From: Microthyrium microscopicum
Lineage: Eukaryota
NCBI GenBank assembly: GCA_010405405.1
Contig: MU004231.1
Span: forward strand, 3,218,401 to 3,282,400
Reading direction: 5' to 3'
Length of the DNA: 64,000 nucleotides
The translations under genes and the position numbers were made by a program. Shown here piece by piece: positions 1 through 64,000 of this stretch; within the stretch, counting starts at the first letter, position 1; every line of letters begins with the position of its first letter. The notes below the pieces were generated by a model. The model was not told the DNA's origin, ran no database searches, and saw nothing but the letters and a program-made list of their open reading frames with translations.

Positions 1-533
1 AAAGCCTGTCGAAATCTGCACAAGGATGGTCCCGAAAACCTTTATATTGCTGTCACTGCCACTCCGTAACATTTTGGTGAGAGATTGTGGATATTATAAG
101 AGAAGAACATGACCTATAATAGATTGCCAAGCTGCTGATATTAATGCCGTGTAAGATGCTGGAAGATTGGCGGAAATTAAACATGAAGTTTCTAGATCGT
201 AGTCGACCAGCTCCAGATTGGCAAATTCCACGAGCCACTTAGCAATGATAACTTCAAATTGGTGTTACTTGTTGCATCATCTTAATTGATACTACTACTT
301 CCTCATGATCTACATCTCATTCATCGTACCAAGTGAGCATGCTCCCCAGACACCGGCCAATAATGCCTCACACACTCTCAACCGCCGAATAAGTATATGT
401 ACAATAATAGTGACAAGCCTTTTCCTCCTGGTCCAACTCCTCATGCGTCCACACTTGATCTAAATATGCGCCATCCGTTGATAATATATGCAGTGAAAAA
501 TGCCCCGGGTTTTCCAGGGTCTATCATGAAAAT

Positions 534-2815
534 CTATGCGTAAGGTACTTGCTCTTTCGGAGCAGAGACCTGTCGAGCGGAAAAAGTACAGTGGCCCAAG
601 CCCATATCAGTGCCAGTCACACCCCACTGAAGCTCTTGGAGTGTAGCATCGGCTGGTTCGTTGGGCGATGGGTGGAGTGCCGCAGATATGGCTGCCGAGC
701 AAGTGCTAACGACCGGAACCCCAGACTTGAATTTGCGGAATGACATATGGCAGATATAATATATCATAGCCAAGTCCAGTACTATAAGGGCCAAATTGGC
801 CAAAGGCGCGAATGCGGTTGTGGTAAAATCGTTGCCAGGAAGTCGACCAAAAGTTGTGGACTTTACTCCATCGGAAGTCATTTCGTTGCCCCAGGCTTCG
901 ACGTCGACCACAAACAGGGTCTGCGAAATGGCGGTATGAATAGCGCAGGAAAAGAACATGATAGGGAAAGCGACCTTATATGGCATAAGGAAAAAGTAGA
1001 CGCCTCGCTGTTTGCCTCGGGGGGATTCAGACACTCGCAGGCCTTTCTTGTGACGGGCAAATCGTGACCATTCGTCTTGGAAGATCATGGCGTAAAATAT
1101 GTTGTTGTAGACAACGTAGAGTGTACCACAAATAACGTGTCCAATGTTCGCGAGGAAGACACTGCGGAACATGCCTCCCTGTTCCTTATTGTGCCAACCG
1201 ATGAGGAAATGGGTGTTGATGCTGCCAATACCTTGAGCGAGCATGCCCTCGAGTGTCATGTTCTCATTGGAAATGCAAAACATCGCCACGGTCAGACAGG
1301 TAGATAAAACCATGCTGCGAAAGTATTAGCAAGGGACTCTTTATTATGGACTGTGAGAACTTACAGAAGGATCCAAACGATAACTCTAGTCCGAATGCCT
1401 TCGGCCCATCGTTTCGGTTTCTTAACAAAGTAGCCTGGAGCAGATTTTCTCCATTGTCCGGGATGGTTGATGATAAAGCTTTTGGAAGCCATGCACATGT
1501 GCTTTGTGTATCGGTCTGGTCGATTCATGTAAGAGACAATCGCATCTCCCGTGGTCATAAGCGGTTGTTCGTTGACGTTGAAGGCGACTGCGAACATGAT
1601 CATGGACTTGAAAAGACAGACAAACAACACAATTAGACAGAAAGGCAGGCTGAGTTGCAGCTTGCAATGCTCATCTGATTTTTCTGAAAGGCAATATTCG
1701 ATCTTTGCTCCATCTGAAACCTTCCACAAAGAAGCATCCAATCGTAAATGTTCTGCGTGATATAGGCACTGGTCCGTAGTTTTCAGTTTAAGTCTGTTGC
1801 ATAACCAGGAGTATTGCTCTGGTCCATCACGATTAATGGCGCTTGGAACAGGAGCTTCGTATGCGTCAAAAACATCGCCGGATCGAGACGAGTTATTTTT
1901 GGAAATTAGAATAACGTTGCGTCTGGCCGATTGCACCGGCACTGCATACTGATCTATGCACTCTTTGTTATCGAGCCTCTCGAGCTTGCCAGCCCGAGCC
2001 TTTTGATGCATTTCGAGGGCAATAGCACTGAAGTAATTTGTTACAGGCTGCGATGGACCAAAGTCCTGAGCCATCCTCATGGTGAAGTTTTCGGAGTTTA
2101 TGTATGATTCTTGGGCGACAAGAACTGAGTAGTCGTTTGCCGAGTATGTTGGGAAGAGTATGGCGTTGAAACTATAGCAGTCAGTACCACAATAGTAAAC
2201 GGAAACGGACAACCTACAATAGTTGAAGAAGTGGCGATGAGAGGGCCAACAAAAGGAAGAAACTGAGTCGTAGTTTGCTTGCAGCACGAAGATTCCGTAG
2301 ACTCATGGCTCCAATATCCAGCCATCGGCCTTGAGAGTGTTGTTGATCTAATTCTTTCCGTGACGGCGGCGTTAAACAGTACTTCATTTTCAGTCAGTCG
2401 TCTTTCATAGAATTGCTTCAGAGACTCTTACCATCACATAACAGCTTGCACTAAGCATATATGTGCCTATACCTGATACGAAGGCATGAGCGAAAAGGTT
2501 TTTGGTCTTCATTTTCCCACAGTCTCCTTCGTATACCGTTATTCTGCCATTTTTGTCGACCCCATTGACACCAATCGCTATCATGAGACCCAGGAATATG
2601 GTGAATGTGGCTAAAAAGGCCAGTCCAGCATAAATGGTAGTGTAGAATCTCCAGCTGAGATAGTTGTGCTTCCACCATAAGCCGGGTTGCTTGAAGACAC
2701 TGTAATGCGGGCCCTCATCTTCTATCGGTGAGAGGTCTACACTTGAGGAGAGGGTCGTTGAAGCATAGTCGACGGTCTCCACCTGAATCTTCTCCTTCCC
2801 TTCCGGCATCCCCAT
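534..2815 (-). CDS. Multi-pass membrane protein, DUF6536-like fungal family; 4 exons (2815-2432, 2381-2218, 2171-1365, 1314-534)
   Basis: ORF pieces 2405..2899, 1361..2287 and 534..1313 are joined by GT-AG introns. Exon 2, absent from the ORF track, reads YCLTPPSRKELDQQHSQGRWLDIGAMSLRNL, matching the family motif as I recall it (CL.AP.R.E.D..H..G.WLDIG..S.RNL). Other matching motifs are LERLDNKECIDQY, PLMTTGDAIVSY, GLRVSESPRGKQR and TCSAAISAALHP. Confidence 0.8.
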
Positions 2816-5467
2816 TGTGCTGGTGGGAAGAGACTTGTAGATGGTTGTGTAGGTCCAATTCGCGGAGATTGAGAGAGGTAGTTTGAGGGTTTTGTTCAAA
2901 TCCTAGAGAGAAAGAGGAGCAAGGGGACGTGAAATTGCATGTCAAGCTGGGAAAGTAGGGTCCAATGTCCGTGTGCAAATATCGAAGCCGTACTATAGCT
3001 TATATCTGATTTGGGCTGTGAATAGGGACAGATAGATTTCGCCACTGGACGCCTAGATCACTATCTGGGGATTCGAAAGATGGCAAATGATAAAAAAGTT
3101 TAGCCAATGCTAGCTGATCAATGGAAGATACTACTGAGGGTCGACTCAAAAACCCAGTTCAATCTTCCATGCAGAGCAGCGAGTGTACACTAGAACCATT
3201 TAGATTCATGAATATCTGGGGTTCCCGTGGCTTGGAAATTCGCCGCAGGCACTGTTATTATCATCGTGACCATTTCTAGAATCGAGTCAGGGATTCATTG
3301 GCCCCAGTTGATGGAATTGAGGGTGACGAGTGGCTGGTTCTTCTAGATTAACATGGTTTCTATGGCGGAGAGGAGAGTAGTTCAGCACAGGCCGGACGAA
3401 ACGTCAAGATGGCCAATAAGCTGGAGTAATTACCCATTGGCACGCGACATAATCCCAGCCATTAGCGAAGAATAGTGGAGTGAAATATCGATACATGTTC
3501 TATCCGGGGCCGTTTGCAGGGTTGGTAGGAGTTTAATGAAACTAGATGACAAGCTGTTTACTACAAACTAATAGACTGGGATATATTGTGAGTGCTAGCC
3601 TTCAGGTACAATTCGTTACTCGGCCTTCTGCTTCATAACCTCAAGAGAGCACACCACATGAAATGACATGGAAGATACCAAGTCATTCAAACGGCCAAAG
3701 AAGATATTGTGTCTGCAGTACTGTAAAGAAGATATGATCAGATGTTGAAAGAATAGGGTTCGAAACATTAACGCAGTTTTCAAACAAGAACCTAGATTTG
3801 GGATGCACTAGCCAGGTATAACCCAGGTATATGAGAAAAGCGAAGGGATGCCCTATACAATCTCTGGCGGACAAACACTTGCCTACGCCCTGTTGAGTTT
3901 GTACAGGGTACTAATTCAGACTGACATCGGTTTAACCAGATATCGAATAAATAACCTGTACTAAGAAAGTCCTCTTCTCAGGATTGAATGAAGGCGACCC
4001 ACATATCAGTATTATTGTCACATCGCGGGAAGTATGTGACATATACCAATCGCTGGAGTCGATAAATGTGACTACTTTACTGGTTGACATCGCCATTCAT
4101 AAGGAGAAGATGCTTTCCAACATACTCGACGATAAGGAGTCTTATCATTTCATCAACGGGTTCGTAAGCACTTATTTGATCACAGAGCGTAGTGTATGTG
4201 AATCGAGTTAGTTGAAAAAAGCATACCAGTTTCTTTTTTCAACAATAAGATACTAAGAAAGCCATGTACCAAAGATGTTGTTCCTTGTTGCATCGATCTT
4301 CGACAGGTAATGTCAGCACACTGCCAACAAAAGCCCGACAACAAGGACAAGGAAAAGGTTATGGGGTCAAGGATGAATTGATTCGGCTCCTAATGGACGA
4401 GAAAAGTCTTTGGAAGGCAAAGCATGTGAAGTTATAGAAGCACGAGAGGATAGAACTTGCAGCGAGTCATCCACGAATGGCCACGCCATTGTGCCGAAAA
4501 GGAGAAGGTGTAGACCAAAGAGTAAAAAGATCATCACACGTGGAAAACTGATGATCTTTCGCTCGCAGTCGATCCAACATTGGGTAAACCTTATTTGGCA
4601 AATCTGGGGCACGATGTTTGGTTTGTATTGTCATCTGAGCTATTGGGCAACAATTGACTTATCTCATGCAATAGTTCTTCCGCTTAAGCTTTTCATGAAT
4701 CTGCAGTGACCACTTGGGAGTGTATTCACTTTCTACAAGGCTGGCATACTTTTGAACCAATCTTTTACCCCACGGGGTCTGAGAACAGGTCAATTGATCT
4801 GTTAATCGTCCGAATACGAAACACGATATCTACTGTGCTCCATTCACTCACTTTTCCTCGTACGGATGCAAGTTGCTGTGGCCTACCTGTTACCATCAGA
4901 TCTACAGTACCTAATTTAGAATACGCAGGATTGGTACCCAATCTCATTGTAGGGCGACTGTATTTTCGAAATGAATCGCTTAGGAAGGATTTTGTCTTGG
5001 AACACTTTCCACCAGGAATTAATTGGTAGGCATGGCTGCCAACTACCACGAGGCAGCATGCCAATTACTCAAGAACGTTCACTCCGCGCGTCGATCATAC
5101 AAGATCTACTTTCCTTTCATATGTCGCAAGTCCACTCCGCTTTGCCGAGAAACCCTAAGCAGCGCATTCATGAACACAAGCATTTAGTTGTAATGCGGAA
5201 TTGCGGAGAGTATTGGTACCCTGACTTTAACAGGTATATGGGGAAGATCGCTGACGTTGCCACCGATCGAGTTTGGAGCCTCAAACCATGTAGATTCTTG
5301 CCTTTTTCTGGATACGCTCGTTTTTCTGTAACAGTGTTTGTGTTCAATCAGCATCTTGCGATCTTTTTTTCTGCCCATCAATACCCCACACAGCGTGTAT
5401 GGCGACCATGATATCAGGCCCTGAATTAGATCAGAGCGTGGAAGACCAGATAAGATGAAAGCTTGCT

Positions 5468-5778
5468 GGGGAGGGTTAGCAAACGAATTTGTGCCGAATT
5501 CGTTTGCAGATCTTTACCCAGAGCCGTTAGTAAACGAAATGGAAGTCGAGCCGCTAGACCTGAGATCTAGCGGCTCGACTTCCAATTTGTTTGACCAAAA
5601 GAGTATAGCGTCTTGATTTAAGGTCTATCATTGGTAGAGCAGCTAAAAGCTGTGAAGACTAGATATTCTGTGGACATATTAAGGCTATAGGCTAGAGCTT
5701 GAAAGGTCCTAGTAAGCCTGCTTTTGGTTAGAGAACGAGTAAACGAATTCTACACAAATTCGTTTGCTAACCCTCCCC
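5468..5778. mobile_element. Non-autonomous TIR element (MITE-like), 311 bp
   Basis: GGGGAGGGTTAGCAAACGAATTTGTG at 5468 has its perfect reverse complement ending at 5778 (26 bp perfect, about 40 bp with 3 mismatches). GCT flanks both ends (5465-5467, 5779-5781). There is an internal perfect 18-bp hairpin at 5541-5583. Confidence 0.85.
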
Positions 5779-6086
5779 GCTACAAAGCCTAGTTCCTCTT
5801 TCGAGTACATGCTGGAGTGGCACTGACAACTGTACTCCGTAATGATGCGCTCCCCGGATTTCCGCAGACACTGAACATCACTGCACTGTTCAAGAGCTTA
5901 AACGTCATAACTACGTGGCCGAATGATATGGAAGATAGGCACTTGTATCAAGAAAATGATTGATTGTTGCTAGCTGGGCGATTTGATAATAATGTTTGAG
6001 TTTTGATAGTGAAACTGATACGATATATACACTTCAATCATTGCTTCGATGAGCCATATCCGCGCAACGTCAACATTCGCAATGGC

Positions 6087-6280
6087 TTAATGCTACACAA
6101 GAATAAGCGACTGAAAAGTATCGATATCAATAGGAAAGCTTACATTTTGAGAACAGTCGTTGCATTTGCAGTCGCTTCCTCCGCAGGCGCCAGGCTGGCA
6201 GTTGGGACAAGAAGTGCATTCACTACGGTTGGTTAGCAAGTTGATATATTCTCTAGAGAGAAATAAGTGTACCAAGCCAT
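6087..6280 (-). CDS. Small Cys-rich metallothionein (30 aa), 3 exons: 6280-6273, 6222-6144, 6092-6087
   Basis: Splice pattern ATGGCTTG|gtacac..gctaac..cgtag|exon 2|gtaagc..tgtag|CATTAA gives MACECTSCPNCQPGACGGSDCKCNDCSQNH*. It has 8 Cys in CxC/CxxC patterns, and a TATAAAA lies about 105 nt upstream. Confidence 0.85.
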
Positions 6281-6383
6281 ATTCGAAAACTGATGTATTT
6301 GATAGTGGTACAAGTTGAATAGAGTTTGATGGTAGATATTCTTGAGAAGGACTTTGATGTATGGAAGTTTTGGGACAGCACCG

Positions 6384-6390
6384 TTTTATA
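6384..6390 (-). promoter_or_regulatory. Putative TATA box of the metallothionein gene
   Basis: TATAAAA on the minus strand, about 105 nt upstream of the ATG at 6280. Confidence 0.5.
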
Positions 6391-6848
6391 CATAACCATG
6401 GGATCCACTCTGAGTGTTTATGATGCTACTATCGTCATATCTGAAGCGTATCTTCCAATCATACTCCAGTCCATGACCGGATACGGTACCACGGCATTGA
6501 TCAGCCAATCAACCAAACTTCATCGAGTGGGGAAGCTCTCGGCGGAGGTTGGCTAAACGAGCCGTCGCCAACCGTTCTCATAGCCTTGCAGAATAGTCAT
6601 ATGCTCCAACAACCAAAGGCATGATTTTTAGCTAGACCGATTAGTGGGATATTAAGGGAGAAGACGCCAACTTAATAGCAAAAAGGTATATGAGCATTGG
6701 TCTATGGTGCTTATTGGTATCTCTCAAAAACACGCTGTTGGTTCTTTCTTAATCATCTCTTGTGTGCTATTAACCTTGTCTTCAACCACCAAATCTCTTA
6801 GTATGGGGGACCCAAAAAATATAAAAGGGGGAATTGGCAGTAAAGCAC

Positions 6849-8539
6849 TCACAGCTTCTCTTTCAGACTGGTCTTCAGTCGTCTCTCCACTGCTTCCATG
6901 TACTTGCCGGTGACGACCCATGATTCTCGGTCCTTGCGTCCACAGGCGAGCGCGAGATCTTTGGTCATGATGCCGTCAATGTCGACAGTGTCGATGCAGG
7001 CGCGTTCCAGCGCCTCGGCAAAGGCAACAACTTCGGGCGTGTCGTCGAGTTCACCGCGCTTGACCAGACCGCGAGTCCATGCGAAAATGGAGGCGATGGG
7101 ATTGGTGGAGGTCTCGTTGCCTTTCTGGTGTTCGCGGTAATGGCGGGTGACTGTTCCGTGGGCTGCTTCGGATTCGAAGGTCTTGCCATCTGGGGTGATG
7201 AGGACGGAGGTCATCAGACCGAGGGAACCGAAACCTTGAGCAATGATATCTGACTGAACATCACCGTCGTAGTCTAAAAACTTGTAAGTACTCAAGAATT
7301 GATTCTTTATGCAGAGAGAACGTACTCTTCATCGCAATGATATAACCACCCTCGCTTTTGATCATCTGTGCAACCATATCATCGATCAGTCTGTGCTCGT
7401 ACCAGATCTTCGCGGCCTCGAAATCCTTGACGTAGTTCTTTTCGTAGACATCCTGGAAGATATCCTTGAAGCGACCATCGTACTTTTTCAAGATGGTGTT
7501 CTTGGTGGTCATGTAAAGCGGCAACTTCTTGTCTACAGCAAGTTGAAAGCTGGCGTGTGCGAAACCCTCAATGGACTCGGCAGTGTTGTACATAGTAAGC
7601 GCAACACCGCCTTTCTCTTGTGTGTAGTTGTAGACTTCGATAACTTCGGGCTTGCCATCCTTTGGCGTGTAAACCATCTCGAGCTTTCCTGGGCCTGGGA
7701 TAACGGCATCTTTTGCTCGGTATTGATCACCGAATGCATGTCTTCCAATAATAATTGGCTTCTTCCAGCCAGGAACTAGACGAGGGATACGATCGATGAC
7801 AATTGGCTCACGGAAAACGGTTCCGCCGCTGATGAAGTTAGTTACCCTTTTCTTCCGAGATTTTGGTGGAGAATTCCGCTTACAGTGCATTTCGGATGGT
7901 ACCGTTTGGCGATAGCCACACTAAAATTCGGCGTTAATTCCGCATAGCTTCAGTAAGATTATTTGACATACTGTGCTTAAGCTTGAATTCTTCCACGCGA
8001 GCCTCATCTGGAGTGATGGTAGCGCATTTGACACCAACTGAGTATTTCTTGATAGCTTCGGCAGAATCGATGGTGACCTGGTCATTCGTCTCGTCGCGAT
8101 ATTCTAGACCCTAATACATTGTTGGTGTGGCGAAAAATCAAAGATTCATAAGGCACTCACCAAATCGTAATATTTGAGGTCGATATCAAGATATCTACGA
8201 AGAGCGGTGAGTAAGAGCATGATAATGAGTATTGTGGCTGGCGTACGGGTAAATGAACTAAAATTTAAGCATAAGCAGTTGTCTTACACGAACGATGCAT
8301 AAAATGCTGGTATGCATCCTTACCTTGTCTTTGATATCTTTCCAGATAATTCTGGTCATCTCATCACCGTCCAGTTCGACCACTGGGTTCTTCACCTTGA
8401 TCTTGCGAATTCCGGTCGCCATGGTTCTTCTTGCTACGGTTACAAATATGGGATGGAGGGGTTGTCTGGTGAGGGATCGGAATTGAGGAGCAAAGGACGG
8501 ACGTAGTGAGGAACGGAGAACAGAGCTCGCAGCTTGCAT
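6849..8539 (-). CDS. IDP1: NADP-dependent isocitrate dehydrogenase with N-terminal mitochondrial-type presequence; 7 exons (8539-8324, 8257-8247, 8194-8161, 8110-7972, 7920-7884, 7828-7326, 7273-6849)
   Basis: Motifs [66 protein letters not shown] and [12 protein letters not shown]. All introns are GT-AG and the spliced frame is continuous. The N-terminus is Arg/Ser-rich and lacks acidic residues. Confidence 0.97.
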
Positions 8540-10178
8540 TGTGAAAAGAAGAAAGGAGGGCCGCGATAGTACTAGTAGTGGAATTCAGACAATATACCGG
8601 TCCGGACGATACTACAGCCGACGAGGGTTCTCATGCGCCGTTGAACCGAAAAGGATTTGTTGGTGGGGAAAATCAGTTCCGCGGTTATTAGTGTACTTGA
8701 TGGCAGACAGCTCTAATCCAGGTACCGATGAAAAGAGGGCCGTTTGCCGGCGACGAGGCTGGGATCGGTACTATTTGATGACGGATCAAACTTGTTGCTC
8801 TGAATCCCTGTGGTGTTGCAGTTTGCAGCCGAGAAGCGTGGGAGCTGGCTTGATTCTTGAATGTATGTGGTAACAGGCGATGACGGGACTGTAGGAAGGA
8901 ATTTGGTGTTGCTCTGTTGCTCCTGCGACCACGGCGACTGCGGGAAGGTACGGTAGATGGAGTCGTGAAAGAGAAAAAGAAAGAGAGTTGGAGATGTTTT
9001 AGCCCCAGAGCACAATCATCCAACTTTATCCTCTAAGCTTCTGGGAAAGGGTCTACCTTATGACATTTTTCTTTGCTGGGCGAAATTTCTGCTTGCACCA
9101 GACCACTTCAGACTGCCTTTGGCGGACTCACCAAAAACAATCCTGGTTGCAGCCGAGGACTTTTGTTCACCACGCGACATCCCGCTTCTCCCCTCTAAGC
9201 ATAACATGGCACCAAGGACACCCCGCTCTGGAGTCAATTAAATATCTCCGGCTGACTGGCAGTGAAGAACAGAGCTTTGAAACAACTGCTCTGCATGGTG
9301 CCATCAGATTGGCCAGAGGTTGCTACTGCTTCGTTGCTCTCATTGGCCTCTGCCGCCAGTGTTCGCTGACTCCAATTATGTTCCATATCAATTGTTGTGG
9401 GGGTGCACTCAGCCTTATTGCTTCCATGGTATTGGGTCCAAAGAGTTGAGTTGTCTGGTTCCGGCATGCGCTACTGGCACGTGGAGTGAAAGGTACGCGT
9501 GTTGTATGATCGGACAGTGAAAACATGAGTGAAGAGCCAACAATTCCATGCCTTGACTTTTCTCCCGAGTCGTCTAGGGAACATGTTATATACATATGCC
9601 AATCCAGTCATAGACGTGACGGGGAAAGTCGGGGTTGTCAATTCGCAACAACCGACTATGCGGGACGAGAGAAAAGATGATCAAGGGTGATATTGTTGAA
9701 TAATTCGATAGTTTTCGTCTGAGCCGACAGACTGGCTCCATGGCAGGATAAACACCCGATGGGTTGGATACCAGAATTTGATGATTGGCTTGGCTCAGGC
9801 GAGGAGTTTGGATTCTAGGCTGGCCTGATATCTACCTTACTCTACAAGAGCCGTGAAACATGTCGCACACTACTCTACACCAGGTCACTACACAAGGTTT
9901 CTGATTCATAATATTGACGCACTGCAATTCGATTCATCAAGTGCCAAACTCAAACTGTCATTTGAAGGGAAGATAGCCAGCTCGTCGCGATAGAGTATGT
10001 ATTTTCTAAAAAGTAAAGTGTCGCTTTGCCAATGTCACGATATCTCATGGATCGTTATATGCTAATCATGGTATATGCATTGTGCTGTAGCAATTGATCA
10101 CGCATCTGCAAACTCTCCTTCATGTTCAAAAGTATGTCACATATACAATGAAGCAGTGAGAAGCACCTCGGGACAGTA

Positions 10179-10382
10179 CCTCTGCCTTGCACTCTGAGTT
10201 ACCCAGGCTGCAAATTTTGTTACTTCTCAGATCGGTATCTGATTGGTCAAGAGCTAGTTCTCAGCTATATGATTGGTCAGTGCTGGCTCTCAGGGTCTGA
10301 TCACATTCCACTAGCCAATCAAAGAGCGCAAATGAAAAGCCATATTCTTGCAGCCCGGGTAACTCAGAGTGCAAGGCAGAGG
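10179..10382. mobile_element. MITE with TA target-site duplication (Tc1/mariner-type), 204 bp
   Basis: 35-bp TIR CCTCTGCCTTGCACTCTGAGTTACCC(A/G)GGCTGCAA at 10179-10213 and 10348-10382 with one mismatch. TA flanks both sides (10177-78, 10383-84). Confidence 0.88.
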
Positions 10383-10984
10383 TAATTGGTAGAGGAAATG
10401 GAGATGGCCACTCAATCGAAGGTTTTGATGCGCGTTGAGGTTTACGGGAACGGAGTATAATGGCGATGGCAGTTCGTAAAGGCGGCGACTAAGGCTCTCA
10501 CATAAATTTCTGGGCACTTTACCCGGTCCCTGGCGCCCCTACGCCCATTCAGTGAGGGCTAGACCGGGATGCAGCAGCGAAAGTCCAAAACTCCATCAAA
10601 TGTCCAATCTTGGAAAAGTAATGACGAAGTGGTTGAATTTGTACTGTTTGCCGGCGCGCGACCTCAACGCTAGCTTCATAAGTTCGCGTGCCAAGTGCCA
10701 ATATCTACTAACACGACTACCTTACCCAATTAGTAGGTAATATAGAGGCAAAAACCTGCAACACATCATCAATACTTGGAACTTGCGTCTTGAGATTGAC
10801 CAACACCTGAACTTCACTGTTCCGAACCATTGGCCTTGCGCCTCTACACCGCATACCGATTGCTCCTCGCATACCTACCTAGTCATCTACCCTTTCCCAC
10901 AACACTCAATATCGAAACTCAAGTTACTCAACACTTTCCGGTTGAGGAAATCACTTCGTAACACTATTGCTGACCATCACTGAT

Positions 10985-13900
10985 ATGCGTAAGTCCAGGC
11001 ATCCCATGATCCCTATCTGATCTGCTGCTGCTGCACCTATCAAATTGCCCCATTCGCAACGCGTCTGCGCCACCTTCTTGGTAAATTCCAAAGGGCGAAT
11101 CGATTGTCACCGTCATTTGCCTAGAATCCACCCTTACTACTTAAGCTTTCCTTTATCCCCAGCATTGACCCTTCTTTCTTCCTTTCATCTTTCGATCTCC
11201 GCCTTTGGGATCTGTTGCATTTCGATGGGAAAACCTTCATCTCTAACTTCATTCATAGACCGTATCCGCTCTGGGGCTAGAGCGGAAGCTTCCAGTCGTG
11301 ACCTTCCTCAAAAAGATCGCGGAATCCTTCCCACTACTCAGCCATTGCCCGCCTCTCCACGTCTGGTAGATCCTACTGAGAGCACCCGTGACGAACGCGG
11401 TCGCAAAAAGTCTCGTACCGATACTGGCCTCAAGAGTGCCGGCGCACCGGATACAGTCGCGCACAAGAGCGCGTCACCCAGTCATGATGTCGAGAAATCA
11501 ATACCTATCATGGACAGCTCTGTGTCTCCAAATACCCAATCTCCGGGAGAGACGTCTCCCCCCATAGACGATCCTGATGTGCCTCCTGAAAAGAAAAAGA
11601 TTACTACACGCATGAGAGATGGAATGGTGCGCTTTGGACGCCATACAAATCGTGCTCTATTGCATAACCCAGTCAATATTCTCTTGGTCTTCGTACCTAT
11701 TGGCATCGCGGCGAATTTTGCCCATCTAAGTCCAGGAATTATATTTGGAATGAATGCCATTGCCATTATTCCACTTGCTGGTGTGTTGACCCATGCCACA
11801 GAGAGTGTGGCCAGTCGCTTAGGTGATACCCTGGGCGCATTGCTGAACGTTTCCTTTGGAAACGCAGTGGAACTGATTATTTTGTAAGATTGGTATCTCT
11901 GCCTTTTTTCGCGAAAAGTTTACTAACGTAATCACAGCATGTATGTCTTGACTCACTTGCAACTATGTAGAAGCTCTCTTCATCGAGTATTCTTCACAAT
12001 AGAACACCTCTTGATACCCTTTTTTAATGACCAATTTGCTTACTTCTTTCTTTAAATTTATAGCATTGCACTTGTGAAGGTAAGTAGCGTTCTTCGATTC
12101 TCAAAACATATCTAACTGTTTTCATAGAATGAAATTCGTATCGTACAAGCCTCTTTACTTGGATCAATTCTGGCCAACTTATTACTGGTGAGTTCATATT
12201 ACAAACTGATTCGAGTTCAACTAATAAGACTAGATTCTTGGTATGGCCTTCTTGTTCGGAGGTCTTCGCTATAGAGAGCAGGTTCGTAATGAATTCACAT
12301 GTTCTGATGTGAAAATCTAATTCGCCATTAGATATACAACAGCACGGTCACACAAATGAGTGCTTGTCTCTTGAGCTTGAGCGTCATGAGCTTACTTCTG
12401 CCGGTTCGTATTTCTAGCTTTTCATTCTTTGATATATTACTAAAATTATTACCTAGACTGCATTTCATGCATCCTTTTCGGATCGAGCAACAGCAGATTC
12501 TGCAACTTTAAAGATGAGCCGAGGAACGAGTGTTGTAAGCGAGATTCATCGGTCTTTATGTTTTCATATTAATCGTTCCTAGATTCTTCTCTTAGTCTAT
12601 GGGCTGTATCTGCTGTTCCAGCTCAAGTCGCACGCGTATTTGTACCAAAGCATGCCACAAGAGAAAATCGACGAAGAATCACATCCTGGTGTTCTCCACG
12701 ACGTATTTGAGACTTCGTCATCTTCCTCGGACTCTTCGAGTACTGATTCTGATGATACCGATACCACTTCAGGATCGCATACGACTGCTAAACGTATTAA
12801 ACGTGCTTTCAGACGTAGACGTCGCAAGTCCAGCGGGACAACTGAGAGCATTCCTAGCCATATCTCTTCTCGCCATATCGAGGCAGCTTCAATTGGAGAA
12901 TCGCAGAGCTCACCTCATCCTGGTGTTAGCCGACATCATAGTGCACTCGATGTCATGAGTGGTGATGAAGGCGATAATGAAGCCACCGCATCTCGACTTG
13001 TTGGTATTTCCAAGATTCGCGATTTTGAGGCTTCCGGTTCTGCCATTGCGGCGCAATCTCCAGACCGTGTGAGCAGTCCTGAGAGTCACAAGTTCAAATT
13101 CCGAAGACGCAAGCACAAGAAGAACAAGAAAAAGAAGAAGAAGGCCAGCACATCTACTCCTCCACCTGCTGATGCCGATGAGATTGTTCAAATCCCAGTA
13201 CCAGCACCCCGAGTAGAATTTGTCGATGAGCCTACGGAACTACCACCAACCACGCCTGGATCTGCTGCGGCTAGAAGTCGTGCCGCCTTCCTACGCCCTG
13301 GTCTTCCTAAATTGTTGTCGCAGAACGTCTTCGTTGACCCTCTTCCTATGGGACTTGGGGGTGTTCGATCTACTCGACCTATTCGCCCTGCTGGACCTGG
13401 TCGCTCAAGTTCCCTTCCAGACCTTGCCCGCGCAACCACTGTGCCCGGCCGTGGATATCACCCTTCAGCCATCGCCCGTCTGACTCCTAAGAGAAGCAAG
13501 GCGGAGACCGAAGGCGAAGGCGGCAATGGCGATGAAGAAGAAGACGATTATGAGATGAGCCGCACCGCTGCCGTCGTGATGCTACTGGCATCCACGGCAC
13601 TGGTCGCCCTCTGCGCCGAATTCCTTGTTGATGCCATTCCAGCCATGACGACTAACAGCAGTGTCAGCCAAGCGTTTATTGGTCTCATCATTCTACCAAT
13701 CGTCGGCAATGCAGCTGAGCACGTCACAGCTGTCACCGTTGCTACCAAGAACAAGATGGACCTGGCCATTGGTGTTGCTGTTGGCAGCAGTATCCAGATT
13801 GCATTATTTGTCACGCCACTGGTTGTTCTTATCGGCTGGATCATGAACCTTTCCATGTCATTGTACTTTACCTTGTTTGAGACTATCTCGCTGTTTGTTA

Positions 13901-14117
13901 CGGCGTTTGTTGTCAATTTCTTGGTCCTTGACGGCAAGAGCAACTATCTTGAAGGAACTTTATTGATCTCGGCCTACATTATCATCGCGTAAGTAAACCT
14001 TTCCCAATCACTCTTCGAATACTAATGATATATAGCGTGGCCGCGTTCTTCTACCCGGATAGCGCAGCTGCGAGCGAATTGGGTGGGTCTCTAGGGGCCG
14101 CCAATTCCACCAAATAG
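10985..14117 (+). CDS. Ca2+/H+ exchanger (CAX/VCX1 family) with long central hydrophilic loop; multi-exon
   Basis: Alpha-repeat motifs LLNVSFGNAVELII and ILPIVGNAAEH, plus AVGSSIQIALF and DGKSNYLEG. The likely first coding exon is ATGC (10985-10988), spliced gtaagt..ctaac..catag to 11259 to give MHRIRSGAR; ATG 11225 is the alternative start. Last exon 14036-14117. Confidence 0.92.
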
Positions 14118-14795
14118 CGCATGGTTATACTCTTAAGTAAGAGCATGAGCTAGTAGACTACACGTCAGTATGAAGGTAATATGCAAGATATGCAACTGCT
14201 AGTAGGTGTTGGGCGCTGTCTTGATTGTACACACAGTAATTATAAATTGTAAACGTTTTGTCTCGATATTTCTTGTCATGTTGACCACTGTAGAACCCGG
14301 GGACTATCCTCATTGACAGCATTCCTGTGTGACTTTTTTTATATTGCCTGGGTCTTTCTCTCCTTTCATTTTCTGGGATGTTCTTTCCTGATAGTCTCTC
14401 CTCCAGCTTTTATGTCCTTGCGGAATAACTTCAACAAGGAACGGTAGATAAACTTCACTCGCATGCCTTCAATAACTCCGCGCGGCTCAACTGTCAAGCG
14501 CCTCTTGAGGTTTTGGCGAATGACGACATGTTGCTGAGAGCTGCAATGAGCCGTGGCAGGTCAATCTGCATCTTTTACAGGCTCTTGTTTCCTGCTGTTG
14601 TTTCCTGCAGTGGTTTCGCTGACCCCTTCCCTAATGTTCTTGCCTCACTAAACCAGAATCCCAAGGACAAGCTACATCAAATTGTTCATTGCGTCCTTAT
14701 CTCTTCCATCCATCCGCTTATCACCTCCAACTCCTGTAGCTTCCTTAACTCATCTTTACACTCATCATCCCTAACACAAAGCATGAAGTTGTATT

Positions 14796-16361
14796 ATGCC
14801 TGAAGAACACGCCGGGTGGAACAAGCAATTTGATTTCTCGTCTGACATCGACGACAAATCGCAAAGCTCCGAGGACAGCGGGAAACCTCAAAAGCGCATC
14901 CGACCAGCATTGCATCGAGAACACTCGGATGACCAACATTCATTACGCGCGACTCTCGAAGCCTTCGGTAACCGAGTATCAGAACACCTTTCATCTCACT
15001 CTTCGGCTGAGAGTAACCCAGCTCAGCTGAAACACCACCACGGGCCCGACATGCGAATGTTCAAGTTGGCGGCAAGATTGAAGAAGCTGAAGAAAATTGA
15101 AGCTGAAAGGCAGCTGCGTGATGGTGAGAAATGGAAAGGTAGAGCCGGTCCAGTGGATCCTAGTGACGCCGGGAGTGACCATGTTTTAACGCCGTTATCT
15201 GAGGAAAGGCCTGCTGCGGAAAGCTTGGAATCTCGCCGACTGAGGTCTCCTCTCAAGGAGCTTACTGATAGCTTCTTGGGAGCTTTTGGAAGGAAGAAGC
15301 TAGAGTCTATTAGCTCGTCACCTAGCAGGTCTGCGCCCGATGGATCGGAATTGAGGCAAAGTTCAGTGCCCAGTTCTGTCAGGCGAACCTCAAAGCTTAG
15401 TAGCTTGCGCTTGTCTCGCGAAGATCGACTCGTGTCGCTGGCTCCGACCAAGGCTGAGGTTATGACTGGATCGGAAAGAAAAGCATCAGCTCCACCACAG
15501 GATCCTGAAAGCGCAGTAGATGTGAGACCATGCTGCACAGTCTCTTCTTTTCGACGAGATGATAACGATGGTGAAAGCGAAAATGACGGACTTCGAGCGT
15601 CAAGCAATTCGAATCGATCAGATTTCAAGTTGGGCTTTTTCCGATCAAACCCTATTCGAGTCTCGCCAGATGCCGATTCAAAGAGCACCTTGAGTGCGAA
15701 AACAACAAAGAGTAAATCCAGGCCTTCATTCCTCAAACTAGGTCACTCGTCGAGCGACCAGCAAGTCTCGTGGTTCGCAAAGTTGCGACATGATCCTGCT
15801 GAGAAATCGGCACAGTCGCCTTCATCAACATCGTCTCCCAATTTCGATGGCGTTAGCTATTTTTCAAAACGACGAGAATCCCATTCTCATGCCAATTCTC
15901 CTTACGCCGAGAGCAAGTCCCACCCGGTGTCTCCAGCTCCACCTAGTGCCTGCACTTTCAATCAACGGATCGCAACGCCAGGACCCAACCAGATGTTGCC
16001 GTTCCTTTCCGATGTCCATCTCCCAGCACTGCCTCCATTGCAGCTTAAAAACAAGGGCAAAAGACGAGGGCATCTTCCACAATCCGCAGCTTCTCGCGCC
16101 AGAGAAGAAGTCACACTAAGCGAGGAAGAAGCCGACGTTGCTCCCCGGGATTGGTATCAAGTCCGGCTGGACAACATACTGGATGACTCGTATGATAATT
16201 ATACAGCGGGTGCCGCAAGCCTACGCGACATACCAGATCATCTACCGAATAGCCCAATGTGTCCACGGCATCCAAAGCATCCAACGGGAGGTACGGGTAT
16301 CTGTCCAGTACATGGCAAGATGAGCACACAGGTGCGATCATCTCCTCAGCTACCACTATAG
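14796..16361 (+). CDS. Hypothetical Ser/Arg-rich, probably disordered protein with C-terminal Cys/His motif
   Basis: 521-aa intronless ORF ending in PDHLPNSPMCPRHPKHPTGGTGICPVHG. Confidence 0.75.
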   Translation: MPEEHAGWNKQFDFSSDIDDKSQSSEDSGKPQKRIRPALHREHSDDQHSLRATLEAFGNRVSEHLSSHSSAESNPAQLKHHHGPDMRMFKLAARLKKLKKIEAERQLRDGEKWKGRAGPVDPSDAGSDHVLTPLSEERPAAESLESRRLRSPLKELTDSFLGAFGRKKLESISSSPSRSAPDGSELRQSSVPSSVRRTSKLSSLRLSREDRLVSLAPTKAEVMTGSERKASAPPQDPESAVDVRPCCTVSSFRRDDNDGESENDGLRASSNSNRSDFKLGFFRSNPIRVSPDADSKSTLSAKTTKSKSRPSFLKLGHSSSDQQVSWFAKLRHDPAEKSAQSPSSTSSPNFDGVSYFSKRRESHSHANSPYAESKSHPVSPAPPSACTFNQRIATPGPNQMLPFLSDVHLPALPPLQLKNKGKRRGHLPQSAASRAREEVTLSEEEADVAPRDWYQVRLDNILDDSYDNYTAGAASLRDIPDHLPNSPMCPRHPKHPTGGTGICPVHGKMSTQVRSSPQLPL

Positions 16362-16404
16362 ATTGATAGACGTTGTCCTAGAAATTAATACTCTATTGTT
16401 CTAT

Positions 16405-18181
16405 TTAGAGTGCCCAGCTTCCATATTTTTGCTGAAATAGGCGCATTGAAGACTGATTGCTCATGTTGATGTACTCTGCCGTTACATGCCACGAGCCATT
16501 TGGTCCATTTGGTTTGGAGTAGAAGTTGACTGTGCTGCCCTTTGCTGTTGCTGGCAGCGGTGGCATTTCAATCTTTTGTATTCGGAATTCTTCTGGTGGT
16601 AGCTGATCATCCTTTGGTATCTGTCCTGGTTTTAGGCCTGGGATGCTTGCTTCTTCAAGCTCCATTACCCGCTTGAAGAGCAGCTCGCTGGTGCGTGAGT
16701 CAAAAATGGCCTCTTTCTGTGGGCATGCTCGAAGTAGTCGTAGACCTTTGCGTCGTAACTGTGGATAGCGGCACTTCAGCACCAGAAACTGGAGGGCTGG
16801 GAGATAGATGGGCTCGAAGCAAAAGAATTTGGACTCGTCGTCAGGAAAGCGTATTTGGTCGTCAGTCACAGTCTCAACGTATTTGGCAATCTGTTCAAAG
16901 GCCTCTTTGAACGCATCCCATTCAGTTTCGTACTCGAAGAATGCACCCTCTAACCACAACTTCATTGTCCACCAACTGGCTAATATCAGGTTGGCGCCGT
17001 TGCGCACCGCTGGAGACCATGTACCTGCGTCCTTCTCCATCATGTTTTCAAAGCTGATCTTCCAGTCGTTGTATGTTCCAAGCACGATCAGCTGCATGGC
17101 CTTGTCATTGGAGCTCACGGCGCGTCCCTTTGAATAGTCGTTGAACTTTTGCACTATCTGAATAGTTTGGTCGACAATGTCGACGAGGGAAGCACGTGCA
17201 TCGACGATATTGTTGAATGGCCCGCTGAGGTGTCGTACGGTTGAGGAAGAGGAGAGGTTATTAATACTGTGAGACACGCCGCCAAACATTACTGAGATCA
17301 TGTTTAGCCATGAGAAAACTAAGACGAGGTCAGATTCTATAAAATCAAAATCTGACTTCAGTGCGCTAGTCTCATTAAGCTCGAGAGCTCTGTGATACCG
17401 TTCCCTCCAGATTTGAAGTAGTTTGAGGCCTCCACGAATGTGCTTCAAAGCCACGGGAATGTCTTTGCGAAGGCAGTCTATGCAGAAGAATATGACGCAC
17501 GACGTCAGGAGGACTCGTATGGACTCTAGATTATCCAAACCGTTGGCGGTATCCCGAAGGGCGCGGTTGTAATATTCCAAGGCGAATTGTTCTTGTGGGT
17601 CCGACACATCTTTGGGGTTCGTCTCTTGCTTCAGTGTTATCTCGTAGAGACTTGAAAATGCGACGATCGACGTCCGTATGACTGGTTCTTCAAGACACAA
17701 TACCAGTATCTTTTGATTCCAGAAGCTTTGGTGGAAGTAGCCACCAAGACGAGGCGCGATTTTGAAGTAGAAATATTCCATGCAACTCCTTTCTCGGGAA
17801 TTCTGGGTTGGTAATCTTTGAAGCGAGCGCTCTATTTGACTGGTGGCTGGTTCAACTGGACTGTCCGGACTTTGATTGAGATGTCGATAACCTCCGCACC
17901 GAATGCCAATGTTGATGCATCTACAGGTTAGTTAGTTTTGAAGATCGAAAGAGAGCATTACTCATTTGCCTTTCACATTCTGGGCGTTGTTCATCACACT
18001 TCACGTGTCGAATCCTACAAGACGATCAGTACGCGACCTGTAAATGCCATGACAAAAGGACCAATTACTTGCAAGTCAGACAGCCAGTCCTCACTTTGGG
18101 TGCACTGAGTCTAGACCGTTTGTTCTTCGAGATCCCATTGCTTGTAGGAGCTTTTCTGGCTTGAGGAGATGGCTTCCTCAT
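16405..18181 (-). CDS. Zn(II)2Cys6 transcription factor with fungal C-terminal TF domain; 3 exons, second intron GC-AG
   Basis: The spliced N-terminus MRKPSPQ...[36 protein letters not shown] is a complete C6 cluster and runs in frame into ORF 16405..17781 (ALEYYNRAL, ALKHIRGGLKLL, KCRYPQLRRKGLRLL). Confidence 0.9.
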
Positions 18182-19303
18182 CCCGTCTATTGAAGAGAGC
18201 AAAACTTTTGTAGTAGTTTAATGCACCGCCTTCTTACTTTGTGGGTTTGTAAAGTTATGTGCTTGAGCCTGTAGTATTCATGGCACTGTACAAAGGAAGA
18301 ATGTGAATGATCGATCCCCGGAAAACTTGAAGTATGTCTGGCATTAGCTCATCACTTAGGCACGATATGAGGCGTCTGTACCATAAGTAATCCGTGGAAG
18401 CTCAAAGCGTTCTTTTCCAACAGTTGTATAGGACGCTTGGTGCTCCGATAGTCACTTGAGCTAAGAAACTTGCTTTAATATCATGTTCATCAATTGCCCT
18501 CATCGAGCTATCGATGCCCTGTCACTGAAACATTTTGTCCCCTCGATCACTCTAGCCCAATAATATACACGATTAGCGTGGACTGACTAGCCACAGGTAA
18601 AAGCTAAAATCATTTCAAGGCATAAATTGACGACCGATGAGACTACATTGGTACTGTATAGGAGGAACATCCTTGGAGAGAAGTGACTTCTACCTTGTAC
18701 TGAACCACCTGGTGCCCCTGATTGTACGTCTAAGCTCTCGACAATATAGACAAAGTCTGGAGAAGCTTATCATTTGGTCATTGTGGATTTGCTTGAAGTG
18801 CTTGATATGCTTGAAAGCTATTACTTACGGAGCTAGCCATCGTTCTCAAGCGCCATCCCATCTCGCCGTCGCTCGTCCTTAGCGCAATTATCACCCATCA
18901 TGGGCCACAACGGAGGCCCTACAGAGTGGTCGATATGGGCCCGTTAAATGCTCCACATCTGACTTGTCTCGCGTGATTGCTCTAGTTGGGGCAAATTCTG
19001 CCGGCGGGCTCGGTTTTGCCGCCTATATATTTCTTCCCACCCAGTATTTGAGGGCTATAATTGATTGCATATAGAGTCTACTGCTCGGTAGGTGCCGGCG
19101 GGTAAGGACGATCAAACTACGGGGTCTGCAGGGCTTGGACGGAATGTACTCCGCCGGTTCTATCTGATAAGTGACAGGCGATCTTTTTGATAATAACCAA
19201 AGTTCTCGTTGCCTCCAATCTGCCACTCACATCTATGAGTATCTTACTTTCATTGAGTGCGTAGTCGGTCGGGTAAAGTCTCGATTAAGGCAGAAAATAA
19301 GCA

Positions 19304-19843
19304 ATGCTCCCATTACAAAGTAAGGCGGTAGCCATCACCGCGGGTGAGACACCGCCGCTTCTGAAGACCATACTCTCTCATTCCCAATTTGATGATCTGT
19401 GCGTAACCGACTTCGTGCCAGACAGGACTTACTCCTGGAAAGAAGGAGAACCTAGTCAAGGAGAAGCTTCATTGGTTTACGCATCGACTCGCGTGCTGGA
19501 GAAGACAAATCCCCGAGATCTTACCATGATGAAGCAAATCCCACTATACCAACCACTTGACAATCTTGTGGCAAAACCTTTGCTAGACAAATATCGGTTG
19601 GCAGTTAACACAACCGAACTACGAAGAGCAAGAGCGCTGCCAGCGGATATGGCAGCAGACCCTGCTGCTGGAAATGTGACGAGAACAGGACCTAATACGA
19701 TAATTCACAGGTACTTCTGCGTATTCGATGGTGAACAAAGTAGTCGATCACAAAAGGCAGCGAATGGGAGCCAACAAGGCGCACCATCCATACTCTTGGA
19801 GCCTGAGGAGTCAAGTCTATGCAGTAACTGCATGGCAAAGTAA
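19304..19843 (+). CDS. Possible hypothetical protein (179 aa); its stop codon lies inside the left arm of a foldback element
   Basis: ATG-initiated ORF with no recognisable motif. Confidence 0.3.
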   Translation: MLPLQSKAVAITAGETPPLLKTILSHSQFDDLCVTDFVPDRTYSWKEGEPSQGEASLVYASTRVLEKTNPRDLTMMKQIPLYQPLDNLVAKPLLDKYRLAVNTTELRRARALPADMAADPAAGNVTRTGPNTIIHRYFCVFDGEQSSRSQKAANGSQQGAPSILLEPEESSLCSNCMAK

Positions 19844-20022
19844 ATGGCGTACTCCCATCAACTCTGATACGCTACGCTCTATTATCGAGTGCTTTATTTG
19901 CCGTAAAGGGCTGTCGGATTGGGGACATTTAATAAGTACTATGGGAACTGAAGCACCTTCTGGTAGCAGCACTGGTGGTAGCCACTGGAGTTGATGGGAG
20001 TAGGCCATTTATTTTGCCATGC
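19830..20022. mobile_element. Foldback/MITE-like element, family C copy 1
   Basis: About 35-bp TIR GCATGGCAAA(G/A)TAAATGGC(G/C)TACTCCCATCAACTC with 2 mismatches. Internal GCTACGCTCT..ATCGAGTGCT is shared with the copy at 33990. Confidence 0.8.
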
Positions 20023-20415
20023 CGTAGGCAGTGAAGTCATTAGTATGCAGTGAAAATCAAATGGTAATTCATGTACTCTGACTGCCAAATCCAGGCCTCA
20101 ACGCTCCAACTTTCAGCCGGCCTGATTGATAATCTAGTGAGAACCTTCACTCTGTAATTGTAGTGTTCTGTCAACTGGTGAGCTTTGATCCAATTCCAGA
20201 AGCTATAAGGCTGGAAAGCTAACCAATAACTGACTAGCATATCTTCATAAGCCAATGGCATGCCCTTAAAGGTTACCATTGCTCCAATCAAATCCCACTC
20301 TACTTCTCCCATCAACCGCAACATTCTACCCTTGAGCCTGCTTGTCAGACTTCCTCTCCTTACTCTATTCTTTCGAATATCTGCTTAAATCTTCGCGAAC
20401 CACATTTCATCCAAC

Positions 20416-21513
20416 ATGCCTTTGGATTTCATGGCCTTCCCAGGCGAAATCCGGAACATGATCTACAAGGAACTGCTAGTGTTGCCTGAACCTATCAAGC
20501 TTAGGAACGCTTTCTCGCAGAAGAAATCCTCATCTCTCAATAGACACCCCTCGCGTTCATTGACCTATAGAGCCTGGAGCGAAAAGAACCTGGAGCGACT
20601 GAATTATGTCCTTTCCTCCGAGCCGGAAGTCAACGTGAAGACCGACTACCAGGGCAAGTGGATGCTAGATCCATACAACCCAGAGGGAGAGTCATTCCTC
20701 GACAAACAAGCTCAATCAGGCAAGTCTGGAGCTCATGCTGCCATCTCCAGTGGTCACCGAATCTTCGTACAGATACTTCGTACCAGCAAAGTCGTCCATG
20801 ACGAGGCCAGCTCTCTGCTCTACGGACTGAACCAATTCCAGTTCTTTCATACTTCACTGCATGGTCTCTTTCAAGACGGCTTCGAAAAAGAGTGGAACGT
20901 TCTCGAGCTCTTCCTGAGGACTATTGGTGAGCACAATGTCAATCATATGCGCCATCTCATGATTTGCTACCCTTACATGCTGCGAAAGTGTGATGTGTAT
21001 GGTGGCGGCGAATATGAATACAGCATGGAGATCCAGCCATGTAGTCTTCGGTGTCTTGGACTCATGATTCGTCAGTGTAAAAGTCTCGACACTCTGGAGA
21101 TGTCCATCGACACACCATTCAATTCGATCAATCCCTTGAAGATGTTGGTCGAGTCTTCCGACAATTGGGACGCCGATCCCATCCGAAAAGTAGCTCTCAA
21201 GCTCCGAAAAATTACATCTCTGAAGCAGATCCTCATCACAACCAGCACGGAACATTTGCCGTACTGGAAGACAAAGGATGCCATGGTGAAGCGTGGATGG
21301 ATTGTGTCAGCGAAATCCAACAAGGAGGATCCAAACTATGATGACAGCTGGTATGATAAGAGTTGGGGTCTTGAGTTGAAGAATTGGGGTCAGAACTGGC
21401 ACCGCCACGTGGTTCGCGTGGACTCAAGCGATGAAGATGAGGCACGAGAGTATACAGAGGAACAACCATGGGCTCACTTTGACAATGAGGACAAAAATTA
21501 TTGGGATTATTGA
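20416..21513 (+). CDS. Hypothetical protein with N-terminal F-box-like motif
   Basis: 365-aa intronless ORF with FMAFPGEIRNMIYKELL and ILRTSKVVHDEASSLLYGLNQFQF, typical of fungal F-box-like orphan families. Confidence 0.8.
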   Translation: MPLDFMAFPGEIRNMIYKELLVLPEPIKLRNAFSQKKSSSLNRHPSRSLTYRAWSEKNLERLNYVLSSEPEVNVKTDYQGKWMLDPYNPEGESFLDKQAQSGKSGAHAAISSGHRIFVQILRTSKVVHDEASSLLYGLNQFQFFHTSLHGLFQDGFEKEWNVLELFLRTIGEHNVNHMRHLMICYPYMLRKCDVYGGGEYEYSMEIQPCSLRCLGLMIRQCKSLDTLEMSIDTPFNSINPLKMLVESSDNWDADPIRKVALKLRKITSLKQILITTSTEHLPYWKTKDAMVKRGWIVSAKSNKEDPNYDDSWYDKSWGLELKNWGQNWHRHVVRVDSSDEDEAREYTEEQPWAHFDNEDKNYWDY

Positions 21514-21711
21514 TGTCATGCTATCTTCCCTGACTTTTGTTATCTCACAGCTTCTTGTAATCTTCCCAACTTTCTTTCATTTTGGAAACTTCTGTTTTCT
21601 TCAAAAACTCAGTCAGGCAATATGTCATATTTCACCTCGATAGGACAAACAGAACGTTTATCTGCCTTGTTATACAACATTCTATTGAAAGCGATGGGAA
21701 ATATAACCCCT

Positions 21712-21743
21712 TCTAATCAATAGCGGTCTAATCAATAGCGGTC
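21712..21743. repeat. 15-bp tandem duplication
   Basis: TCTAATCAATAGCGG x2 followed by TC. Confidence 0.8.
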
Positions 21744-22342
21744 GTGGGAGCCATCAACGCTGATGGGAGAAAGCCAGTTATCTTGTCCATCAGCTGCATG
21801 CCTGAAAAGACCACCCTGTACATTGATATCTTTCGTGACTTACGTGAACAAGCAGTTAGACCTTGTGTCATTTACGATATGCGAGCTTTAATCCGGCCTA
21901 GAAACAAATGCCATGCAGGCAATTTCGAGCCATTTCATGGCCGTAGGGGCGGAATATCTAGCCTTCCAAATGACAAAATAAGTGAACCATTTCGACGACT
22001 TTTTCCATCTGTCCATGGAGAGGTATCTTAATCAGTCTAGGGTAGTAGGTTTGTCATGGTGCGGATCCTCAGTCTTTCGCTATCACCCAATAGCCATGCA
22101 ATCCAGGGGTTCTGTCAAAGCATACCTAAGGCACAAACATTGCCAAAGCTAGGAATTGCCCGTGGAAAATGAACATAGCACTCCATGATAGCCAAACCAG
22201 CCTAGATCTATGGCTAGTAGGACTCTTGCCTATAAATGAGTACGAAGAAGATAATGATTTCTGTAAAATGTAAGCGCTTGATCATGAGCTACACACATAT
22301 CTATCATAAACATTGAATACCGGCAGGACAAACTGGAGTGTC

Positions 22343-23794
22343 TCACACAACCAGTCTCCCAGCCGCAGTAGCCTCATCCAGTCCAACGCCAGTAATGTTC
22401 TGCAGTTGCAGATCAATCCACCTCTCCTCCCGCTCCTCCACCATCTTTTCAATCTGCACAACAGTCTCAAGCTCCTCAATGCTCCCTTTGATCAACTCGC
22501 TCGTCTCAATCATGACGTGACCCACACTCGACCCTTCTTGTGGCACCTCCAGCCCATCCAATATATTCCGCAAGCCGGCCAATCGTCGTATTAGTGTTGC
22601 CACTTCCTGTCTCCAATGCCCACCCAGTCCGTCCACACACTGCGCCGCCGCATCCGCATCGCCTTGTTCCTCAGCTTGCGTACGCAACTCCCAGAGCTCA
22701 TTGACCGCGTCTAGCCACTGCCCGAAACTATCAAGCACGTCGGCCACGCGCCCTGTCTTTGCGTCGCATAATACGTCTAGCTCTTGTAATACACCGGCTA
22801 GCGATTGTATGTTTTCACCTAGAGCGCCGTCAGGTCCGCCGCCCCATATTCCGAGTGCGAGACGGTTGCGGGCGGCGCGAATACCTCGTTCGCGCTCTTG
22901 TGTAATGTCCGCGCGCGCGGCAACGTCTGTGAAGCGGCTGCGCATTGTTTGCCGGGTCGATGTGCACCAAGCATTGTAGGTAGGGTCGAAGGAGGAGTGG
23001 AGGAGGGAAAGCTGGAGTAGGTAGGTTTGCAAGAAGCTTGTCTCGAGATTGAGGTTTCCTAAGTTATCGGCGGGCGGGAGTGGATGTATGAGCGTGCTCG
23101 ATGCGGGTTTAGGGCCGCGGTTCTTGAGAGGCGAGTAGTGTTGTTGGAGTGTGGAGAAGTTGGGCCGGCTGCCGGGAGGAAGGAGCATGGAGGTTGGTCG
23201 TGGTGGGCCAGGGAGCCGTGATGATGCTGGGATGGACGATGTGGAGGTTGTACTACCGGTTCGCGCATGTCTGGTGGAATTGGTACGACTCAAGGAGCCT
23301 GCTGGTAGTCTTGACTTTGGAGCTGCGGCGCCATACGTGGTATCCTCGACCGGCGATCGCTTTGTGACGTTTCTGTTTGATCCGCCTTCAGCTACGGTTG
23401 GCATGGGCTTCGAGCTCGATTGATTACGCGAGTGTGGGGGCTTGGTGGACATAGGTTTTCGCAGAGAAGTTGTTCTCGCTATACTTGGTGGCCGCCCTTG
23501 CTCTTCGGGTACTTGTGCCATAGGTTTTCGTATACCAGAGCCTGCAGATCCAACGCTGGTCGTGGTACTACCCGTATCAGCTCTTGGTCTCGCAGAATAA
23601 CTGACTTCACCGGGAGTTTGTATATTCGAAAGCTCGCGAACCGAAGTAGTATCGAGACCGAACATGCTCATAGGCCGTTGCTTAGTAGGAGACGCAATTC
23701 GTGAAGCGGAGGCATTGGCGAGGGTGCCCCTAGGCATGAGGAGTGATCTGCGTTTGGCGTTTTTAGAAGGCTCGGGTATATTTAATTCGGCCAT
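22343..23794 (-). CDS. Hypothetical protein: basic Ser/Thr/Arg-rich N-terminal half, helical/coiled-coil C-terminal half
   Basis: 483-aa intronless ORF with RPNFSTLQQHYSP followed by LQTYLLQLSLLH. Confidence 0.85.
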   Translation of the reverse strand: MAELNIPEPSKNAKRRSLLMPRGTLANASASRIASPTKQRPMSMFGLDTTSVRELSNIQTPGEVSYSARPRADTGSTTTSVGSAGSGIRKPMAQVPEEQGRPPSIARTTSLRKPMSTKPPHSRNQSSSKPMPTVAEGGSNRNVTKRSPVEDTTYGAAAPKSRLPAGSLSRTNSTRHARTGSTTSTSSIPASSRLPGPPRPTSMLLPPGSRPNFSTLQQHYSPLKNRGPKPASSTLIHPLPPADNLGNLNLETSFLQTYLLQLSLLHSSFDPTYNAWCTSTRQTMRSRFTDVAARADITQERERGIRAARNRLALGIWGGGPDGALGENIQSLAGVLQELDVLCDAKTGRVADVLDSFGQWLDAVNELWELRTQAEEQGDADAAAQCVDGLGGHWRQEVATLIRRLAGLRNILDGLEVPQEGSSVGHVMIETSELIKGSIEELETVVQIEKMVEEREERWIDLQLQNITGVGLDEATAAGRLVV

Positions 23795-23984
23795 TTTTAT
23801 GGGAGTTTGGAGGCGGAGATTATTGCGGACAGAGAGCTTCGGGATATCGTTGCTTCATTTGCTTATTTTCCGCGGTGTTTGTACCATGGTTTTAGATGTG
23901 GTTGCAGTTGGGAAGAATGGCCATGTAAACACCAGGAAATATGCCAAACGCCAAAGCCAGGAGAGTGTCACGTGTCATGCACCT

Positions 23985-24008
23985 AGACCAGACCAGACCA
24001 GACCAGAC
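23985..24008. repeat. (AGACC)n microsatellite
   Basis: About five tandem AGACC units. Confidence 0.85.
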
Positions 24009-24304
24009 ATGCATGCCAATGTCTTTGATAATGCATTATTTAGGGGTGAATACAGCAGAAATAGTCTATTTTATTTTGGACTTCTGGACATGTGTAATAT
24101 TCATGAATTGCATTGGACATCGTTGCTACGTTGGTCCGTACTACGCAGAGCATGAAGCTGCAAAGCGCAAAAGCGGATAGAAATTGTCTCCACTTCAAAA
24201 CCACGAATACGGAGACCGGAATCAAACTTCTAGCAGTCTGGAAAAATCAACGGTAGTGCGTACTACGGATCCAGGAACCTCTAAATGACCAGGTATCTCT
24301 ATCT

Positions 24305-25099
24305 CTATAAGCTGCCTCTCCGTTGTGGAAAACTGACGCCCTCTACTGCTGCAGTGTCAGTAAACCAACTGACACGGTCTTGGGCGAGATGATTGATCAA
24401 TCCAGAAGGCAAACTGTGCCCATCATCCCCGTCAAAAATCTTCTTCAAAATTTCCTTTTTCCCGGCACCAGTTGCGACAAAGCCGATCTTGATACCATGG
24501 CTGGCTACGGGAAGACTGAAGGTGATTCGTTTTGGAGGAGGCTTCGGGCTGTCCGAGATGGAGAGAATCCAAGCATTTGTTTCACGCAACAAAGGAGATC
24601 CGGGAAACAAACTGCAAGTGTGTCCATCAGGTCCGCATCCAAGGAGAATGAGGTCGAACATGGGCACGCGAACACTGTCACCCTTAGCGAACACCTTCAC
24701 GAGTTCTTGCTCATACGCTTCAGCCATCTCTTCGACATCATCGAGATACTTCTCGTCGATGGTGAAGACAGTTGGCTTGCCCATGTCCTCAGGGATTTTG
24801 TCTAGCCAGTTCTCCTTCACAAGCTTGTAGTTGCTGTCTTCATGATCGAGCGGTACACATCGCTCATCAGCAAAGAAGACCTCCCATTTCTTGAATTGAG
24901 GAGTATCGGCGTCGGATCCGTCACCGGGCTGGAGCAGCGCTTGCGCAAGAGTTTTGGGCAACGAGCCGCCGGACACGGCAATGCGAAAAACGTCGTGGCG
25001 AGCAAAGGACTGGTTTTGCGCATCAAGGACATAGCTCCGGAGTTGAATTGCGAGTTCGTCTGCTGTCGCGAAAGCGTATAGGTTCGGTGGTTTGACCAT
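24305..25099 (-). CDS. 6-phosphogluconolactonase (SOL family)
   Basis: Motifs IAVSGGSLP, FFADERCVP..HEDSNY, DLILLGCGPDGHTCSLFP and DSPKPPPKRIT. Confidence 0.96.
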   Translation of the reverse strand: MVKPPNLYAFATADELAIQLRSYVLDAQNQSFARHDVFRIAVSGGSLPKTLAQALLQPGDGSDADTPQFKKWEVFFADERCVPLDHEDSNYKLVKENWLDKIPEDMGKPTVFTIDEKYLDDVEEMAEAYEQELVKVFAKGDSVRVPMFDLILLGCGPDGHTCSLFPGSPLLRETNAWILSISDSPKPPPKRITFSLPVASHGIKIGFVATGAGKKEILKKIFDGDDGHSLPSGLINHLAQDRVSWFTDTAAVEGVSFPQRRGSL

Positions 25100-25920
25100 G
25101 GCTCAAGTTTGATTGAATTGGAAGTTCCAGGGTGGATTCGAGAATGAGCCTGTTACAAGACCGAATAGTAGGTAGGCGCAACAGACGAGGTCTGCCAGAA
25201 TCGCACGAGATAACAGAAGACAGCGAAACGAGTCTAGGGCGGGTGCATTAGGGAACACAGGGTGTATACAATTCCGAATAAGCGGTAACAAGATGTGGAG
25301 GAATACCGGAGTCGCGGAGTTGGTTCAAGGTTCGAGTAGTTATCTACAAGTGGAGATCACGCAGCGATTTGAGTCTTACGGCCCGCGATTTGGTGTGAGA
25401 TAGCAAGAGCCTGATGTCATTTCGAGGTTGCTTCAAGCAGTTTGTATGTAAACATCCCCACAACAGCGCCAAATCCAAGAATGAGCTTGAAACAATACAC
25501 TTGACTTCTAAGACAGGATTTTGAGCCTCTACTCAGTGTGAATTTTCTGACTTTCGAACAAAGTTTAAGCTCAATTATGTGCACTTTCACGAAATGGGAT
25601 TCGGCCCGATATCGCACGTGTTGGTCCAGAAGGCGAACCGAAAATCCCTGTCAGTTGCCTGTTTGCCTTTATTTGCGGCCCGAGTTTCCGTAACTACCTT
25701 TACGACAGTTGGATACTACAAAAGTAAATGTGCTAGAAAGAAAGCACTCCCTACATCTGAAATGTTTTGAGGGAAGATGAGCAAGAGCAAACTAGAGACG
25801 CTAGCCGGTACAAGCTGGAGAACATGAAGATGCCTCGCAAGCCACATCTCCTCGCCCAACACCACAGTGACTCTCAATCTCTACTATTGGCATTAGCCTC
25901 TTCCTTTAATTGAATACACA

Positions 25921-28900
25921 ATGTCTAAATGGCCATTCTTAGATCCGGCTGCTCTTATGGAACATGCTACAATCTTGAGGGAGGCTACAGTCCATGAGCA
26001 GACTGTCCTAATGAACCGGACTGGTGCGTCTCATGGTAACCAATTAAGCATCTTACAAATTGCGCCTCCACACTCTGTATCTAACGAATTGATAGACAAG
26101 CCAGCAACCGACGCCAACATCTTGGACGAAAAGCGCTTGGAGATGTCACAGGTAAGCCTTATCGTGTAGCATTATGTTTGAACCCATCTCGTTGATGGAG
26201 CTACCCAACTCGTCGACAAAATAAATGGCATGCTTTCCATCAGATATGATGTTCATCATCTGCTACGCTTCATCATGAGGTCCTGATTGCCCAGAGACTT
26301 CGTCAACCCCTCGATTCTTCATCGAAGGCGCTGGAGTTAAAGCATCTCATCATCATCGTGGGTGATGAAAAACACCGTAGCCAATGGGAGCGCGTCATTC
26401 ATTGTGTCGACCGGTTTAGCAACCGTTGCGGCCCCATCAAATGCACTAGGCCTTCGATGGTTACTATCGCGTGCTCTCTTCCCCTTACAATGAGAAGAAA
26501 AGTCTTCGTTGTGCTTGGAAAATGACTGAAAACCTACTAAGAGTTGTCAGGCTCCTCCTCACAACCCGCGAGAATCTCGGGAACGACCGTTCTACTCTGA
26601 AGACACCGTCTGGCGCAAAGGCAGCTCTCAGCTTGGCACCATTGATAGAACAGCACTAGAACCCGCCGATCACGTTCCAATATCCCCAGATTGGCACTTG
26701 GAATACACACGACATCCCGATATCTCCAAAAAGGCTTTCAAGGAATTTCTAATGACTGGAGCGCCGCCAACGGGTTCCGTACTTGTTGACTGGAACGACG
26801 AATACGGAGAGGTAGAGCTGATTCCAACGGAATTTTTGAAATTGGATTCTCGACACATCGGCTGTTCAGACCTGGTGCGGAAATACCCAGGAGACCCGAT
26901 GAGCGGCATCGTAGTCGGTAAGATACCTCCGTGTCAAATCACATCTCTTGACTGCATTCGAGAAATCAATATCAGTGATCTTTGATGGAGTCCAGAGGAT
27001 GTGTTCTTGGATCAAGTCCTATGGGAGTCATTGAATTCATGTCTGATCGAGTGCTACGGATCCCGCCAAACGCGATACCTGTTTCACGGATTCACTCCGA
27101 ACAGGCTCAATTATCTTTTCAAGCATGTTAGCTCTGTTCGTGATCTTTTACTGACAAGACTTAGGCAAGCAAGTTCTGTACACCCTCATGCCTTTATGCG
27201 ATCCTCGTCGACTTGGGAGCTTCTCGGTCGCAACGGATCCAAAAGATCCTTTCAAATATCATGAATGGGCATTGTATAATGTGCCAGAAAGCGATCTCAA
27301 ACTGGCCGCTGAATTCAGCATCGGCGATATATTGGAGTGTCAGGGGTGGCTCGGTTCCATTCGACGCATATCATATAGTATTGCGCTTCGGCTTTCCAAC
27401 GAAACTTATGTCGAGTTCGAAAATCCACGACAAGTGGTTATCAAGCGGGGTCCACAAGATTTCGAAGTTGGTGAAGAGGTCCGAATTGACAAGGTAAGCT
27501 TTCCCTCAAACACGATGAAAAGCCACCCAGGGGCCCGGCAAAGAAATGGCGCTATGTCTTGCAGTGGCAGCTCACACTGGCTTCCTAGACCGCCATCCAC
27601 GTTCATGTGCTAATAAACGTCAGGATAACCTTCGACAGGGAAGTTGGATACACGGAGAATACGATAAGAACATCGGAAACCGAGCTGATGTGGTCGCTGT
27701 TAAGCCGAAGACACTCGCAATCGTCTGGAGTAGGAGCCGAATGGATAAAGCACCTGGTCCTCGACCTGGTAAGCCGTCAGCCTTTAAGAATATCCAATCT
27801 TGATAGGACTTCGATTAACTGACAGTTTTCAGAGTCTTTAATCCTCGTGCAGGATATGGAAAACCGTGGCGTGACTCGAGCAAGCTCGATTAAAGGCAAA
27901 GAGTTCAAAACAAAGCTTTGGCCCTATGGCGAGGATGAAGAATTTCCATTACACGAGCATGTTAGATTTGTTGATCTCGCCGCAGCACTAGAAAAGCACC
28001 GTGCCCATGACGAGAACGCAACACCAGCAAAGCAATTACTACCTAGAAAAATGCAGGAAATACCGCATACAGTTACAGGGGGGTATGACTTGAATATCTA
28101 TGGTATCCTTCGGAGCCAGGCAATATGTACTGTGCATTGGCAAGATGGGTCAGCAACTCAACAATTTGCTCAAGACCTTGAGATCATAACCGAGGTTCCG
28201 GACGAATATGAATTATGGCCTGGAGATGTTGTCATACCTCGACAAGCTCAAAACAAATCAGAGCACTTTTATCGTCCTATAAGAATTGGCGTTGTCCAAA
28301 CTGTCGCGCCAAAAGACAGAATGGCCACTGTTCTCTGGCAAAACAATCCCGATCTGGAGTTTTTTTTGGAGCACGACTCGAATAAGATGTATTTGGCGGG
28401 CGATTCATACTCCGGCTTTCCAGTCTATGCTGCACCGCATGGCAATGGCTATTTGGAAGAAGTCACTGTCTTCGATGTAATGACGGCAGGAACTTTAGCC
28501 TCTCAAAAGCATCATGACCATGTCCTAATAAATGCAGCTCAAGTCGAGGCACTGCGTGCACGACATCAGGCGGCGAAAAACGCGATATGTAACTGTTCGA
28601 TTTGCAGCCAACCCCACGGAACAGACACTCTTGATTGGTTTGGGAAAGTGGTTGGACGCGGCTTGAATGGCCTGATGGTGAGTTTGTCTCCCCGTGTAAA
28701 TCCACATATGTCGACAATATTTGAAAAAACTGAAACATCGTATTTCCCGTCACATTCGACTAGAAACGCATACTATGGGTGCCATCAAATGCAATGGGAG
28801 GTACGATGTTTTATGGGACGATCCTGAAAAGACCGTTTGATATTTTCAAAGCGTGTTAACTTTGATCGTAATCTTCCACTGACCAATTCCAGACTGTTCG

Positions 28901-30440
28901 CCTTTCGGGATTAGAGGAAATCGAAGACCGCGAGTTCCCACCAGAGGCGCTGGCATGTTCATTACGTGTAGCTGGATATGGTGAGCTCGTAGATGCGATG
29001 GGGGATGATGATGTTCCTGATGATGGGGTAAATGATGAGATGGAAATGGACAGCTCAGCGACCGAAGAACCTGAGCCTTTGGAAGTCTGGGCAGAAGACG
29101 AAAATGGAGATCGTGTGTCCATGGAAGGCGACGAGGGGTGGTCAACGGATGAAACAACCGATTCGAACTCCGATGGCAACGTTAGTATGGGTAATTCTCC
29201 ATACAATGACCGATCTGAAATTGCCGATGTTGCCGATATTGTCGACTCTGTTGACACTGTACTCGAAGCATCAACACCAAATTCTCCGCCGAAGCTTTCA
29301 GGCTTAGGAGCGCCCGAAAGATATGTCTTGCTTGAAAGTGAGCCTCCAGCCGACCACCATTTCTTGAAGCCTGGCACAGCGGAAGCTGCTCCTCAAAAAC
29401 TGCGTGCTATGCGCAAAGAACACAAGATACTGGCATCATCTCTACCCGAGGGTGTGTTTGTGCGCAGTTGGGAATCTAGGCTCGAATTATTTCGTGTGCT
29501 GATTATTGGTCCCGTCGACACGCCATATGAGCATGCGCCTCTCCTCATCGATATCGCTTTGCCTGACAAATATCCCCACAGTCCGCCACTCGCGTACTTT
29601 CACTCTTGGACATATGGACAAGGCAGAGTCAATCCGAACCTTTATGAGGACGGCAAGATATGCTTGAGCTTGTTAAACACGTAAGTGCATGATCCCATCT
29701 CTAATTACAAAGAAACATCATATCTCTCATCGCGTCCGATGGATCCATAGCACTCGATCAGAGACAAATCTTATGGTAGCCATCGGTTGCGATAGGAAAT
29801 ACGGTGTTTTGGGGTTGTTGGATAACAGTAGGAAATGTGGCATCGCGCGAGGGGATCTTACCTGAGTTGATGCTTCAGTATGCAATATTGTGCTGTCTGG
29901 CATACGCAGAGATCACTCAGAGCCTCATTTTTTTCTCCAATCACTAACTACATTTGCACCAGATGGTCAGGCGAACGTCAAACTGAGACCTGGACTCCAG
30001 GTAGCTCTACCTTACTGCAAGCTATCGTCAGCATACTAGGTCTTGTACTTGTTGCTGAGCCTTACTACAACGAAGCCGGCTACGAGTCTCGAGCTGGCTC
30101 TTCCGACACCTCCACACAATCTGCTCATTATACAGAGCGAGCATATCTTGCGTGCCGAAAATTCATCAAACACGCCCTCCAAAATGATATCGAACCATTC
30201 AAGGAAGTTCTAGAGTGGCTATATGTCAGCTCTTTCGCGGGTGCACCAAAACTACTGGATCGAAGCATCACAGAGCTAAAGATCATTAGCGAGAATGAAG
30301 GGGAGCCTTTGACCTATGGCGGACTGAAAACAGTGAGCAAAGCCGCGCTGGTAATGTCTAGAAGAGTGCTGCAGGAGCTTGAGACATTTCGTGAATCCCT
30401 TCAGCAGGATGCAACTGACGGCGCCGTCATGCAGTCTTAA
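25921..30440 (+). CDS. UBE2O-like large ubiquitin-conjugating enzyme; 7 exons (25921-26151, 26551-26917, 27165-27493, 27624-27768, 27833-28677, 28893-29680, 29963-30440)
   Basis: C-terminal UBC domain ([46 protein letters not shown]) and N-terminal motifs FYSEDTV, NLRQGSWIHGEYD, VHWQDGS and DWFGKVV..TVRL. Intron phases are consistent throughout. Exon 1 is the least certain. Confidence 0.9.
26207..26416. mobile_element. Foldback element, family C copy 3, inside intron 1 of the UBE2O-like gene
   Basis: Left arm AACTCGTCGACAAAATAAATGGCATGCTTTCCAT versus right-arm reverse complement AACCGGTCGACACAATGAATGACGCGCTCCCAT. It shares CAAAATAAATGGC and GCTACGCT with copies 1 and 2. Confidence 0.7.
28733..28811. 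repeat. Intronic hairpin (UBE2O-like intron 5)
   Basis: AAACATCGTA...TACGATGTTT forms a perfect 10-bp stem, extended by TTTCCC/GGGAGG with G-U pairs. Confidence 0.7.
29713..29810. repeat. Intronic hairpin (UBE2O-like intron 6), homologous to the intron-5 hairpin
   Basis: ATCGC..CCGATGG..CCATA pairs with TATGG..CCATCGG..GCGAT. The right arm 29772-29810 matches 28774-28812 at 29/39 positions without gaps. Confidence 0.7.
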
Positions 30441-30799
30441 TCGTTTAGAATTGTACTAGTCTTAGTACACAAGATACCCCATCAATACCCATCGTATAAA
30501 TAGACACAAATCAACTTGCGTTGTAGTGAACCATGACTTTCCAACCAAGTGACAACTGAACTGGCGCGCTTTCCTTTCTTGGCTCGACCGGTTGAGTTTC
30601 ATCGGATTCTTACTCACCCGCAACATCAATATATTGGCTCGATCTGAATCTCCAACAACCTATCAGGCTGAACAAGGCTGAAATAGCCGAGGCGCTTTGA
30701 CCATGAAGCTTTACTCCCTTTGAGCTCATTAGTCAACAAGTGCAACATCCCATCTTCACAACTATTATCATTCACTAATCCACAACCTACATCCCTTCA

Positions 30800-31256
30800 A
30801 TGAACTCCCTAACTTCCTACCTGCCCTCCTCGCCAGGCTACCTCCCCTATTGGCTCCTCTTCGTACGTCCCGTCTGCGTCCCAATTCGGAACGCTCACTA
30901 ACCGCCAGGTTTCCGTCGTCTCTGTCGCCAACAGCGTTCAAGCCTACGTCTCTCTGGGCCCAACGCAGCAAGTCTACGCAGCCACTCCATCACCTGTCAC
31001 ACCACTAAGTGCCCGCACTTTTGGCACCTGGACACTGCTCTCCTCCGTCATCCGTCTCTACGCTGCATACGATATCACGAATAAGCCGGTTTATGAGATT
31101 GCGTTGGCATCATATGGCATAGCATTCGCACACTTTTTCAGCGAATGGCTTGTCTTTGGGAGCACAAAATGGGGCAAGGGGTTGGCGGGACCAGCAATCG
31201 TTAGTACAATGACGATTGGGTGGATGGTTAGCCAGAAGGACTTTTATGTATCGTGA
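30800..31256 (+). CDS. ERG28: Ergosterol biosynthesis scaffold protein Erg28; exons 30800-30862, 30909-31256
   Basis: Absent from the ORF track. Manual splicing gives MNSLTSYLPSSPGYLPYWLLFVSVVSVANSVQAY..VTPLSARTFGTWTLLSSVIRLYAAY..HFFSEWLVFG, the Erg28 signature. Confidence 0.93.
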
Positions 31257-31331
31257 GAGACACTGCATATTATGTGAAGAGAATTAAGTGAAGGATTGTA
31301 ATGTTTATTCAAGAGTGGTATATTGTACAAA

Positions 31332-32637
<1,306 letters not shown>

Positions 32638-32872
32638 TCACTTGCTGCGATGGACTGCAGTAAGAAGTCGTTAAATTATGTCACGATGCAGCTACATAAG
32701 AGAAAGGAACCTAGGTAATCGGCATGCCGCATCGGCCCGTGATCGGATACGAGCAAGGGTTCAGCACCTTAATAGCTTGATGCCAGCTTCACCCATCAAT
32801 TAATGCTGCCTACGAAGCGAACAACCACGTACATTGTCAACATTCGAACGGTTCGCATTTCATGATCTGAAG

Positions 32873-33893
32873 ATGGCCTCGTCAGCAAACACATACAATC
32901 CTGAAGACATCATAGATCCCGATGATGGTACCAGACGCCAGCGCAAGCAATGCCACCAAGCTCCAAGCTAATTGTCTACAGCTACACTCGACGAACTTGA
33001 CGACCCACTTGCCAGCACCAGCGATCGAGCTCCATTAACCGGCAATATTCAATCTTCATCGTCGCGAGGAGGTGCCAACCCCCAAAACTACCTTACATCT
33101 GCCATTGCGGGCGAAGACCGTCGTGCGCCGTCCAACACCATTGATGAGTCGGTATGGGAGACTCTGTCGCGAGACCTCAAGGCTGTGTGGGAGAAGATGC
33201 GCCAGGTACTATGGCCTAAGTACCTACTAGGTGGCATTCTGGTACGCGGAGGTGGTGGGATTGCTGGTGATGCGGAGGAGGGTCGAGCGACTGGTGGTGT
33301 AAGAGGTGCATTCGGACGATGGCCAGATGCCGATGATGTCCTTAGAGGAGGTATGAGTGAGGGTTTGAGAGACTGGGACTTATGGTATGTTGAGCTCTGG
33401 ATAGTTTGGACTCGGAACTCGTGAAGCTGACTTCTTTCAGGGGCCCATTACTTTTCAGTTTGCTTCTAGCCTTCCTCCTGTCAAGAGGTGCAAGAGATGA
33501 TCAGAAGGCTGCAGTATTCTCAGGCGTATTTGCCATGACCTGGATTGGTAAAGCTGTGGTCACTACCCAGATTAGACTGCTAGGAGGCCATGTGTATGTC
33601 ATTCCTCCACACTGCACCATTGCTTTCAGCTAACCAATTTCAGTTCCTTCTTCCAGGCCATGTGCATCATTGGATATACTCTTTTTCCTCTAGTCATTGC
33701 GGCGCTCTTGAGTTCATTTGGACTGCCCACGATTCCCAGGATCCCAATTTATGTCGTGCTAGTGATCTGGTCGCTTGCCGCAGGCGTTAGCATACTGGGT
33801 GGCTCTGGAGTCATCAAAGGACGCGTTGGACTGGCGATTTATCCCCTGTTGGTCTTTTATGTCGGTTTGGGATGTATTTGTTTTATTACCTGA
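32873..33893 (+). CDS. Yip1-domain Golgi membrane protein (Yip4/YIPF6-like); 4 exons
   Basis: Motifs NTIDESVWETLSRDL, LRDWDLW|GPL, QIRLLGG and CIIGYTLFPL..YPLLVFY. Confidence 0.9.
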
Positions 33894-33989
33894 TTCGCAT
33901 GTATTGATACCCAATGATAACATATCGTTCTTACTTCACGTAGGACTGGCAGTCACTTTTGCTAACAACCTTCAATGTTGACAGCCAAC

Positions 33990-34188
33990 GGGTTGGCAAA
34001 ATAAATGGCGCGCTCCCATCAGCCTCGTTGGCTCTCAGACGCTACGCTCTTTTATCGTGTGCTCCATAGAGGATGTTCAGATTCGAATGATTCATCGAAT
34101 CCAATGGCAAATATAGCATCATTTGCTTAAGAGCGTTGGTGGCAGCCATTAGAGTTGAGGGAAGAACCCCATTTATTTTGCCATGCCA
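33990..34188. mobile_element. Foldback element, family C copy 2
   Basis: TGGCAAAATAAATGGCGCGCTCCCATC ... CCATTTATTTTGCCATGCC; internal and terminal segments align with 19830-20022. Confidence 0.78.
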
Positions 34189-35173
34189 TTAACAGCTTTG
34201 GGGGTTTGGCGGCGTCAATTTTGTCCAACTGCAAGGGACGTTCTTTGAATTCTACAGTATCGATACGGGTCGTGCAGTGCCCATGATAGAAGCTATCGAA
34301 CAAGATTGATGTAAGAGTAAAAACGTGGCAACGTTTTTATACTGACCTCGCCTCTTCGCGGGCTTCTTTCCTAATAAGGACGCAAACAGCGACTGGCCAG
34401 TCACACTACTATGTCTTCTATCAATGTCTGCCGTTCCGGTATTTCAGTTGTTCACTGCAGTACTCTATCCTGTGATAATTGGAACGCAGTCATCCTCGTC
34501 ACGGGCTCAGGTCAAACAAAAGGCTCCCAGTCCTTCTCTTGTACGAAATTAGAACTTTGAAACATCTGATCAAAGCCTAACAGAACAAATACAAAGTTCA
34601 GAGCTTAGGTGACATATATGACCTCAAAGCTGACAGTTCATGAGGTGTCTGTGGGGTCTGAAGTATTTAATCCACCCACTCGAGCCTCGACTTTGTGCCA
34701 CTTCACTTTCTGCACATGCGGTTAGGTCCAAGCCCGCTACCTCTTCAGTCAGTCAACAAAACTTCAATATCCCTATTACGCCTTCCTATTTGGGAAGTTA
34801 CAATCCAGGCGCGTTCTACACTTAGCTTCCTTACCCTGCAGGAGGCCATCGTGGGTCAAGGCCGTCGGGACCTGACCGGCCTCATCAGCCACAGCTCTCT
34901 CCAGGTAGCCAGAAACCGATCGAAAACAACCTTCTTTCTCTTTAATCTTCCTCGTCCATCTCTCACCTCTCACCTCTCACATCTCAAATCCCAAAGGTAA
35001 GCCAATATTGTCCCGACGGCGCAAATGACCGCATTCTCTACTATCACAAACTCGCTGTTTGTACTGTCTACGTCCACATCAACCTCCATCCAAACCAAAC
35101 AACCCAAGCTTCGCTTAAGCCCTCCAACCGGAGTCATTCCTTCTTGATTGCCAAAACAGCGAACCTTAAAGAC

Positions 35174-36568
35174 ATGTCGACGCTTTCAGCTGCTCTGCAG
35201 GCTTCTCAGACAATTCCAGGTAGTACACAGCTCCAATGGTCCCTCCTCCAGAACCTCAGAGTGGTTAACAGAATTATAGGTCGGAACGAGCTTCTTGGAT
35301 TACCAACAGAGTTGCGCTTTGAGATCTTCTCTTATTGCAGTAGAAAGGCTCTGACAGCGCTCCGAGAATGCTGTACTCAGCTTCATTCTGAAACTGAGAT
35401 AGAGCTGAAGTCCAACAAGCGCCTCTTCTGCATCAATAGCGCTTCGCTGGATTCGTATCTGTTTAGGCACGAGGAGTACCGTACCTACTGGAGAGATGAG
35501 TTCTTGGCGGGGCATGTGCCATTTCCAGTATATGCGCCTTATCATGACATCCCGCCATTACTCAAGAATTATGGCACAGTAGACCTGGACGCAGGACGAA
35601 AGATGAAACATTTGCTGTACGTAGCACAATGTGAGCCTACGCGGAACCAGCAAGCACATTCAGGCGTTTGTCCTCATTCTATACAGATACTATACGTTAT
35701 CTGTAAACGATTGTTTCCCAACTTGGAGCAAGTGAAGGTCATCACAATACAACCAGATCCTCGCTTTGCACCGCCCGACTTCTCTCCATTTCTCAAAGAC
35801 TTGGTAAAGGACCGGCGCAACAATCTCATTCAAGAACATTTTTCCGCTGCTAATATCTGCAAAGTCGGCGACAATTTCTTCGCCCAAGATCTATTGCCAG
35901 TTTCCAATGATTACAATACAAGGCAAGATTATATCTACAAACGATGTCATTTAGCCTGCGCAGCGCTTAAACATGTTCAAAAGAGCCCTTGCACCAATCT
36001 TCTTGTTTTTTCTGAACTGTCAGAAGCTATGTCAGATGCCATGAGGCTCCCTGTAGCAAGTAGTCCACTAACGTCAATCTCTGGCTGGGTGCGCGCGGAA
36101 CGCCTGAGAAGACATCGGCTGGGAGCTGTAAAGCACCAGCAAAATCTGATCAATAATCGGCGACGAGATCAACTAGCAAAAGGAAAGCCAGGTCTCATGA
36201 CGCTCTCAACGAAGAAGCTCAAGAAGCTTGAGATGGATACAACATTCGCCGAAAGATGGGCCGATTCATTTCGTCAACAAGTCAAGAGTTTGGTGGATTC
36301 GGGTCCCGAATTTGAAGACAAATTGCGTAAGCAACTTGCCGACAATATCAACCACATGGTGATTAGGACCGCGGGGCCTTTGCCATATCACCATTACCTG
36401 CCAGGGGGAAAAGTAAAACCATCTGCCGCGACTAATCTGATTAATATGGTCCTGCGAAGAGATTTGAACCTTGGAAAGATTACAGGTTCGCCTGGGGACT
36501 ATGGATGGTCACAAACAGAACAACGGTGGTTCATGAGGCAGCACGTTCAATCAGTGAACAAGGCTTAG
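35174..36568 (+). CDS. Hypothetical F-box-like protein, tandem paralog A (intact)
   Basis: LLGLPTELRFEIFSYC..LTALR. It is collinear with the next gene (IN.AS...YL, LYVIC.RLFP.LEQ, AER.RR.R, Q..KGKPG.M, PEF..KL.KQL.D). Confidence 0.8.
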   Translation: MSTLSAALQASQTIPGSTQLQWSLLQNLRVVNRIIGRNELLGLPTELRFEIFSYCSRKALTALRECCTQLHSETEIELKSNKRLFCINSASLDSYLFRHEEYRTYWRDEFLAGHVPFPVYAPYHDIPPLLKNYGTVDLDAGRKMKHLLYVAQCEPTRNQQAHSGVCPHSIQILYVICKRLFPNLEQVKVITIQPDPRFAPPDFSPFLKDLVKDRRNNLIQEHFSAANICKVGDNFFAQDLLPVSNDYNTRQDYIYKRCHLACAALKHVQKSPCTNLLVFSELSEAMSDAMRLPVASSPLTSISGWVRAERLRRHRLGAVKHQQNLINNRRRDQLAKGKPGLMTLSTKKLKKLEMDTTFAERWADSFRQQVKSLVDSGPEFEDKLRKQLADNINHMVIRTAGPLPYHHYLPGGKVKPSAATNLINMVLRRDLNLGKITGSPGDYGWSQTEQRWFMRQHVQSVNKA

Positions 36569-37763
36569 ATAAACATGATACTAGTAGGCTGGATTATTGC
36601 CGTTTCTCAAGCCATGTCTTCACAGGTCGGCTGAAGAAGGCGAATTTACACACGAACGCATTCAACACCCAGCAGTTCGAGACCATGACATGTCTGGAGG
36701 TTGGAGCGTTTGGACCGCATAGCTACTTTGTTGAAGATGGTAACAGGTCAGACAGGCTCACTCGCTAAGTGTTGTAGAGACCTCTTACCTCCCATTAATA
36801 CTACCTGTTAGCACTGTCTCATGAACAGTCAGTTCCATGGATGAAATGAGTCGTACGATCTCATCAATGTCATCTGATATAGTGACTTTCAAAGAGCATG
36901 GTGAGACTTCATATCATACTTCATAGCTCGCTCAATCTCCTTCGCCCTCGTTGGAAGATAAACAAGTAGGTTACACGATGTAGCTGACAGCAGCTAGCCA
37001 AACTGATCGTGATACTGTCCAGGCCTTTATCTTGCCAAAGGCTTCGAACGTGACCCTATCAATTAAGTAGCCACTACGGTACTATATTCGTCCTCCTTGT
37101 GTAAAGTTGGATCGTACGTATAAGCCTCGCAGCTGTAAAGATGCTTGCATAACGGACAAGGGACTTTCACCTTGCATCTTGCGCATACATAACCGGACGA
37201 ACGACAAGATAACTGGCACGCCCACAGCAGCTACCTTCTATAACTAGGTGCTCTTTTAAGCATTGAACGCTCAAACGCCCATGTCACTTTCCAATGCGCT
37301 GTGATATCACGTACCTTCTGTTTGAGGAATGCCTTTGAATTGCTACTTGGAGACATTGGTTATCAAGTGCAGCGATCGACTTAGCGAAGCGGATCTTCGA
37401 GCTATCAATCTGAGTTGATGGGACCGCGCCATTTATTCTGTCGCCTAGTTGTACGATCAGCGCAAGACGAATACTCAGCGAACATTGAGCCAGTCAACAT
37501 TGGTATCACTTTCGAACATCATAAACTTCACTTCCTTCACAAGTGGAGCATAAAACCTCTGCTCCTCTGCACCCTCAAGAGCCCCAATCTTCCACTTACT
37601 TATCCTCAAAATCTCCTGCTTCGGCCTCTTACTCCAGCTTTATACAAGAATACCTTACCAACACGATTCCTTCTTCACCTATCTCTAGCCCTATCTTCTT
37701 TCCGTGGTCTTCTTAGGAACCACCGTTCTCATATTGGCTTTGTGCCTCATATCAAGGGATCAA

Positions 37764-38990
37764 ATGAACGAACAAATGGCTGGATCGCAGGATTCAAACG
37801 ACTCCCCAGATTCAAGTATAGTCGCCGTCGCCACACATACCAATCCGAGCAGATCGCTAATGTTAGATCTAGCCTGTCATGAGTCGTTTCGACTCGCGGA
37901 TCTTCCCCTCGAGCTGCGCTGGGAAATCTACTCATATTGCGACAATAACACTCTGGCGGCTCTTCGAAACTCAAGCCGGCAGCTTCGTATGGAGACTGAA
38001 GAAGAAGCTTTCACTAAGCGACTCGTTGTCATCAACACTGCCTCTATCGAGGCTTATCTGCAGGAAAAGCTACATGGGAGAATTGCCTTTTGTGACCAGC
38101 AAGACTACAGAACTTTCGACAGATACAAAGCCTTGGACCCTGGACCAGAGATGACTGACAAAAACATTGCCGTCGACCTTGCTATCGCCCGTAAAGTCAA
38201 GTCACTGCTGTATCTGTCTCCAATATGTTTTCATTGTCGTCCCGGGGATATTTGCGCGGCATGTTTCACGCGATTGTACGTCATTTGCCGAAGACTATTT
38301 CCGAGCCTGGAGCAATTCAGAGTCATCGCCATATATGAGTCTTATGGGATGAGCTACGTCCACAACCGACTTCCACGGTCGCTTCCAGGCTTACCCGAAA
38401 GAATGGCTAAACACTACCATCATCCAGCAAAGATGACTTTCACTCAATACGAGTATTCTCCTGATATTATACGCAAGATTGGGGACAAATACTGTCTTCA
38501 AGAAACATTGTCAGATGAAGAAGAACGTGCGATTCGAGACTATACTCTTCAATTCGGATTTCTTGCGAAAGAAGCTCGGCAAGCGTATGCTGGGAAAGAG
38601 CTATACCTCAGATCCCAGGTTGCGAGGTCTAAAATTGATTTCAACTTGACCGTCAGAACGATATCTGATGCGATTAAATTGCCACATCTTGCCAGACCTT
38701 GGGCATTAATTGCGACATCGATTGAGGCCGAACGTGTGAGACGCTGGCGGACAGTGAGGCACGCAGACAAGGCGAAAGAAGTCGAAGAGAACCGACAGAA
38801 GCAGTTACAGAAAGGAAAGCCCGGAATTATGAAAATGTCCATGATGAAAATCCAAAAGCTCCTCCATGAACGAGAGAGCGCAGAGCAGCATGCTCGTAGC
38901 CTTCGTCACGCGATCAAAAAAGAAATGCACTCTGACCCTGAGTTTCAAGAAAAGTTGCAAAAACAGTTGGATGATGCTTCTACTTATGGT
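37764..38990 (+). pseudogene. F-box-like tandem paralog B, 5' part; interrupted by the 20-kb element
   Basis: LADLPLELRWEIYSYC. Similarity to paralog A stops at ..KQLDDASTYG, exactly where the AT-rich block starts. Confidence 0.85.
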
Positions 38991-40399
38991 CTAGATTTAT
39001 CTTACTTAGTTAGACTAGCAGCAAAATTATGGCGTTTACTAGCGTATATAAGGATATACTCTAGCTAATTAGAGCTTATTCTACTCTCTCTAACTTTTTG
39101 CTATATAGTCTAAGAGACTCTTGTTTTATTTGTTAATATTTTAGCTTAACTTTTTAGCTTAATCTAAATATAATGGCGTCTTTTATAAAATAAGTATATA
39201 AATCTTAAAATTAGTTAAATTTAAGTTGTATAGAAGAAACTACGCTTTTAAATAAATATATTTTTAAGTTATCTATGCTTCTAGTTATTTTAGTAATATA
39301 ATTCCTATATGACTAAAAAAATTGCTAGCTTAGTTAACTTTTGCCCTTTTTTGCTTATTATTAACTATATAATAACGATATGATTTGATTACTTTAAAAT
39401 ATTACGTAGTGCTTTATAATTAGCTATTCTATTATCTTATATATTTATTTTTATTATAAAATAGTATAGTTATAGATTCCTATTTATCTTTTAGTTAATT
39501 GTATATTTAGTTAGACTAGGCCTTTTTTTTGCTAAGACTACTTGCTATAATCTATTCTGCTTACGTAAGTATCCTTGTAAGTTTTTATAAGTCTTTATAA
39601 GTCCTTAAATAGCCTATATTTATCCTTTATTACTCTTTTTAACTTTATTAGTATTCTTAGTAGTTATTTTTATACCTTTAGTAGTATATATAGCTTATAT
39701 TAGTATCCTTGCGTAATCTTTATAGTTCCTTACTTGTCCTTTGAATTAATTTAATAGCTTTAGTAATGTAGTAGCTTTAGTAAAGGGTTTATTTTAGTAT
39801 TCTAGTATTTTTATTGCGTTAGTATTTAGATAGCTTTAGTATTTTAATGCTAAGTAATTATATAAGAGTATTAGTAATATCTTTACTAGTCTTAGTATTA
39901 CTTTATTTAGTTAAAGAGGTTACTATAGTAATTTTATTATAGCTAAGAAATCTTATAAGTTTAAAGGTATAGCTCTTATTATCTTTACTTTATCTTTTAG
40001 ACTTAGTATTAGTATTCTTTATGGCTTTAGTGTCTTTAGTATCTTTAGTGTCTCTAATATCTCTAGTATCTTTAGTATCTTTAGTATCTTTAGTTTCTCT
40101 AGGTATCTAGCTTATATAAGCATCTCTATATATCTTAGTATAATCCTTATTTACTCTTAGTAGCTTATAGTAGCCCTTTTTGATTAGTAGGTATAATATA
40201 TAAGTTAGTAATTATTATTATTAAATATTAATTATTATAAATATATACCTTATTATTAATGCTAACCTTATTATTATAGTATTATAGGCTAGATAAAGAA
40301 TAAGTAAAATAATTACTAGTAATCTATAAAACTAAAACTAAGACTAAGACTACTATAATCTTAGTACTTATAATTACTATAATAGGACTAGCCTAATTA

Positions 40400-42700
40400 C
40401 CTACTCTTATAATTGCCTAAACCTTATCTTCTTTAGAAATCTAAGAGGTTACTTAAAGCTATACGTACTGCTTTATAACTAGGATTAGTTAATGCTATTT
40501 ACGCCCTTATATAATTTATTTAAATCTAGCTATTAGCTAAAATATAAGAGTATATATTATAGTTATGCTTATAGAAGTTAACTAGCTATAACCCTTATCC
40601 TAGATAGGTTAGGGCCTTAAGGTTTCTAATATATAAGAGCTATAATATCTTGCTTATTACTTATACTAGATAGAGTAAGAGTTTAATACTATATAACTTT
40701 TCTATATTAATAGAAAAGATTACTTTATAGCTAATTCCTATAAACTAATTAGGGGATAAATAATTTAATAGTATCTTAGCTATCTTTAGGTCTAAGCCTA
40801 TTATTGTTTATAGCGAGACAATAACCTAGTTAAAGGATATTGCTATTAATATTATGTTTAGTTAGTATACCTATATATTAATTTTACTAGAGACTACGTT
40901 TAGTAGGCTCTTTTGTAGTATGTTAAGCAATTTTATCTTTTAGAATAGGATTAGAATAGTTGCTATTAATAAATGCTACTTAGTTAAATAATAGTAGGAT
41001 TTTAGGTCTTAGTTTGCTATAATTTATAAGCTTTATATAATACTATACTAGGATATTATATAGTTTAGTTATACTAGCACCTTAAGTTTACTTATATAAT
41101 AGTTTATTCTTTATTATAGTAGATTCTAAGAAGAGGGACTATATAAATAATAAACTATTATTATATACTCCTTTATTAACCATTAGGATGTTATAATCTA
41201 GTTTAAGCCTATACTTAAGTAAAGGTTAGTATCTTTTAATAAACTCTATTAGATCTTAGATGCTATAGTTAACTCTAAGGCTAGGAAGGCTACTCTTAAG
41301 TTAATTAAAAAGACTATTATATATATTAATAGTAGATTAAAGATCTATACAATGTTAAAATACCTTTAGGCTACTTTAGTTAGTTTAACTAAGAACTTTC
41401 TAGAGGACTAGTAGTATACTTACTTTAATAAGGATAGCGTACGTTATATCTATAACCTTATTTAAGAAATTACTTTTATTATCCCTAGCTATAATAAGAT
41501 AGTTTGGTACTAAGAATTTAAGCTTCTAGGTTCACCTTGTTAAATTATAATTATAACTATAAGCCTAGGACTTAGTATTAATATATTAGATATTATATTA
41601 ATTATTATTTAGAGGTTCTTAATACTATATAGTTTTATAGATCTATGGTAGCGTATAGGTTATAGTAGGCGTAGTTATAGGTTATTTAGTATTGCTATAG
41701 TATTTCTTTCGTATTAAATATTTAATATATTTAGATAAGAATAACTTAATCTATAGAAAGGTATTTAGGTAAGTTTACTAACTATTTAATTTATCTAGGT
41801 TATATTTTCTTTATATAGGACTTAAAATTATACGCTACTTTAATATTAATAACTTTGTATTTAGGATAGGGCTAGTTTAAGTATATTGTAGCTTAAATTG
41901 CTATTTAATAATAGTAATATTAAAAGTAAAGCTAGTACTGCCTTATAAGTATTTACTATTATATTTATTACTTCTTAAGTATTAGTTATAGATATATAAG
42001 AAGCTAATATATTACTAGATAGTATACCTAGTTTAATTCCTCTATTTTAGTTTAGAGTTAAGGTTAAAACTTATAGTAGAGTCTTACGTAAATAGTTTAT
42101 TATTATAAATTATTTAGACTATTTTTAAGAAGCTATCCTCTATGAGCTAGATAAATTCCTGCCCTAGATAATAGATTATAATTCTATACTAATTTTAAGG
42201 TATTATAATAAATACTATCTAGATAAGTTTTGTAAATTAGTTTAGTTAGTGTTTTTACTACGTAAGTAGGCTTTAAATAAGAATAGTTGTAAGGCTATTA
42301 TAAGAACGTAATTATAGGTCTAGTCCTTAGTAGTAAAAGAAGCTATGTGTCTAGAGGATAATTATAAGAGTAAATATTCTTAAGGTAAAGACTAGTTGCT
42401 AGATAATGATTTGATTAGGTAGCTAGCTTATCTTTACGCTACTAAATTTCCTTTTAATACTTAGTATTTTACTTAAGATAAATTATATATACGTATTTTT
42501 AATTTAGTTAATTAGACTAATACTATTATGTTAAAGGGAAAGCTATTATTTATCCTTTAAAAGCTAGAAACTATTATTAAGTAGTTATATAAGGATGCCT
42601 ATAAGGCTAATTATTTAGTACGCCTTATGGCTAAGGAAGTAAAGCTCTTAAAGAAAATATAAGTTATAGCGTTATAGTTAGAGTCTTAGTTATAGTTACT
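40400..42700 (+). pseudogene. RIP-destroyed RecQ-like SF2 (DExH) helicase; boundaries approximate
   Basis: Literal translation, with de-RIP reading after '=': LLITYTR*SKSLI = LLIARTGWGKSLI (motif I, ~40650-40690). KITL*LIPIN*LGDK* is motif Ia. VAINKCYLVK**=VAIDECHLVKQW (motif II, ~40960). C*IIIITISLGLSINILDI = CRIMVAT.SLGLGIDIPDI (motif V, ~41540-41595). DLW*RIGYSRR = DLWQRIGRGGR (motif VI, ~41640-41675). YYNKYY = CCNKCH (Zn region, ~42200). Confidence 0.85.
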
Positions 42701-43869
42701 TATATCGTCTTAAACTAGTAATCTTTAGCGCTAGGTTCTTAAGAAACTAATAGATAATGAGTTAATATAAGAAAGGGCTTATAGAGTATAAGAGGAAGAT
42801 AAAAGGGTTTATTTGTTTATAAGTTAGCTAATTAGATATATGTTTATCCTTATTAGTTTATTTAGAGGTTCTATGTTAATAAATATTCTAACCTTACTAT
42901 TTACTAAGTATTAGTAGGATATTACGAATTTAGATAATAGTAATATCCTAGATAAATATAAGGGATTTATAAATACTAATTCTAAAGATAATAAAGAAGA
43001 TATAGACGATAATTTATTTAATTAGCTAATACCTATATTAAATAAAGATAGTATTACTCTAGTTACTACTCCTTATACTTATTACTTAACTTATACTTAA
43101 TAAAAGAGTTATTTGCTAAGCTAAGACTTATTAAGCTAGTTAATACTACGTTATTATTAGATTAGGGCTAGTATAAAATAGTCCTTACCTATAATCTTAG
43201 AGAGAAATAGTTTAACTACTACTATTAGGAGGACTATAAGAAAGAGTATAAAAGAGTATTCTTCTTAACTAACGAGAAGAGGATTAAAGATAAGTAAGAA
43301 GATGTTGCGTTTAATATTAGAGTAGGTTAGACCTAGTGTATAATTCTAAATATTTAGTTTTTTAACTATTTTATCTACTTAGGTATTATAAGGAACTATA
43401 TAGGATTATATAGGATTCTAAGGAGTAGGTAGGTATAGTTATATAAGCACTATATTTTATATTTTTAGTTTAGAGGTTTATAAATATTAGTATTTAGAGT
43501 TCTTATCTATTATAGGCGTTATGTTCTTCTATATATATTTATAGTATATTATATTTATTAGTTTGTTATAACTACTTTGTTTATTTATTATTATTATAGT
43601 ATCTTTAGTAAATAGATATCTAAGCATTAAGCCCTATTACGAAGCCTATATATTATAATATACATTATAAAGGAGGCTCTTTATAAGTATAATAATAAGG
43701 ATGAATTTACTAGTCTATATAAGATTAGTAAGTATATTAAAGTATTCCTAAGACGTAATAGGATATTACTATAAGTATTAGTAAAACTTAGATAGTGTCC
43801 TAACTTAGATCTATTTAAATATAGTATATATATTTCTAGGTAGGAAAGCTATTTTAGCGCTTAACTTCT

Positions 43870-43995
43870 CTATATTGCTTAGTATTATAATGATGCTTAG
43901 CTTCTTTACGTTGCTTAGTATTGCTATAACGCTTAGCTTCTTTACGTTACTTAGTATTACTATAGCGCTTTGCCTCTTTATGTTACTTAGTGTTG
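43870..43995. repeat. 36-bp tandem repeat (~3.5 copies) inside the element
   Basis: Units resemble TTGCTTAGTATTGCTATAACGCTTAGCTTCTTTACG. The minus strand reads RKEAKR-like 12-aa units. Confidence 0.75.
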
Positions 43996-46900
43996 CTTAC
44001 TTACTAGTTTCATTAAGTAATAGAAACTAGACACTATAATAAGAACTAGATATTAGAAAATCTAATAGTAAGTAGACTTTACTTAGCTAAGGCTTATACT
44101 TTAATCCCTTATACGTAAAGCTAATATGGCTAATTGTTAATAGCTTAAGTACTTTACTTTTTAACGTTATAGGTAAAGACGTAAAGTTAAGTAGGTTTAT
44201 TAGAAATTAGTATTAAGAAATATTTAGTATCTTGCTATTTAACTACTTAGAAGGTATAGTTTGTGTACTAGCCTTTAAGAGCCTATTAATTATTCTTAGT
44301 TATGAAAATAGTAATTAAGTTATATTAAGAGATATAGCTATAGTTAAGGTACTACCTAAAGAATAATACAGTTTAGAGTATAGAGTTAATATCACTAGTA
44401 GTATTAAATCTACGCTAAACTTTAGTAGATTAATTATTAGGCATATTAACATTATTAGGCGCGCTAACATTACTATATATTAGAAAGTACTAGTAGTAGG
44501 TATTTTTATTATCTATTTTATTCTTTAGCAGTATACCTTACTCTTTAATAAAGACTTTCTTACGAATTATTATAATATTAATAAACTTTTATAGGACTCT
44601 ATATTATTAATTTAGTAGGATAGAGCAATTATAGTTCTATAAAGCTAGTTTATGTTCTAGCGTTAGCCTAAAGTAGATAATAAACTTAGTTACTCTAATA
44701 CTTATTAAGGAATATTAGAAGGAATATAATATAGATAGCTAAATAGCTTATTGCCTTCTACTATTAGTAACTTGTTATATTATAGTAGTTCTTTATTAAG
44801 AACCTTTCTTATGTATATTTTCTTAATATTGTTACTACTTTACTAAATCTTTATTATAAGGATAGAGAGGAGTTTTATTAGACTCTCTTTAAAGGTAGCA
44901 TATCTATTTAGATTAAAATTATTAAGTTATATAGGAATAGTATATATTATTAGCGTAAAGAGTTAGTCTTTAAGCTAGTAGTTATTTAAAGTTATAAAGA
45001 TTATAATTTTGATATAGTGTTTAGTCTAAAAGATAATACTATATAAATCTATATTAGCGTTTTATAACGTATTAATAAATAAAATATTATATAATACGTC
45101 TATTTTACTAGTCTAGGTAGAGGCTAGGTTAAGTAAGGATAATATAGTAAGCCTAGGTATTCCTTTTTAGGTAATTAATACGTTAGTAGAATATATCTAA
45201 TAGATTTTTTTACTAGATATAATATACTCTTTACTCGTTACTATTCTAGTTATACTTTATAACTAAATAGTATATATATAATAAGTATAAACTATATAGT
45301 AACTTTTGCTATATATTTAACTATTTATAACCCTTTATAATTAATTAAGGCTACTAATATTATAATCTTATTATCTTAATTAGGTAGTAGTAAGAACTTT
45401 ATAAAGTGCTACCTATTATGTCTACTACCTAAATGGTATATCCCTTATTATACTAGATATATTCTTTTCTCTTCTTTATCTTTATATACCTTTAGGTCTT
45501 CTTTTAAGCAGTTTTCTTTATACTTAACTAGATTACTTTTAAGAAGGTATAGCCTTAGGTCTTTGTTATACCTTTTTAATATAACTTTTAGGCTATTAAT
45601 ACTTTTTATATACTAACTAATTCTATTCTATTTCTTTTATTAGATAAGGGCCTTATAGAAATATAATAAGCTAATTAGGTATTACTAAATTAAGTAATTA
45701 TAACTATTTAATAGCTAATACTCTTAGTTAGACTAAGTATTTAAAATAGTAAGACTATTATATTATAGTCTTTTTAAAGCCTTTATGCCCTTTAGCTTTT
45801 AAACTTTAACTTCTTAACTTTATAACTTTATATACTTACGTCTTTTGCTATCTTTAAAAGAAAGATGTACTCTTAATACTATCCTATACTTAACGTATAT
45901 ATTATCTTTACTTATTAGCTATCTAATAGTCTCTTGCTATCCTAGCTTATTAAGGAGGTAAAGTTAATTCCTTATAGCGTACTACGCTAAAAAGGTAAAT
46001 ATATTTATCTAGAGAGTAGAATTTCTAGTTATATTATAAAGCGTTATAACTTTAATAATTTATAAGTTCTAGTATATTGCTTATAGATATTAGTAGTAAT
46101 AATTATAGTTAGTAAGTTAAGTTTAATGCTTGCTAGGCTACTTACTAAGCTTGTTTAGCTATACTTATTAAGTAAGAAGAGAGTCCCCTTTTTGTTTTAG
46201 CTTCTCTTATATTTAGCTCGCCTAAGCTATCTCTTTCCTTAAGTTTGCCTTTTAATTTTAGTAATAATAAGCTAATAGACGATAATAACGATAATAATAA
46301 TAAAGACGAAGAAGACGATAAGACTTTCATTAATCCTAATCTTCTCTCTCCTCTCGCTCTTATCCTTACTAAGGCTAAGTATAACGTGCTTATATAAAAA
46401 TTTAACTTTAGCTTAATAGCTAGAATTAACCTTAGCTAGCTACGTTTTATAGCGATAAAGCTAAGTCTAGACGTAAAGCGCTCTACTATACTTAATAAAT
46501 AATAGTCTTAGACTACTAAGAAGTAGGACGTCTTAATATTTTAAAAAAAAAAAACTATATAGTAATATTAGCTATATAATAAAGATGACTTTTAGTAAAC
46601 GCATATTAGATATTGCTACGTATTTAGCGTATATTAAGTATAGGTAAGAATATTAGTAGTTTATATAGAAAGTAAAGAATACATAGAAGAATTTTAGAAG
46701 TTATTATACTTATTATGTTATATTTCTTAAAGACTATACCTTTAGAGATAATTATTATAAATTTAAAGGTAAAGTTATAGAGTATAAGACTTTAGGTAAA
46801 TTATTTAGTTTATAAACTAGTTAAAAGATAGAGGTTTAGGAAGTAGTAGTTTAGAGTAGGTAATTAGTATAGAATAGCGTATTAACGTATACTTCTCATA

Positions 46901-49900
46901 ATGATAGTAATTACTTAAGTATTTAGTGTCTTATGCTTCCTTTACGATTATATTATTTAATTAAGTTCTATAAGAAGTAAGTAGGAGTTGCTTTGAAAGC
47001 TATGAGTATCTTATAAGATATATATTATAAGGATTATAGGCATGTTTAGTATTCTTTAATATCTTTATAATTATATCGTTTAATTAGGTTCTATAAGAAG
47101 TAAGTAGGAGTTGCTCTAAAAGCTACAAGTATTCTATAAGGCGTGCGTTATAAGCGTTATAAGTATATAGTAATATATTATAGTTGTTTAAATTAATTAT
47201 ATTGGGTGTATTAATAATATTATTCTTATCGTCTTATTATCTATTATATGCGTTATAATATAAACGTTAATATTAGTAAATAGTTAGTTATAAATAGGTA
47301 AAGTTAGAAAATATACAATGTCTATATAGCTAATATATGCTTTACAGAACTATAGGATATGCTAGCCTAAAATAAGTAGTTTAGTATTTTATTAGACTTT
47401 ATAACTAGTTAGGTATTAGAAGGGTATATTTAGTAGGATATAGGATATCTAGAGATAATTAGGTAATGTTAAGAATCCTAAAGGATGTTAATTTTAGGAC
47501 TAGCTATTATTACTATACTCTTATAATTAAAATAATATAAACTTATAAGCTAATAATCTAATTTATTAACTTAATTTGCTATACTATCTTTTACCTTATT
47601 CTTTTAATTTAATAGTTATCCTAGTATACTAAGCTATTATATTGCATTATCTTTAGTTTGTCTATTTATCTTGCTACTAAAACCTATATTCTTATTAATT
47701 ATAGCTCTACTAATACTAGAACGCTATCTGCTTTATTCTTTAAAGGTATTTAAAGAATAATAATAGATAGCTTATATTCTTTTTTAGCTTTAGTACTAGC
47801 TTTTAATAGGCTATATTAAATAGAAACTACCTTTACTATTATACTTACTAATGTACGTATATATTAGCCTTTATTATATATATTTAGGCTATGCTATTAA
47901 ACAAAAGGATAGGAACGTTAAATTATTAAGGGATAGTTATTAGTTTAATTAATAGAGAAACTAAAAAGGTAACTTAATAGTAAAAGCGTAAGGTTATAGT
48001 AAGTATTATTACTCTTAATATAGTAGCGAGTAATAGCTAAATTAGTATAAATATATATAGTATATAGTTTAACGCTAGAGGGTAATTTACTATATTATAT
48101 CTATATAGTAATATTTTAGCTATACTTAGCTAGTAATGATTAGTTCTACTATTTAGTAATAATAGTAGGTATAAATATTTAGGCTAAAAAAATATATATT
48201 ATTATTAATAAATAAGATAGCTTAGAATAATATAAGGCTAAGAAATAGGTAGAATAGTTTAGTAATAATGGTAGGTATAAATATCTAGGCTAAAAGAATA
48301 TATATTATTACTAATAAATAAGATAGCTTAGAATAATATAAGGCTAAGAGATAGGTAGAATAAGATAAGTTTATATCTTATAAGTATTTATAATAAGTAT
48401 TAAAATATAAATATTATAATCCTTTAAGCACTTTATAAAGGCTTAATTGAGGTATGTACTCTTATTGCTAAACTATAGTATACGAACTTTATAATTAAAC
48501 TAGACTATTATAATTCTTAAGGAGTAGAAGGGCTAGACTATATAGTTTTTAAGGAGAGGAAGGGCTAGACTATGTAGTTCTTAAGGAGTAGAAGGATCTT
48601 TAGTAAAAGATGCTAATATTAACTTAGGTTATTAGGTTATTATTAGTAACATTGACTTTAAAGTCTATAACTAAATATTCTTTAGGATAATAGTAAATAT
48701 TTATTATGCGTAGCTAGTAAATATTTATTAGACTATAAATACTTTATAGTATAATTGTTAGGTTCTAAACGTAGTAGAGTCTATAAATATATAGTGCTAT
48801 AGAGTTTTTGTAGATATTAATATATATTAATTAAATATTATTACTATATTTAGTATTTAAATGTTATAGTATCTTTAGATAGCTTTATTAGATAACTTTT
48901 AAGCTATATAGGACCTAAGTAGCTACTTATACTAGAGACTTATAAGTTTAAGGCCTTCTACTTAATTAGGATTATAAAAGTAAAGTTCTTATATTTATTA
49001 ATTAGAGTTACGCCTTTTTTAATAAGGTTCTAGGGTTAGGATAAAGTAATTATATAATTAGCAAAATATATTAATTAATATTAAGTTAGTAGGTAGATAT
49101 CTACTTAGAATAAAGCTAAAATTATTTTAGCTTATACTTATTGCTCTTAAGTCTTATCTACTAGTATTATATTTATCTATATAGGTTATTTTTAATAGGC
49201 TATAGGAATAACGTATCTTTTTATAAAATATTCTAGTAATAAATAGTTTTGTCTTTAGAGTATAAAAGGAGATATTTACCGTTAGGATAAAATATTAGTA
49301 TATAAATCTAGTTATTATAGCTAATAAGTATTTTAATTAGTGTTTCTCTACTATCCTAAAGCTTAATAAGCTTATTATAACTAATAGTAAGAATTTAGGT
49401 AAGCTAACTATATAAGGTTATAAGAATTAGGCTTAAGGTAGTAAATAGTAGTAGATATTAGTAGTTAGTAAAGTTTAGAATATAGAGAGTTAAGTAACTT
49501 AGAGATTTTGCTATAAAATATTAGAGATTATAGTTAGATTATAATAATATAAGTATACTTACTCTGCCTTGCTTTACTTATACGTACCTTACTTTGCCTA
49601 AATATAGCTAAATGCTTTATAATTAATCTTTTTAGGGTTAGTCTATATTAAACGTTGTTTACTAAGATTATAGATACTTAAAGTTTAATTATTAGCTTTT
49701 TATAAATTCTACTTAAGGGATTATTAGCCTATAATAAGTAGGTATAGAATATAGCCTAAAGACGCTATATATTCTAAGTAAGGCCTTTCTATTTATATTA
49801 AGATAGCTATATATTATCTACTAATAAAATAAAGAGTTATAAGTAATTTAGTAAGCTATTACTAGTTTATATACTTAATTATATACTAAGTAGCTATCTA

Positions 49901-51417
49901 CTAGATAAGGTTACTTTATAAGTAGTACTTAGTTTATATTAATAACTATATAAGTTTATAATATTAAAGAAAAGGTTAAGTCTAAATAGTTTCTTAAATA
50001 TGGCATTAAGATGCCTAGGCTACTTATTTATAATTAATAGGCTATATATATATTATCTAATAAAAATTAGAAGATATTATATAGATTACTATAATATAGT
50101 TCTTAAGCTCTCTATTAGTTAAAATATAAAGGTTAGTTGCTAAATATTAACGTAAGATAATAGAGTAGTATTATCTTAAGTCGCTATAAAGAAGTAAAGA
50201 TATTAATTAGATTAAGTAGATAGGTCTTAATATAATAAGTAAAGAATGCATCTATAAGATGAACTTAATAGTTTAATAATAGGAAGTAAAGAAAATATAA
50301 GTTAGATTAAGTTAATGTAATTTATACCTTAATTGCTATATATTTAGTAGATATTTAAAATAGAGTATTTTTTAGAGGTATAAACTAATAGGATAACTAA
50401 CTATATATAGGTATAATATAAGTATACTTACTTATCCTATTGTATTCCTATCTATATTATAGCTAATTATTATTTAAAGTTTACTTATACTAGTTTATAT
50501 GCTACTACTATTTAGGATTATATTTTATTTATATATTTCTTAAATAATATAATCTTATACTATATATATATACTTTAGTATAGAGATTTAGTTTGACTTA
50601 TATATCTTAATTATTAACCTATACTATAATATACTACTATTATTTACCTTATTGCTACTCTACTTATTTATCTAATAGCTTATTTTAAATATAACGCTAT
50701 CTAATTATTATTCTAAGTAGTTAAATGTATACTATAAAACTATACTAGAATATACTAATTAAAGCTTAATTTTCTATTGCTCTATTTATCTATTGCGCTA
50801 ACTTAAAGTAATATCTATAATATTATTCTAAGTAAGGAAGATTAATACTATATACGTTAAGCTATACTAATAGTGTAAAAGAATAATATAAGGAAGATAA
50901 GTTAATATTAATATTAATATAAACTCTTATATTTAAGATACTAGTCCTATTAACTAAGTTTATAAGATCTTACCTATTACTATAAGCCTAGAAGGAAGTA
51001 CTTATTTATTATGTCTACTTTTAATATTATAACGGAAGGTTAAAGGCTTGCTTCTAATTTTAATTATCTTATAATAACTTTTTTATAATAAATAGCTAGT
51101 AGTTATACTTATATACTATCTTCTTATCTAAAGCTAAATAAGGCATATAGTAGTAGGTACTTAATGCTAACTACTTTGTTTTATACTTCTTTATAAGTTA
51201 GATATAGGAATAAGTTTGCTAAATTAATAGGAAGGAGAGGAAGAGAAGGGGGTTATACTCTAAGTATTATAAGAGACTAGATTAATATTTAGTTTTATAA
51301 TATAAGCTTTAAGAACAATCGTAGCTACTAAATGTAATAGATACATTAAGCTAATTTAGTAGTTGCCTAATACTAATATAATTAACTAATTAATACTTCT
51401 AGTAGCTTCTTTCTTAT

Positions 51418-51720
51418 TTATAATAGCTATATTTAGATAGGCTATAACTAAAGCTATTATAGTTGCTAATGTAAGTACCTTTTCTATAATAGCTATACTT
51501 AGATAGGCTATAACTAAAGCTATTATAGTTGCTAGTGTAAGTACCTTCTTTATAATAGCTATACTTAGATAGGCTATAATTAAAGCTATTATAGTTGCTA
51601 GTATAAGTATCTTCTCTATAATAGCTATATCTAGATAGGTTATAACTAAAGCTATTATAGTTGCTAATATAAGTACCTTCTTTATAATAGTCGTACCTAG
51701 ATAGGCTATAATAAAAGCTA
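51418..51720. repeat. 66-bp tandem repeat (~4.6 copies) inside the element
   Basis: The unit starts TAATAG at 51421, 51487, 51553, 51619 and 51685. Confidence 0.9.
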
Positions 51721-51852
51721 TAATAAAGGTATTACTAAAAGTAGTAAAGTAAGCTAGCTTACCTTAAGGGTATTAATCTTAAGTACTAGGAGCTATAGAG
51801 GAGTACGCATAATATTATAGTAAGCGCTTCTAAACTTATATAGGTTTCTATA

Positions 51853-52085
51853 CTATTAATTTAGTAGGATAAAGTAATTATAGTTCTATTAAGTTAGTTT
51901 ATGCTCTAGCGTTAGCCTAAAGTAGGTAATAGACTCTATGCTATTAGTTTAGTAGGATAGAGTAATTATAGTTCTATAGAGCTTATTTATACTCTAGCGT
52001 TAGCCTAAAGTAGGTAGTAAACTCTATGCTATTAATTTAGTAAGATAGAGTAATTATAGTTCTATAGAGCTTATTTATGCTTTAG
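51853..52085. repeat. 88-bp tandem repeat (~2.7 copies), with a further copy at ~44603-44685
   Basis: CTATTA(A/G)TTTAGTA..TATAGTTCTAT..CTAGCGTTAGCCTAAAGTAG starts at 51853, 51941 and 52029 (last copy partial) and recurs at 44603. Confidence 0.85.
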
Positions 52086-55000
52086 TAAAGGCGCTATAAG
52101 TAGATAGTATAAAGGAAAAAGAAGAAGAGAAAGATAAATAAAGGAAGAAAGATATTTATATTCTATAGACCTTTAAGAATTTCTCTTTAAGTAAGTTTAA
52201 ACCTAATATTATAAGGGTAGTGTTAATCTTTTTAGGAAGTAGCTAGGATATGCTTATAATAGACTTTTAAGAAATACTACTACTATTAACGTGCTAGGCT
52301 TAGGCTAAAATATTAAGGCTATTAGCGTACTTTAGTACTACTAATATTAAAGCTATTAGCGTATTAAGGTAGTTAAGTCCTTAAACTTAAGGAAGTAATA
52401 GTAGTAAAAGAACTATTAAAGACTAGAAGACTAAATAGTAATTAAAAGTAGTAAGAAGTATTGCTAGCGTACTTTATTAGTAATATTAAGGCTATTAGCG
52501 TATTAGAGTAGTTAAGTCCTTAAACTTAAGGAAGTAATAGTAGTAAAAGAATTATTAAAGACTAGAAGACTAGATAGTAACTAAAAGTAGTAAGAAGTAT
52601 CGTTAGTGTGCTTTACTACTAATGCTAAGGCTATTAGCGTACTAAAGAAGAAGGAAAGAAGAAGAGGAAGAAGAGGGAGGGTTAAAGGATTACTATATTT
52701 TTATTACTAATCTTCTAATTAATTTGGTATGTTCTTTCTAAGGATTACTATACTCTTATTATTAATCTTTTATCTTAATCTAGTAGAGCTAAAGCTTAAG
52801 ATAGTAAAGTACTTAGACTTACTAGGAAAACTTGCTCTTTATATTCTTTTTAAGGATTACTATACCCTTATTATTAATCTTCTAACTAATGTGGTATTCT
52901 TTATACGCTTTATAGCTAGAGTACTTGTATTATAATATTAAATTTATTGTCTTATAGAACGTAAGCTTCTATTTTAACTAGGTAGATATAGTTCTTAAAT
53001 CTATTATTTTAATAGAACGTAAGCTTCTATTTTAACTAGGTATTCTTAAATTTGCTATCTCATAGAATGTAAGCTTTTATTTTAACTAGGAGGTTATTCT
53101 TACTACTAATAATGCTACTTATATAGGTATACTTACTGAAACCTATTAATATCTGTATATCTATATATATTCTAATATATAGGTTATAAATAGAAGGAAT
53201 TACTACTAAGGTATTTAATTAAAATGATAGTAAATATTGCCTACATTACTTATAATAGGGGACATTATCTATCTTAAAAAGCTAAGAGTAGCTACTAGTA
53301 GTAAAAAGACTTGTAAGATAGTATAGTAAGCTTATCCTTCTAAGTAAGATAGCTAATTTAGCGCCTAGATATTCCTAGCGTCTAAAAGGCTTATAGAATC
53401 CCTAATAGTTATTAATACTTATTATAACGTGTAGTATTAAGAAGGTATTCTTTATAACCTACTCTTTTAAGTGAGATAGTTAACTTATACGCTTATTAAT
53501 TCTTATATGCTAGCGTAATTTATAGTACTACTCCTTTTTAATTAAAGCTTTGCTACGATTAGAAGGTATCCTTAGTAAATCTACCCTTCTAAATAAGATA
53601 GCTAATTTAGTATCTAGATGATCTTGCTGCCTAGAAGGCTTATAGAAATTCGTACGTTTATTAATACTTGTATGTTAGTATAACTTATAATACTACTTAT
53701 TCTTAATAGAATCTTGCTACGCTTAAATTTGTACTTATCGTTAAGTTGCTTTAAGACGTATATAAAAAGCGTTCTAGTCTTATAAGGTTACTATTAAATA
53801 TTAAAATCTTACCTCCTAAATAAGGCTTGAATACTTAAACTTTAACTATCTTTTTTTAGTATAGTATAGAGTAAGGACTTTAGTTGGCTAATTATTATTA
53901 TTATTAATAGTAAAAATTATATCTATAATAATATAGAGAGTATTAAGTACTATAAAAGCGTTCTATTTAGGCTTTAGTAGGTTATTAGTGTTATTATTAC
54001 TATTTAGTACTTAAACCCTTCTCTTTTAAATTAGATAAGAGTACTTAAACTTTAACTACTTTTATTTAGTGTAGTATAGAGTTAGTAGGTGTATAGGCTA
54101 TTAATATTATTATTACTATTTAGTACTTAAATCCTTTCTTCTTAGATTAGATAAGAGCTTCTAATATAGGAGTAGTATTTAATAAACTATTTATGAAAGT
54201 AAGTCTTTCTATATATTTTCTTATGTATTCCTACTAATAGAAATAGCTAATATAAATAATTGTAGACAACTTAGGTAATAAAGACTTATAAGCCTTTAAT
54301 GCTACTTACGTAGGTTAACTTCTAGTTAGTTATCTATAGAACCTTATTATTATTAAGATAAGAGTAGCTATTATAGAGAGTATAGTACTTATTATTAATA
54401 ATATATATGTAAAAGAAATCTAGTATATAAGTATACTATTTAAGATTTATAGAACTATTAGTATTAAAGACTAGTGCTTAGGTAATTATTATATAGATAA
54501 ACTTTTAGAACTTTAGAAATTTATAGATAGAGCAATTAGTAAACTAGTTAAGGCTAAGAAGATATAGTGCTAAGTAAAGGATTATAGTATAGTAGTCTTA
54601 CTTAATATTATATATAGTAAAAGAATTAGTAGTAGGGTAGTTAGATATCTAATAAGTACTTAAACTTTAACTACCTTCTTTTAGTATGGTATAGAATAAG
54701 GACTTTAGCGTGTCTTAGTTATAATATATAATACTAAAGGTAAGTAAGTCTAAAGTAATAGGATAGTTATAGTTTATAACTTAGTTAGCGTCATAATACT
54801 TACTACTAATAATATTAAAGATAAGTAAGTTTAGAATAATTAGATAAATGCTAGTATTATAATATAGTTAGTATTATAATACTTACTACTAATTATATTA
54901 AAGGTAAGTAGATTAGGAGGAAGGTAATAAATCTTATTTACTATATTGTTAGTATTGCTATACTTCTTATAAAGGATAATACTTAATATAATAGAAATAC

Positions 55001-55399
55001 GTAAGGAGTTACTTAGATTGGCTTAAAGGTTAGTAAGAGAGACTTAGATATTATATTTAGGCTTAGTAAGACTAAGCTTAAATTGGCTTAAAGGTTAGTA
55101 AGAGAGATTTAGATATTATATTTAGGCTTAATAAGACTAGGCTTAGATTAGCTTATAGGTTAATAAGATAGATAAGATTAGTATTTATTATAGTACTATA
55201 TCTATATTACTTATAGATAAATAAATATTTAAAACTAATTAGATTAGAATAGGTTTATGAATAGGAAGGGTAAAGGTAGTTATAGGTAGGGTAATGTAAG
55301 TTATAAGAGCTCTTTAGAAGTTAAGGTAATCCCTAAGTTGTAAACTAAAAATAACGAATTACTAACTATACTTATTAATACTTAGTTAGCCTAATAAGC

Positions 55400-58300
55400 C
55401 TCTAAATAACTCTTTGCTAATAAGTAAATAGATTTAATAAATTAAGTCCTTTTATTATAATAAATATATATAATTAAATTAACTTAAAAGTTTAGGTTAA
55501 AGTTTATTACTATCTCTAAAGTTACTAAACTTATCTTTCTCTTTAGTATCCTAAGCCTAGGTATAATTTACTACTATACTAGTATTAAACTTTAGCTTAA
55601 CGTCTCTACTACCTTTAAGTATTATATATGCTTAACTTAGAATTACTATATGTTTTTTATTAAACGCTTTTACCTTACTAGTAAGCATTATAGCCCTAAG
55701 TGTTTATATATTTTAAGAGTTGTAATTATTTCCTTTAATTTAGATAGCCTTTAGAAACTAACGCTCTATAAAATTGCCTTAAATTAAAGTATTATATATT
55801 ATATTAATGTTATGCTTTATAGTAGTAATACTTCTTGTACTAGATATATATTTACTAAATGAGCCCTTTAGTATAGCTTTTAACTTTCTGCTATAACTAT
55901 TTATAAGGTATATATAATTAAAAGTAATATGAATATTATGGGTTGAATTCTTTTAGGTCTTTATGTCTAGTTTTGTACTACTATTTATATATTCTAAGCT
56001 TAAATCTATAGCCTTATAACTATGTAGTTTACTAAGCTAGTTAACTAGGCTAGAAGCTAGTATAGCGCGTTATAACTTTAGTTTATTAATAGTATCTAGT
56101 ATATTCTACTTAAGCTATATTATCTTATTACTATAATTATTAGAACTAGACTTATAGAACTAATATATTATAGGATTAATTAGCTAATAAAGTAAACTAA
56201 CGTCTATATATTTAATAGCGTGTTTTAGTATTAATAATAGGTAGATCTTTTATATATATTAATATAATGTCTAGAACTAAATATTAACGTCCTTTAGTAT
56301 TATTGTACTACTTTCTTTGTTTTTATATAAACTAGTCTAACCTTCTACTTAATATATAAGAATTTGAATGTCCTAGATAATTTTAATTACTTAATTTACT
56401 ATTAACGTTTTAATAATGTCTCTTATAATTGTATTATCTACTAGTACGTTAGAAGTTATATTTAGAGGGTAGTGTTTATAATAGCGTAAAGTAAGCTTAA
56501 ATAAGGCTAAGTTTTAAGTATTAAATACTTATTATAGAATAGGTTCTAGCTTATGTAACTAAATAGACTAGCGTATTTTATTCTTTAGATAACCTTAAGT
56601 AGTAATATTATGCTTAATAGAATATAGAGTATGCTTATAGTAGTTAATAGGTCCTTAATAGCTTTTTATAATGTTTTCTCTAAGGCACTTTTAAGTATAG
56701 AACTACCTAATAACTAGATAAAGCTACTCCTTTCTATTAAAGGCTAGAGATAAATAAGATTGCTTAGATTTAATAGCTTAATTATTCTTTATACTAAGTT
56801 AATTTCTATATATAAGAAATAAGTAGTAGGCAAATATATAAGGTTTACTTATTAGGAAGTTAGTTAGCTACTAATATTAGTAGAAGTTTATACTTAATAT
56901 ATCTATTTTATCTAAGCTATATTTTAGAAACTTAAGTACGTTTATAAAGATCTTATAATATATATTATATATACTATTTATAGTACCCTTATTTTTAAAT
57001 ATACTAGCAAGCTATTAATATTTAGTTTTAATTAGGGGAAGTTAATTAAGTTATAATTATACTAATTTCTTCTTCTTATCTTTCTTATTACTAAATATCT
57101 CCTTAAGTTAAGTCTTAAAGGTAACTTAGAGACTTTAATATATTAAGACTTCCTTAATAGCATTAGCTATAGGTTTACTAATTATGTATTCTTTATAAAG
57201 AAGTAAGTTTATAATTAAGCGTAAAGGTAATTTATATATTAGATTATATATATCTTAAGTTAAACTACTAGGTAGATAATAAGAATATCTAACTATAGTA
57301 GCTATAGTTAGATTTTTTATAATATAACTATAGCTAATCCTCTTATTTTGAACTTAATCTTTGTAGTTAAAGTTATTATATATAAGCGCTAACTAAGGAT
57401 TATAGGCTAAGGTAGTAAGCTATTTTTATAAATATATAAGCGTAAGGTTGTAAACTAACTATAAGATACTAAAGGCTACTAAGGATAGTTATAGAATATA
57501 TAGAGATGCTTATATAAGTATTCTAGTGTTTATATTTTGTAGACTATAGATATTAGGAGGCCTATACGATAAGTAAGGGCTTATAAGAAGGAGTAAGGAT
57601 AGATATAAGATATATAGGAATGCTTATATAAGCATTCTAGCGTCTATATTTTGCTAGAGGAGTAATACTAGAAGGGTCTTATAGCGATATATAAGCTATT
57701 ATAAGAGGTAATAAGGGATAATAAGGGTTATAATAATACTAGAATAGGGTATTTTATTAGTAAAAACTTAGTAAGCTAATCTATAACCTATACTATATAG
57801 TAATACTTGTAGTAAATACTAAGTATACTAAAAGTCTATATTACTTTCTTTTTAACGCTAGCGTAATAAAGATATATACTTAGAAGTATTAATATTATAT
57901 TAGACTTTTAGTAATTCTAATGGCTATATACTATAGTAGTAATAAGAAATATAATTAGATTATTAGTATTTATAGACTATATTTTATAAGAACTTTAATA
58001 GCTTCTACTATGCTATATAATATTATAATAAAAAGTAACTTATTAAGGAGCTAGAAGTAATAGACGCTTTATACTTGTTAGAAAGTTAATTAAATTAGGA
58101 TTCTTTTTGTAGTTAAACTGCCTAAACTATAGCGTTCTTAGAAGTTATTATAACTTAGTTATAAAGCTATTAGGATGATAATTACCCTAGATCTAATTTA
58201 TAGAGTAGTAAGTACTAAGTATATTACTTAAAGTAGACTAACGACTCTTAAGAATTAAATAGTATTAGTATTATAGAGTAATAGTATAATGTTAGTTATC

Positions 58301-58500
58301 TATATTTACCTAAGTATCTAAGAATTTAGGAAAAGTTTAAGAGATTAAGTATAAATAAGAGAGTATAGATTCTAGTTTTAACTTAGTAGTAAGTCGTAAG
58401 CTATGCTATTAAGGTAATAGATAGTAATTATTATCTTTATCTTAATTGCTATCCTCTTTTTTTGTACTTAATGCGCTACTAGACTAATAGGGCGTAGAGA
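55400..58500 (-). pseudogene. RIP-destroyed DUF6589/Academ-type transposase; boundaries approximate
   Basis: Minus-strand literal translation, with de-RIP reading after '=': IYNNFNYKD = IYDNFNYKD (~57380). FKNKGT = FENEGT. IYRN*LS = IHGDQLS (~56800). FNRKE*LYLVIR*FY = FDRKEWLHPVIGWFH (~56720). LKHAIKYIDVSLL = LKHAIK.ADVGLL (~56220). L*RAILASSLVN = LQRAILASGLVN. AIDLSLEYIN = AIDLSLEHIN (~55995). Confidence 0.8.
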
Positions 58501-59085
58501 GAAGAATTGGAGGTAGGCTAGAGAGTCTTAGTACTAGTAATGTATTCTTTATTAATAAGAGAGGCGATATAGTAATAGGAGGTAGGGTTGATTGTCTTTT
58601 TAATTAAAACTATTGCTCTAGACGCGTAGGAAGAGTCCTTAGTTATTAGTTTAAGGGCCTAAGTAAACTAATAGAAATAGGGCTATAATAAGGCTAATGC
58701 TTAGACCTAGTATAGCGCTTTTAAGTAAATATAGTAAATTTAAATAATAGAGAAAAATAAGGTAAGTAAAGTGATATAAAAATAAATATAAATATATATA
58801 TAGTTATAGAGATAATATAATTTAAAAAGTGCGTATTCTTTTATATAAAGTTAATAGGGCCCTTACTAAAATAGAATAAGAGTTACTTAGATATAGTAAG
58901 CTGCTTTAAAATTACATATGTCCTAAAATATCTAATTAGCTAAGGGTAAGCTAGGTTCTATATAGAATAGCTAAGGATACTTAGTCAGTAAGAGCTAAAG
59001 GCTCTCTAACTAAGTAGGGAGCTAAAGGCAACTTGTTTTTAAAGTAGCTTGCTACGTCTAAGAAACTAAGATAAGTCTAGATAGT

Positions 59086-59439
59086 GTAGGTCTAAGAATC
59101 TAGTCCTATCATTACCATGACTTGAAACAATATCCTACAGCGAATGACTTGATCACCATGATTTTGGAAGGTAGACCAAATATTATCCTTGACAAGGACA
59201 TAAAACTACAGCAATCCACCATGTTGGCCCAGACACAAAATCTCGATAAAGAGAGAGATATGGGACATGAGTACGATTGGGTAGAGTCAGAAAGTCGATG
59301 GATCTTGAGAATTGAAGTCCGATCCACAGCATCTGGTTATTTTCAGCTCAATGGGGATGGCCCTACCCTCCGTATGAAATGGCATGCTCCCATTCATTCC
59401 GATATCCGCCCTCGAACTTTGGAACGACAAGAAGTGTGA
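59086..59439 (+). pseudogene. F-box-like tandem paralog B, displaced 3' part
   Basis: SYHYHDLKQYPTANDLITMIL...HEYDWVESESRWILR aligns with the paralog A C-terminus PYHHY...AATNLINMVL...DYGWSQTEQRWFMR. It is in frame with the 5' part once the element and one TSD copy are removed. Confidence 0.85.
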
Positions 59440-60592
59440 TACCTCGACTTCTAGCGCATCCAAGCAATTGTCCGCTTCCGACAGACCTGACTGCAGTCCA
59501 GCTATATGTGAATCAAGCATCGTATCTCGTTGCGTTTGCACTTACTGGGAGCATGCCACTCATTTTGACTGACGAGTCCTTTCCAACAAAATTGGGAATT
59601 TCATCACCCGTACCCCGTTCAATGACCCGGAAGTAACTTCACAGTAGTCATCTAATCGTCAAACACTTAGCCGATCCTCACCGTAATCATACACAGTTAT
59701 GACAAAAAAGTCCTTCCTTTGATTGCAGCTTGGCTACATTCCCACAAAATCGAACCTTACCAAGAAACCCGACAACACACAGAATCCAGACACCAAAAAA
59801 GGAAACTTATGAGTCTATCTTGATTGGGTGGGACCTGGACTGCTTCGAAAGAATCAATTGGAAATTATCACAGAAAAAAACCTGTTGGAGGTGGGTGGAT
59901 TTGGTGAATGGAGGTTGTGAGTGGCTCGAGTGAGGCTGTCGTCACTGCAAGTTTCCGTAGCAAAAGAATGGAAAGTTTTCTTCAAGTTTGAAGTCGTACT
60001 AACAGTTTTACTCCGCAATGAGGTTTGAAATCAATTTCCAGGCACAATAGTAGTGTCGGCGGAAGTAGAGATCGAAAAGCAAAGCACAGTGCAGTGATGT
60101 CCAGCTGTGAGCCAACCAGACCAATAGAGTAGCCTTTAAGGGAATGGCTTTACAAGAACCAAAATGCAGCTGGACCCTACCAACAGCATCGAATCTCCTA
60201 ATTCTGTGTTCAGTTCCAACAAATTGGTGATTTGAACCACCTTTCAGAAGCATCATACTCAAGAGTTGAAGTACCAAGACTGCTAGAACTCGTGATCTGT
60301 CTGCACTTGAGTTAAGCTCTGAAGCAGTCATGAACTACATACCTTCAACTATACAACGAAGCCTTAAAGATGTAGTTGAAGGCTTGGCCAGTCAAGCATG
60401 AACAGCATTGGCTCAGGGCTTTAAATTCAAAACGCAGGGCCTCAACACCTGGCCTCGGCCAAGTAAGAAAAATAGAAATAGATGCTATAGTTGAGCAAGT
60501 TATAGAACGACCTCACAGATGTTACTAGCTGCAATAAATTTCACTCTACTTCTCATGTAGGCTTGCTGGAGGAGACGATAGCACACAGCACC

Positions 60593-62057
60593 ATGGCGTT
60601 ACGGAACAGCCTCATTCGAGCTCTCGCAGCCATATCAATAATCTACTCATTCTCCACCCCAGTTCTTGCTGAAGGAGAGAAGCAACAAGTGTTAGAGCCA
60701 GGACTCGACGGCACATTAAACCACATCAAATATGAAGCAGCCAGCACACCACCATCAGAGGCCACGATATCTCGCGCCATTGAGCGCGACTACTATAAAC
60801 AAAAGTACATGAACACGATAACTGACGAGGGCGTGGATAGCTTGGACCAGAGCAGCAAGCGATATTGGTTACTTTGGTGTATGTATGGCTTTGAGCGCCA
60901 TGGAATACGTTATCAGAATGAGATTAAGAAATGGGCTGTGAGATACGCTGGTATATCTGAAAAACATCGCAAAGTACATTAACTTCCCAGGCCAGACCAA
61001 ATTGTCCAGACTAACATAGGCTTCAGATCGTGAAATCCTCATCAGACTACGAGAAAATCTACGACACAGTCCATGATCTTTGGGTAAGCCACCCAAATCC
61101 CCCCTATCTCCCATGCTAACAAATCCCCCCCAGGGAATCAACGGCCAAATCGCCAAAGACGTCGTCACCCATGCCCTCGCCTACTACTCCATCCCGCGCG
61201 ACGAACTAGACCGCTTCATCCTCGTCCAAGAATACAACGAAAACTGGGATAATCAAGAACGCGTCAACGAAGCAATCCAGCACGTCGTCCGTGACTGGGC
61301 CACCGAAGGCCAGCACGAGCGCGCCACAGCCATGAAGACACTCACCGACATGCTCACCACACACTTCCCCTCCCGCTCAGTCTCACAACCAGCGCGCGTT
61401 CTCGTACCTGGCGCAGGACTAGGAAGATTAGCGCATGAGATTGCAGAGTTGGGTGGGTTCAGCGTGACGGCGAATGAGTGGAGCGCATATATGCGCCTTG
61501 CGTATCGATATGTTACGAGTTTAAGGAAGAAGGAGAGCGAGACGAACCACCCGTTCCTAGATTGGTGGTCATACCAGCCCTCTCGTACAGAAATGACACG
61601 CCCTGTACTCTTTCCTGACAGCGTCGTCCCGTCAAGCGGTCCGCAAGAAGTCGTTATGGTAGAAGGAGATTGGACTGTTGAATTCGCCAACGATACTGCC
61701 GTATACGACGCAGTGGTAACATTCTTCTTCATGGATACCGCGACAAACATGCTCGACTACATGGATACTCTATCACGTGTGCTGAAGCCTGGTGGCATGT
61801 GGATCAACCTGGGTCCGTTGCTATATCATGATGCGGCGGTGGAGTTTAGTCTGGAGGATTGGATGGATGTTGCAGAAAAGGGGTACGGCTTTGAGTTTGT
61901 CGATGTGCCGGAGGAGTGGGGACCGTTGACGCTGAAGAGCAAGAAGGCGCGGAATAGGGATATTGGGTATATGTATCATAAGGAGAGTTTGAGGAGGAAT
62001 ATTTATAATGCGCAGCTTTTTGCGGCGGTTAAGAAGGAGACAGACTTGGATGAATAG
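60593..62057 (+). CDS. N2227-like (carnosine N-methyltransferase family) SAM-dependent methyltransferase with predicted signal peptide; 3 exons
   Basis: Motifs HVVRDWATEG..ER, VLVPGAGLGRLA, VVTFFFMDTA and GGMWINLGPLLYH. The N-terminus MALRNSLIRALAAISIIYSFSTPVLA is hydrophobic. Confidence 0.9.
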
Positions 62058-62411
62058 GCACAGGACTGGGTTGAAAAGCAGCTTTGAGAATTTCCAAGTA
62101 GCGGCGTTTGGTTTGGTCTGGTCATAACATTAGCTGGGAGCACAATGATACTAGAAGATTGACTAAATGTCTAGGACTTGATTCCTGGTATTCATTAAGA
62201 GCTCAGCTTTGTTGCTCCCGGCCTCGAGACCCGTCTAACGATACGACTTTCGCGGGACGCCTTGCTATGTTATGATACAATTCTCTGCCACTGATCCTTT
62301 TTGGCAGATGATTTAGAAGTTCGTGGATCTAAAGTGATAGCGTTGATGAGAAAGTCAAAAAGGTTGACTTGATTATTACAATCGAATATATGTGAGGTAA
62401 ACGATAGCTCG

Positions 62412-64000
62412 TTACCGGTAATACAATGATTCTGCTAAGTAGATGACGCCAAATACCAAAAATGCTATTGCACCTCCGAGGGTGACTGAAAAGGTTAGTA
62501 TAATGTTTTGGTGGAGATGAAGAATCGACTTTACCTATGCGCATGCTGACTTTTCCAGCCAGAGCTCTTCCTCCTATCACAGCAACAGCGGAGCACATCG
62601 CATGCCCGACTACCGCACCAGCAGTGATCCACCAATAATCCTGTCCTGCAGCCATTGCAATGGTAGCAATTTGGCTTCGATCTCCCCACTCGCCAAGGAA
62701 CGTCATGGCGAAAGTTTGTACCCAAGCTGGTGATAGTAAAAGTGAGCACAGATTATTAAATCCTGAAAGAATAGACGATAAAGAAGAGCTGGCACCAGGC
62801 GTTGGTGGCGGCGATGGTGATGTTGATGGACTGCGAAGGGGCGCTGGTAGGGTAGATGATGAGGAGCGTAGACGGCCTAAGCGACCTGATTCCATGAGAT
62901 AAGGCGAGACACTAGACCGTCGCTTAGACCGTCGCATTTCTTGTTCTTTTTCTTCCAATTCCATTTCAACTTCTCTCATTTCTTCTCCAACACCCTCCTC
63001 GGCGTCCATTGCTAGACCCTCTCTTAACAGTTTTATTCCGAATACAAAGAAGAGCAATGCAGCTGCATATCCAGTGAGCTTCTTGGGAAGTAATGTTGGA
63101 ACAGCATGGCCAAGGACAGCAGATAGGACAGTCATAACGAACAGCGCAGATACTGCGGCCGAAAATACAACCATTCTGTCATGTCTCATGGCCATGAGTG
63201 CCGCAACGAGAAAAGTCTTGTCACCAATTTCGGAGAATATGATCATTGTCCAGGAGATAAAAAATGAGTGAAATGGATGTAGTAGAGAATCGTCGATTGG
63301 TTCCGCGGATCCAGGTAATTTCGTTTTTGGGTCGGAATCGTGAAGAGTTGGAGGATTAGGATGAGGAATATCGTGTGGCTTTTCTGGTAGATCGGCCGGT
63401 TTCTAAAGGCATCATTAGAAAGTTGTCAAGTTTCGCGTGATTCCCATAACTTACTTCAAGACCTGCTGCACCTTTCTTCTTTTCCTTCTCGTCGTCACCG
63501 TCTTTCGAACTTGGCGTCGATTTCGACTTGCCATTGTCCACTCGAGGTGGAGCCTCCTTGGGTTGTTCGGGCTTCTTCTTCTCGGCTTCACCCTTCTCCT
63601 TTCTTTCTCGGTCTTTCTGGCTCACGCCTCCTTCTGTTCCTGTTGGACCAGTAACTTTCTTATGACTGGTTAAATCTGCCATAACACCATCGTCTTCTGG
63701 ACGGTCGAATGTCTCTGCCAGCACCTTCTCCTTCTCTTTTCCACTCGCTGGTTTGGTGGAAGAACCAAGATCCTCTATCTGCTGTGACTGCTTTTTCCTT
63801 GTGCTCTCCACGTAAGGTCCAGCATGTGGTTTTCCATCTAAGCCATCAACTGGAGCATCCTTAGTCCCGGCTCCTTTCGAAGCTGGCGGTCCGGATACCG
63901 CGATAGCCGAGTCTATTGCGGTAGAGTCTTTCGATTGATCGGCTTGTAGCTTTGTGCTTGATTTTTCAACGGCGAGGGCTGCGACTATAGAAGGAAGTAG
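62412..64000 (-). CDS. GDT1: GDT1/TMEM165 (UPF0016) Ca2+/Mn2+ transporter; 5' end lies beyond the window
   Basis: Both family motifs are present (SEIGDKTF and GEWGDRSQ). The last exon ends TLGGAIAFLVFGVIYLAESLYYR* at 62412. Confidence 0.95.

Follow-up and report, generated by a model that had tools for sequence, protein, structure and literature searches.

KolobokH elements target TTAA. Starships, large ascomycete elements that are prone to RIP and contain other DNA in their interior, are moved by a tyrosine-recombinase captain. Kojima 2020 (Mob DNA 11:15) is said to have described AcademH as a lineage of Academ. In the portions of PMC10045372 and PMC10799480 available to us, AcademH is a lineage of the Academ superfamily that combines an Academ-like transposase with a DEAD/Helicase_C helicase, and AcademX has a target-site duplication (TSD) of 3–4 bp; the AcademH TSD is given as 9 or 10 bp (PMC10045372). 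The excerpted account of Marasmius oreades (PMC8290104) lists MarorAcadem-1 to -6, all six of which begin with TAG and have a 9-bp TSD (one with a question mark), the autonomous family measuring 6,026 bp. The same excerpts cover the fungal KDZ elements Dileera and Kyakuja, with TSDs of 7–8 bp and CACCT or CCCA ends; Dileera families have 8-bp TSDs, CACCT ends and lengths of up to 11 kb, and MarorKyakuja-2 spans 42 kb (PMC8290104). KolobokH elements are fungal DDE transposons that encode a RecQ helicase (PMC9587614).

We analysed a window of 64,000 nucleotides from Microthyrium microscopicum (contig MU004231.1). Positions 38997–59074 most probably derive from one insertion event involving a cut-and-paste DNA transposon of an AcademH-like ascomycete lineage; the original prediction of one AcademH-like element with a helicase and a DUF6589 transposase is upheld by its ends, its TSD and relics of both genes. 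As far as the excerpts define AcademH, the element resembles it in its predicted Academ-like DDE transposase (the fold is seen in a model of an intact homologue, P0002), its DEAD/Helicase_C-type SF2 helicase, its terminal inverted repeats (TIRs), its fungal host and a TSD longer than the 3–4 bp of AcademX. It differs in its 20-kb length with a 12-kb interior and in its TSD, which had been expected to depart from the reported 9–10 bp and is indeed shorter, at 8 bp. The literature searched held no description of an AcademH with an 8-bp TSD; Kojima 2020, its supplements and Repbase may list such families.

Boundaries of the insertion

The AT-rich block has a GC content of 0.20–0.27, against ~0.46 outside, and sharp edges. 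Ends, genes and interior do not differ in GC, RIP indices or strand bias, CA falls below TG in 20 of 20 one-kilobase bins (in one bin merely 10 versus 11), and RIP spill into the right flank is limited to ~25 bp. The sharp GC drop and uniform RIP load bear out the proposal that this ~20-kb block is one RIP-mutated element, and the presence of both genes as mutated relics agrees with its having been killed by RIP.

The transposon within the block is 20,078 bp long (Table 1). Both ends carry TTATCTTA, the RIP form of the TTATCTCA present in relatives, and are flanked by an exact 8-bp TSD, GTCTAGAT. The TIRs extend over ~19–25 bp, with 16 of the 19 outermost bases paired. End-to-end inverted alignment of 40 nt, six of which were later assigned to the TSD, scored 40, compared with a top score of 32 among 990 interior windows; the inverted ends proposed originally are therefore real, but the true ends lie 6 bp further inward. 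Within the window, terminal motifs with identical 8-bp flanks occur as one pair only, that at 38997 and 59074, and for this fixed pair of ends an exact 8-mer match has a chance probability of ~1.7e-5.

The element had earlier been bounded at 38991–59080, giving it CTAG ends and a TSD of 5 bp, ATGGT/ATAGT (or TCTAG ends and 3 bp), a reading that we consider highly improbable. The letters are present at those places, the two 5-mers are one RIP-type change apart and the host reading frame is restored equally well; yet the 5-bp model requires one mismatch and the 8-bp model none, and CTAG ends are present in no relative. The additional end pairing is a TCTAGA palindrome inside the TSD, an almost palindromic 8-mer that was counted as TIR, which produced the misreading. 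Identical 8-mers and a family terminus starting exactly at 38997 and 59074 led us to reject both the 5-bp and the 3-bp models. Use of the host-gene paralogue as a ruler gave no discrimination (scores of 110 for 8 bp and 112 for 5 bp).

Insertion of the element knocked out a host F-box gene, the reading of which resumes in frame beyond the right end. The 3′ part aligned to the C-terminus of the paralogue with a score of 60 (maximum of 55 in 1,000 shuffles) and contains a single stop, at 59101–59103, probably a RIP leak from the element. The paralogue itself matches the F-box, and a homologue search among 4,283 candidates returned the host gene alone.

Table 1 Features of the insertion and its flanks, in window coordinates
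Feature	Position	Strand	Evidence or remark
Host F-box-like gene, 5′ part	37776..38988	+	Weak F-box match, E=0.009; 33% identical to paralogue at 34946-36568
Left TSD copy, GTCTAGAT	38989..38996		Identical to 59075-59082
Left TIR, helicase end, begins TTATCTTA	38997..39021	+	Fits relatives' TTATCTCA..(T)CAGAC terminus, allowing RIP-type changes
Internal motif upstream of helicase	40110..40171	+	Inverted copy of the motif pair in the transposase gap
RecQ-like SF2 helicase relic, matched core	40554..41723	+	HMM of intact neighbours' helicases, E=6.9e-56; tblastn, E=6e-37
Interior, fully RIP-mutated, many short tandem arrays	43300..55600		~12 kb; no Pfam family, no tblastx match to 58 related loci
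Transposase relic, catalytic part	55644..57422	-	Pfam PF20231, E=1.2e-13; homologue HMM, E=7.8e-81
Two internal-motif copies between transposase parts	57458..57633	-	Gap is a probable intron
Transposase relic, N-terminal part, different frame	57773..58546	-	HMM, E=7.2e-19
Right TIR, transposase end, terminates TAAGATAA	59050..59074	-	Terminal motif comparison
Right TSD copy	59075..59082		Identical to left 8-mer
Host gene, 3′ part, in frame	59083..59439	+	Aligns with paralogue C-terminus

Terminal genes

A RecQ-like helicase relic on the plus strand near the left end and a DUF6589-type relic on the minus strand near the right end were both recovered where they had been predicted, converging on ~12 kb of other sequence; relatives share this convergent layout. 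Whereas the DUF6589 relic matched its Pfam family as anticipated, the helicase frame matched none, nor any sequence in the PDB, and was recognized only by tblastn and by the HMM of intact neighbour helicases, which carry DEAD and Helicase_C. This frame probably extends to ~43300, judging from a codon scan and the length of the relatives' helicases (930–1,070 aa). The two-ORF transposase layout is likewise seen in intact relatives, and in relatives, too, repeated motifs precede each gene and recur in the transposase gap; scanning the 12-kb interior for the internal motif gave a best score of 20.1 against 19.6, the top of 30 shuffles. A six-frame search with an HMM of the small cysteine-rich third gene found in many relatives gave no match at E<1.

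The DUF6589 relic has 151 relatives at E≤0.001; a word-based protein search using the RIP-mutated transposase retrieved 0 of 5,535 candidates. YDN, GDQ and DxxxE motifs are conserved among homologues, and the D, D and E motifs are RIP-altered in the window copy. An AlphaFold model of the intact homologue P0002 (pLDDT 70.9) has a fold like the Hermes, IS256 and P transposases, aligning with Hermes (Z 10.2, rmsd 6.6, 292 aligned), ISCth4 (Z 9.8, rmsd 4.9, 260 aligned), the P element transposase (Z 9.3, rmsd 6.2, 329 aligned) and Tn5 (Z 8.4, rmsd 4.8, 209 aligned), with further structural matches to integrases and RAG1; Foldseek with this model returned no match at E≤0.001. The DUF6589 protein is probably a DDE transposase of the RNase H fold, interrupted by a large helical insert. 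The RNase_H_Academ profile, in the part of PMC5751038 at hand, has the motifs fDNwD, R-t-g-d and DealE, and the DUF6589 motifs agree with it in order and spacing by eye over 83 of 465 positions.

Related elements and affiliation

Nine related elements of 6.3–9.6 kb have the terminus TTA[T/C]CTCA, identified separately at each end, and a further 7 loci have it at one end; together with the window, the termini read TTA[T/C]CT[C/T]A. Of the eight relatives in which both flanks could be read, five had a full or near-full 8-bp TSD of varied sequence (8/8 in L017, L020 and L022, 7/8 in L019 and 6/8 in L051), all five from one metagenome and two families. None of the eight had a 9- or 10-bp TSD. The remaining three (L006, L015 and L033) lacked a TSD, conceivably through collapsed consensus contigs. 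The largest intact relative (L005) is at least 13.3 kb and contains a Tf2-type SH3/chromo-like scrap (E=1.4e-5, under the family cut-off); part of its extra length looks to derive from this retroelement scrap, and an interior ORF had no usable match in the ESM Atlas.

The lineage is like the MarorAcadem families, as excerpted, in being a fungal, probably Academ-type element with TIRs, and their autonomous family is similar in size to the smaller relatives; the lineage differs in having TTA and 8 bp rather than TAG and 9 bp, the TAG start being one that may not apply to all AcademH. KolobokH, as excerpted, shares with the window element a fungal host and the pairing of a DDE transposase with a RecQ helicase, but its transposase is of Kolobok type; the window element has an 8-bp TSD and no TTAA duplication. 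KDZ elements in the excerpted source are likewise fungal, can be large and have 7–8-bp TSDs, but carry a KDZ transposase and CACCT or CCCA ends, whereas the 20 homologues of the window element tested have no KDZ match. It is improbable that these elements form a separate superfamily-level group outside Academ, allied for instance to the 8-bp-TSD Dileera/Zisupton. Their 8-bp TSD and TTA start are both unlike the 9 bp and TAG of the fungal Academ families excerpted, and two relatives (L031 and L033) have termini starting TTACCTCAG, to be set beside the 8-bp TSD and CACCT ends of Dileera (PMC8290104). All 20 intact homologues tested, however, match DUF6589 alone and none KDZ, the motif order and spacing fit the partly available Academ profile (PMC5751038; by eye, 83/465 positions), and animals and basidiomycetes, the reported range of AcademH, both have DUF6589 clusters.

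With Starships the element shares large size, RIP-proneness, an ascomycete host and an interior of other DNA, but its terminal genes are a helicase and a DDE transposase, and it has TIRs and an 8-bp TSD; Starships are moved by a tyrosine-recombinase captain. In agreement with the original reading, no trace of a captain was seen: the scanned frames (which leave out 39.0–40.4 kb, and in which RIP lowers sensitivity) had no DUF3435 Pfam match.

Origin of the 12-kb interior

Tandem arrays in the interior have units of 36, 123, 106, 66, 88, 139, 83 and 65 bp. A 105-bp repeat at 44582 and 51831 was rejected as an LTR pair, being one unit of the 88-bp array. Twelve scanned frames contained no Pfam family, with the low sensitivity of Pfam on heavily RIP-mutated DNA that also missed the helicase relic, and tblastx against 58 related loci gave no match. 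Two weak tblastn matches from 656 interior ORFs (E of 6e-4 and 5e-3) were disregarded as AT-rich against AT-rich. Pfam, tblastx, tblastn and repeat searches of this RIP-mutated DNA thus identified neither a gene nor a nested element. A simulated-RIP codon scan, over-mutated to a GC of 0.155, picked up the two known genes with a weak signal and gave hints of further frames around 43.3–45.3, 46.0–46.6 and 51.1–51.8 kb.

These observations bear on whether the 20-kb form ever moved. It is quite conceivable, if on balance disfavoured, that a 7–10-kb element inserted and was then inflated in place by nested insertions. Relatives with both ends measure only 6.3–9.6 kb, the retroelement-like scrap in the largest relative implies that nesting happens in the lineage, and nested elements could escape Pfam as the helicase did. 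Against in-place inflation, searches of the interior turned up no paired LTRs, no retroelement domain and no nested TIRs with a TSD, and neither RIP load nor strand bias shows a step across the block. Under the preferred reading of a single 20-kb insertion, the family would have grown internally, through tandem amplification and captured DNA, until it was 2–3 times as large as its relatives. Two or more copies of about this size probably existed, which would explain why RIP mutated the element throughout and inactivated its two genes. In transposition, the DUF6589 DDE transposase would bind the ~20-bp TIRs and excise the element, the target would be cut with an 8-base stagger and joined to it, and gap repair would yield the 8-bp TSD. 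By analogy, the RecQ-like helicase may play an auxiliary part, its most likely task being to unwind intermediates at the ends or the target.

Discussion

The element type has been described before, large fungal TIR elements have been published (the 42-kb Kyakuja) and the window copy is dead. The 8-bp lineage nevertheless departs from the reported AcademH rule tying the helicase to 9–10-bp TSDs, and TTATCTCA ends with an 8-bp TSD provide a simple signature for a fungal lineage. DUF6589, a Pfam family of unknown function, gains a role as a DDE transposase, probably of Academ. It is conceivable, though less likely than not, that these ends and TSDs mark a new ascomycete AcademH-like branch whose giant members, such as the 20-kb element in the window, carried along at least 12 kb of captured sequence, genes among it. 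Such a cargo vehicle would be driven by a DDE transposase, be separate from Starships and have stayed hidden from annotation through RIP. If the long middle truly travelled, Starships would be joined in ascomycetes by another type of large cargo element.

Ends of the element and the disrupted host gene

The AT-rich block at 39.0–59.1 kb has a GC content of 0.20–0.27, against ~0.46 outside, and carries a RIP signature (TpA/ApT 1.4–2.2; (CA+TG)/(AC+GT) 0.1–0.4) with sharp edges, confirming the original prediction of a RIP-mutated unit. Its ends are inverted repeats, as had also been proposed (end-to-end alignment score 40, versus at best 32 among 990 interior windows), but the boundaries first drawn were 6 bp too long. 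When metagenomes were scanned using 11 close homologues as queries, 58 related loci were recovered; among 19 examined, the terminus TTA[T/C]CTCA followed by (T)CAGAC was present at both ends of 9 elements (6.3–9.6 kb) and at one end in 7 further loci. Of eight elements with both flanks readable, three (L017, L020 and L022) had an exact 8-bp target-site duplication (TSD) and two a near match (L019, 7/8 bases; L051, 6/8), all five from a single metagenome and two families; L006, L015 and L033 had none, and no TSD of 9 or 10 bp occurred in any of the eight.

The RIP form of this terminus delimits an element of 20,078 bp in the window, 16 of whose 19 outermost terminal bases pair. The 8 bases outside both ends are identical, GTCTAGAT. 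The window has 14 motifs of the left type and 11 of the right, and no other pairing of them shows identical 8-bp flanks; for a fixed pair of ends such a match has a chance probability of ~1.7e-5. The 5-bp TSD proposed earlier (ATGGT/ATAGT) is rejected in favour of the family terminus and these exact flanks: because the TSD contains the palindrome TCTAGA, the inverted repeat seems 6 bp longer and ATGGT/ATAGT is left outside. The ends of two related loci, L031 and L033 (TTACCTCAG), look like the CACCTCAG ends of Dileera families, which likewise make 8-bp TSDs; this likeness may be due to chance.

The insertion disrupted a host open reading frame with a weak F-box match, 33% identical to its tandem paralogue 1.2 kb upstream. 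Once the element and a single TSD copy are taken out, the reading frame resumes for ~118 codons with one stop near the junction, and this resumed part aligns to the paralogue's C terminus (score 60, versus a maximum of 55 in 1,000 shuffles). Whether the TSD is taken as 8 or 5 bp, the restored frame is identical and the scores are similar (110 and 112, respectively), so that the host gene confirms the insertion and is neutral on TSD length. The annotated version of this gene is truncated, with 25 codons read into the transposon, and a word-based search of public proteins returned only the gene itself.

Coordinates of features in the window
Feature	Position	Strand	Basis or remark
Element	38997–59074		Family terminus, RIP form
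Helicase relic	40554–41723	+	HMM of relatives' helicases, E=6.9e-56
Transposase relic, catalytic part	57422–55644	−	HMM of 36 homologues, E=7.8e-81
Transposase relic, N-terminal part	58546–57773	−, different frame	HMM of 11 upstream ORFs, E=7e-19
36-bp array	43858–43991		12-codon units, open frame
66-bp array	51419–51725		22-codon units, open frame
88-bp array and distant unit	44582–44686; 51831–52085		90% identity, 7.2 kb apart
10-bp-period motif, RIP-worn analogue	40110–40171; 57458–57633
F-box-like genes	34946–36568; 37776–59439		Tandem, diverged

Transposase, helicase and accessory sequences

The predicted transposase relic was recovered by Pfam as DUF6589 (E=1.2e-13) in a minus-strand frame at the right side, with stops read as X. 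A full HMMER search with this frame found 151 proteins at E<=0.001, and DUF6589 was the sole domain in 20/20 homologues tested. Transversion distances to 12 intact relatives are roughly equal (0.27–0.34), which makes the window transposase its own separate family. The model of P0002, an intact homologue (pLDDT 70.9), gave no match with Foldseek. In a VIA-align comparison with 48,161 chains, the top ranks went to Hermes (Z 10.2, rmsd 6.6, 292 aligned), ISCth4 (Z 9.8, rmsd 4.9, 260 aligned), P element (Z 9.3, rmsd 6.2, 329 aligned) and Tn5 (Z 8.4, rmsd 4.8, 209 aligned), followed by integrases and RAG1. As modelled, P0002 has the DDE fold and carries a helical insertion.

DUF6589 is presumably linked to Academ, as the original prediction had suggested. 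The family consensus carries the motifs YDN, GDQ, FH, K-GD and DxxxE-LN. In PMC5751038, the RNase_H_Academ profile has fDNwD at its start, R-t-g-d and n-h ~20 residues later, and DealE at its end. Order is the same and spacing similar in a by-eye, unscored comparison covering 83 of the profile's 465 positions, which supports the link at the level of sequence motifs.

A convergent DEAD plus Helicase_C gene follows the transposase in those of the 58 loci that are sufficiently long, and an HMM of these genes located the helicase relic where it had been proposed, near the left end; a Pfam search of its frame did not detect it. A small cysteine-rich third gene is conserved in 15 of ~35 loci >4 kb (L002–L006, L009, L010, L017, L019, L020, L022 and L026–L029) and missing from two-gene relatives; its L003 copy weakly matches DUF3716 (E=0.037), and an HMM search of the window detected none. 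In seven loci (L005, L006, L017, L020, L022, L026 and L027), a motif with a 10-bp period (AACTCCTG-type, frequently ending in CCAATCA) is clustered ahead of each gene and within the transposase gap, possibly as promoter or transposase-binding sites. Bigger inverted repeats (140–170 bp) enclose L027 450–10329 and L051 1106–12104, suggesting that these are nested in, or captured by, other TIR elements.

Origin of the large interior

The helicase probably stops at ~43.3 kb, leaving an interior of ~12 kb up to the end of the transposase. Pfam found no family there in 12 frames, a short stretch excepted; tblastx against the 58 loci gave no match, and neither a nested exact TIR with TSD nor an LTR pair was found. 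These negatives are weak, since Pfam overlooked the helicase as well and the DNA is RIP-mutated. Tandem arrays make up ~2.3 kb, and the open frames of the 66-bp and 36-bp arrays may be relics of repeat proteins.

The element could have grown internally before RIP and travelled as a unit, or have been enlarged in place. Ends, genes and interior are alike in GC, RIP indices and strand bias (CA < TG in 20/20 one-kb bins), and the flanks have almost no RIP leakage, which, given general knowledge of RIP, makes spread from the ends an improbable cause of the interior RIP and argues for travel as a unit. Enlargement in place is favoured by the relatives, which span only 6–10 kb, and by L005, the sole large intact one (at least 13.3 kb), which includes a retroelement-like scrap. 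On balance we lean modestly towards internal growth before RIP; a giant cargo-carrying DDE transposon lineage seems rather unlikely. The L005 scrap (5333–6129), between the transposase and third gene, comprises gag-like and SH3/chromo-like fragments of a Tf2/Gypsy-type retroelement.

Relationship to AcademH

Published accounts give TSDs of 9–10 bp for AcademH and 3–4 bp for AcademX (PMC10045372), list six Academ families starting with TAG and making 9-bp TSDs, alongside Dileera with 8-bp TSDs and one Kyakuja of 42 kb (PMC8290104), report AcademH from Basidiomycota, Ascomycota and Mucoromycota in low copy numbers (PMC10799480), and assign a RecQ helicase to KolobokH too (PMC9587614). The literature searched, with Repbase and the original AcademH paper outside its scope, held no AcademH-like lineage with 8-bp TSDs. 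The element would have moved by cut-and-paste, cutting its target with an 8-base stagger, with the helicase as a putative accessory in end or target processing; PMC10045372 suggests a connection between TSD length in Academ and the accessory enzyme. The element would have grown internally before RIP, which killed it. Thus corrected at its ends, this is a real element that shares the working scheme of AcademH but differs, as far as these sources describe that lineage, in TSD (8 versus 9–10 bp) and terminus (TTA versus TAG); because of these differences it is classed here as a variant of AcademH and not a member, and it probably descends from AcademH.

What the first reader, a model, noticed from the sequence alone, without database searches (positions are those of the whole stretch)
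38986..59085. The 20-kb AT-rich block is one giant helicase-plus-transposase TIR transposon with a 5-bp TSD
Seen in sequence: matching ~25-30 bp terminal inverted repeats, and ATGGT/ATAGT flanks that differ by one RIP-type TG>TA change. A RecQ-like helicase relic (+) is near the left end and a DUF6589-type transposase relic (-) near the right, converging on ~12 kb of other sequence. Established knowledge: an Academ-type transposase paired with a RecQ-like SF2 helicase defines AcademH elements; from memory these are reported with 9-10 bp TSDs, and the DUF6589-Academ link is also from memory. Inference: this may be a large cargo-carrying ascomycete relative with a different TSD length. I found no tyrosine-recombinase captain, so it does not look like a Starship. 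Ordinary annotation would miss it because RIP removed its long ORFs.
Basis: partly seen in the sequence, partly recalled or inferred. Interest (0 to 1): 0.92.

Follow-up and report, generated by a model that had tools for sequence, protein, structure and literature searches.

The report
RIP-killed AcademH-type helicase transposon
The 20-kb AT-rich block is one dead DNA transposon, carrying a transposase and a RecQ-like helicase, that landed inside a fungal gene and was then destroyed by the fungus's own repeat-mutation defence; it fits a transposon family that is already known.

Summary
The AT-rich block is real and sharply bounded, with GC 0.20-0.27 against 0.42-0.53 in the flanks. It is uniformly RIP-mutated (CpA observed/expected 0.08) and ends in imperfect terminal inverted repeats (21/25).

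It sits inside an F-box-like gene whose reading frame is restored when the block is removed.

A DUF6589 gene relic lies on the minus strand at about 58660-55500. Its Pfam E-value is 1e-12 and its best database relative scores 4.6e-48.

Pfam, PDB and plain HMM searches miss the RecQ-like helicase relic. A RIP-aware profile alignment finds it at 40629-41672 (+) with all core motifs in order. It scores 54 bits against a null of 17±2, and 0 of 400 shuffles reach that.

Five conserved DUF6589 blocks match the published Academ RNase H profile in order and spacing. The element therefore has the AcademH layout of an Academ transposase plus a helicase.

The 5-bp TSD is not secure. A perfect 8-bp direct repeat, GTCTAGAT, spans the same junctions and is 1.4-7 times more likely. 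It lies close to the 9-10 bp reported for AcademH.

No cargo gene was detected in the roughly 14-kb interior, which is rich in tandem arrays.

Verdict: a new, dead member of a known kind, of modest interest.

The parts
38991..39015 (+). Left terminal inverted repeat (5-bp-TSD reading). Under the 8-bp reading the element starts at 38997.
   Evidence: Matches the reverse complement of 59056-59080 at 21/25; best of 3721 offset pairs. Sequence seen.
59056..59080 (-). Right terminal inverted repeat (5-bp-TSD reading). Under the 8-bp reading the element ends at 59074.
38986..38990 (.). Candidate 5-bp TSD, left copy (ATGGT).
   Evidence: The right copy, ATAGT, differs by one TpG>TpA change.
59081..59085 (.). 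Candidate 5-bp TSD, right copy (ATAGT).
38989..38996 (.). Alternative 8-bp TSD, left copy (GTCTAGAT). A 9-bp version runs from 38988 and matches 8/9.
   Evidence: Likelihood comparison.
59075..59082 (.). Alternative 8-bp TSD, right copy (GTCTAGAT).
40629..41672 (+). Core of the RecQ-like SF2 helicase relic. Motifs I, Ia, II with the DFRP stretch, III, IV, V and VI are present. It holds many RIP-made stops.
   Evidence: RIP-aware alignment to a RecQ HMM built from 60 bacterial RecQ ORFs scores 54.0 bits over HMM positions 33-325. 0 of 400 codon shuffles reached that score (maximum 24.6). 40 column-permuted profiles gave a maximum of 35.9.
57752..58660 (-). N-terminal part of the transposase-like gene relic, in the minus frame of 59080. 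It matches the N-terminal ~300 aa of the long DUF6589 proteins.
   Evidence: RIP-aware pairwise scores of 40-91 bits for 6 of 6 long homologues, against reversed-sequence controls of 24-36.
55500..57548 (-). DUF6589 (Academ-type DDE core) part of the transposase relic, in the minus frame of 59078.
   Evidence: Pfam PF20231 at E=1e-12 over 55863-57167. phmmer found 154 relatives, the best at 4.6e-48. All tblastn HSPs fall within 55590-57419. RIP-aware scores are 132-343 bits.
40110..40171 (.). Short inverted repeat, left copy.
   Evidence: 61 nt, 80% complementary to 57458-57518, and 55 nt to 57579-57633. A longer extension is not significant.
57458..57633 (.). Short inverted repeat, two right copies at a 114-bp period. 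They lie where the transposase relic changes frame.
41673..55499 (.). Interior of about 13.8 kb with no recognised gene. It holds about ten tandem arrays with periods of 32-139 bp, for example at 51419-51725, 51847-52085 and 52323-52647.
   Evidence: for the arrays. Searches found no LTR-like repeat, including in purine/pyrimidine space. One search found no Pfam hit. One search shows RIP as strong here as elsewhere in the element.
37689..38990 (+). Upstream part of the interrupted host gene, an F-box-like paralogue of 34946-36568.
59086..59439 (+). Downstream part of the interrupted host gene. It is in frame with the upstream part once the element is removed. An in-frame TAG lies at 59101-59103.

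Best explanation
This is a single dead copy of an AcademH-type cut-and-paste DNA transposon of about 20.08-20.09 kb.

When active, its DDE transposase (the Pfam DUF6589 domain, which corresponds to the Academ RNase H-like core) would bind the imperfect terminal inverted repeats. It would excise the element and insert it at staggered cuts, leaving a short target-site duplication, most likely 8-9 bp. A RecQ-like SF2 helicase, encoded at the other end on the other strand, would act as an accessory factor.

This copy inserted into the coding region of an F-box-like gene. Because the element was present in at least two copies during a sexual cycle, RIP converted nearly all of its CpA to TpA over the full length. 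That destroyed both genes and produced the AT-rich block.

Shown here: the boundaries, the TIRs, RIP, both gene relics, and the disruption of the host gene. Inferred: transposase activity, the role of the helicase, and the TSD length.
For: - Composition and RIP are confined to 38991-59080 and even across it. Each 2-kb bin holds CA 3-13 and TA 419-477, and no 200-nt window exceeds GC 0.35.
- The TIRs match at 21/25 at exactly those boundaries.
- Removing the element plus one repeat copy joins the two host ORF parts in frame. The joined protein aligns without a gap at the junction to the neighbouring paralogue (score 451).
- Nothing in the element is repeated elsewhere in the window, and it holds no LTR-like internal repeats.
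- DUF6589 relic: Pfam 1e-12. It has 154 relatives, the best at 4.6e-48. It is a single locus that covers the homologues almost end to end.
- Helicase relic: 54.0 bits against a shuffle null of 17.1±2.1 and permuted profiles of 25.4±2.8 (maximum 35.9). The other five frames score 20-27. Motifs I-VI are collinear.
- Positive control: the same scoring raises the DUF6589 score from 156.7 to 321.8 bits.
- DUF6589 and Academ agree in five blocks. In each pair the Academ consensus comes first: fDNwD / YDNfN; vvltgDQpl / LwLvhGDQlT; WlvP....fFH / W.lP..aWFH; llS..g / ILaS...G; DealE....K / DLsLEHlN...K.
- Spacings also agree (Academ first): D1-D2 188 vs median 166; D2-H 32 vs 35; D2-E 263 vs 256.
- AcademH is defined by a helicase alongside the Academ transposase and is reported in Ascomycota (PMC10799480 and PMC10045372 passages).
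Against: - The DUF6589-Academ match was made by eye against consensus letters read from 7 of about 19 parts of the published HMM. It is not a computed profile-profile score or a tree.
- The helicase is invisible to every standard tool I tried. It rests on a scoring scheme I wrote myself.
- The reference profile is bacterial RecQ, not a transposon helicase.
- No other copy, empty site or fungal genome could be searched. That both genes belong to one mobile unit rests on this single locus.
- Neither candidate TSD (5 bp, or 8 bp perfect) falls in the reported 9-10 bp. The 9-bp reading needs one mismatch and puts the TIR tips one base out of register.
- No longer DUF6589 protein with a fused helicase was found (weak evidence either way).
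- The AcademH paper itself (PMC7165386) is not held. Its criteria are taken second-hand.
Confidence: 0.7

Rival explanations
1. This is a distinct Academ-related lineage that makes 5-bp TSDs. The element is 38991-59080, with TIRs beginning CTAGA and the duplication ATGGT.
For: - The 5-mers flank the longest TIR alignment, which reaches 21/25 only if the CTAGAT/CTAGAC tips are counted.
- The single mismatch is a TpG>TpA change.
- RIP-type leakage into the flank is plausible. An in-frame TAG lies 16-18 bp downstream of the right 5-mer, at 59101-59103.
Against: - A perfect 8-bp direct repeat spans the same junctions.
- Under a true 5-bp TSD, such a shared 8-mer arises in 0.75% of simulations.
- The simple likelihood favours 8 bp by 1.4-7 times.
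- 5 bp lies further from the AcademH range (9-10 bp) than 8 bp does, and also outside the AcademX range (3-4 bp).
Confidence: 0.17
2. The block is a composite RIP island. The DUF6589 transposon and the RecQ-like helicase come from different repeats, such as a KolobokH fragment or a telomere-linked-helicase-type repeat (this example is recalled). They nested or merged before RIP.
For: - The two relics lie about 14 kb apart on opposite strands with unexplained sequence between them.
- RecQ helicases also occur in fungal KolobokH elements (PMC9587614 passage).
- Pfam on RIP-damaged translations is insensitive, so other element proteins could be hidden (it missed the helicase).
Against: - There is one TIR pair, at the exact edges of the RIP block, with one insertion site that restores the host frame.
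- No internal LTR-like or TIR-like pair appears, even in purine/pyrimidine space.
- RIP is equally strong in all 2-kb bins.
- Kolobok hallmarks are absent: the TTAA TSD and the 5'-RR..YY-3' termini.
- The neighbourhood is ordinary housekeeping genes, not a chromosome end.
Confidence: 0.1
3. A Starship or another giant cargo element whose captain gene has been erased by RIP.
For: The size of about 20 kb, and a large interior of unknown content.
Against: - No DUF3435 or integrase hit appeared in any of the 12 six-frame pieces.
- The gene nearest each end is accounted for: the helicase on the left and the Academ-type transposase on the right.
- No cargo gene was detected.
Confidence: 0.02

Closest known systems
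AcademH (the helicase-encoding lineage of the Academ superfamily; Kojima 2020. That paper is not held, so its features are taken from passages in PMC10045372 and PMC10799480.)
   Same: - TIR-bounded DNA transposon.
- A DDE transposase whose conserved blocks match the published Academ RNase H profile.
- A separate SF2 (DEAD/Helicase_C-type) helicase gene.
- Found in fungi, including Ascomycota.
   Different: - The TSD here reads as 8 bp perfect (or 8/9, or 5 bp at 4/5), against the reported 9-10 bp.
- This copy is fully RIP-mutated.
- It has a tandem-array-rich interior of about 14 kb between the two genes. Whether that length is unusual for the family could not be checked.
KolobokH (fungal Kolobok lineage with a RecQ helicase; PMC9587614 passages)
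   Same: A fungal DDE transposon that carries a RecQ-type helicase.
   Different: - Kolobok makes TTAA 4-bp TSDs and has 5'-RR..YY-3' termini.
- It has a C/DxxH motif, and its helicase lies downstream of the transposase domain.
- Here there is no TTAA, and the termini are CT..AG or TT..AA.
- The corresponding motif has A, S or V in place of C/D.
- The helicase is on the other strand, about 14 kb away.
Starship elements
   Same: A large fungal mobile element with short terminal repeats and a short direct repeat at the insertion site.
   Different: No tyrosine-recombinase captain was detected. A DDE-type transposase is present instead.
RIP-generated AT-rich blocks in Pezizomycotina genomes
   Same: CpA>TpA bias, a high TpA/ApT ratio, sharp edges at the repeat boundary, and all ORFs lost.
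   Different: Nothing. This is textbook RIP acting on one element.

Membership tests
AcademH | Transposase of the Academ superfamily (RNase H-like DDE core) | tested here: met
   The DUF6589 consensus was compared by eye with consensus letters of RNase_H_Academ.hmm in the supplement of PMC5751038. I read HMM positions 1-40, 169-245 and 424-465. Five blocks agree in order. Spacings are similar. This is not a computed score.
AcademH | A helicase encoded in addition to the transposase | tested here: met
   RecQ-like SF2 core at 40629-41672 (+). It scores 54.0 bits in RIP-aware alignment, and 0 of 400 shuffles reached that score. Standard searches were negative.
AcademH | 9-10-bp target-site duplication (PMC10045372 passage) | tested here: inconclusive
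   Only one copy is available. The candidates are 8/8 (GTCTAGAT), 8/9 for 9 bp, or 4/5 for 5 bp.
AcademH | Phylogenetic placement with AcademH rather than AcademX transposases | not testable with these tools
   No Repbase Academ sequences are available, and the defining paper is not held.
KolobokH | TTAA-specific 4-bp TSD | tested here: not met
   The flanks are ATGGT/ATAGT or GTCTAGAT. There is no TTAA at either junction.
KolobokH | Termini 5'-RR ... YY-3' | tested here: not met
   The termini are 5'-CT...AG-3', or 5'-TT...AA-3' under the 8-bp reading.
KolobokH | [quoted passage not shown] | tested here: not met
   The helicase is on the opposite strand, about 14 kb from the transposase relic. 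22 of 22 scanned homologues and 72 of 72 listed homologues carry PF20231 only. No longer fused form was found (weak evidence).
KolobokH | [quoted passage not shown] | tested here: not met
   In the DUF6589 alignment, the residue three positions before the conserved H is A, S or V in the 14 sequences displayed.
Starship | DUF3435 tyrosine-recombinase 'captain' near one end | tested here: not met
   No such Pfam hit in any of the 12 six-frame pieces. Sensitivity on RIP-damaged sequence is low. Both end-proximal genes are otherwise identified.
RIP-affected repeat | CpA>TpA transition bias with raised TpA/ApT and lowered (CpA+TpG)/(ApC+GpT) | tested here: met
   1.69 and 0.21 in the element, against 0.70-0.72 and 1.25-1.30 in the flanks. 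CpA observed/expected is 0.08.

The most novel reading that the evidence does not exclude
This is an undescribed ascomycete branch of Academ. Its helicase and transposase genes sit at opposite ends and read inward. They enclose a tandem-array core of about 14 kb that is carried along as part of the mobile unit. The element duplicates 5 bp (or 8 bp) rather than 9-10 bp on insertion. That would mean TSD length is not fixed by the presence of the helicase.
Probability: 0.15. Interest if true: 0.5.

Novelty: new member of a known kind. Interest (0 to 1): 0.3.

Why it matters
- **A function for DUF6589.** It ties Pfam DUF6589, listed as 'unknown function', to the Academ transposase core. Homologues in Histoplasma, Verruconis, Clathrospora, Setomelanomma and Eremomyces are named hypothetical proteins. 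My full-text searches for DUF6589, PF20231 and IPR046496 found no paper that makes this link. Many fungal 'hypothetical proteins' could therefore be relabelled as transposon-derived.
- **A method point.** A domain relic that Pfam, PDB and plain HMM searches all miss can be recovered by scoring profiles against the possible pre-RIP codons. The same scoring doubled the score of the known relic.
- **Local biology.** The finding is ordinary: a transposon knocked out one of two tandem F-box-like paralogues and was then inactivated by RIP.

Tried and rejected
- **Pfam on all frames in one call.** I redid it through translate and protein ids.
- **Stop-density scan.** It did not separate coding frames.
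- **'Hard-stop' scan.** Counting stops that RIP cannot explain was also uninformative, with only 2-17 per frame.
- **First RIP-aware scoring.** Taking the best possible ancestral residue was too permissive: every window scored 130-196. I replaced it with a likelihood-ratio form.
- **Helicase by standard tools.** All negative: Pfam, PDB phmmer, word-indexed homologue search with 3087 candidates and none at E<=1, and plain hmmsearch --max.
- **DUF6589 against solved structures.** Profiles A1 and A2 gave no meaningful hit.
- **DUF6589 against other Pfam families.** At E<=5, 29 of 29 members match only PF20231, apart from single stray hits.
- **ESM Atlas.** The best score was 0.85, to unnamed clusters. 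Uninformative.
- **Structure prediction and fold search.** Not obtained. The tool was not accepting jobs. The one accepted job was interrupted.
- **The listing of cluster members.** Switched off.
- **Long subterminal inverted repeats.** A loose blastn of the two ends gave only composition noise. The transition-tolerant alignment around the 61-nt repeat scored 95 against a null maximum of 101, so only the short core is real.
- **tRNA and Rfam scans of the window.** Nothing found.
- **Papers not held.** Kojima 2020 and Yuan & Wessler 2011.
- **Supplements of PMC10799480.** They mention neither DUF6589 nor Academ.

Full report
**What is in the sequence**

The window has one sharply bounded AT-rich block. 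Every 1-kb bin from 39001 to 59000 has GC 0.20-0.27, while the rest of the window has 0.42-0.53.

Reading the junctions places the edges as follows:
- ATGGT at 38986-38990;
- the block at 38991-59080;
- ATAGT at 59081-59085.

The first 25 bases match the reverse complement of the last 25 at 21/25, or 22/25 if transitions are allowed. This is the best of 3721 offset pairs tried around the composition boundary. Only 1 of 2,000,000 random 25-mer pairs drawn from the block reached 21 or more. The terminal inverted repeats are therefore real.

**RIP**

The block carries the classic RIP signature:
- CpA observed/expected 0.08, TpG 0.29 and TpA 1.52;
- TpA/ApT 1.69 and (CpA+TpG)/(ApC+GpT) 0.21;
- flanks at 0.70-0.72 and 1.25-1.30.

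The signature is even. Each of the ten 2-kb bins has 3-13 CpA and 419-477 TpA, and no 200-nt window exceeds GC 0.35. RIP acts on duplicated DNA (established knowledge). The whole 20 kb, interior included, must therefore once have existed in at least two copies.

No part of the block is repeated elsewhere in the 64-kb window.

**Insertion site**

An ORF at 37689-38990 (+) runs straight into the left edge. An ORF beginning at 59086 (+) continues it.

With the block and one flanking repeat removed, the two parts join in frame. The joined protein aligns, with no gap at the junction, to the upstream tandem paralogue at 34946-36568 (score 451). That paralogue has an F-box.

An in-frame TAG at 59101-59103 and the ATGGT>ATAGT difference are both changes of the kind RIP makes. 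They may reflect leakage into the flank.

The neighbourhood is ordinary fungal housekeeping genes. No tRNA or Rfam family occurs in the window.

**Transposase relic**

Six-frame translations with stops read as X gave one Pfam hit among 12 pieces. It was DUF6589 (PF20231) at E=1e-12, covering profile positions 19-399 of 410, on the minus strand at 55863-57167.

A phmmer search of the relic against 1.84 billion representative proteins found 154 proteins at E<=1e-3, 69 at <=1e-10 and 7 at <=1e-30. The best scored 4.6e-48 at 27% identity.

Homologues carry nothing but DUF6589:
- 22 of 22 scanned carry only PF20231.
- 72 of 72 relatives of P0014 are listed with PF20231 only. The named ones are 'hypothetical' or 'DUF6589 domain-containing' proteins of Histoplasma, Verruconis, Clathrospora, Setomelanomma and Eremomyces.

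tblastn maps every HSP to a single locus:
- 31 HSPs from 28 proteins;
- 82 HSPs from 70 proteins;
- all fall within 55590-57419 on the minus strand.

RIP-aware pairwise alignment (described below) shows that the N-terminal ~300 residues of the long homologues also match. That match lies in another minus frame at 58660-57752. Six of six long homologues scored 40-91 bits, against reversed controls of 24-36.

The gene relic is therefore about 3.1 kb. It starts about 420 bp from the right end and reads inward. It changes frame near 57750-57550, which could be an intron or an indel.

**Helicase relic**

Standard tools do not see a helicase:
- Pfam: 0 of 12 pieces.
- PDB phmmer.
- Word-indexed homologue search: none of 3087 candidates at E<=1.
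- Plain hmmsearch --max with a RecQ HMM.

I built that RecQ HMM from 60 bacterial RecQ ORFs. These came from 120 loci fetched by a motif scan.

By eye, one plus frame showed RecQ-like motifs with RIP-type substitutions. I therefore scored the profile against a posterior over possible pre-RIP codons: each TpA may derive from CpA or TpG. The score is a likelihood ratio in which the null model passes through the same channel.

Results:
- Positive control: the DUF6589 relic rises from 156.7 to 321.8 bits.
- With the RecQ profile, one alignment stands out at 54.0 bits. It spans 40629-41672 (+) and HMM positions 33-325.
- Codon shuffles gave 17.1±2.1, with a maximum of 24.6. 0 of 400 reached the observed score.
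- The reversed profile gave 19.7.
- Over the whole element, the other five frames scored 20-27.
- 40 column-permuted profiles gave 25.4±2.8, with a maximum of 35.9.

The traceback shows motifs I, Ia, II followed by the RecQ-typical DFRP stretch, III, IV, V and VI in order.

The evidence rests on a purpose-built method and a bacterial reference profile.

**Is DUF6589 an Academ transposase?**

Full-text searches for DUF6589, PF20231 and IPR046496 found no paper that calls it a transposase. One preprint merely lists the domain.

PMC5751038 states that Academ RNase H-like domains matched no Pfam family in 2017. Its Supplementary File S1 prints an Academ HMM of 465 positions. I read positions 1-40, 169-245 and 424-465 and compared the consensus letters with the DUF6589 alignments.

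| Block | Academ HMM consensus | DUF6589 consensus |
|---|---|---|
| First D | fDNwD | YDNfN |
| Second D | r.vvltgDQpl | rLwLvhGDQlT |
| W-P-H | WlvP....fFH | W.lP..aWFH |
| S..g | llS..g | ILaS...G |
| D...E | DealE....K | DLsLEHlN...K |

| Spacing | Academ HMM | DUF6589 median |
|---|---|---|
| D1-D2 | 188 | 166 |
| D2-H | 32 | 35 |
| D2-E | 263 | 256 |

In one search the motifs were found as follows: GDQ in 66 of 80 sequences; the DN motif upstream in 23 of those 66 (many gene models are N-terminally short); [FWY]H in 65 of 66; D...E in 58 of 66.

I take this as good evidence that DUF6589 is the Academ core. It remains a comparison by eye, not a computed score.

**Which family**

AcademH is described as the Academ lineage that also encodes a helicase. 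It makes 9-10-bp TSDs, against 3-4 bp for AcademX (passage in PMC10045372). It is reported from Basidiomycota, Ascomycota and Mucoromycota (passage in PMC10799480). The defining paper is not held.

The other fungal DDE lineage with a RecQ helicase is KolobokH. Kolobok has TTAA TSDs, 5'-RR..YY-3' termini and a C/DxxH motif, and in KolobokH the helicase lies downstream of the transposase domain (PMC9587614 passages). None of these is met here.

No tyrosine-recombinase domain was found, which argues against a Starship, though sensitivity is low.

**The TSD**

The tip of the repeat contains the palindrome TCTAGA. As a result, the junctions also hold a perfect 8-bp direct repeat, GTCTAGAT, at 38989-38996 and 59075-59082. 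Under this reading the element is 38997-59074 and its TIRs begin TTATCTTA on both sides (16/19). A 9-bp version matches 8/9.

Both the 5-bp and the 8-bp reading restore the host frame. The 8-bp reading adds three codons.

In a simple likelihood comparison, the 8-bp reading is favoured 1.4-7 fold, depending on how likely RIP leakage is taken to be. A true 5-bp TSD produces such a shared 8-mer in 0.75% of simulations.

One copy cannot settle this. The claim of a TSD length unlike AcademH is therefore unsupported.

**Interior**

About 13.8 kb lies between the helicase core and the end of the transposase relic.
- It holds about ten tandem arrays with periods of 32-139 bp.
- A solo copy of the 88-bp unit lies at 44582-44686.
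- There is no LTR-like or TIR-like pair, even in purine/pyrimidine space where RIP changes are invisible.
- It gives no Pfam hit.

Because Pfam missed the helicase, hidden genes cannot be excluded. No cargo has been shown.

**What stayed unchecked**

- Other copies and empty sites.
- A fold for DUF6589.
- Cluster names.
- The original AcademH and Yuan-Wessler papers.

**Verdict**

This is a RIP-inactivated copy of an AcademH-type transposon inserted in an F-box-like gene. It is a new member of a known kind.

Its main by-products are a functional label for DUF6589 and a demonstration that RIP-aware profile scoring recovers relics that standard searches miss.

Noticed in passing
window 34946-36568 and 37689-38990 + 59086-59439: Two tandem F-box-like paralogues. 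The second is split by the element and also has an in-frame TAG at 59101-59103, 16-18 bp outside the right 5-mer. A RIP-type change spilling into the flank would explain that stop.
   Followed up: partly
window 40110-40171 vs 57458-57518 and 57579-57633: A core of about 60 nt is present once, 1.1 kb from the left end. It appears twice in inverted orientation (114-bp period), 1.45-1.6 kb from the right end, exactly where the transposase relic changes frame. A longer extension is not significant. Its function is unknown.
   Followed up: partly
window 44582-44686 vs 51847-52085: A solo copy of the 88-bp tandem-array unit, at about 90% identity, lies 7.2 kb upstream of the array.
   Followed up: no
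window 38991-59080: RIP is strand-asymmetric. 57 CpA survive against 320 TpG, and the plus strand has G 13.8% against C 10.0%.
   Followed up: no
window 58660-57752 (-); proteins P0202, P0203, P0013: Long DUF6589 proteins (880-1062 aa) share an N-terminal region of about 300 residues with no Pfam family. The relic also has it. Many database gene models of 550-670 aa probably lack this part or the first catalytic block.
   Followed up: partly
window 40009-40108: Eleven copies of a 9-bp unit (TTAGTATCT) lie just upstream of the 60-nt repeat and the helicase relic.
   Followed up: no
window 12583-13989, 24308-25102, 28872-29681, 31529-32467, 61077-62054, 62332-63402: The flanking genes are ordinary: Na/Ca exchanger, 6-phosphogluconolactonase-type, ubiquitin-conjugating enzyme, galactose-1-phosphate uridylyltransferase, carnosine N-methyltransferase-like, and GDT1. 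The element therefore sits in a gene-rich region, not a repeat-rich one.
   Followed up: yes

Follow-up and report, generated by a model that had tools for sequence, protein, structure and literature searches.

AT-rich islands or isochores degraded by RIP, with leakage of the mutations into single-copy genes, are described in Pezizomycotina such as Leptosphaeria maculans and Neurospora crassa (PMC2973834), and in the latter species leakage into single-copy flanks is documented over at least 930 bp (PMC2973834). As for DNA transposons, 5-bp target-site duplications are given for the hAT5 group, members of the CACTA/Mirage/Chapaev/Transib (CMCT) clade make duplications of 2–5 bp, and within the Kyakuja-Dileera-Zisupton (KDZ) elements those of Kyakuja are of 7 bp and those of Zisupton of 8 bp (PMC12730594). 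A different architecture is that of the Starships, in which a "captain" gene for a DUF3435 tyrosine recombinase is placed at the 5′ end and reads inward (PMC11162782).

The locus considered here lies in a window of 64 kb, by which we mean the whole stretch of DNA that was analysed, and the genes neighbouring it are fungal housekeeping genes. There, the two halves of one host gene, referred to as gene B, stand on either side of an AT-rich block of 20,090 bp (38991..59080), which the step in GC content and the RIP indices mark as a RIP-degraded transposon with terminal inverted repeats. We regard it as very likely that gene B received a single insertion, that of a class II-type element about 20.1 kb long, which was later mutated by RIP, with leakage into the flank.

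The 5′ part of gene B (37764..38990, + strand) belongs to a frame open from 37704, the start in the source's own model being at 37776. Counted from 37704, the left ORF comprises 429 in-frame codons up to 38990, the last of which read GAT GCT TCT ACT TAT GGT. The 3′ part (59086..59439, + strand) comprises 117 codons and a TGA and is in frame with the 5′ part: position 59086 is a codon start and shares its frame with the ORF at 59122–59439, whose TTG start is an artefact of ORF calling. Deletion of 38991–59085 removes 20,095 nt, i.e., 1 mod 3, which agrees with the frame offset between the two halves, and the frame of gene B is thereby restored. A preliminary description of this DNA had claimed as much, and the sequence that it quoted, the host gene cut in two (37764/37776–38990 and 59086–59439), and the in-frame join are all confirmed. 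Its reconstructed empty site does keep the frame but is not open, because an in-frame TAG (59101..59103, + strand), contained in the string quoted there but not pointed out, occurs 15 nt into the right flank, five codons after the junction and ahead of the ORF at 59122; this codon and the terminal TGA at 59437 are the only in-frame stops past the junction. The same description had called the event a knockout, a term that is too strong given that P0003, the source's own model of gene B, has 430 aa, made of 405 native codons and 25 encoded by the element, and thus represents a C-terminal truncation and replacement. The element-encoded tail (38991..39068, + strand) consists of these 25 codons and the stop ending at 39068, and P0003 ends in ...STYGLDLSYLVRLAAKLWRLLAYIRIYSS. 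At most, gene B today yields a protein shortened by about 117 residues and carrying a 25-residue foreign tail.

Gene B adjoins a tandem and intact paralog, A (35174..36568, + strand), with a 474-codon ORF open from 35144 and an F-box-like N-terminus, for which the Pfam F-box model passes the gathering score (E = 1.6e-4; 21.9 bits vs a cut-off of 20.5). Gene B itself reaches 13.8 bits against the cut-off of 20.5, and it aligns to A across the motif. Residues 64–424 of B are colinear with residues 50–400 of A (33% identity, E = 2e-48), and the right piece of gene B matches A at 442–471 (E = 2e-4) with a local score of 60, reached by none of 2000 shuffles; taken alone, this last similarity is weak and misses the cut-off of 1e-2 in a tblastn of the whole window. 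When A is aligned globally with the left and right pieces of B, no gap falls at the junction. A tblastn of the entire 64-kb window with A and both pieces of B matched only A and B, so that no third copy is present there to own the right piece. This supports the earlier view of the right piece as the missing C-terminus, aligned to paralog A without a break at the junction, and speaks against the competing idea, also voiced there, that 59086–59439 comes from a separate gene copy. In a homologous-protein search of protein libraries, gene B matched only its own model, and a HMMER scan in which A was compared with 1.84 billion representatives gave five matches and no orthologue among them, the five being two self models, two proteins matching in the F-box only, and one repeat protein. 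Gene B is a lineage-restricted, fungus-specific F-box-like gene.

The ends of the element are delimited by a left terminal inverted repeat of 25 nt that starts with CTAG (38991..39015, + strand) and a right one that ends with CTAG (59056..59080, − strand). The first is identical to the reverse complement of the second at 21 of 25 positions, a value reached by none of 200,000 random pairs of 25-mers taken from the element, for which the maximum was 19. Abutting these repeats are the two copies of a probable 5-bp target-site duplication, ATGGT on the left (38986..38990) and ATAGT on the right (59081..59085), which match at four of five positions and differ by a single G-to-A transition within TpG, i.e., a mismatch of RIP type; the duplication is seen at a single locus, where a 4-bp alternative, CTAG, is also present. 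The inverted repeats and the duplication coincide exactly with the step in composition. A permissive, RIP-tolerant alignment of the two 2.5-kb ends of the element was uninformative, with a score of 773 vs a shuffle mean of 695. The boundaries proposed earlier for a single insertion are supported, while of the ATGGT duplication reported with them the left copy is correct and the right copy reads ATAGT. As they derive from one locus, the exact junction, the length of the duplication and the occurrence of a single event should be taken as probable assignments. The possibility that the block is a giant intron was rejected, because inspection placed TAG 59101 downstream of either candidate acceptor site, and splicing out the block would leave this stop in place.

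The GC content is 0.238 in the element and 0.47 in the flanks, with a sharp step from 0.46 to 0.23 and back, and it is uniform inside. RIP is usually recognised with cut-offs of about 0.89 for TpA/ApT and about 1.03 for (CpA+TpG)/(ApC+GpT); the element has values of 1.69 and 0.21, respectively, vs 0.70 and 1.30 in the flanks. Its CpA is at 0.08 and its TpG at 0.29 of expectation, and the transition bias at CpA/TpG that characterises RIP is present to the point of saturation. Nonsense codons at former Trp, Gln, and Arg positions are found as well, in the remnant of a DUF6589 gene discussed below: 25 of the 42 stops aligned to its intact relative, P0009, face W, Q, or R, which together make up 13% of P0009, and seven of the nine Trp residues of P0009 are stops in the remnant. 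Neither a second copy of the element nor any match between it and the rest of the sequence was found in the 64-kb window. The locus is like the RIP isochores in having a block of about 24% GC in a 47% GC genome, depleted in CpA and rich in TpA, with stops at former Trp/Gln/Arg codons and with RIP-type changes, including a nonsense codon, at the start of the flank. It is unlike them in being one isolated element in a housekeeping region instead of a multi-element isochore, and in its apparent leakage, which is visible on one side and over about 30 nt.

Regarding this flank, the first 30 nt on the right contain five TpA against a background mean of 1.49, and five or more TpA occur in 1.9% of 1449 background bins of 30 nt. 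TAG 59101 falls within this TpA-rich stretch, and both this stop and the mismatch in the duplication correspond to one RIP-type transition each, at TpG or CpA. The left flank shows no leakage, with two TpA in its first 30 nt and TpG intact up to the border. The 30-nt stretch looks like RIP leakage, which may have been the cause of the TAG that it contains.

The sole recognisable coding sequence in the element is the DUF6589 remnant (55647..57359, − strand; Pfam PF20231), detected in one of 18 read-through pieces with E = 7.5e-13 and 48.4 bits vs a cut-off of 27; the remaining 17 have no Pfam family at E ≤ 1. It probably represents a gene of the element itself, and it has 54 stops in the 675 codons of 55503–57527. 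The intact relative P0009 was found with a search limited to residues 115–565 of the remnant, after an earlier word-based search with the remnant had matched nothing; BLASTP aligns the two over 572 columns (E = 2e-53), and DUF6589 is the only domain of P0009. Sequence searches of the PDB with the remnant and P0009 gave no match (best E 0.34), and the AlphaFold model of P0009, made from a two-row alignment, was unusable (mean pLDDT 30.1, pTM 0.27). The Atlas clusters place DUF6589 proteins patchily in Basidiomycota, Mucoromycota, and molluscs; the literature searched contains one incidental mention of them and describes no function, and a search by accession gave nothing relevant.

No recognised transposase is present in the 18 read-through pieces, where a second gene could go unseen because of heavy RIP, and the element has no LTRs, terminal direct repeats, long inverted ends, or long internal repeats. 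A left subterminal array (40009..40171) consists of about 11 copies of a 9-bp unit and then a 60-nt motif, which recurs inverted near the right end; there, the right subterminal motif (57458..57633) is made of two tandem copies, inverted with respect to 40110–40171. An internal tandem-repeat zone (51347..52650) has units of 66, 88, and 139 bp, with more arrays up to about 55.2 kb. In its terminal inverted repeats and probable 5-bp target duplication the element resembles those of the hAT5 group and the CMCT clade, but it differs from them in that its 18 read-through pieces contain no hAT or CMCT transposase domain, its termini are CTAG...CTAG and not CA...TG, and its 20 kb are far above the size of typical members. 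Like the KDZ elements, it falls among large fungal DNA transposons with poorly characterised proteins, although its probable duplication is of 5 bp rather than 7 or 8 bp and neither the element nor P0009 has a KDZ Pfam match.

The history that best fits these data would start with a DNA element of class II type (cut-and-paste-like), about 20.1 kb long and with 25-nt inverted repeats and a DUF6589 gene. It would have inserted once into gene B, within the last third of the gene, after the codon of Gly429 (counted from 37704) and before the one that follows, duplicating the 5-bp target ATGGT. Repeated RIP would have come later, presumably since the element was then multi-copy in the genome, and its C-to-T and G-to-A changes, chiefly at CpA/TpG, would have brought the GC content down to 24% and destroyed all the genes of the element. 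A spill of RIP over about 20–30 nt of the right flank would have turned the right copy of the duplication into ATAGT and given rise to the TAG that now interrupts the 3′ part.

The junction can also be drawn with the element at 38995–59076 and the 4-bp palindrome CTAG as the target, so that the empty site becomes ...TATGGT CTAG ATAGT..., 9 nt longer. CTAG is perfect at both ends, and removing 20,086 nt likewise keeps the frame, the models being 9 nt apart; the alignment with A does not decide between them, given that the QLxD and YHHY blocks are 14 residues apart in A and 12 and 15 residues apart under the two models. Even so, this placement is improbable: it makes ATGGT/ATAGT just outside CTAG a coincidence, calculated at about 1.6% for at least four of five matches at a fixed place, whereas CTAG costs nothing extra when read as the opening 4 nt of the inverted repeat, and strings of this kind are frequent in RIP-mutated DNA. 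An unlikely variant, compatible with the split of gene B as described, is that of a nest, i.e., a small inverted-repeat element in gene B that received later insertions, all RIP-mutated together. Indeed, 20 kb is a large size among transposons with terminal inverted repeats, the recognisable coding remnants amount to only about 1.7 kb, and the 60-nt inverted motif, 1.1 kb from the left end and 1.45–1.6 kb from the right, could mark the ends of an inner element. Yet this inner pair has no duplication beside it, the search for repeats gave neither LTR pairs nor additional long inverted pairs, the 18 read-through pieces lack reverse transcriptase (RVT), integrase (rve), and second transposase domains, and composition is uniform throughout the block. 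LTR retrotransposons also make 5-bp duplications, and this class was rejected for the element because it has no terminal direct repeats and no RVT or rve domains in its 18 read-through pieces.

A small RIP-mutated element of Starship type, moved by a tyrosine recombinase and not a DDE (Asp-Asp-Glu catalytic triad) transposon, is very improbable. The block has a size at the low end of the giant fungal elements and bears short direct repeats along with inverted repeats, which are optional in Starships, while the surviving gene lies some 1.7 kb inside one end and points inward, as a captain does (PMC11162782). This gene, however, is DUF6589, the only domain that P0009 has as well, and no DUF3435 tyrosine recombinase appears in the 18 read-through pieces in any frame at E ≤ 1, in a heavily degraded sequence where DUF6589 is nevertheless detectable at 48 bits. 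It is hardly credible that the halves of gene B come from different copies through rearrangement or deletion, or that mitochondrial DNA or a fault of the assembly accounts for the block. The modest similarity of the C-terminal piece to A would allow it, but the alignment is seamless and in frame across the junction, no orphan half occurs elsewhere in the window, the inverted repeats and duplication sit exactly at the composition step, and a chimeric join would not yield the flanks of one gene on both sides. A mitochondrial insertion was rejected, as the block contains no tRNAs, rRNA, or Rfam families and no ORFs of at least 80 aa under code 4, and its CpA depletion is unlike the mitochondrial signature.

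The split of a gene by a transposon is routine fungal genome biology, yet this is an unusually clean case. One site combines a base-resolved insertion, the ruin of the invader by RIP, and a spill of RIP that probably added a nonsense codon to the host gene, which therefore makes it a handy marker when isolates are surveyed for presence/absence. The wider reach of the finding is limited to DUF6589, whose occurrence within an element with defined ends provides a concrete hypothesis on the role of that family. We tentatively suggest, as an outside possibility, that there could be an undescribed group of large DNA transposons in eukaryotes, with inverted repeats of about 25 nt, CTAG termini, and 5-bp duplications, in which DUF6589 serves as the mobility protein; if this were true, the locus would represent a dead member of such a group, with its boundaries fully defined.

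The block at 38991–59080 is most likely one 20.09-kb DNA element, bounded by terminal inverted repeats, that inserted a single time in a lineage-specific F-box-like gene, called B here, and afterwards underwent repeat-induced point mutation (RIP), a fungal genome defence. Outside the block the GC content of the window is about 47%, compared with 20–27% inside, with step-like edges, and the block holds two ORFs of at least 60 aa (61 and 68 aa, standard code) against many in the flanks. The ORFs on either side correspond to familiar fungal genes, i.e., isocitrate dehydrogenase, a Na/Ca exchanger, a fungal-specific transcription factor domain, 6-phosphogluconolactonase, a UBE2O-like E2, galactose-1-phosphate uridylyltransferase, carnosine N-methyltransferase and GDT1, so the block sits among housekeeping genes on a fungal chromosome. 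The source's protein model for B is placed on a 4.5-Mb contig. A 365-aa ORF at 20416–21513 has a sub-threshold match to DUF7730 (E 2.1e-4, 21.1 bits versus a cut-off of 27) and may be a further lineage-specific fungal gene of uncertain family. A mitochondrial origin of the block is excluded, as it holds no tRNA gene, no Rfam family and no ORF of at least 80 aa under the mould-mitochondrial code.

The 5' part of B lies in an ORF at 37704–39068, with 429 native codons up to 38990, the last of them reading ...GAT GCT TCT ACT TAT GGT, after which the frame continues for 25 codons in block sequence and then stops; the source's gene model for B, P0003 (430 aa, start at 37776), is exactly this native-plus-block chimera. 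The 3' part, 59086–59439, reads VGLRI-stop-SYHYHDLKQY... in the frame of the ORF called at 59122 and closes at the TGA at 59437; that ORF's apparent TTG start is an artefact of ORF calling. Both parts resemble the tandem paralog A, an ORF of 474 codons at 35174–36568 (open from 35144): residues 50–400 of A align with residues 64–424 of B (33% identity, E 2e-48), and residues 442–471 with the 3' piece (E 2e-4). The local score of the latter against all of A is 60, a value reached by 0 of 2000 shuffles (mean 30.7, maximum 59). The F-box signature is weak in both genes, and protein searches found no homologues of either outside this genome, hence no orthologue by which the insertion could be dated.

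When 38991–59085 is removed, the left part ends on whole codons, the distance from 59086 to 59122 is 36 nt, and the 20,095 nt taken out equal 1 mod 3, so that the frame arithmetic fits the rejoining in frame that the preliminary description had proposed. A global alignment of A with the computed join (stop as X), the comparison suggested there, is gapless through the junction, where ...QLADNINHMVIRTAGPLPYH of A faces ...QLDDASTYG/VGLRIXSYHYH of B. A tblastn search of the window with A and both parts of B found A and B alone and no third copy, so there is no other copy in the window to own either half. The observation of one host gene cut in two is thus confirmed and its interpretation largely right. 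The halves are indeed otherwise open, with the exception of an in-frame TAG at 59101–59103, five codons beyond the junction, which had gone unflagged and is the sole stop ahead of the terminal TGA.

Some features of A itself deserve mention. The source's model for it, P0004, seems to contain an intron close to the N-terminus, stops early, has just 138 aa and is probably wrong; the ORF at 35144–36568 is uninterrupted and colinear with B. Residues 400–435 of A (36341–36448; NHMVIRTAGPLPYHHYL...) span the position equivalent to the insertion site in B and resemble a motif present about 10 times in P0005 (E 5.8e-10, 10 stretches), a 623-aa protein of the representatives library made almost entirely of 64-aa tandem repeats; neither part of B matches P0005.

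Set against the reverse complement of the last 25 nt, the first 25 nt of the block agree at 21 positions, a level found in none of 200,000 random 25-mer pairs from the element (maximum 19), and these repeats abut the pentamers ATGGT (38986–38990) and ATAGT (59081–59085), in keeping with the element boundaries and the single insertion claimed earlier. The CTAG at both ends could instead be a 4-bp target duplication and not the start of the inverted repeat: this palindrome is found at either end of the element, and the corresponding join, 9 nt longer, is likewise in frame, with ...TATGGTCTAGATAGT... as the predicted empty allele. That reading, however, leaves the ATGGT/ATAGT match as a coincidence of about 1.6% by our calculation, and for this reason we favour the 5-bp duplication, which predicts an empty allele ...TATGGT/GTAGG... 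with a single ATGGT. The spacing of the conserved blocks is 14 residues in A versus 12 or 15 under the two junction models, and the alignment favours neither.

Inverted repeats and a short duplication, without LTRs, reverse transcriptase or integrase, are the marks that, as judged from sequence, place the element among the class II DNA elements. By the duplication lengths in the relevant part of PMC12730594, a duplication of 5 bp would be compatible with the hAT5 group and fit the upper end of the range of the CACTA/Mirage/Chapaev/Transib clade, unlike the 8, 7 and 6 bp of Zisupton, Kyakuja and IS3EU, respectively. The termini, CTAG, differ from CA...TG. Starships, according to the section of PMC11162782 dealing with them, require a DUF3435 recombinase at one end, and the element differs from them in that none was detected in its read-through pieces. 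These pieces (six frames, stops as X, three overlapping segments per frame, 18 in all) likewise gave no hAT, CACTA or KDZ domain in a Pfam scan.

Compared with itself, the element shows neither LTR-like terminal direct repeats nor long inverted ends; its repeats are confined to local tandem arrays (units of 9, 36, 66, 88, 106, 123 and 139 bp) and one 60-nt motif at 40110–40171 with two inverted copies at 57458–57633; the element has no match in the remainder of the window. The block could contain nested insertions; no duplication flanking the inner pair of 60-nt motifs was found. On the left, about 11 copies of the 9-bp unit abut the motif (40009–40171), and on the right a tandem pair of inverted copies, about 121 bp each (57458–57716), lies immediately upstream of the remnant of a DUF6589 gene described below. 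The outer 12 nt of the motif form a perfect palindrome, and these subterminal repeats could be protein-binding or promoter repeats. Tandem repeats crowd the central 4 kb (51347–55206), their units measuring 66, 88, 139, 83 and 65 bp, and one 105-nt unit recurs 7.2 kb away at 44582–44686.

RIP is recorded in the dinucleotides of the block, with TpA/ApT at 1.69 (0.70 and 0.72 in the left and right flanks), (CpA+TpG)/(ApC+GpT) at 0.21 (1.30 and 1.25), and CpA, TpG and TpA at 0.08, 0.29 and 1.52 of expectation; the values are even over all twenty 1-kb bins, and the element is saturated with RIP changes. The plus strand carries 57 CpA versus 320 TpG, and all but one of the 20 bins have a positive GC skew, which indicates that C-to-T changes are more complete on this strand. 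Beyond the block, 5 TpA fall within the first 30 nt of the right flank; bins of this size have on average 1.49 in the background, and only 1.9% of 1449 reach at least 5. The left flank has no comparable excess. The ATGGT-to-ATAGT mismatch is a TpG-to-TpA change, and a single transition of RIP type in a Trp or Gln codon would yield the TAG at 59101. The insertion would have come first, with RIP afterwards hitting the element together with the outermost bases of the flank on its right. As described in the relevant part of PMC2973834, RIP leaks from repeats into adjacent single-copy sequence, to a distance of 930 bp or more in N. crassa; in L. maculans such leakage inactivates linked genes.

Seventeen of the 18 read-through pieces had no Pfam family at E≤1, and the remaining one matched DUF6589 (PF20231; E 7.5e-13, 48.4 bits versus a cut-off of 27). 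This remnant lies on the minus strand at 55647–57359, with 54 stops in the surrounding 675 codons. A word-based search with its residues 115–565 retrieved one intact relative, P0009 (578 aa, DUF6589 only; E 2.5e-40), which aligns over 572 columns (E 2e-53). Trp, Gln and Arg codons become stops by C-to-T and G-to-A transitions, and 25 of the 42 remnant stops aligned to a P0009 residue oppose Trp (7), Gln (9) or Arg (9), residues that make up 13% of P0009; seven of its nine Trp are stops in the remnant. This placement is independent evidence for RIP on a once-functional gene.

No function is assigned to DUF6589; the literature searched gave one incidental mention, and a search by accession nothing relevant. 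The predicted structure of P0009 is unusable (mean pLDDT 30.1). In the Atlas, P0009 is surrounded by DUF6589 clusters whose members come from Basidiomycota, Mucoromycota and Mollusca; in one cluster 24% of the members have DUF2828 and 21% DUF6589, a minority co-occurrence. Insertion followed by RIP is an ordinary kind of event, and the modest novelty lies in finding DUF6589 inside a transposon of defined ends; the patchy, cross-kingdom spread of this domain would suit a mobile-element protein, a suggestion that serves only as a lead.
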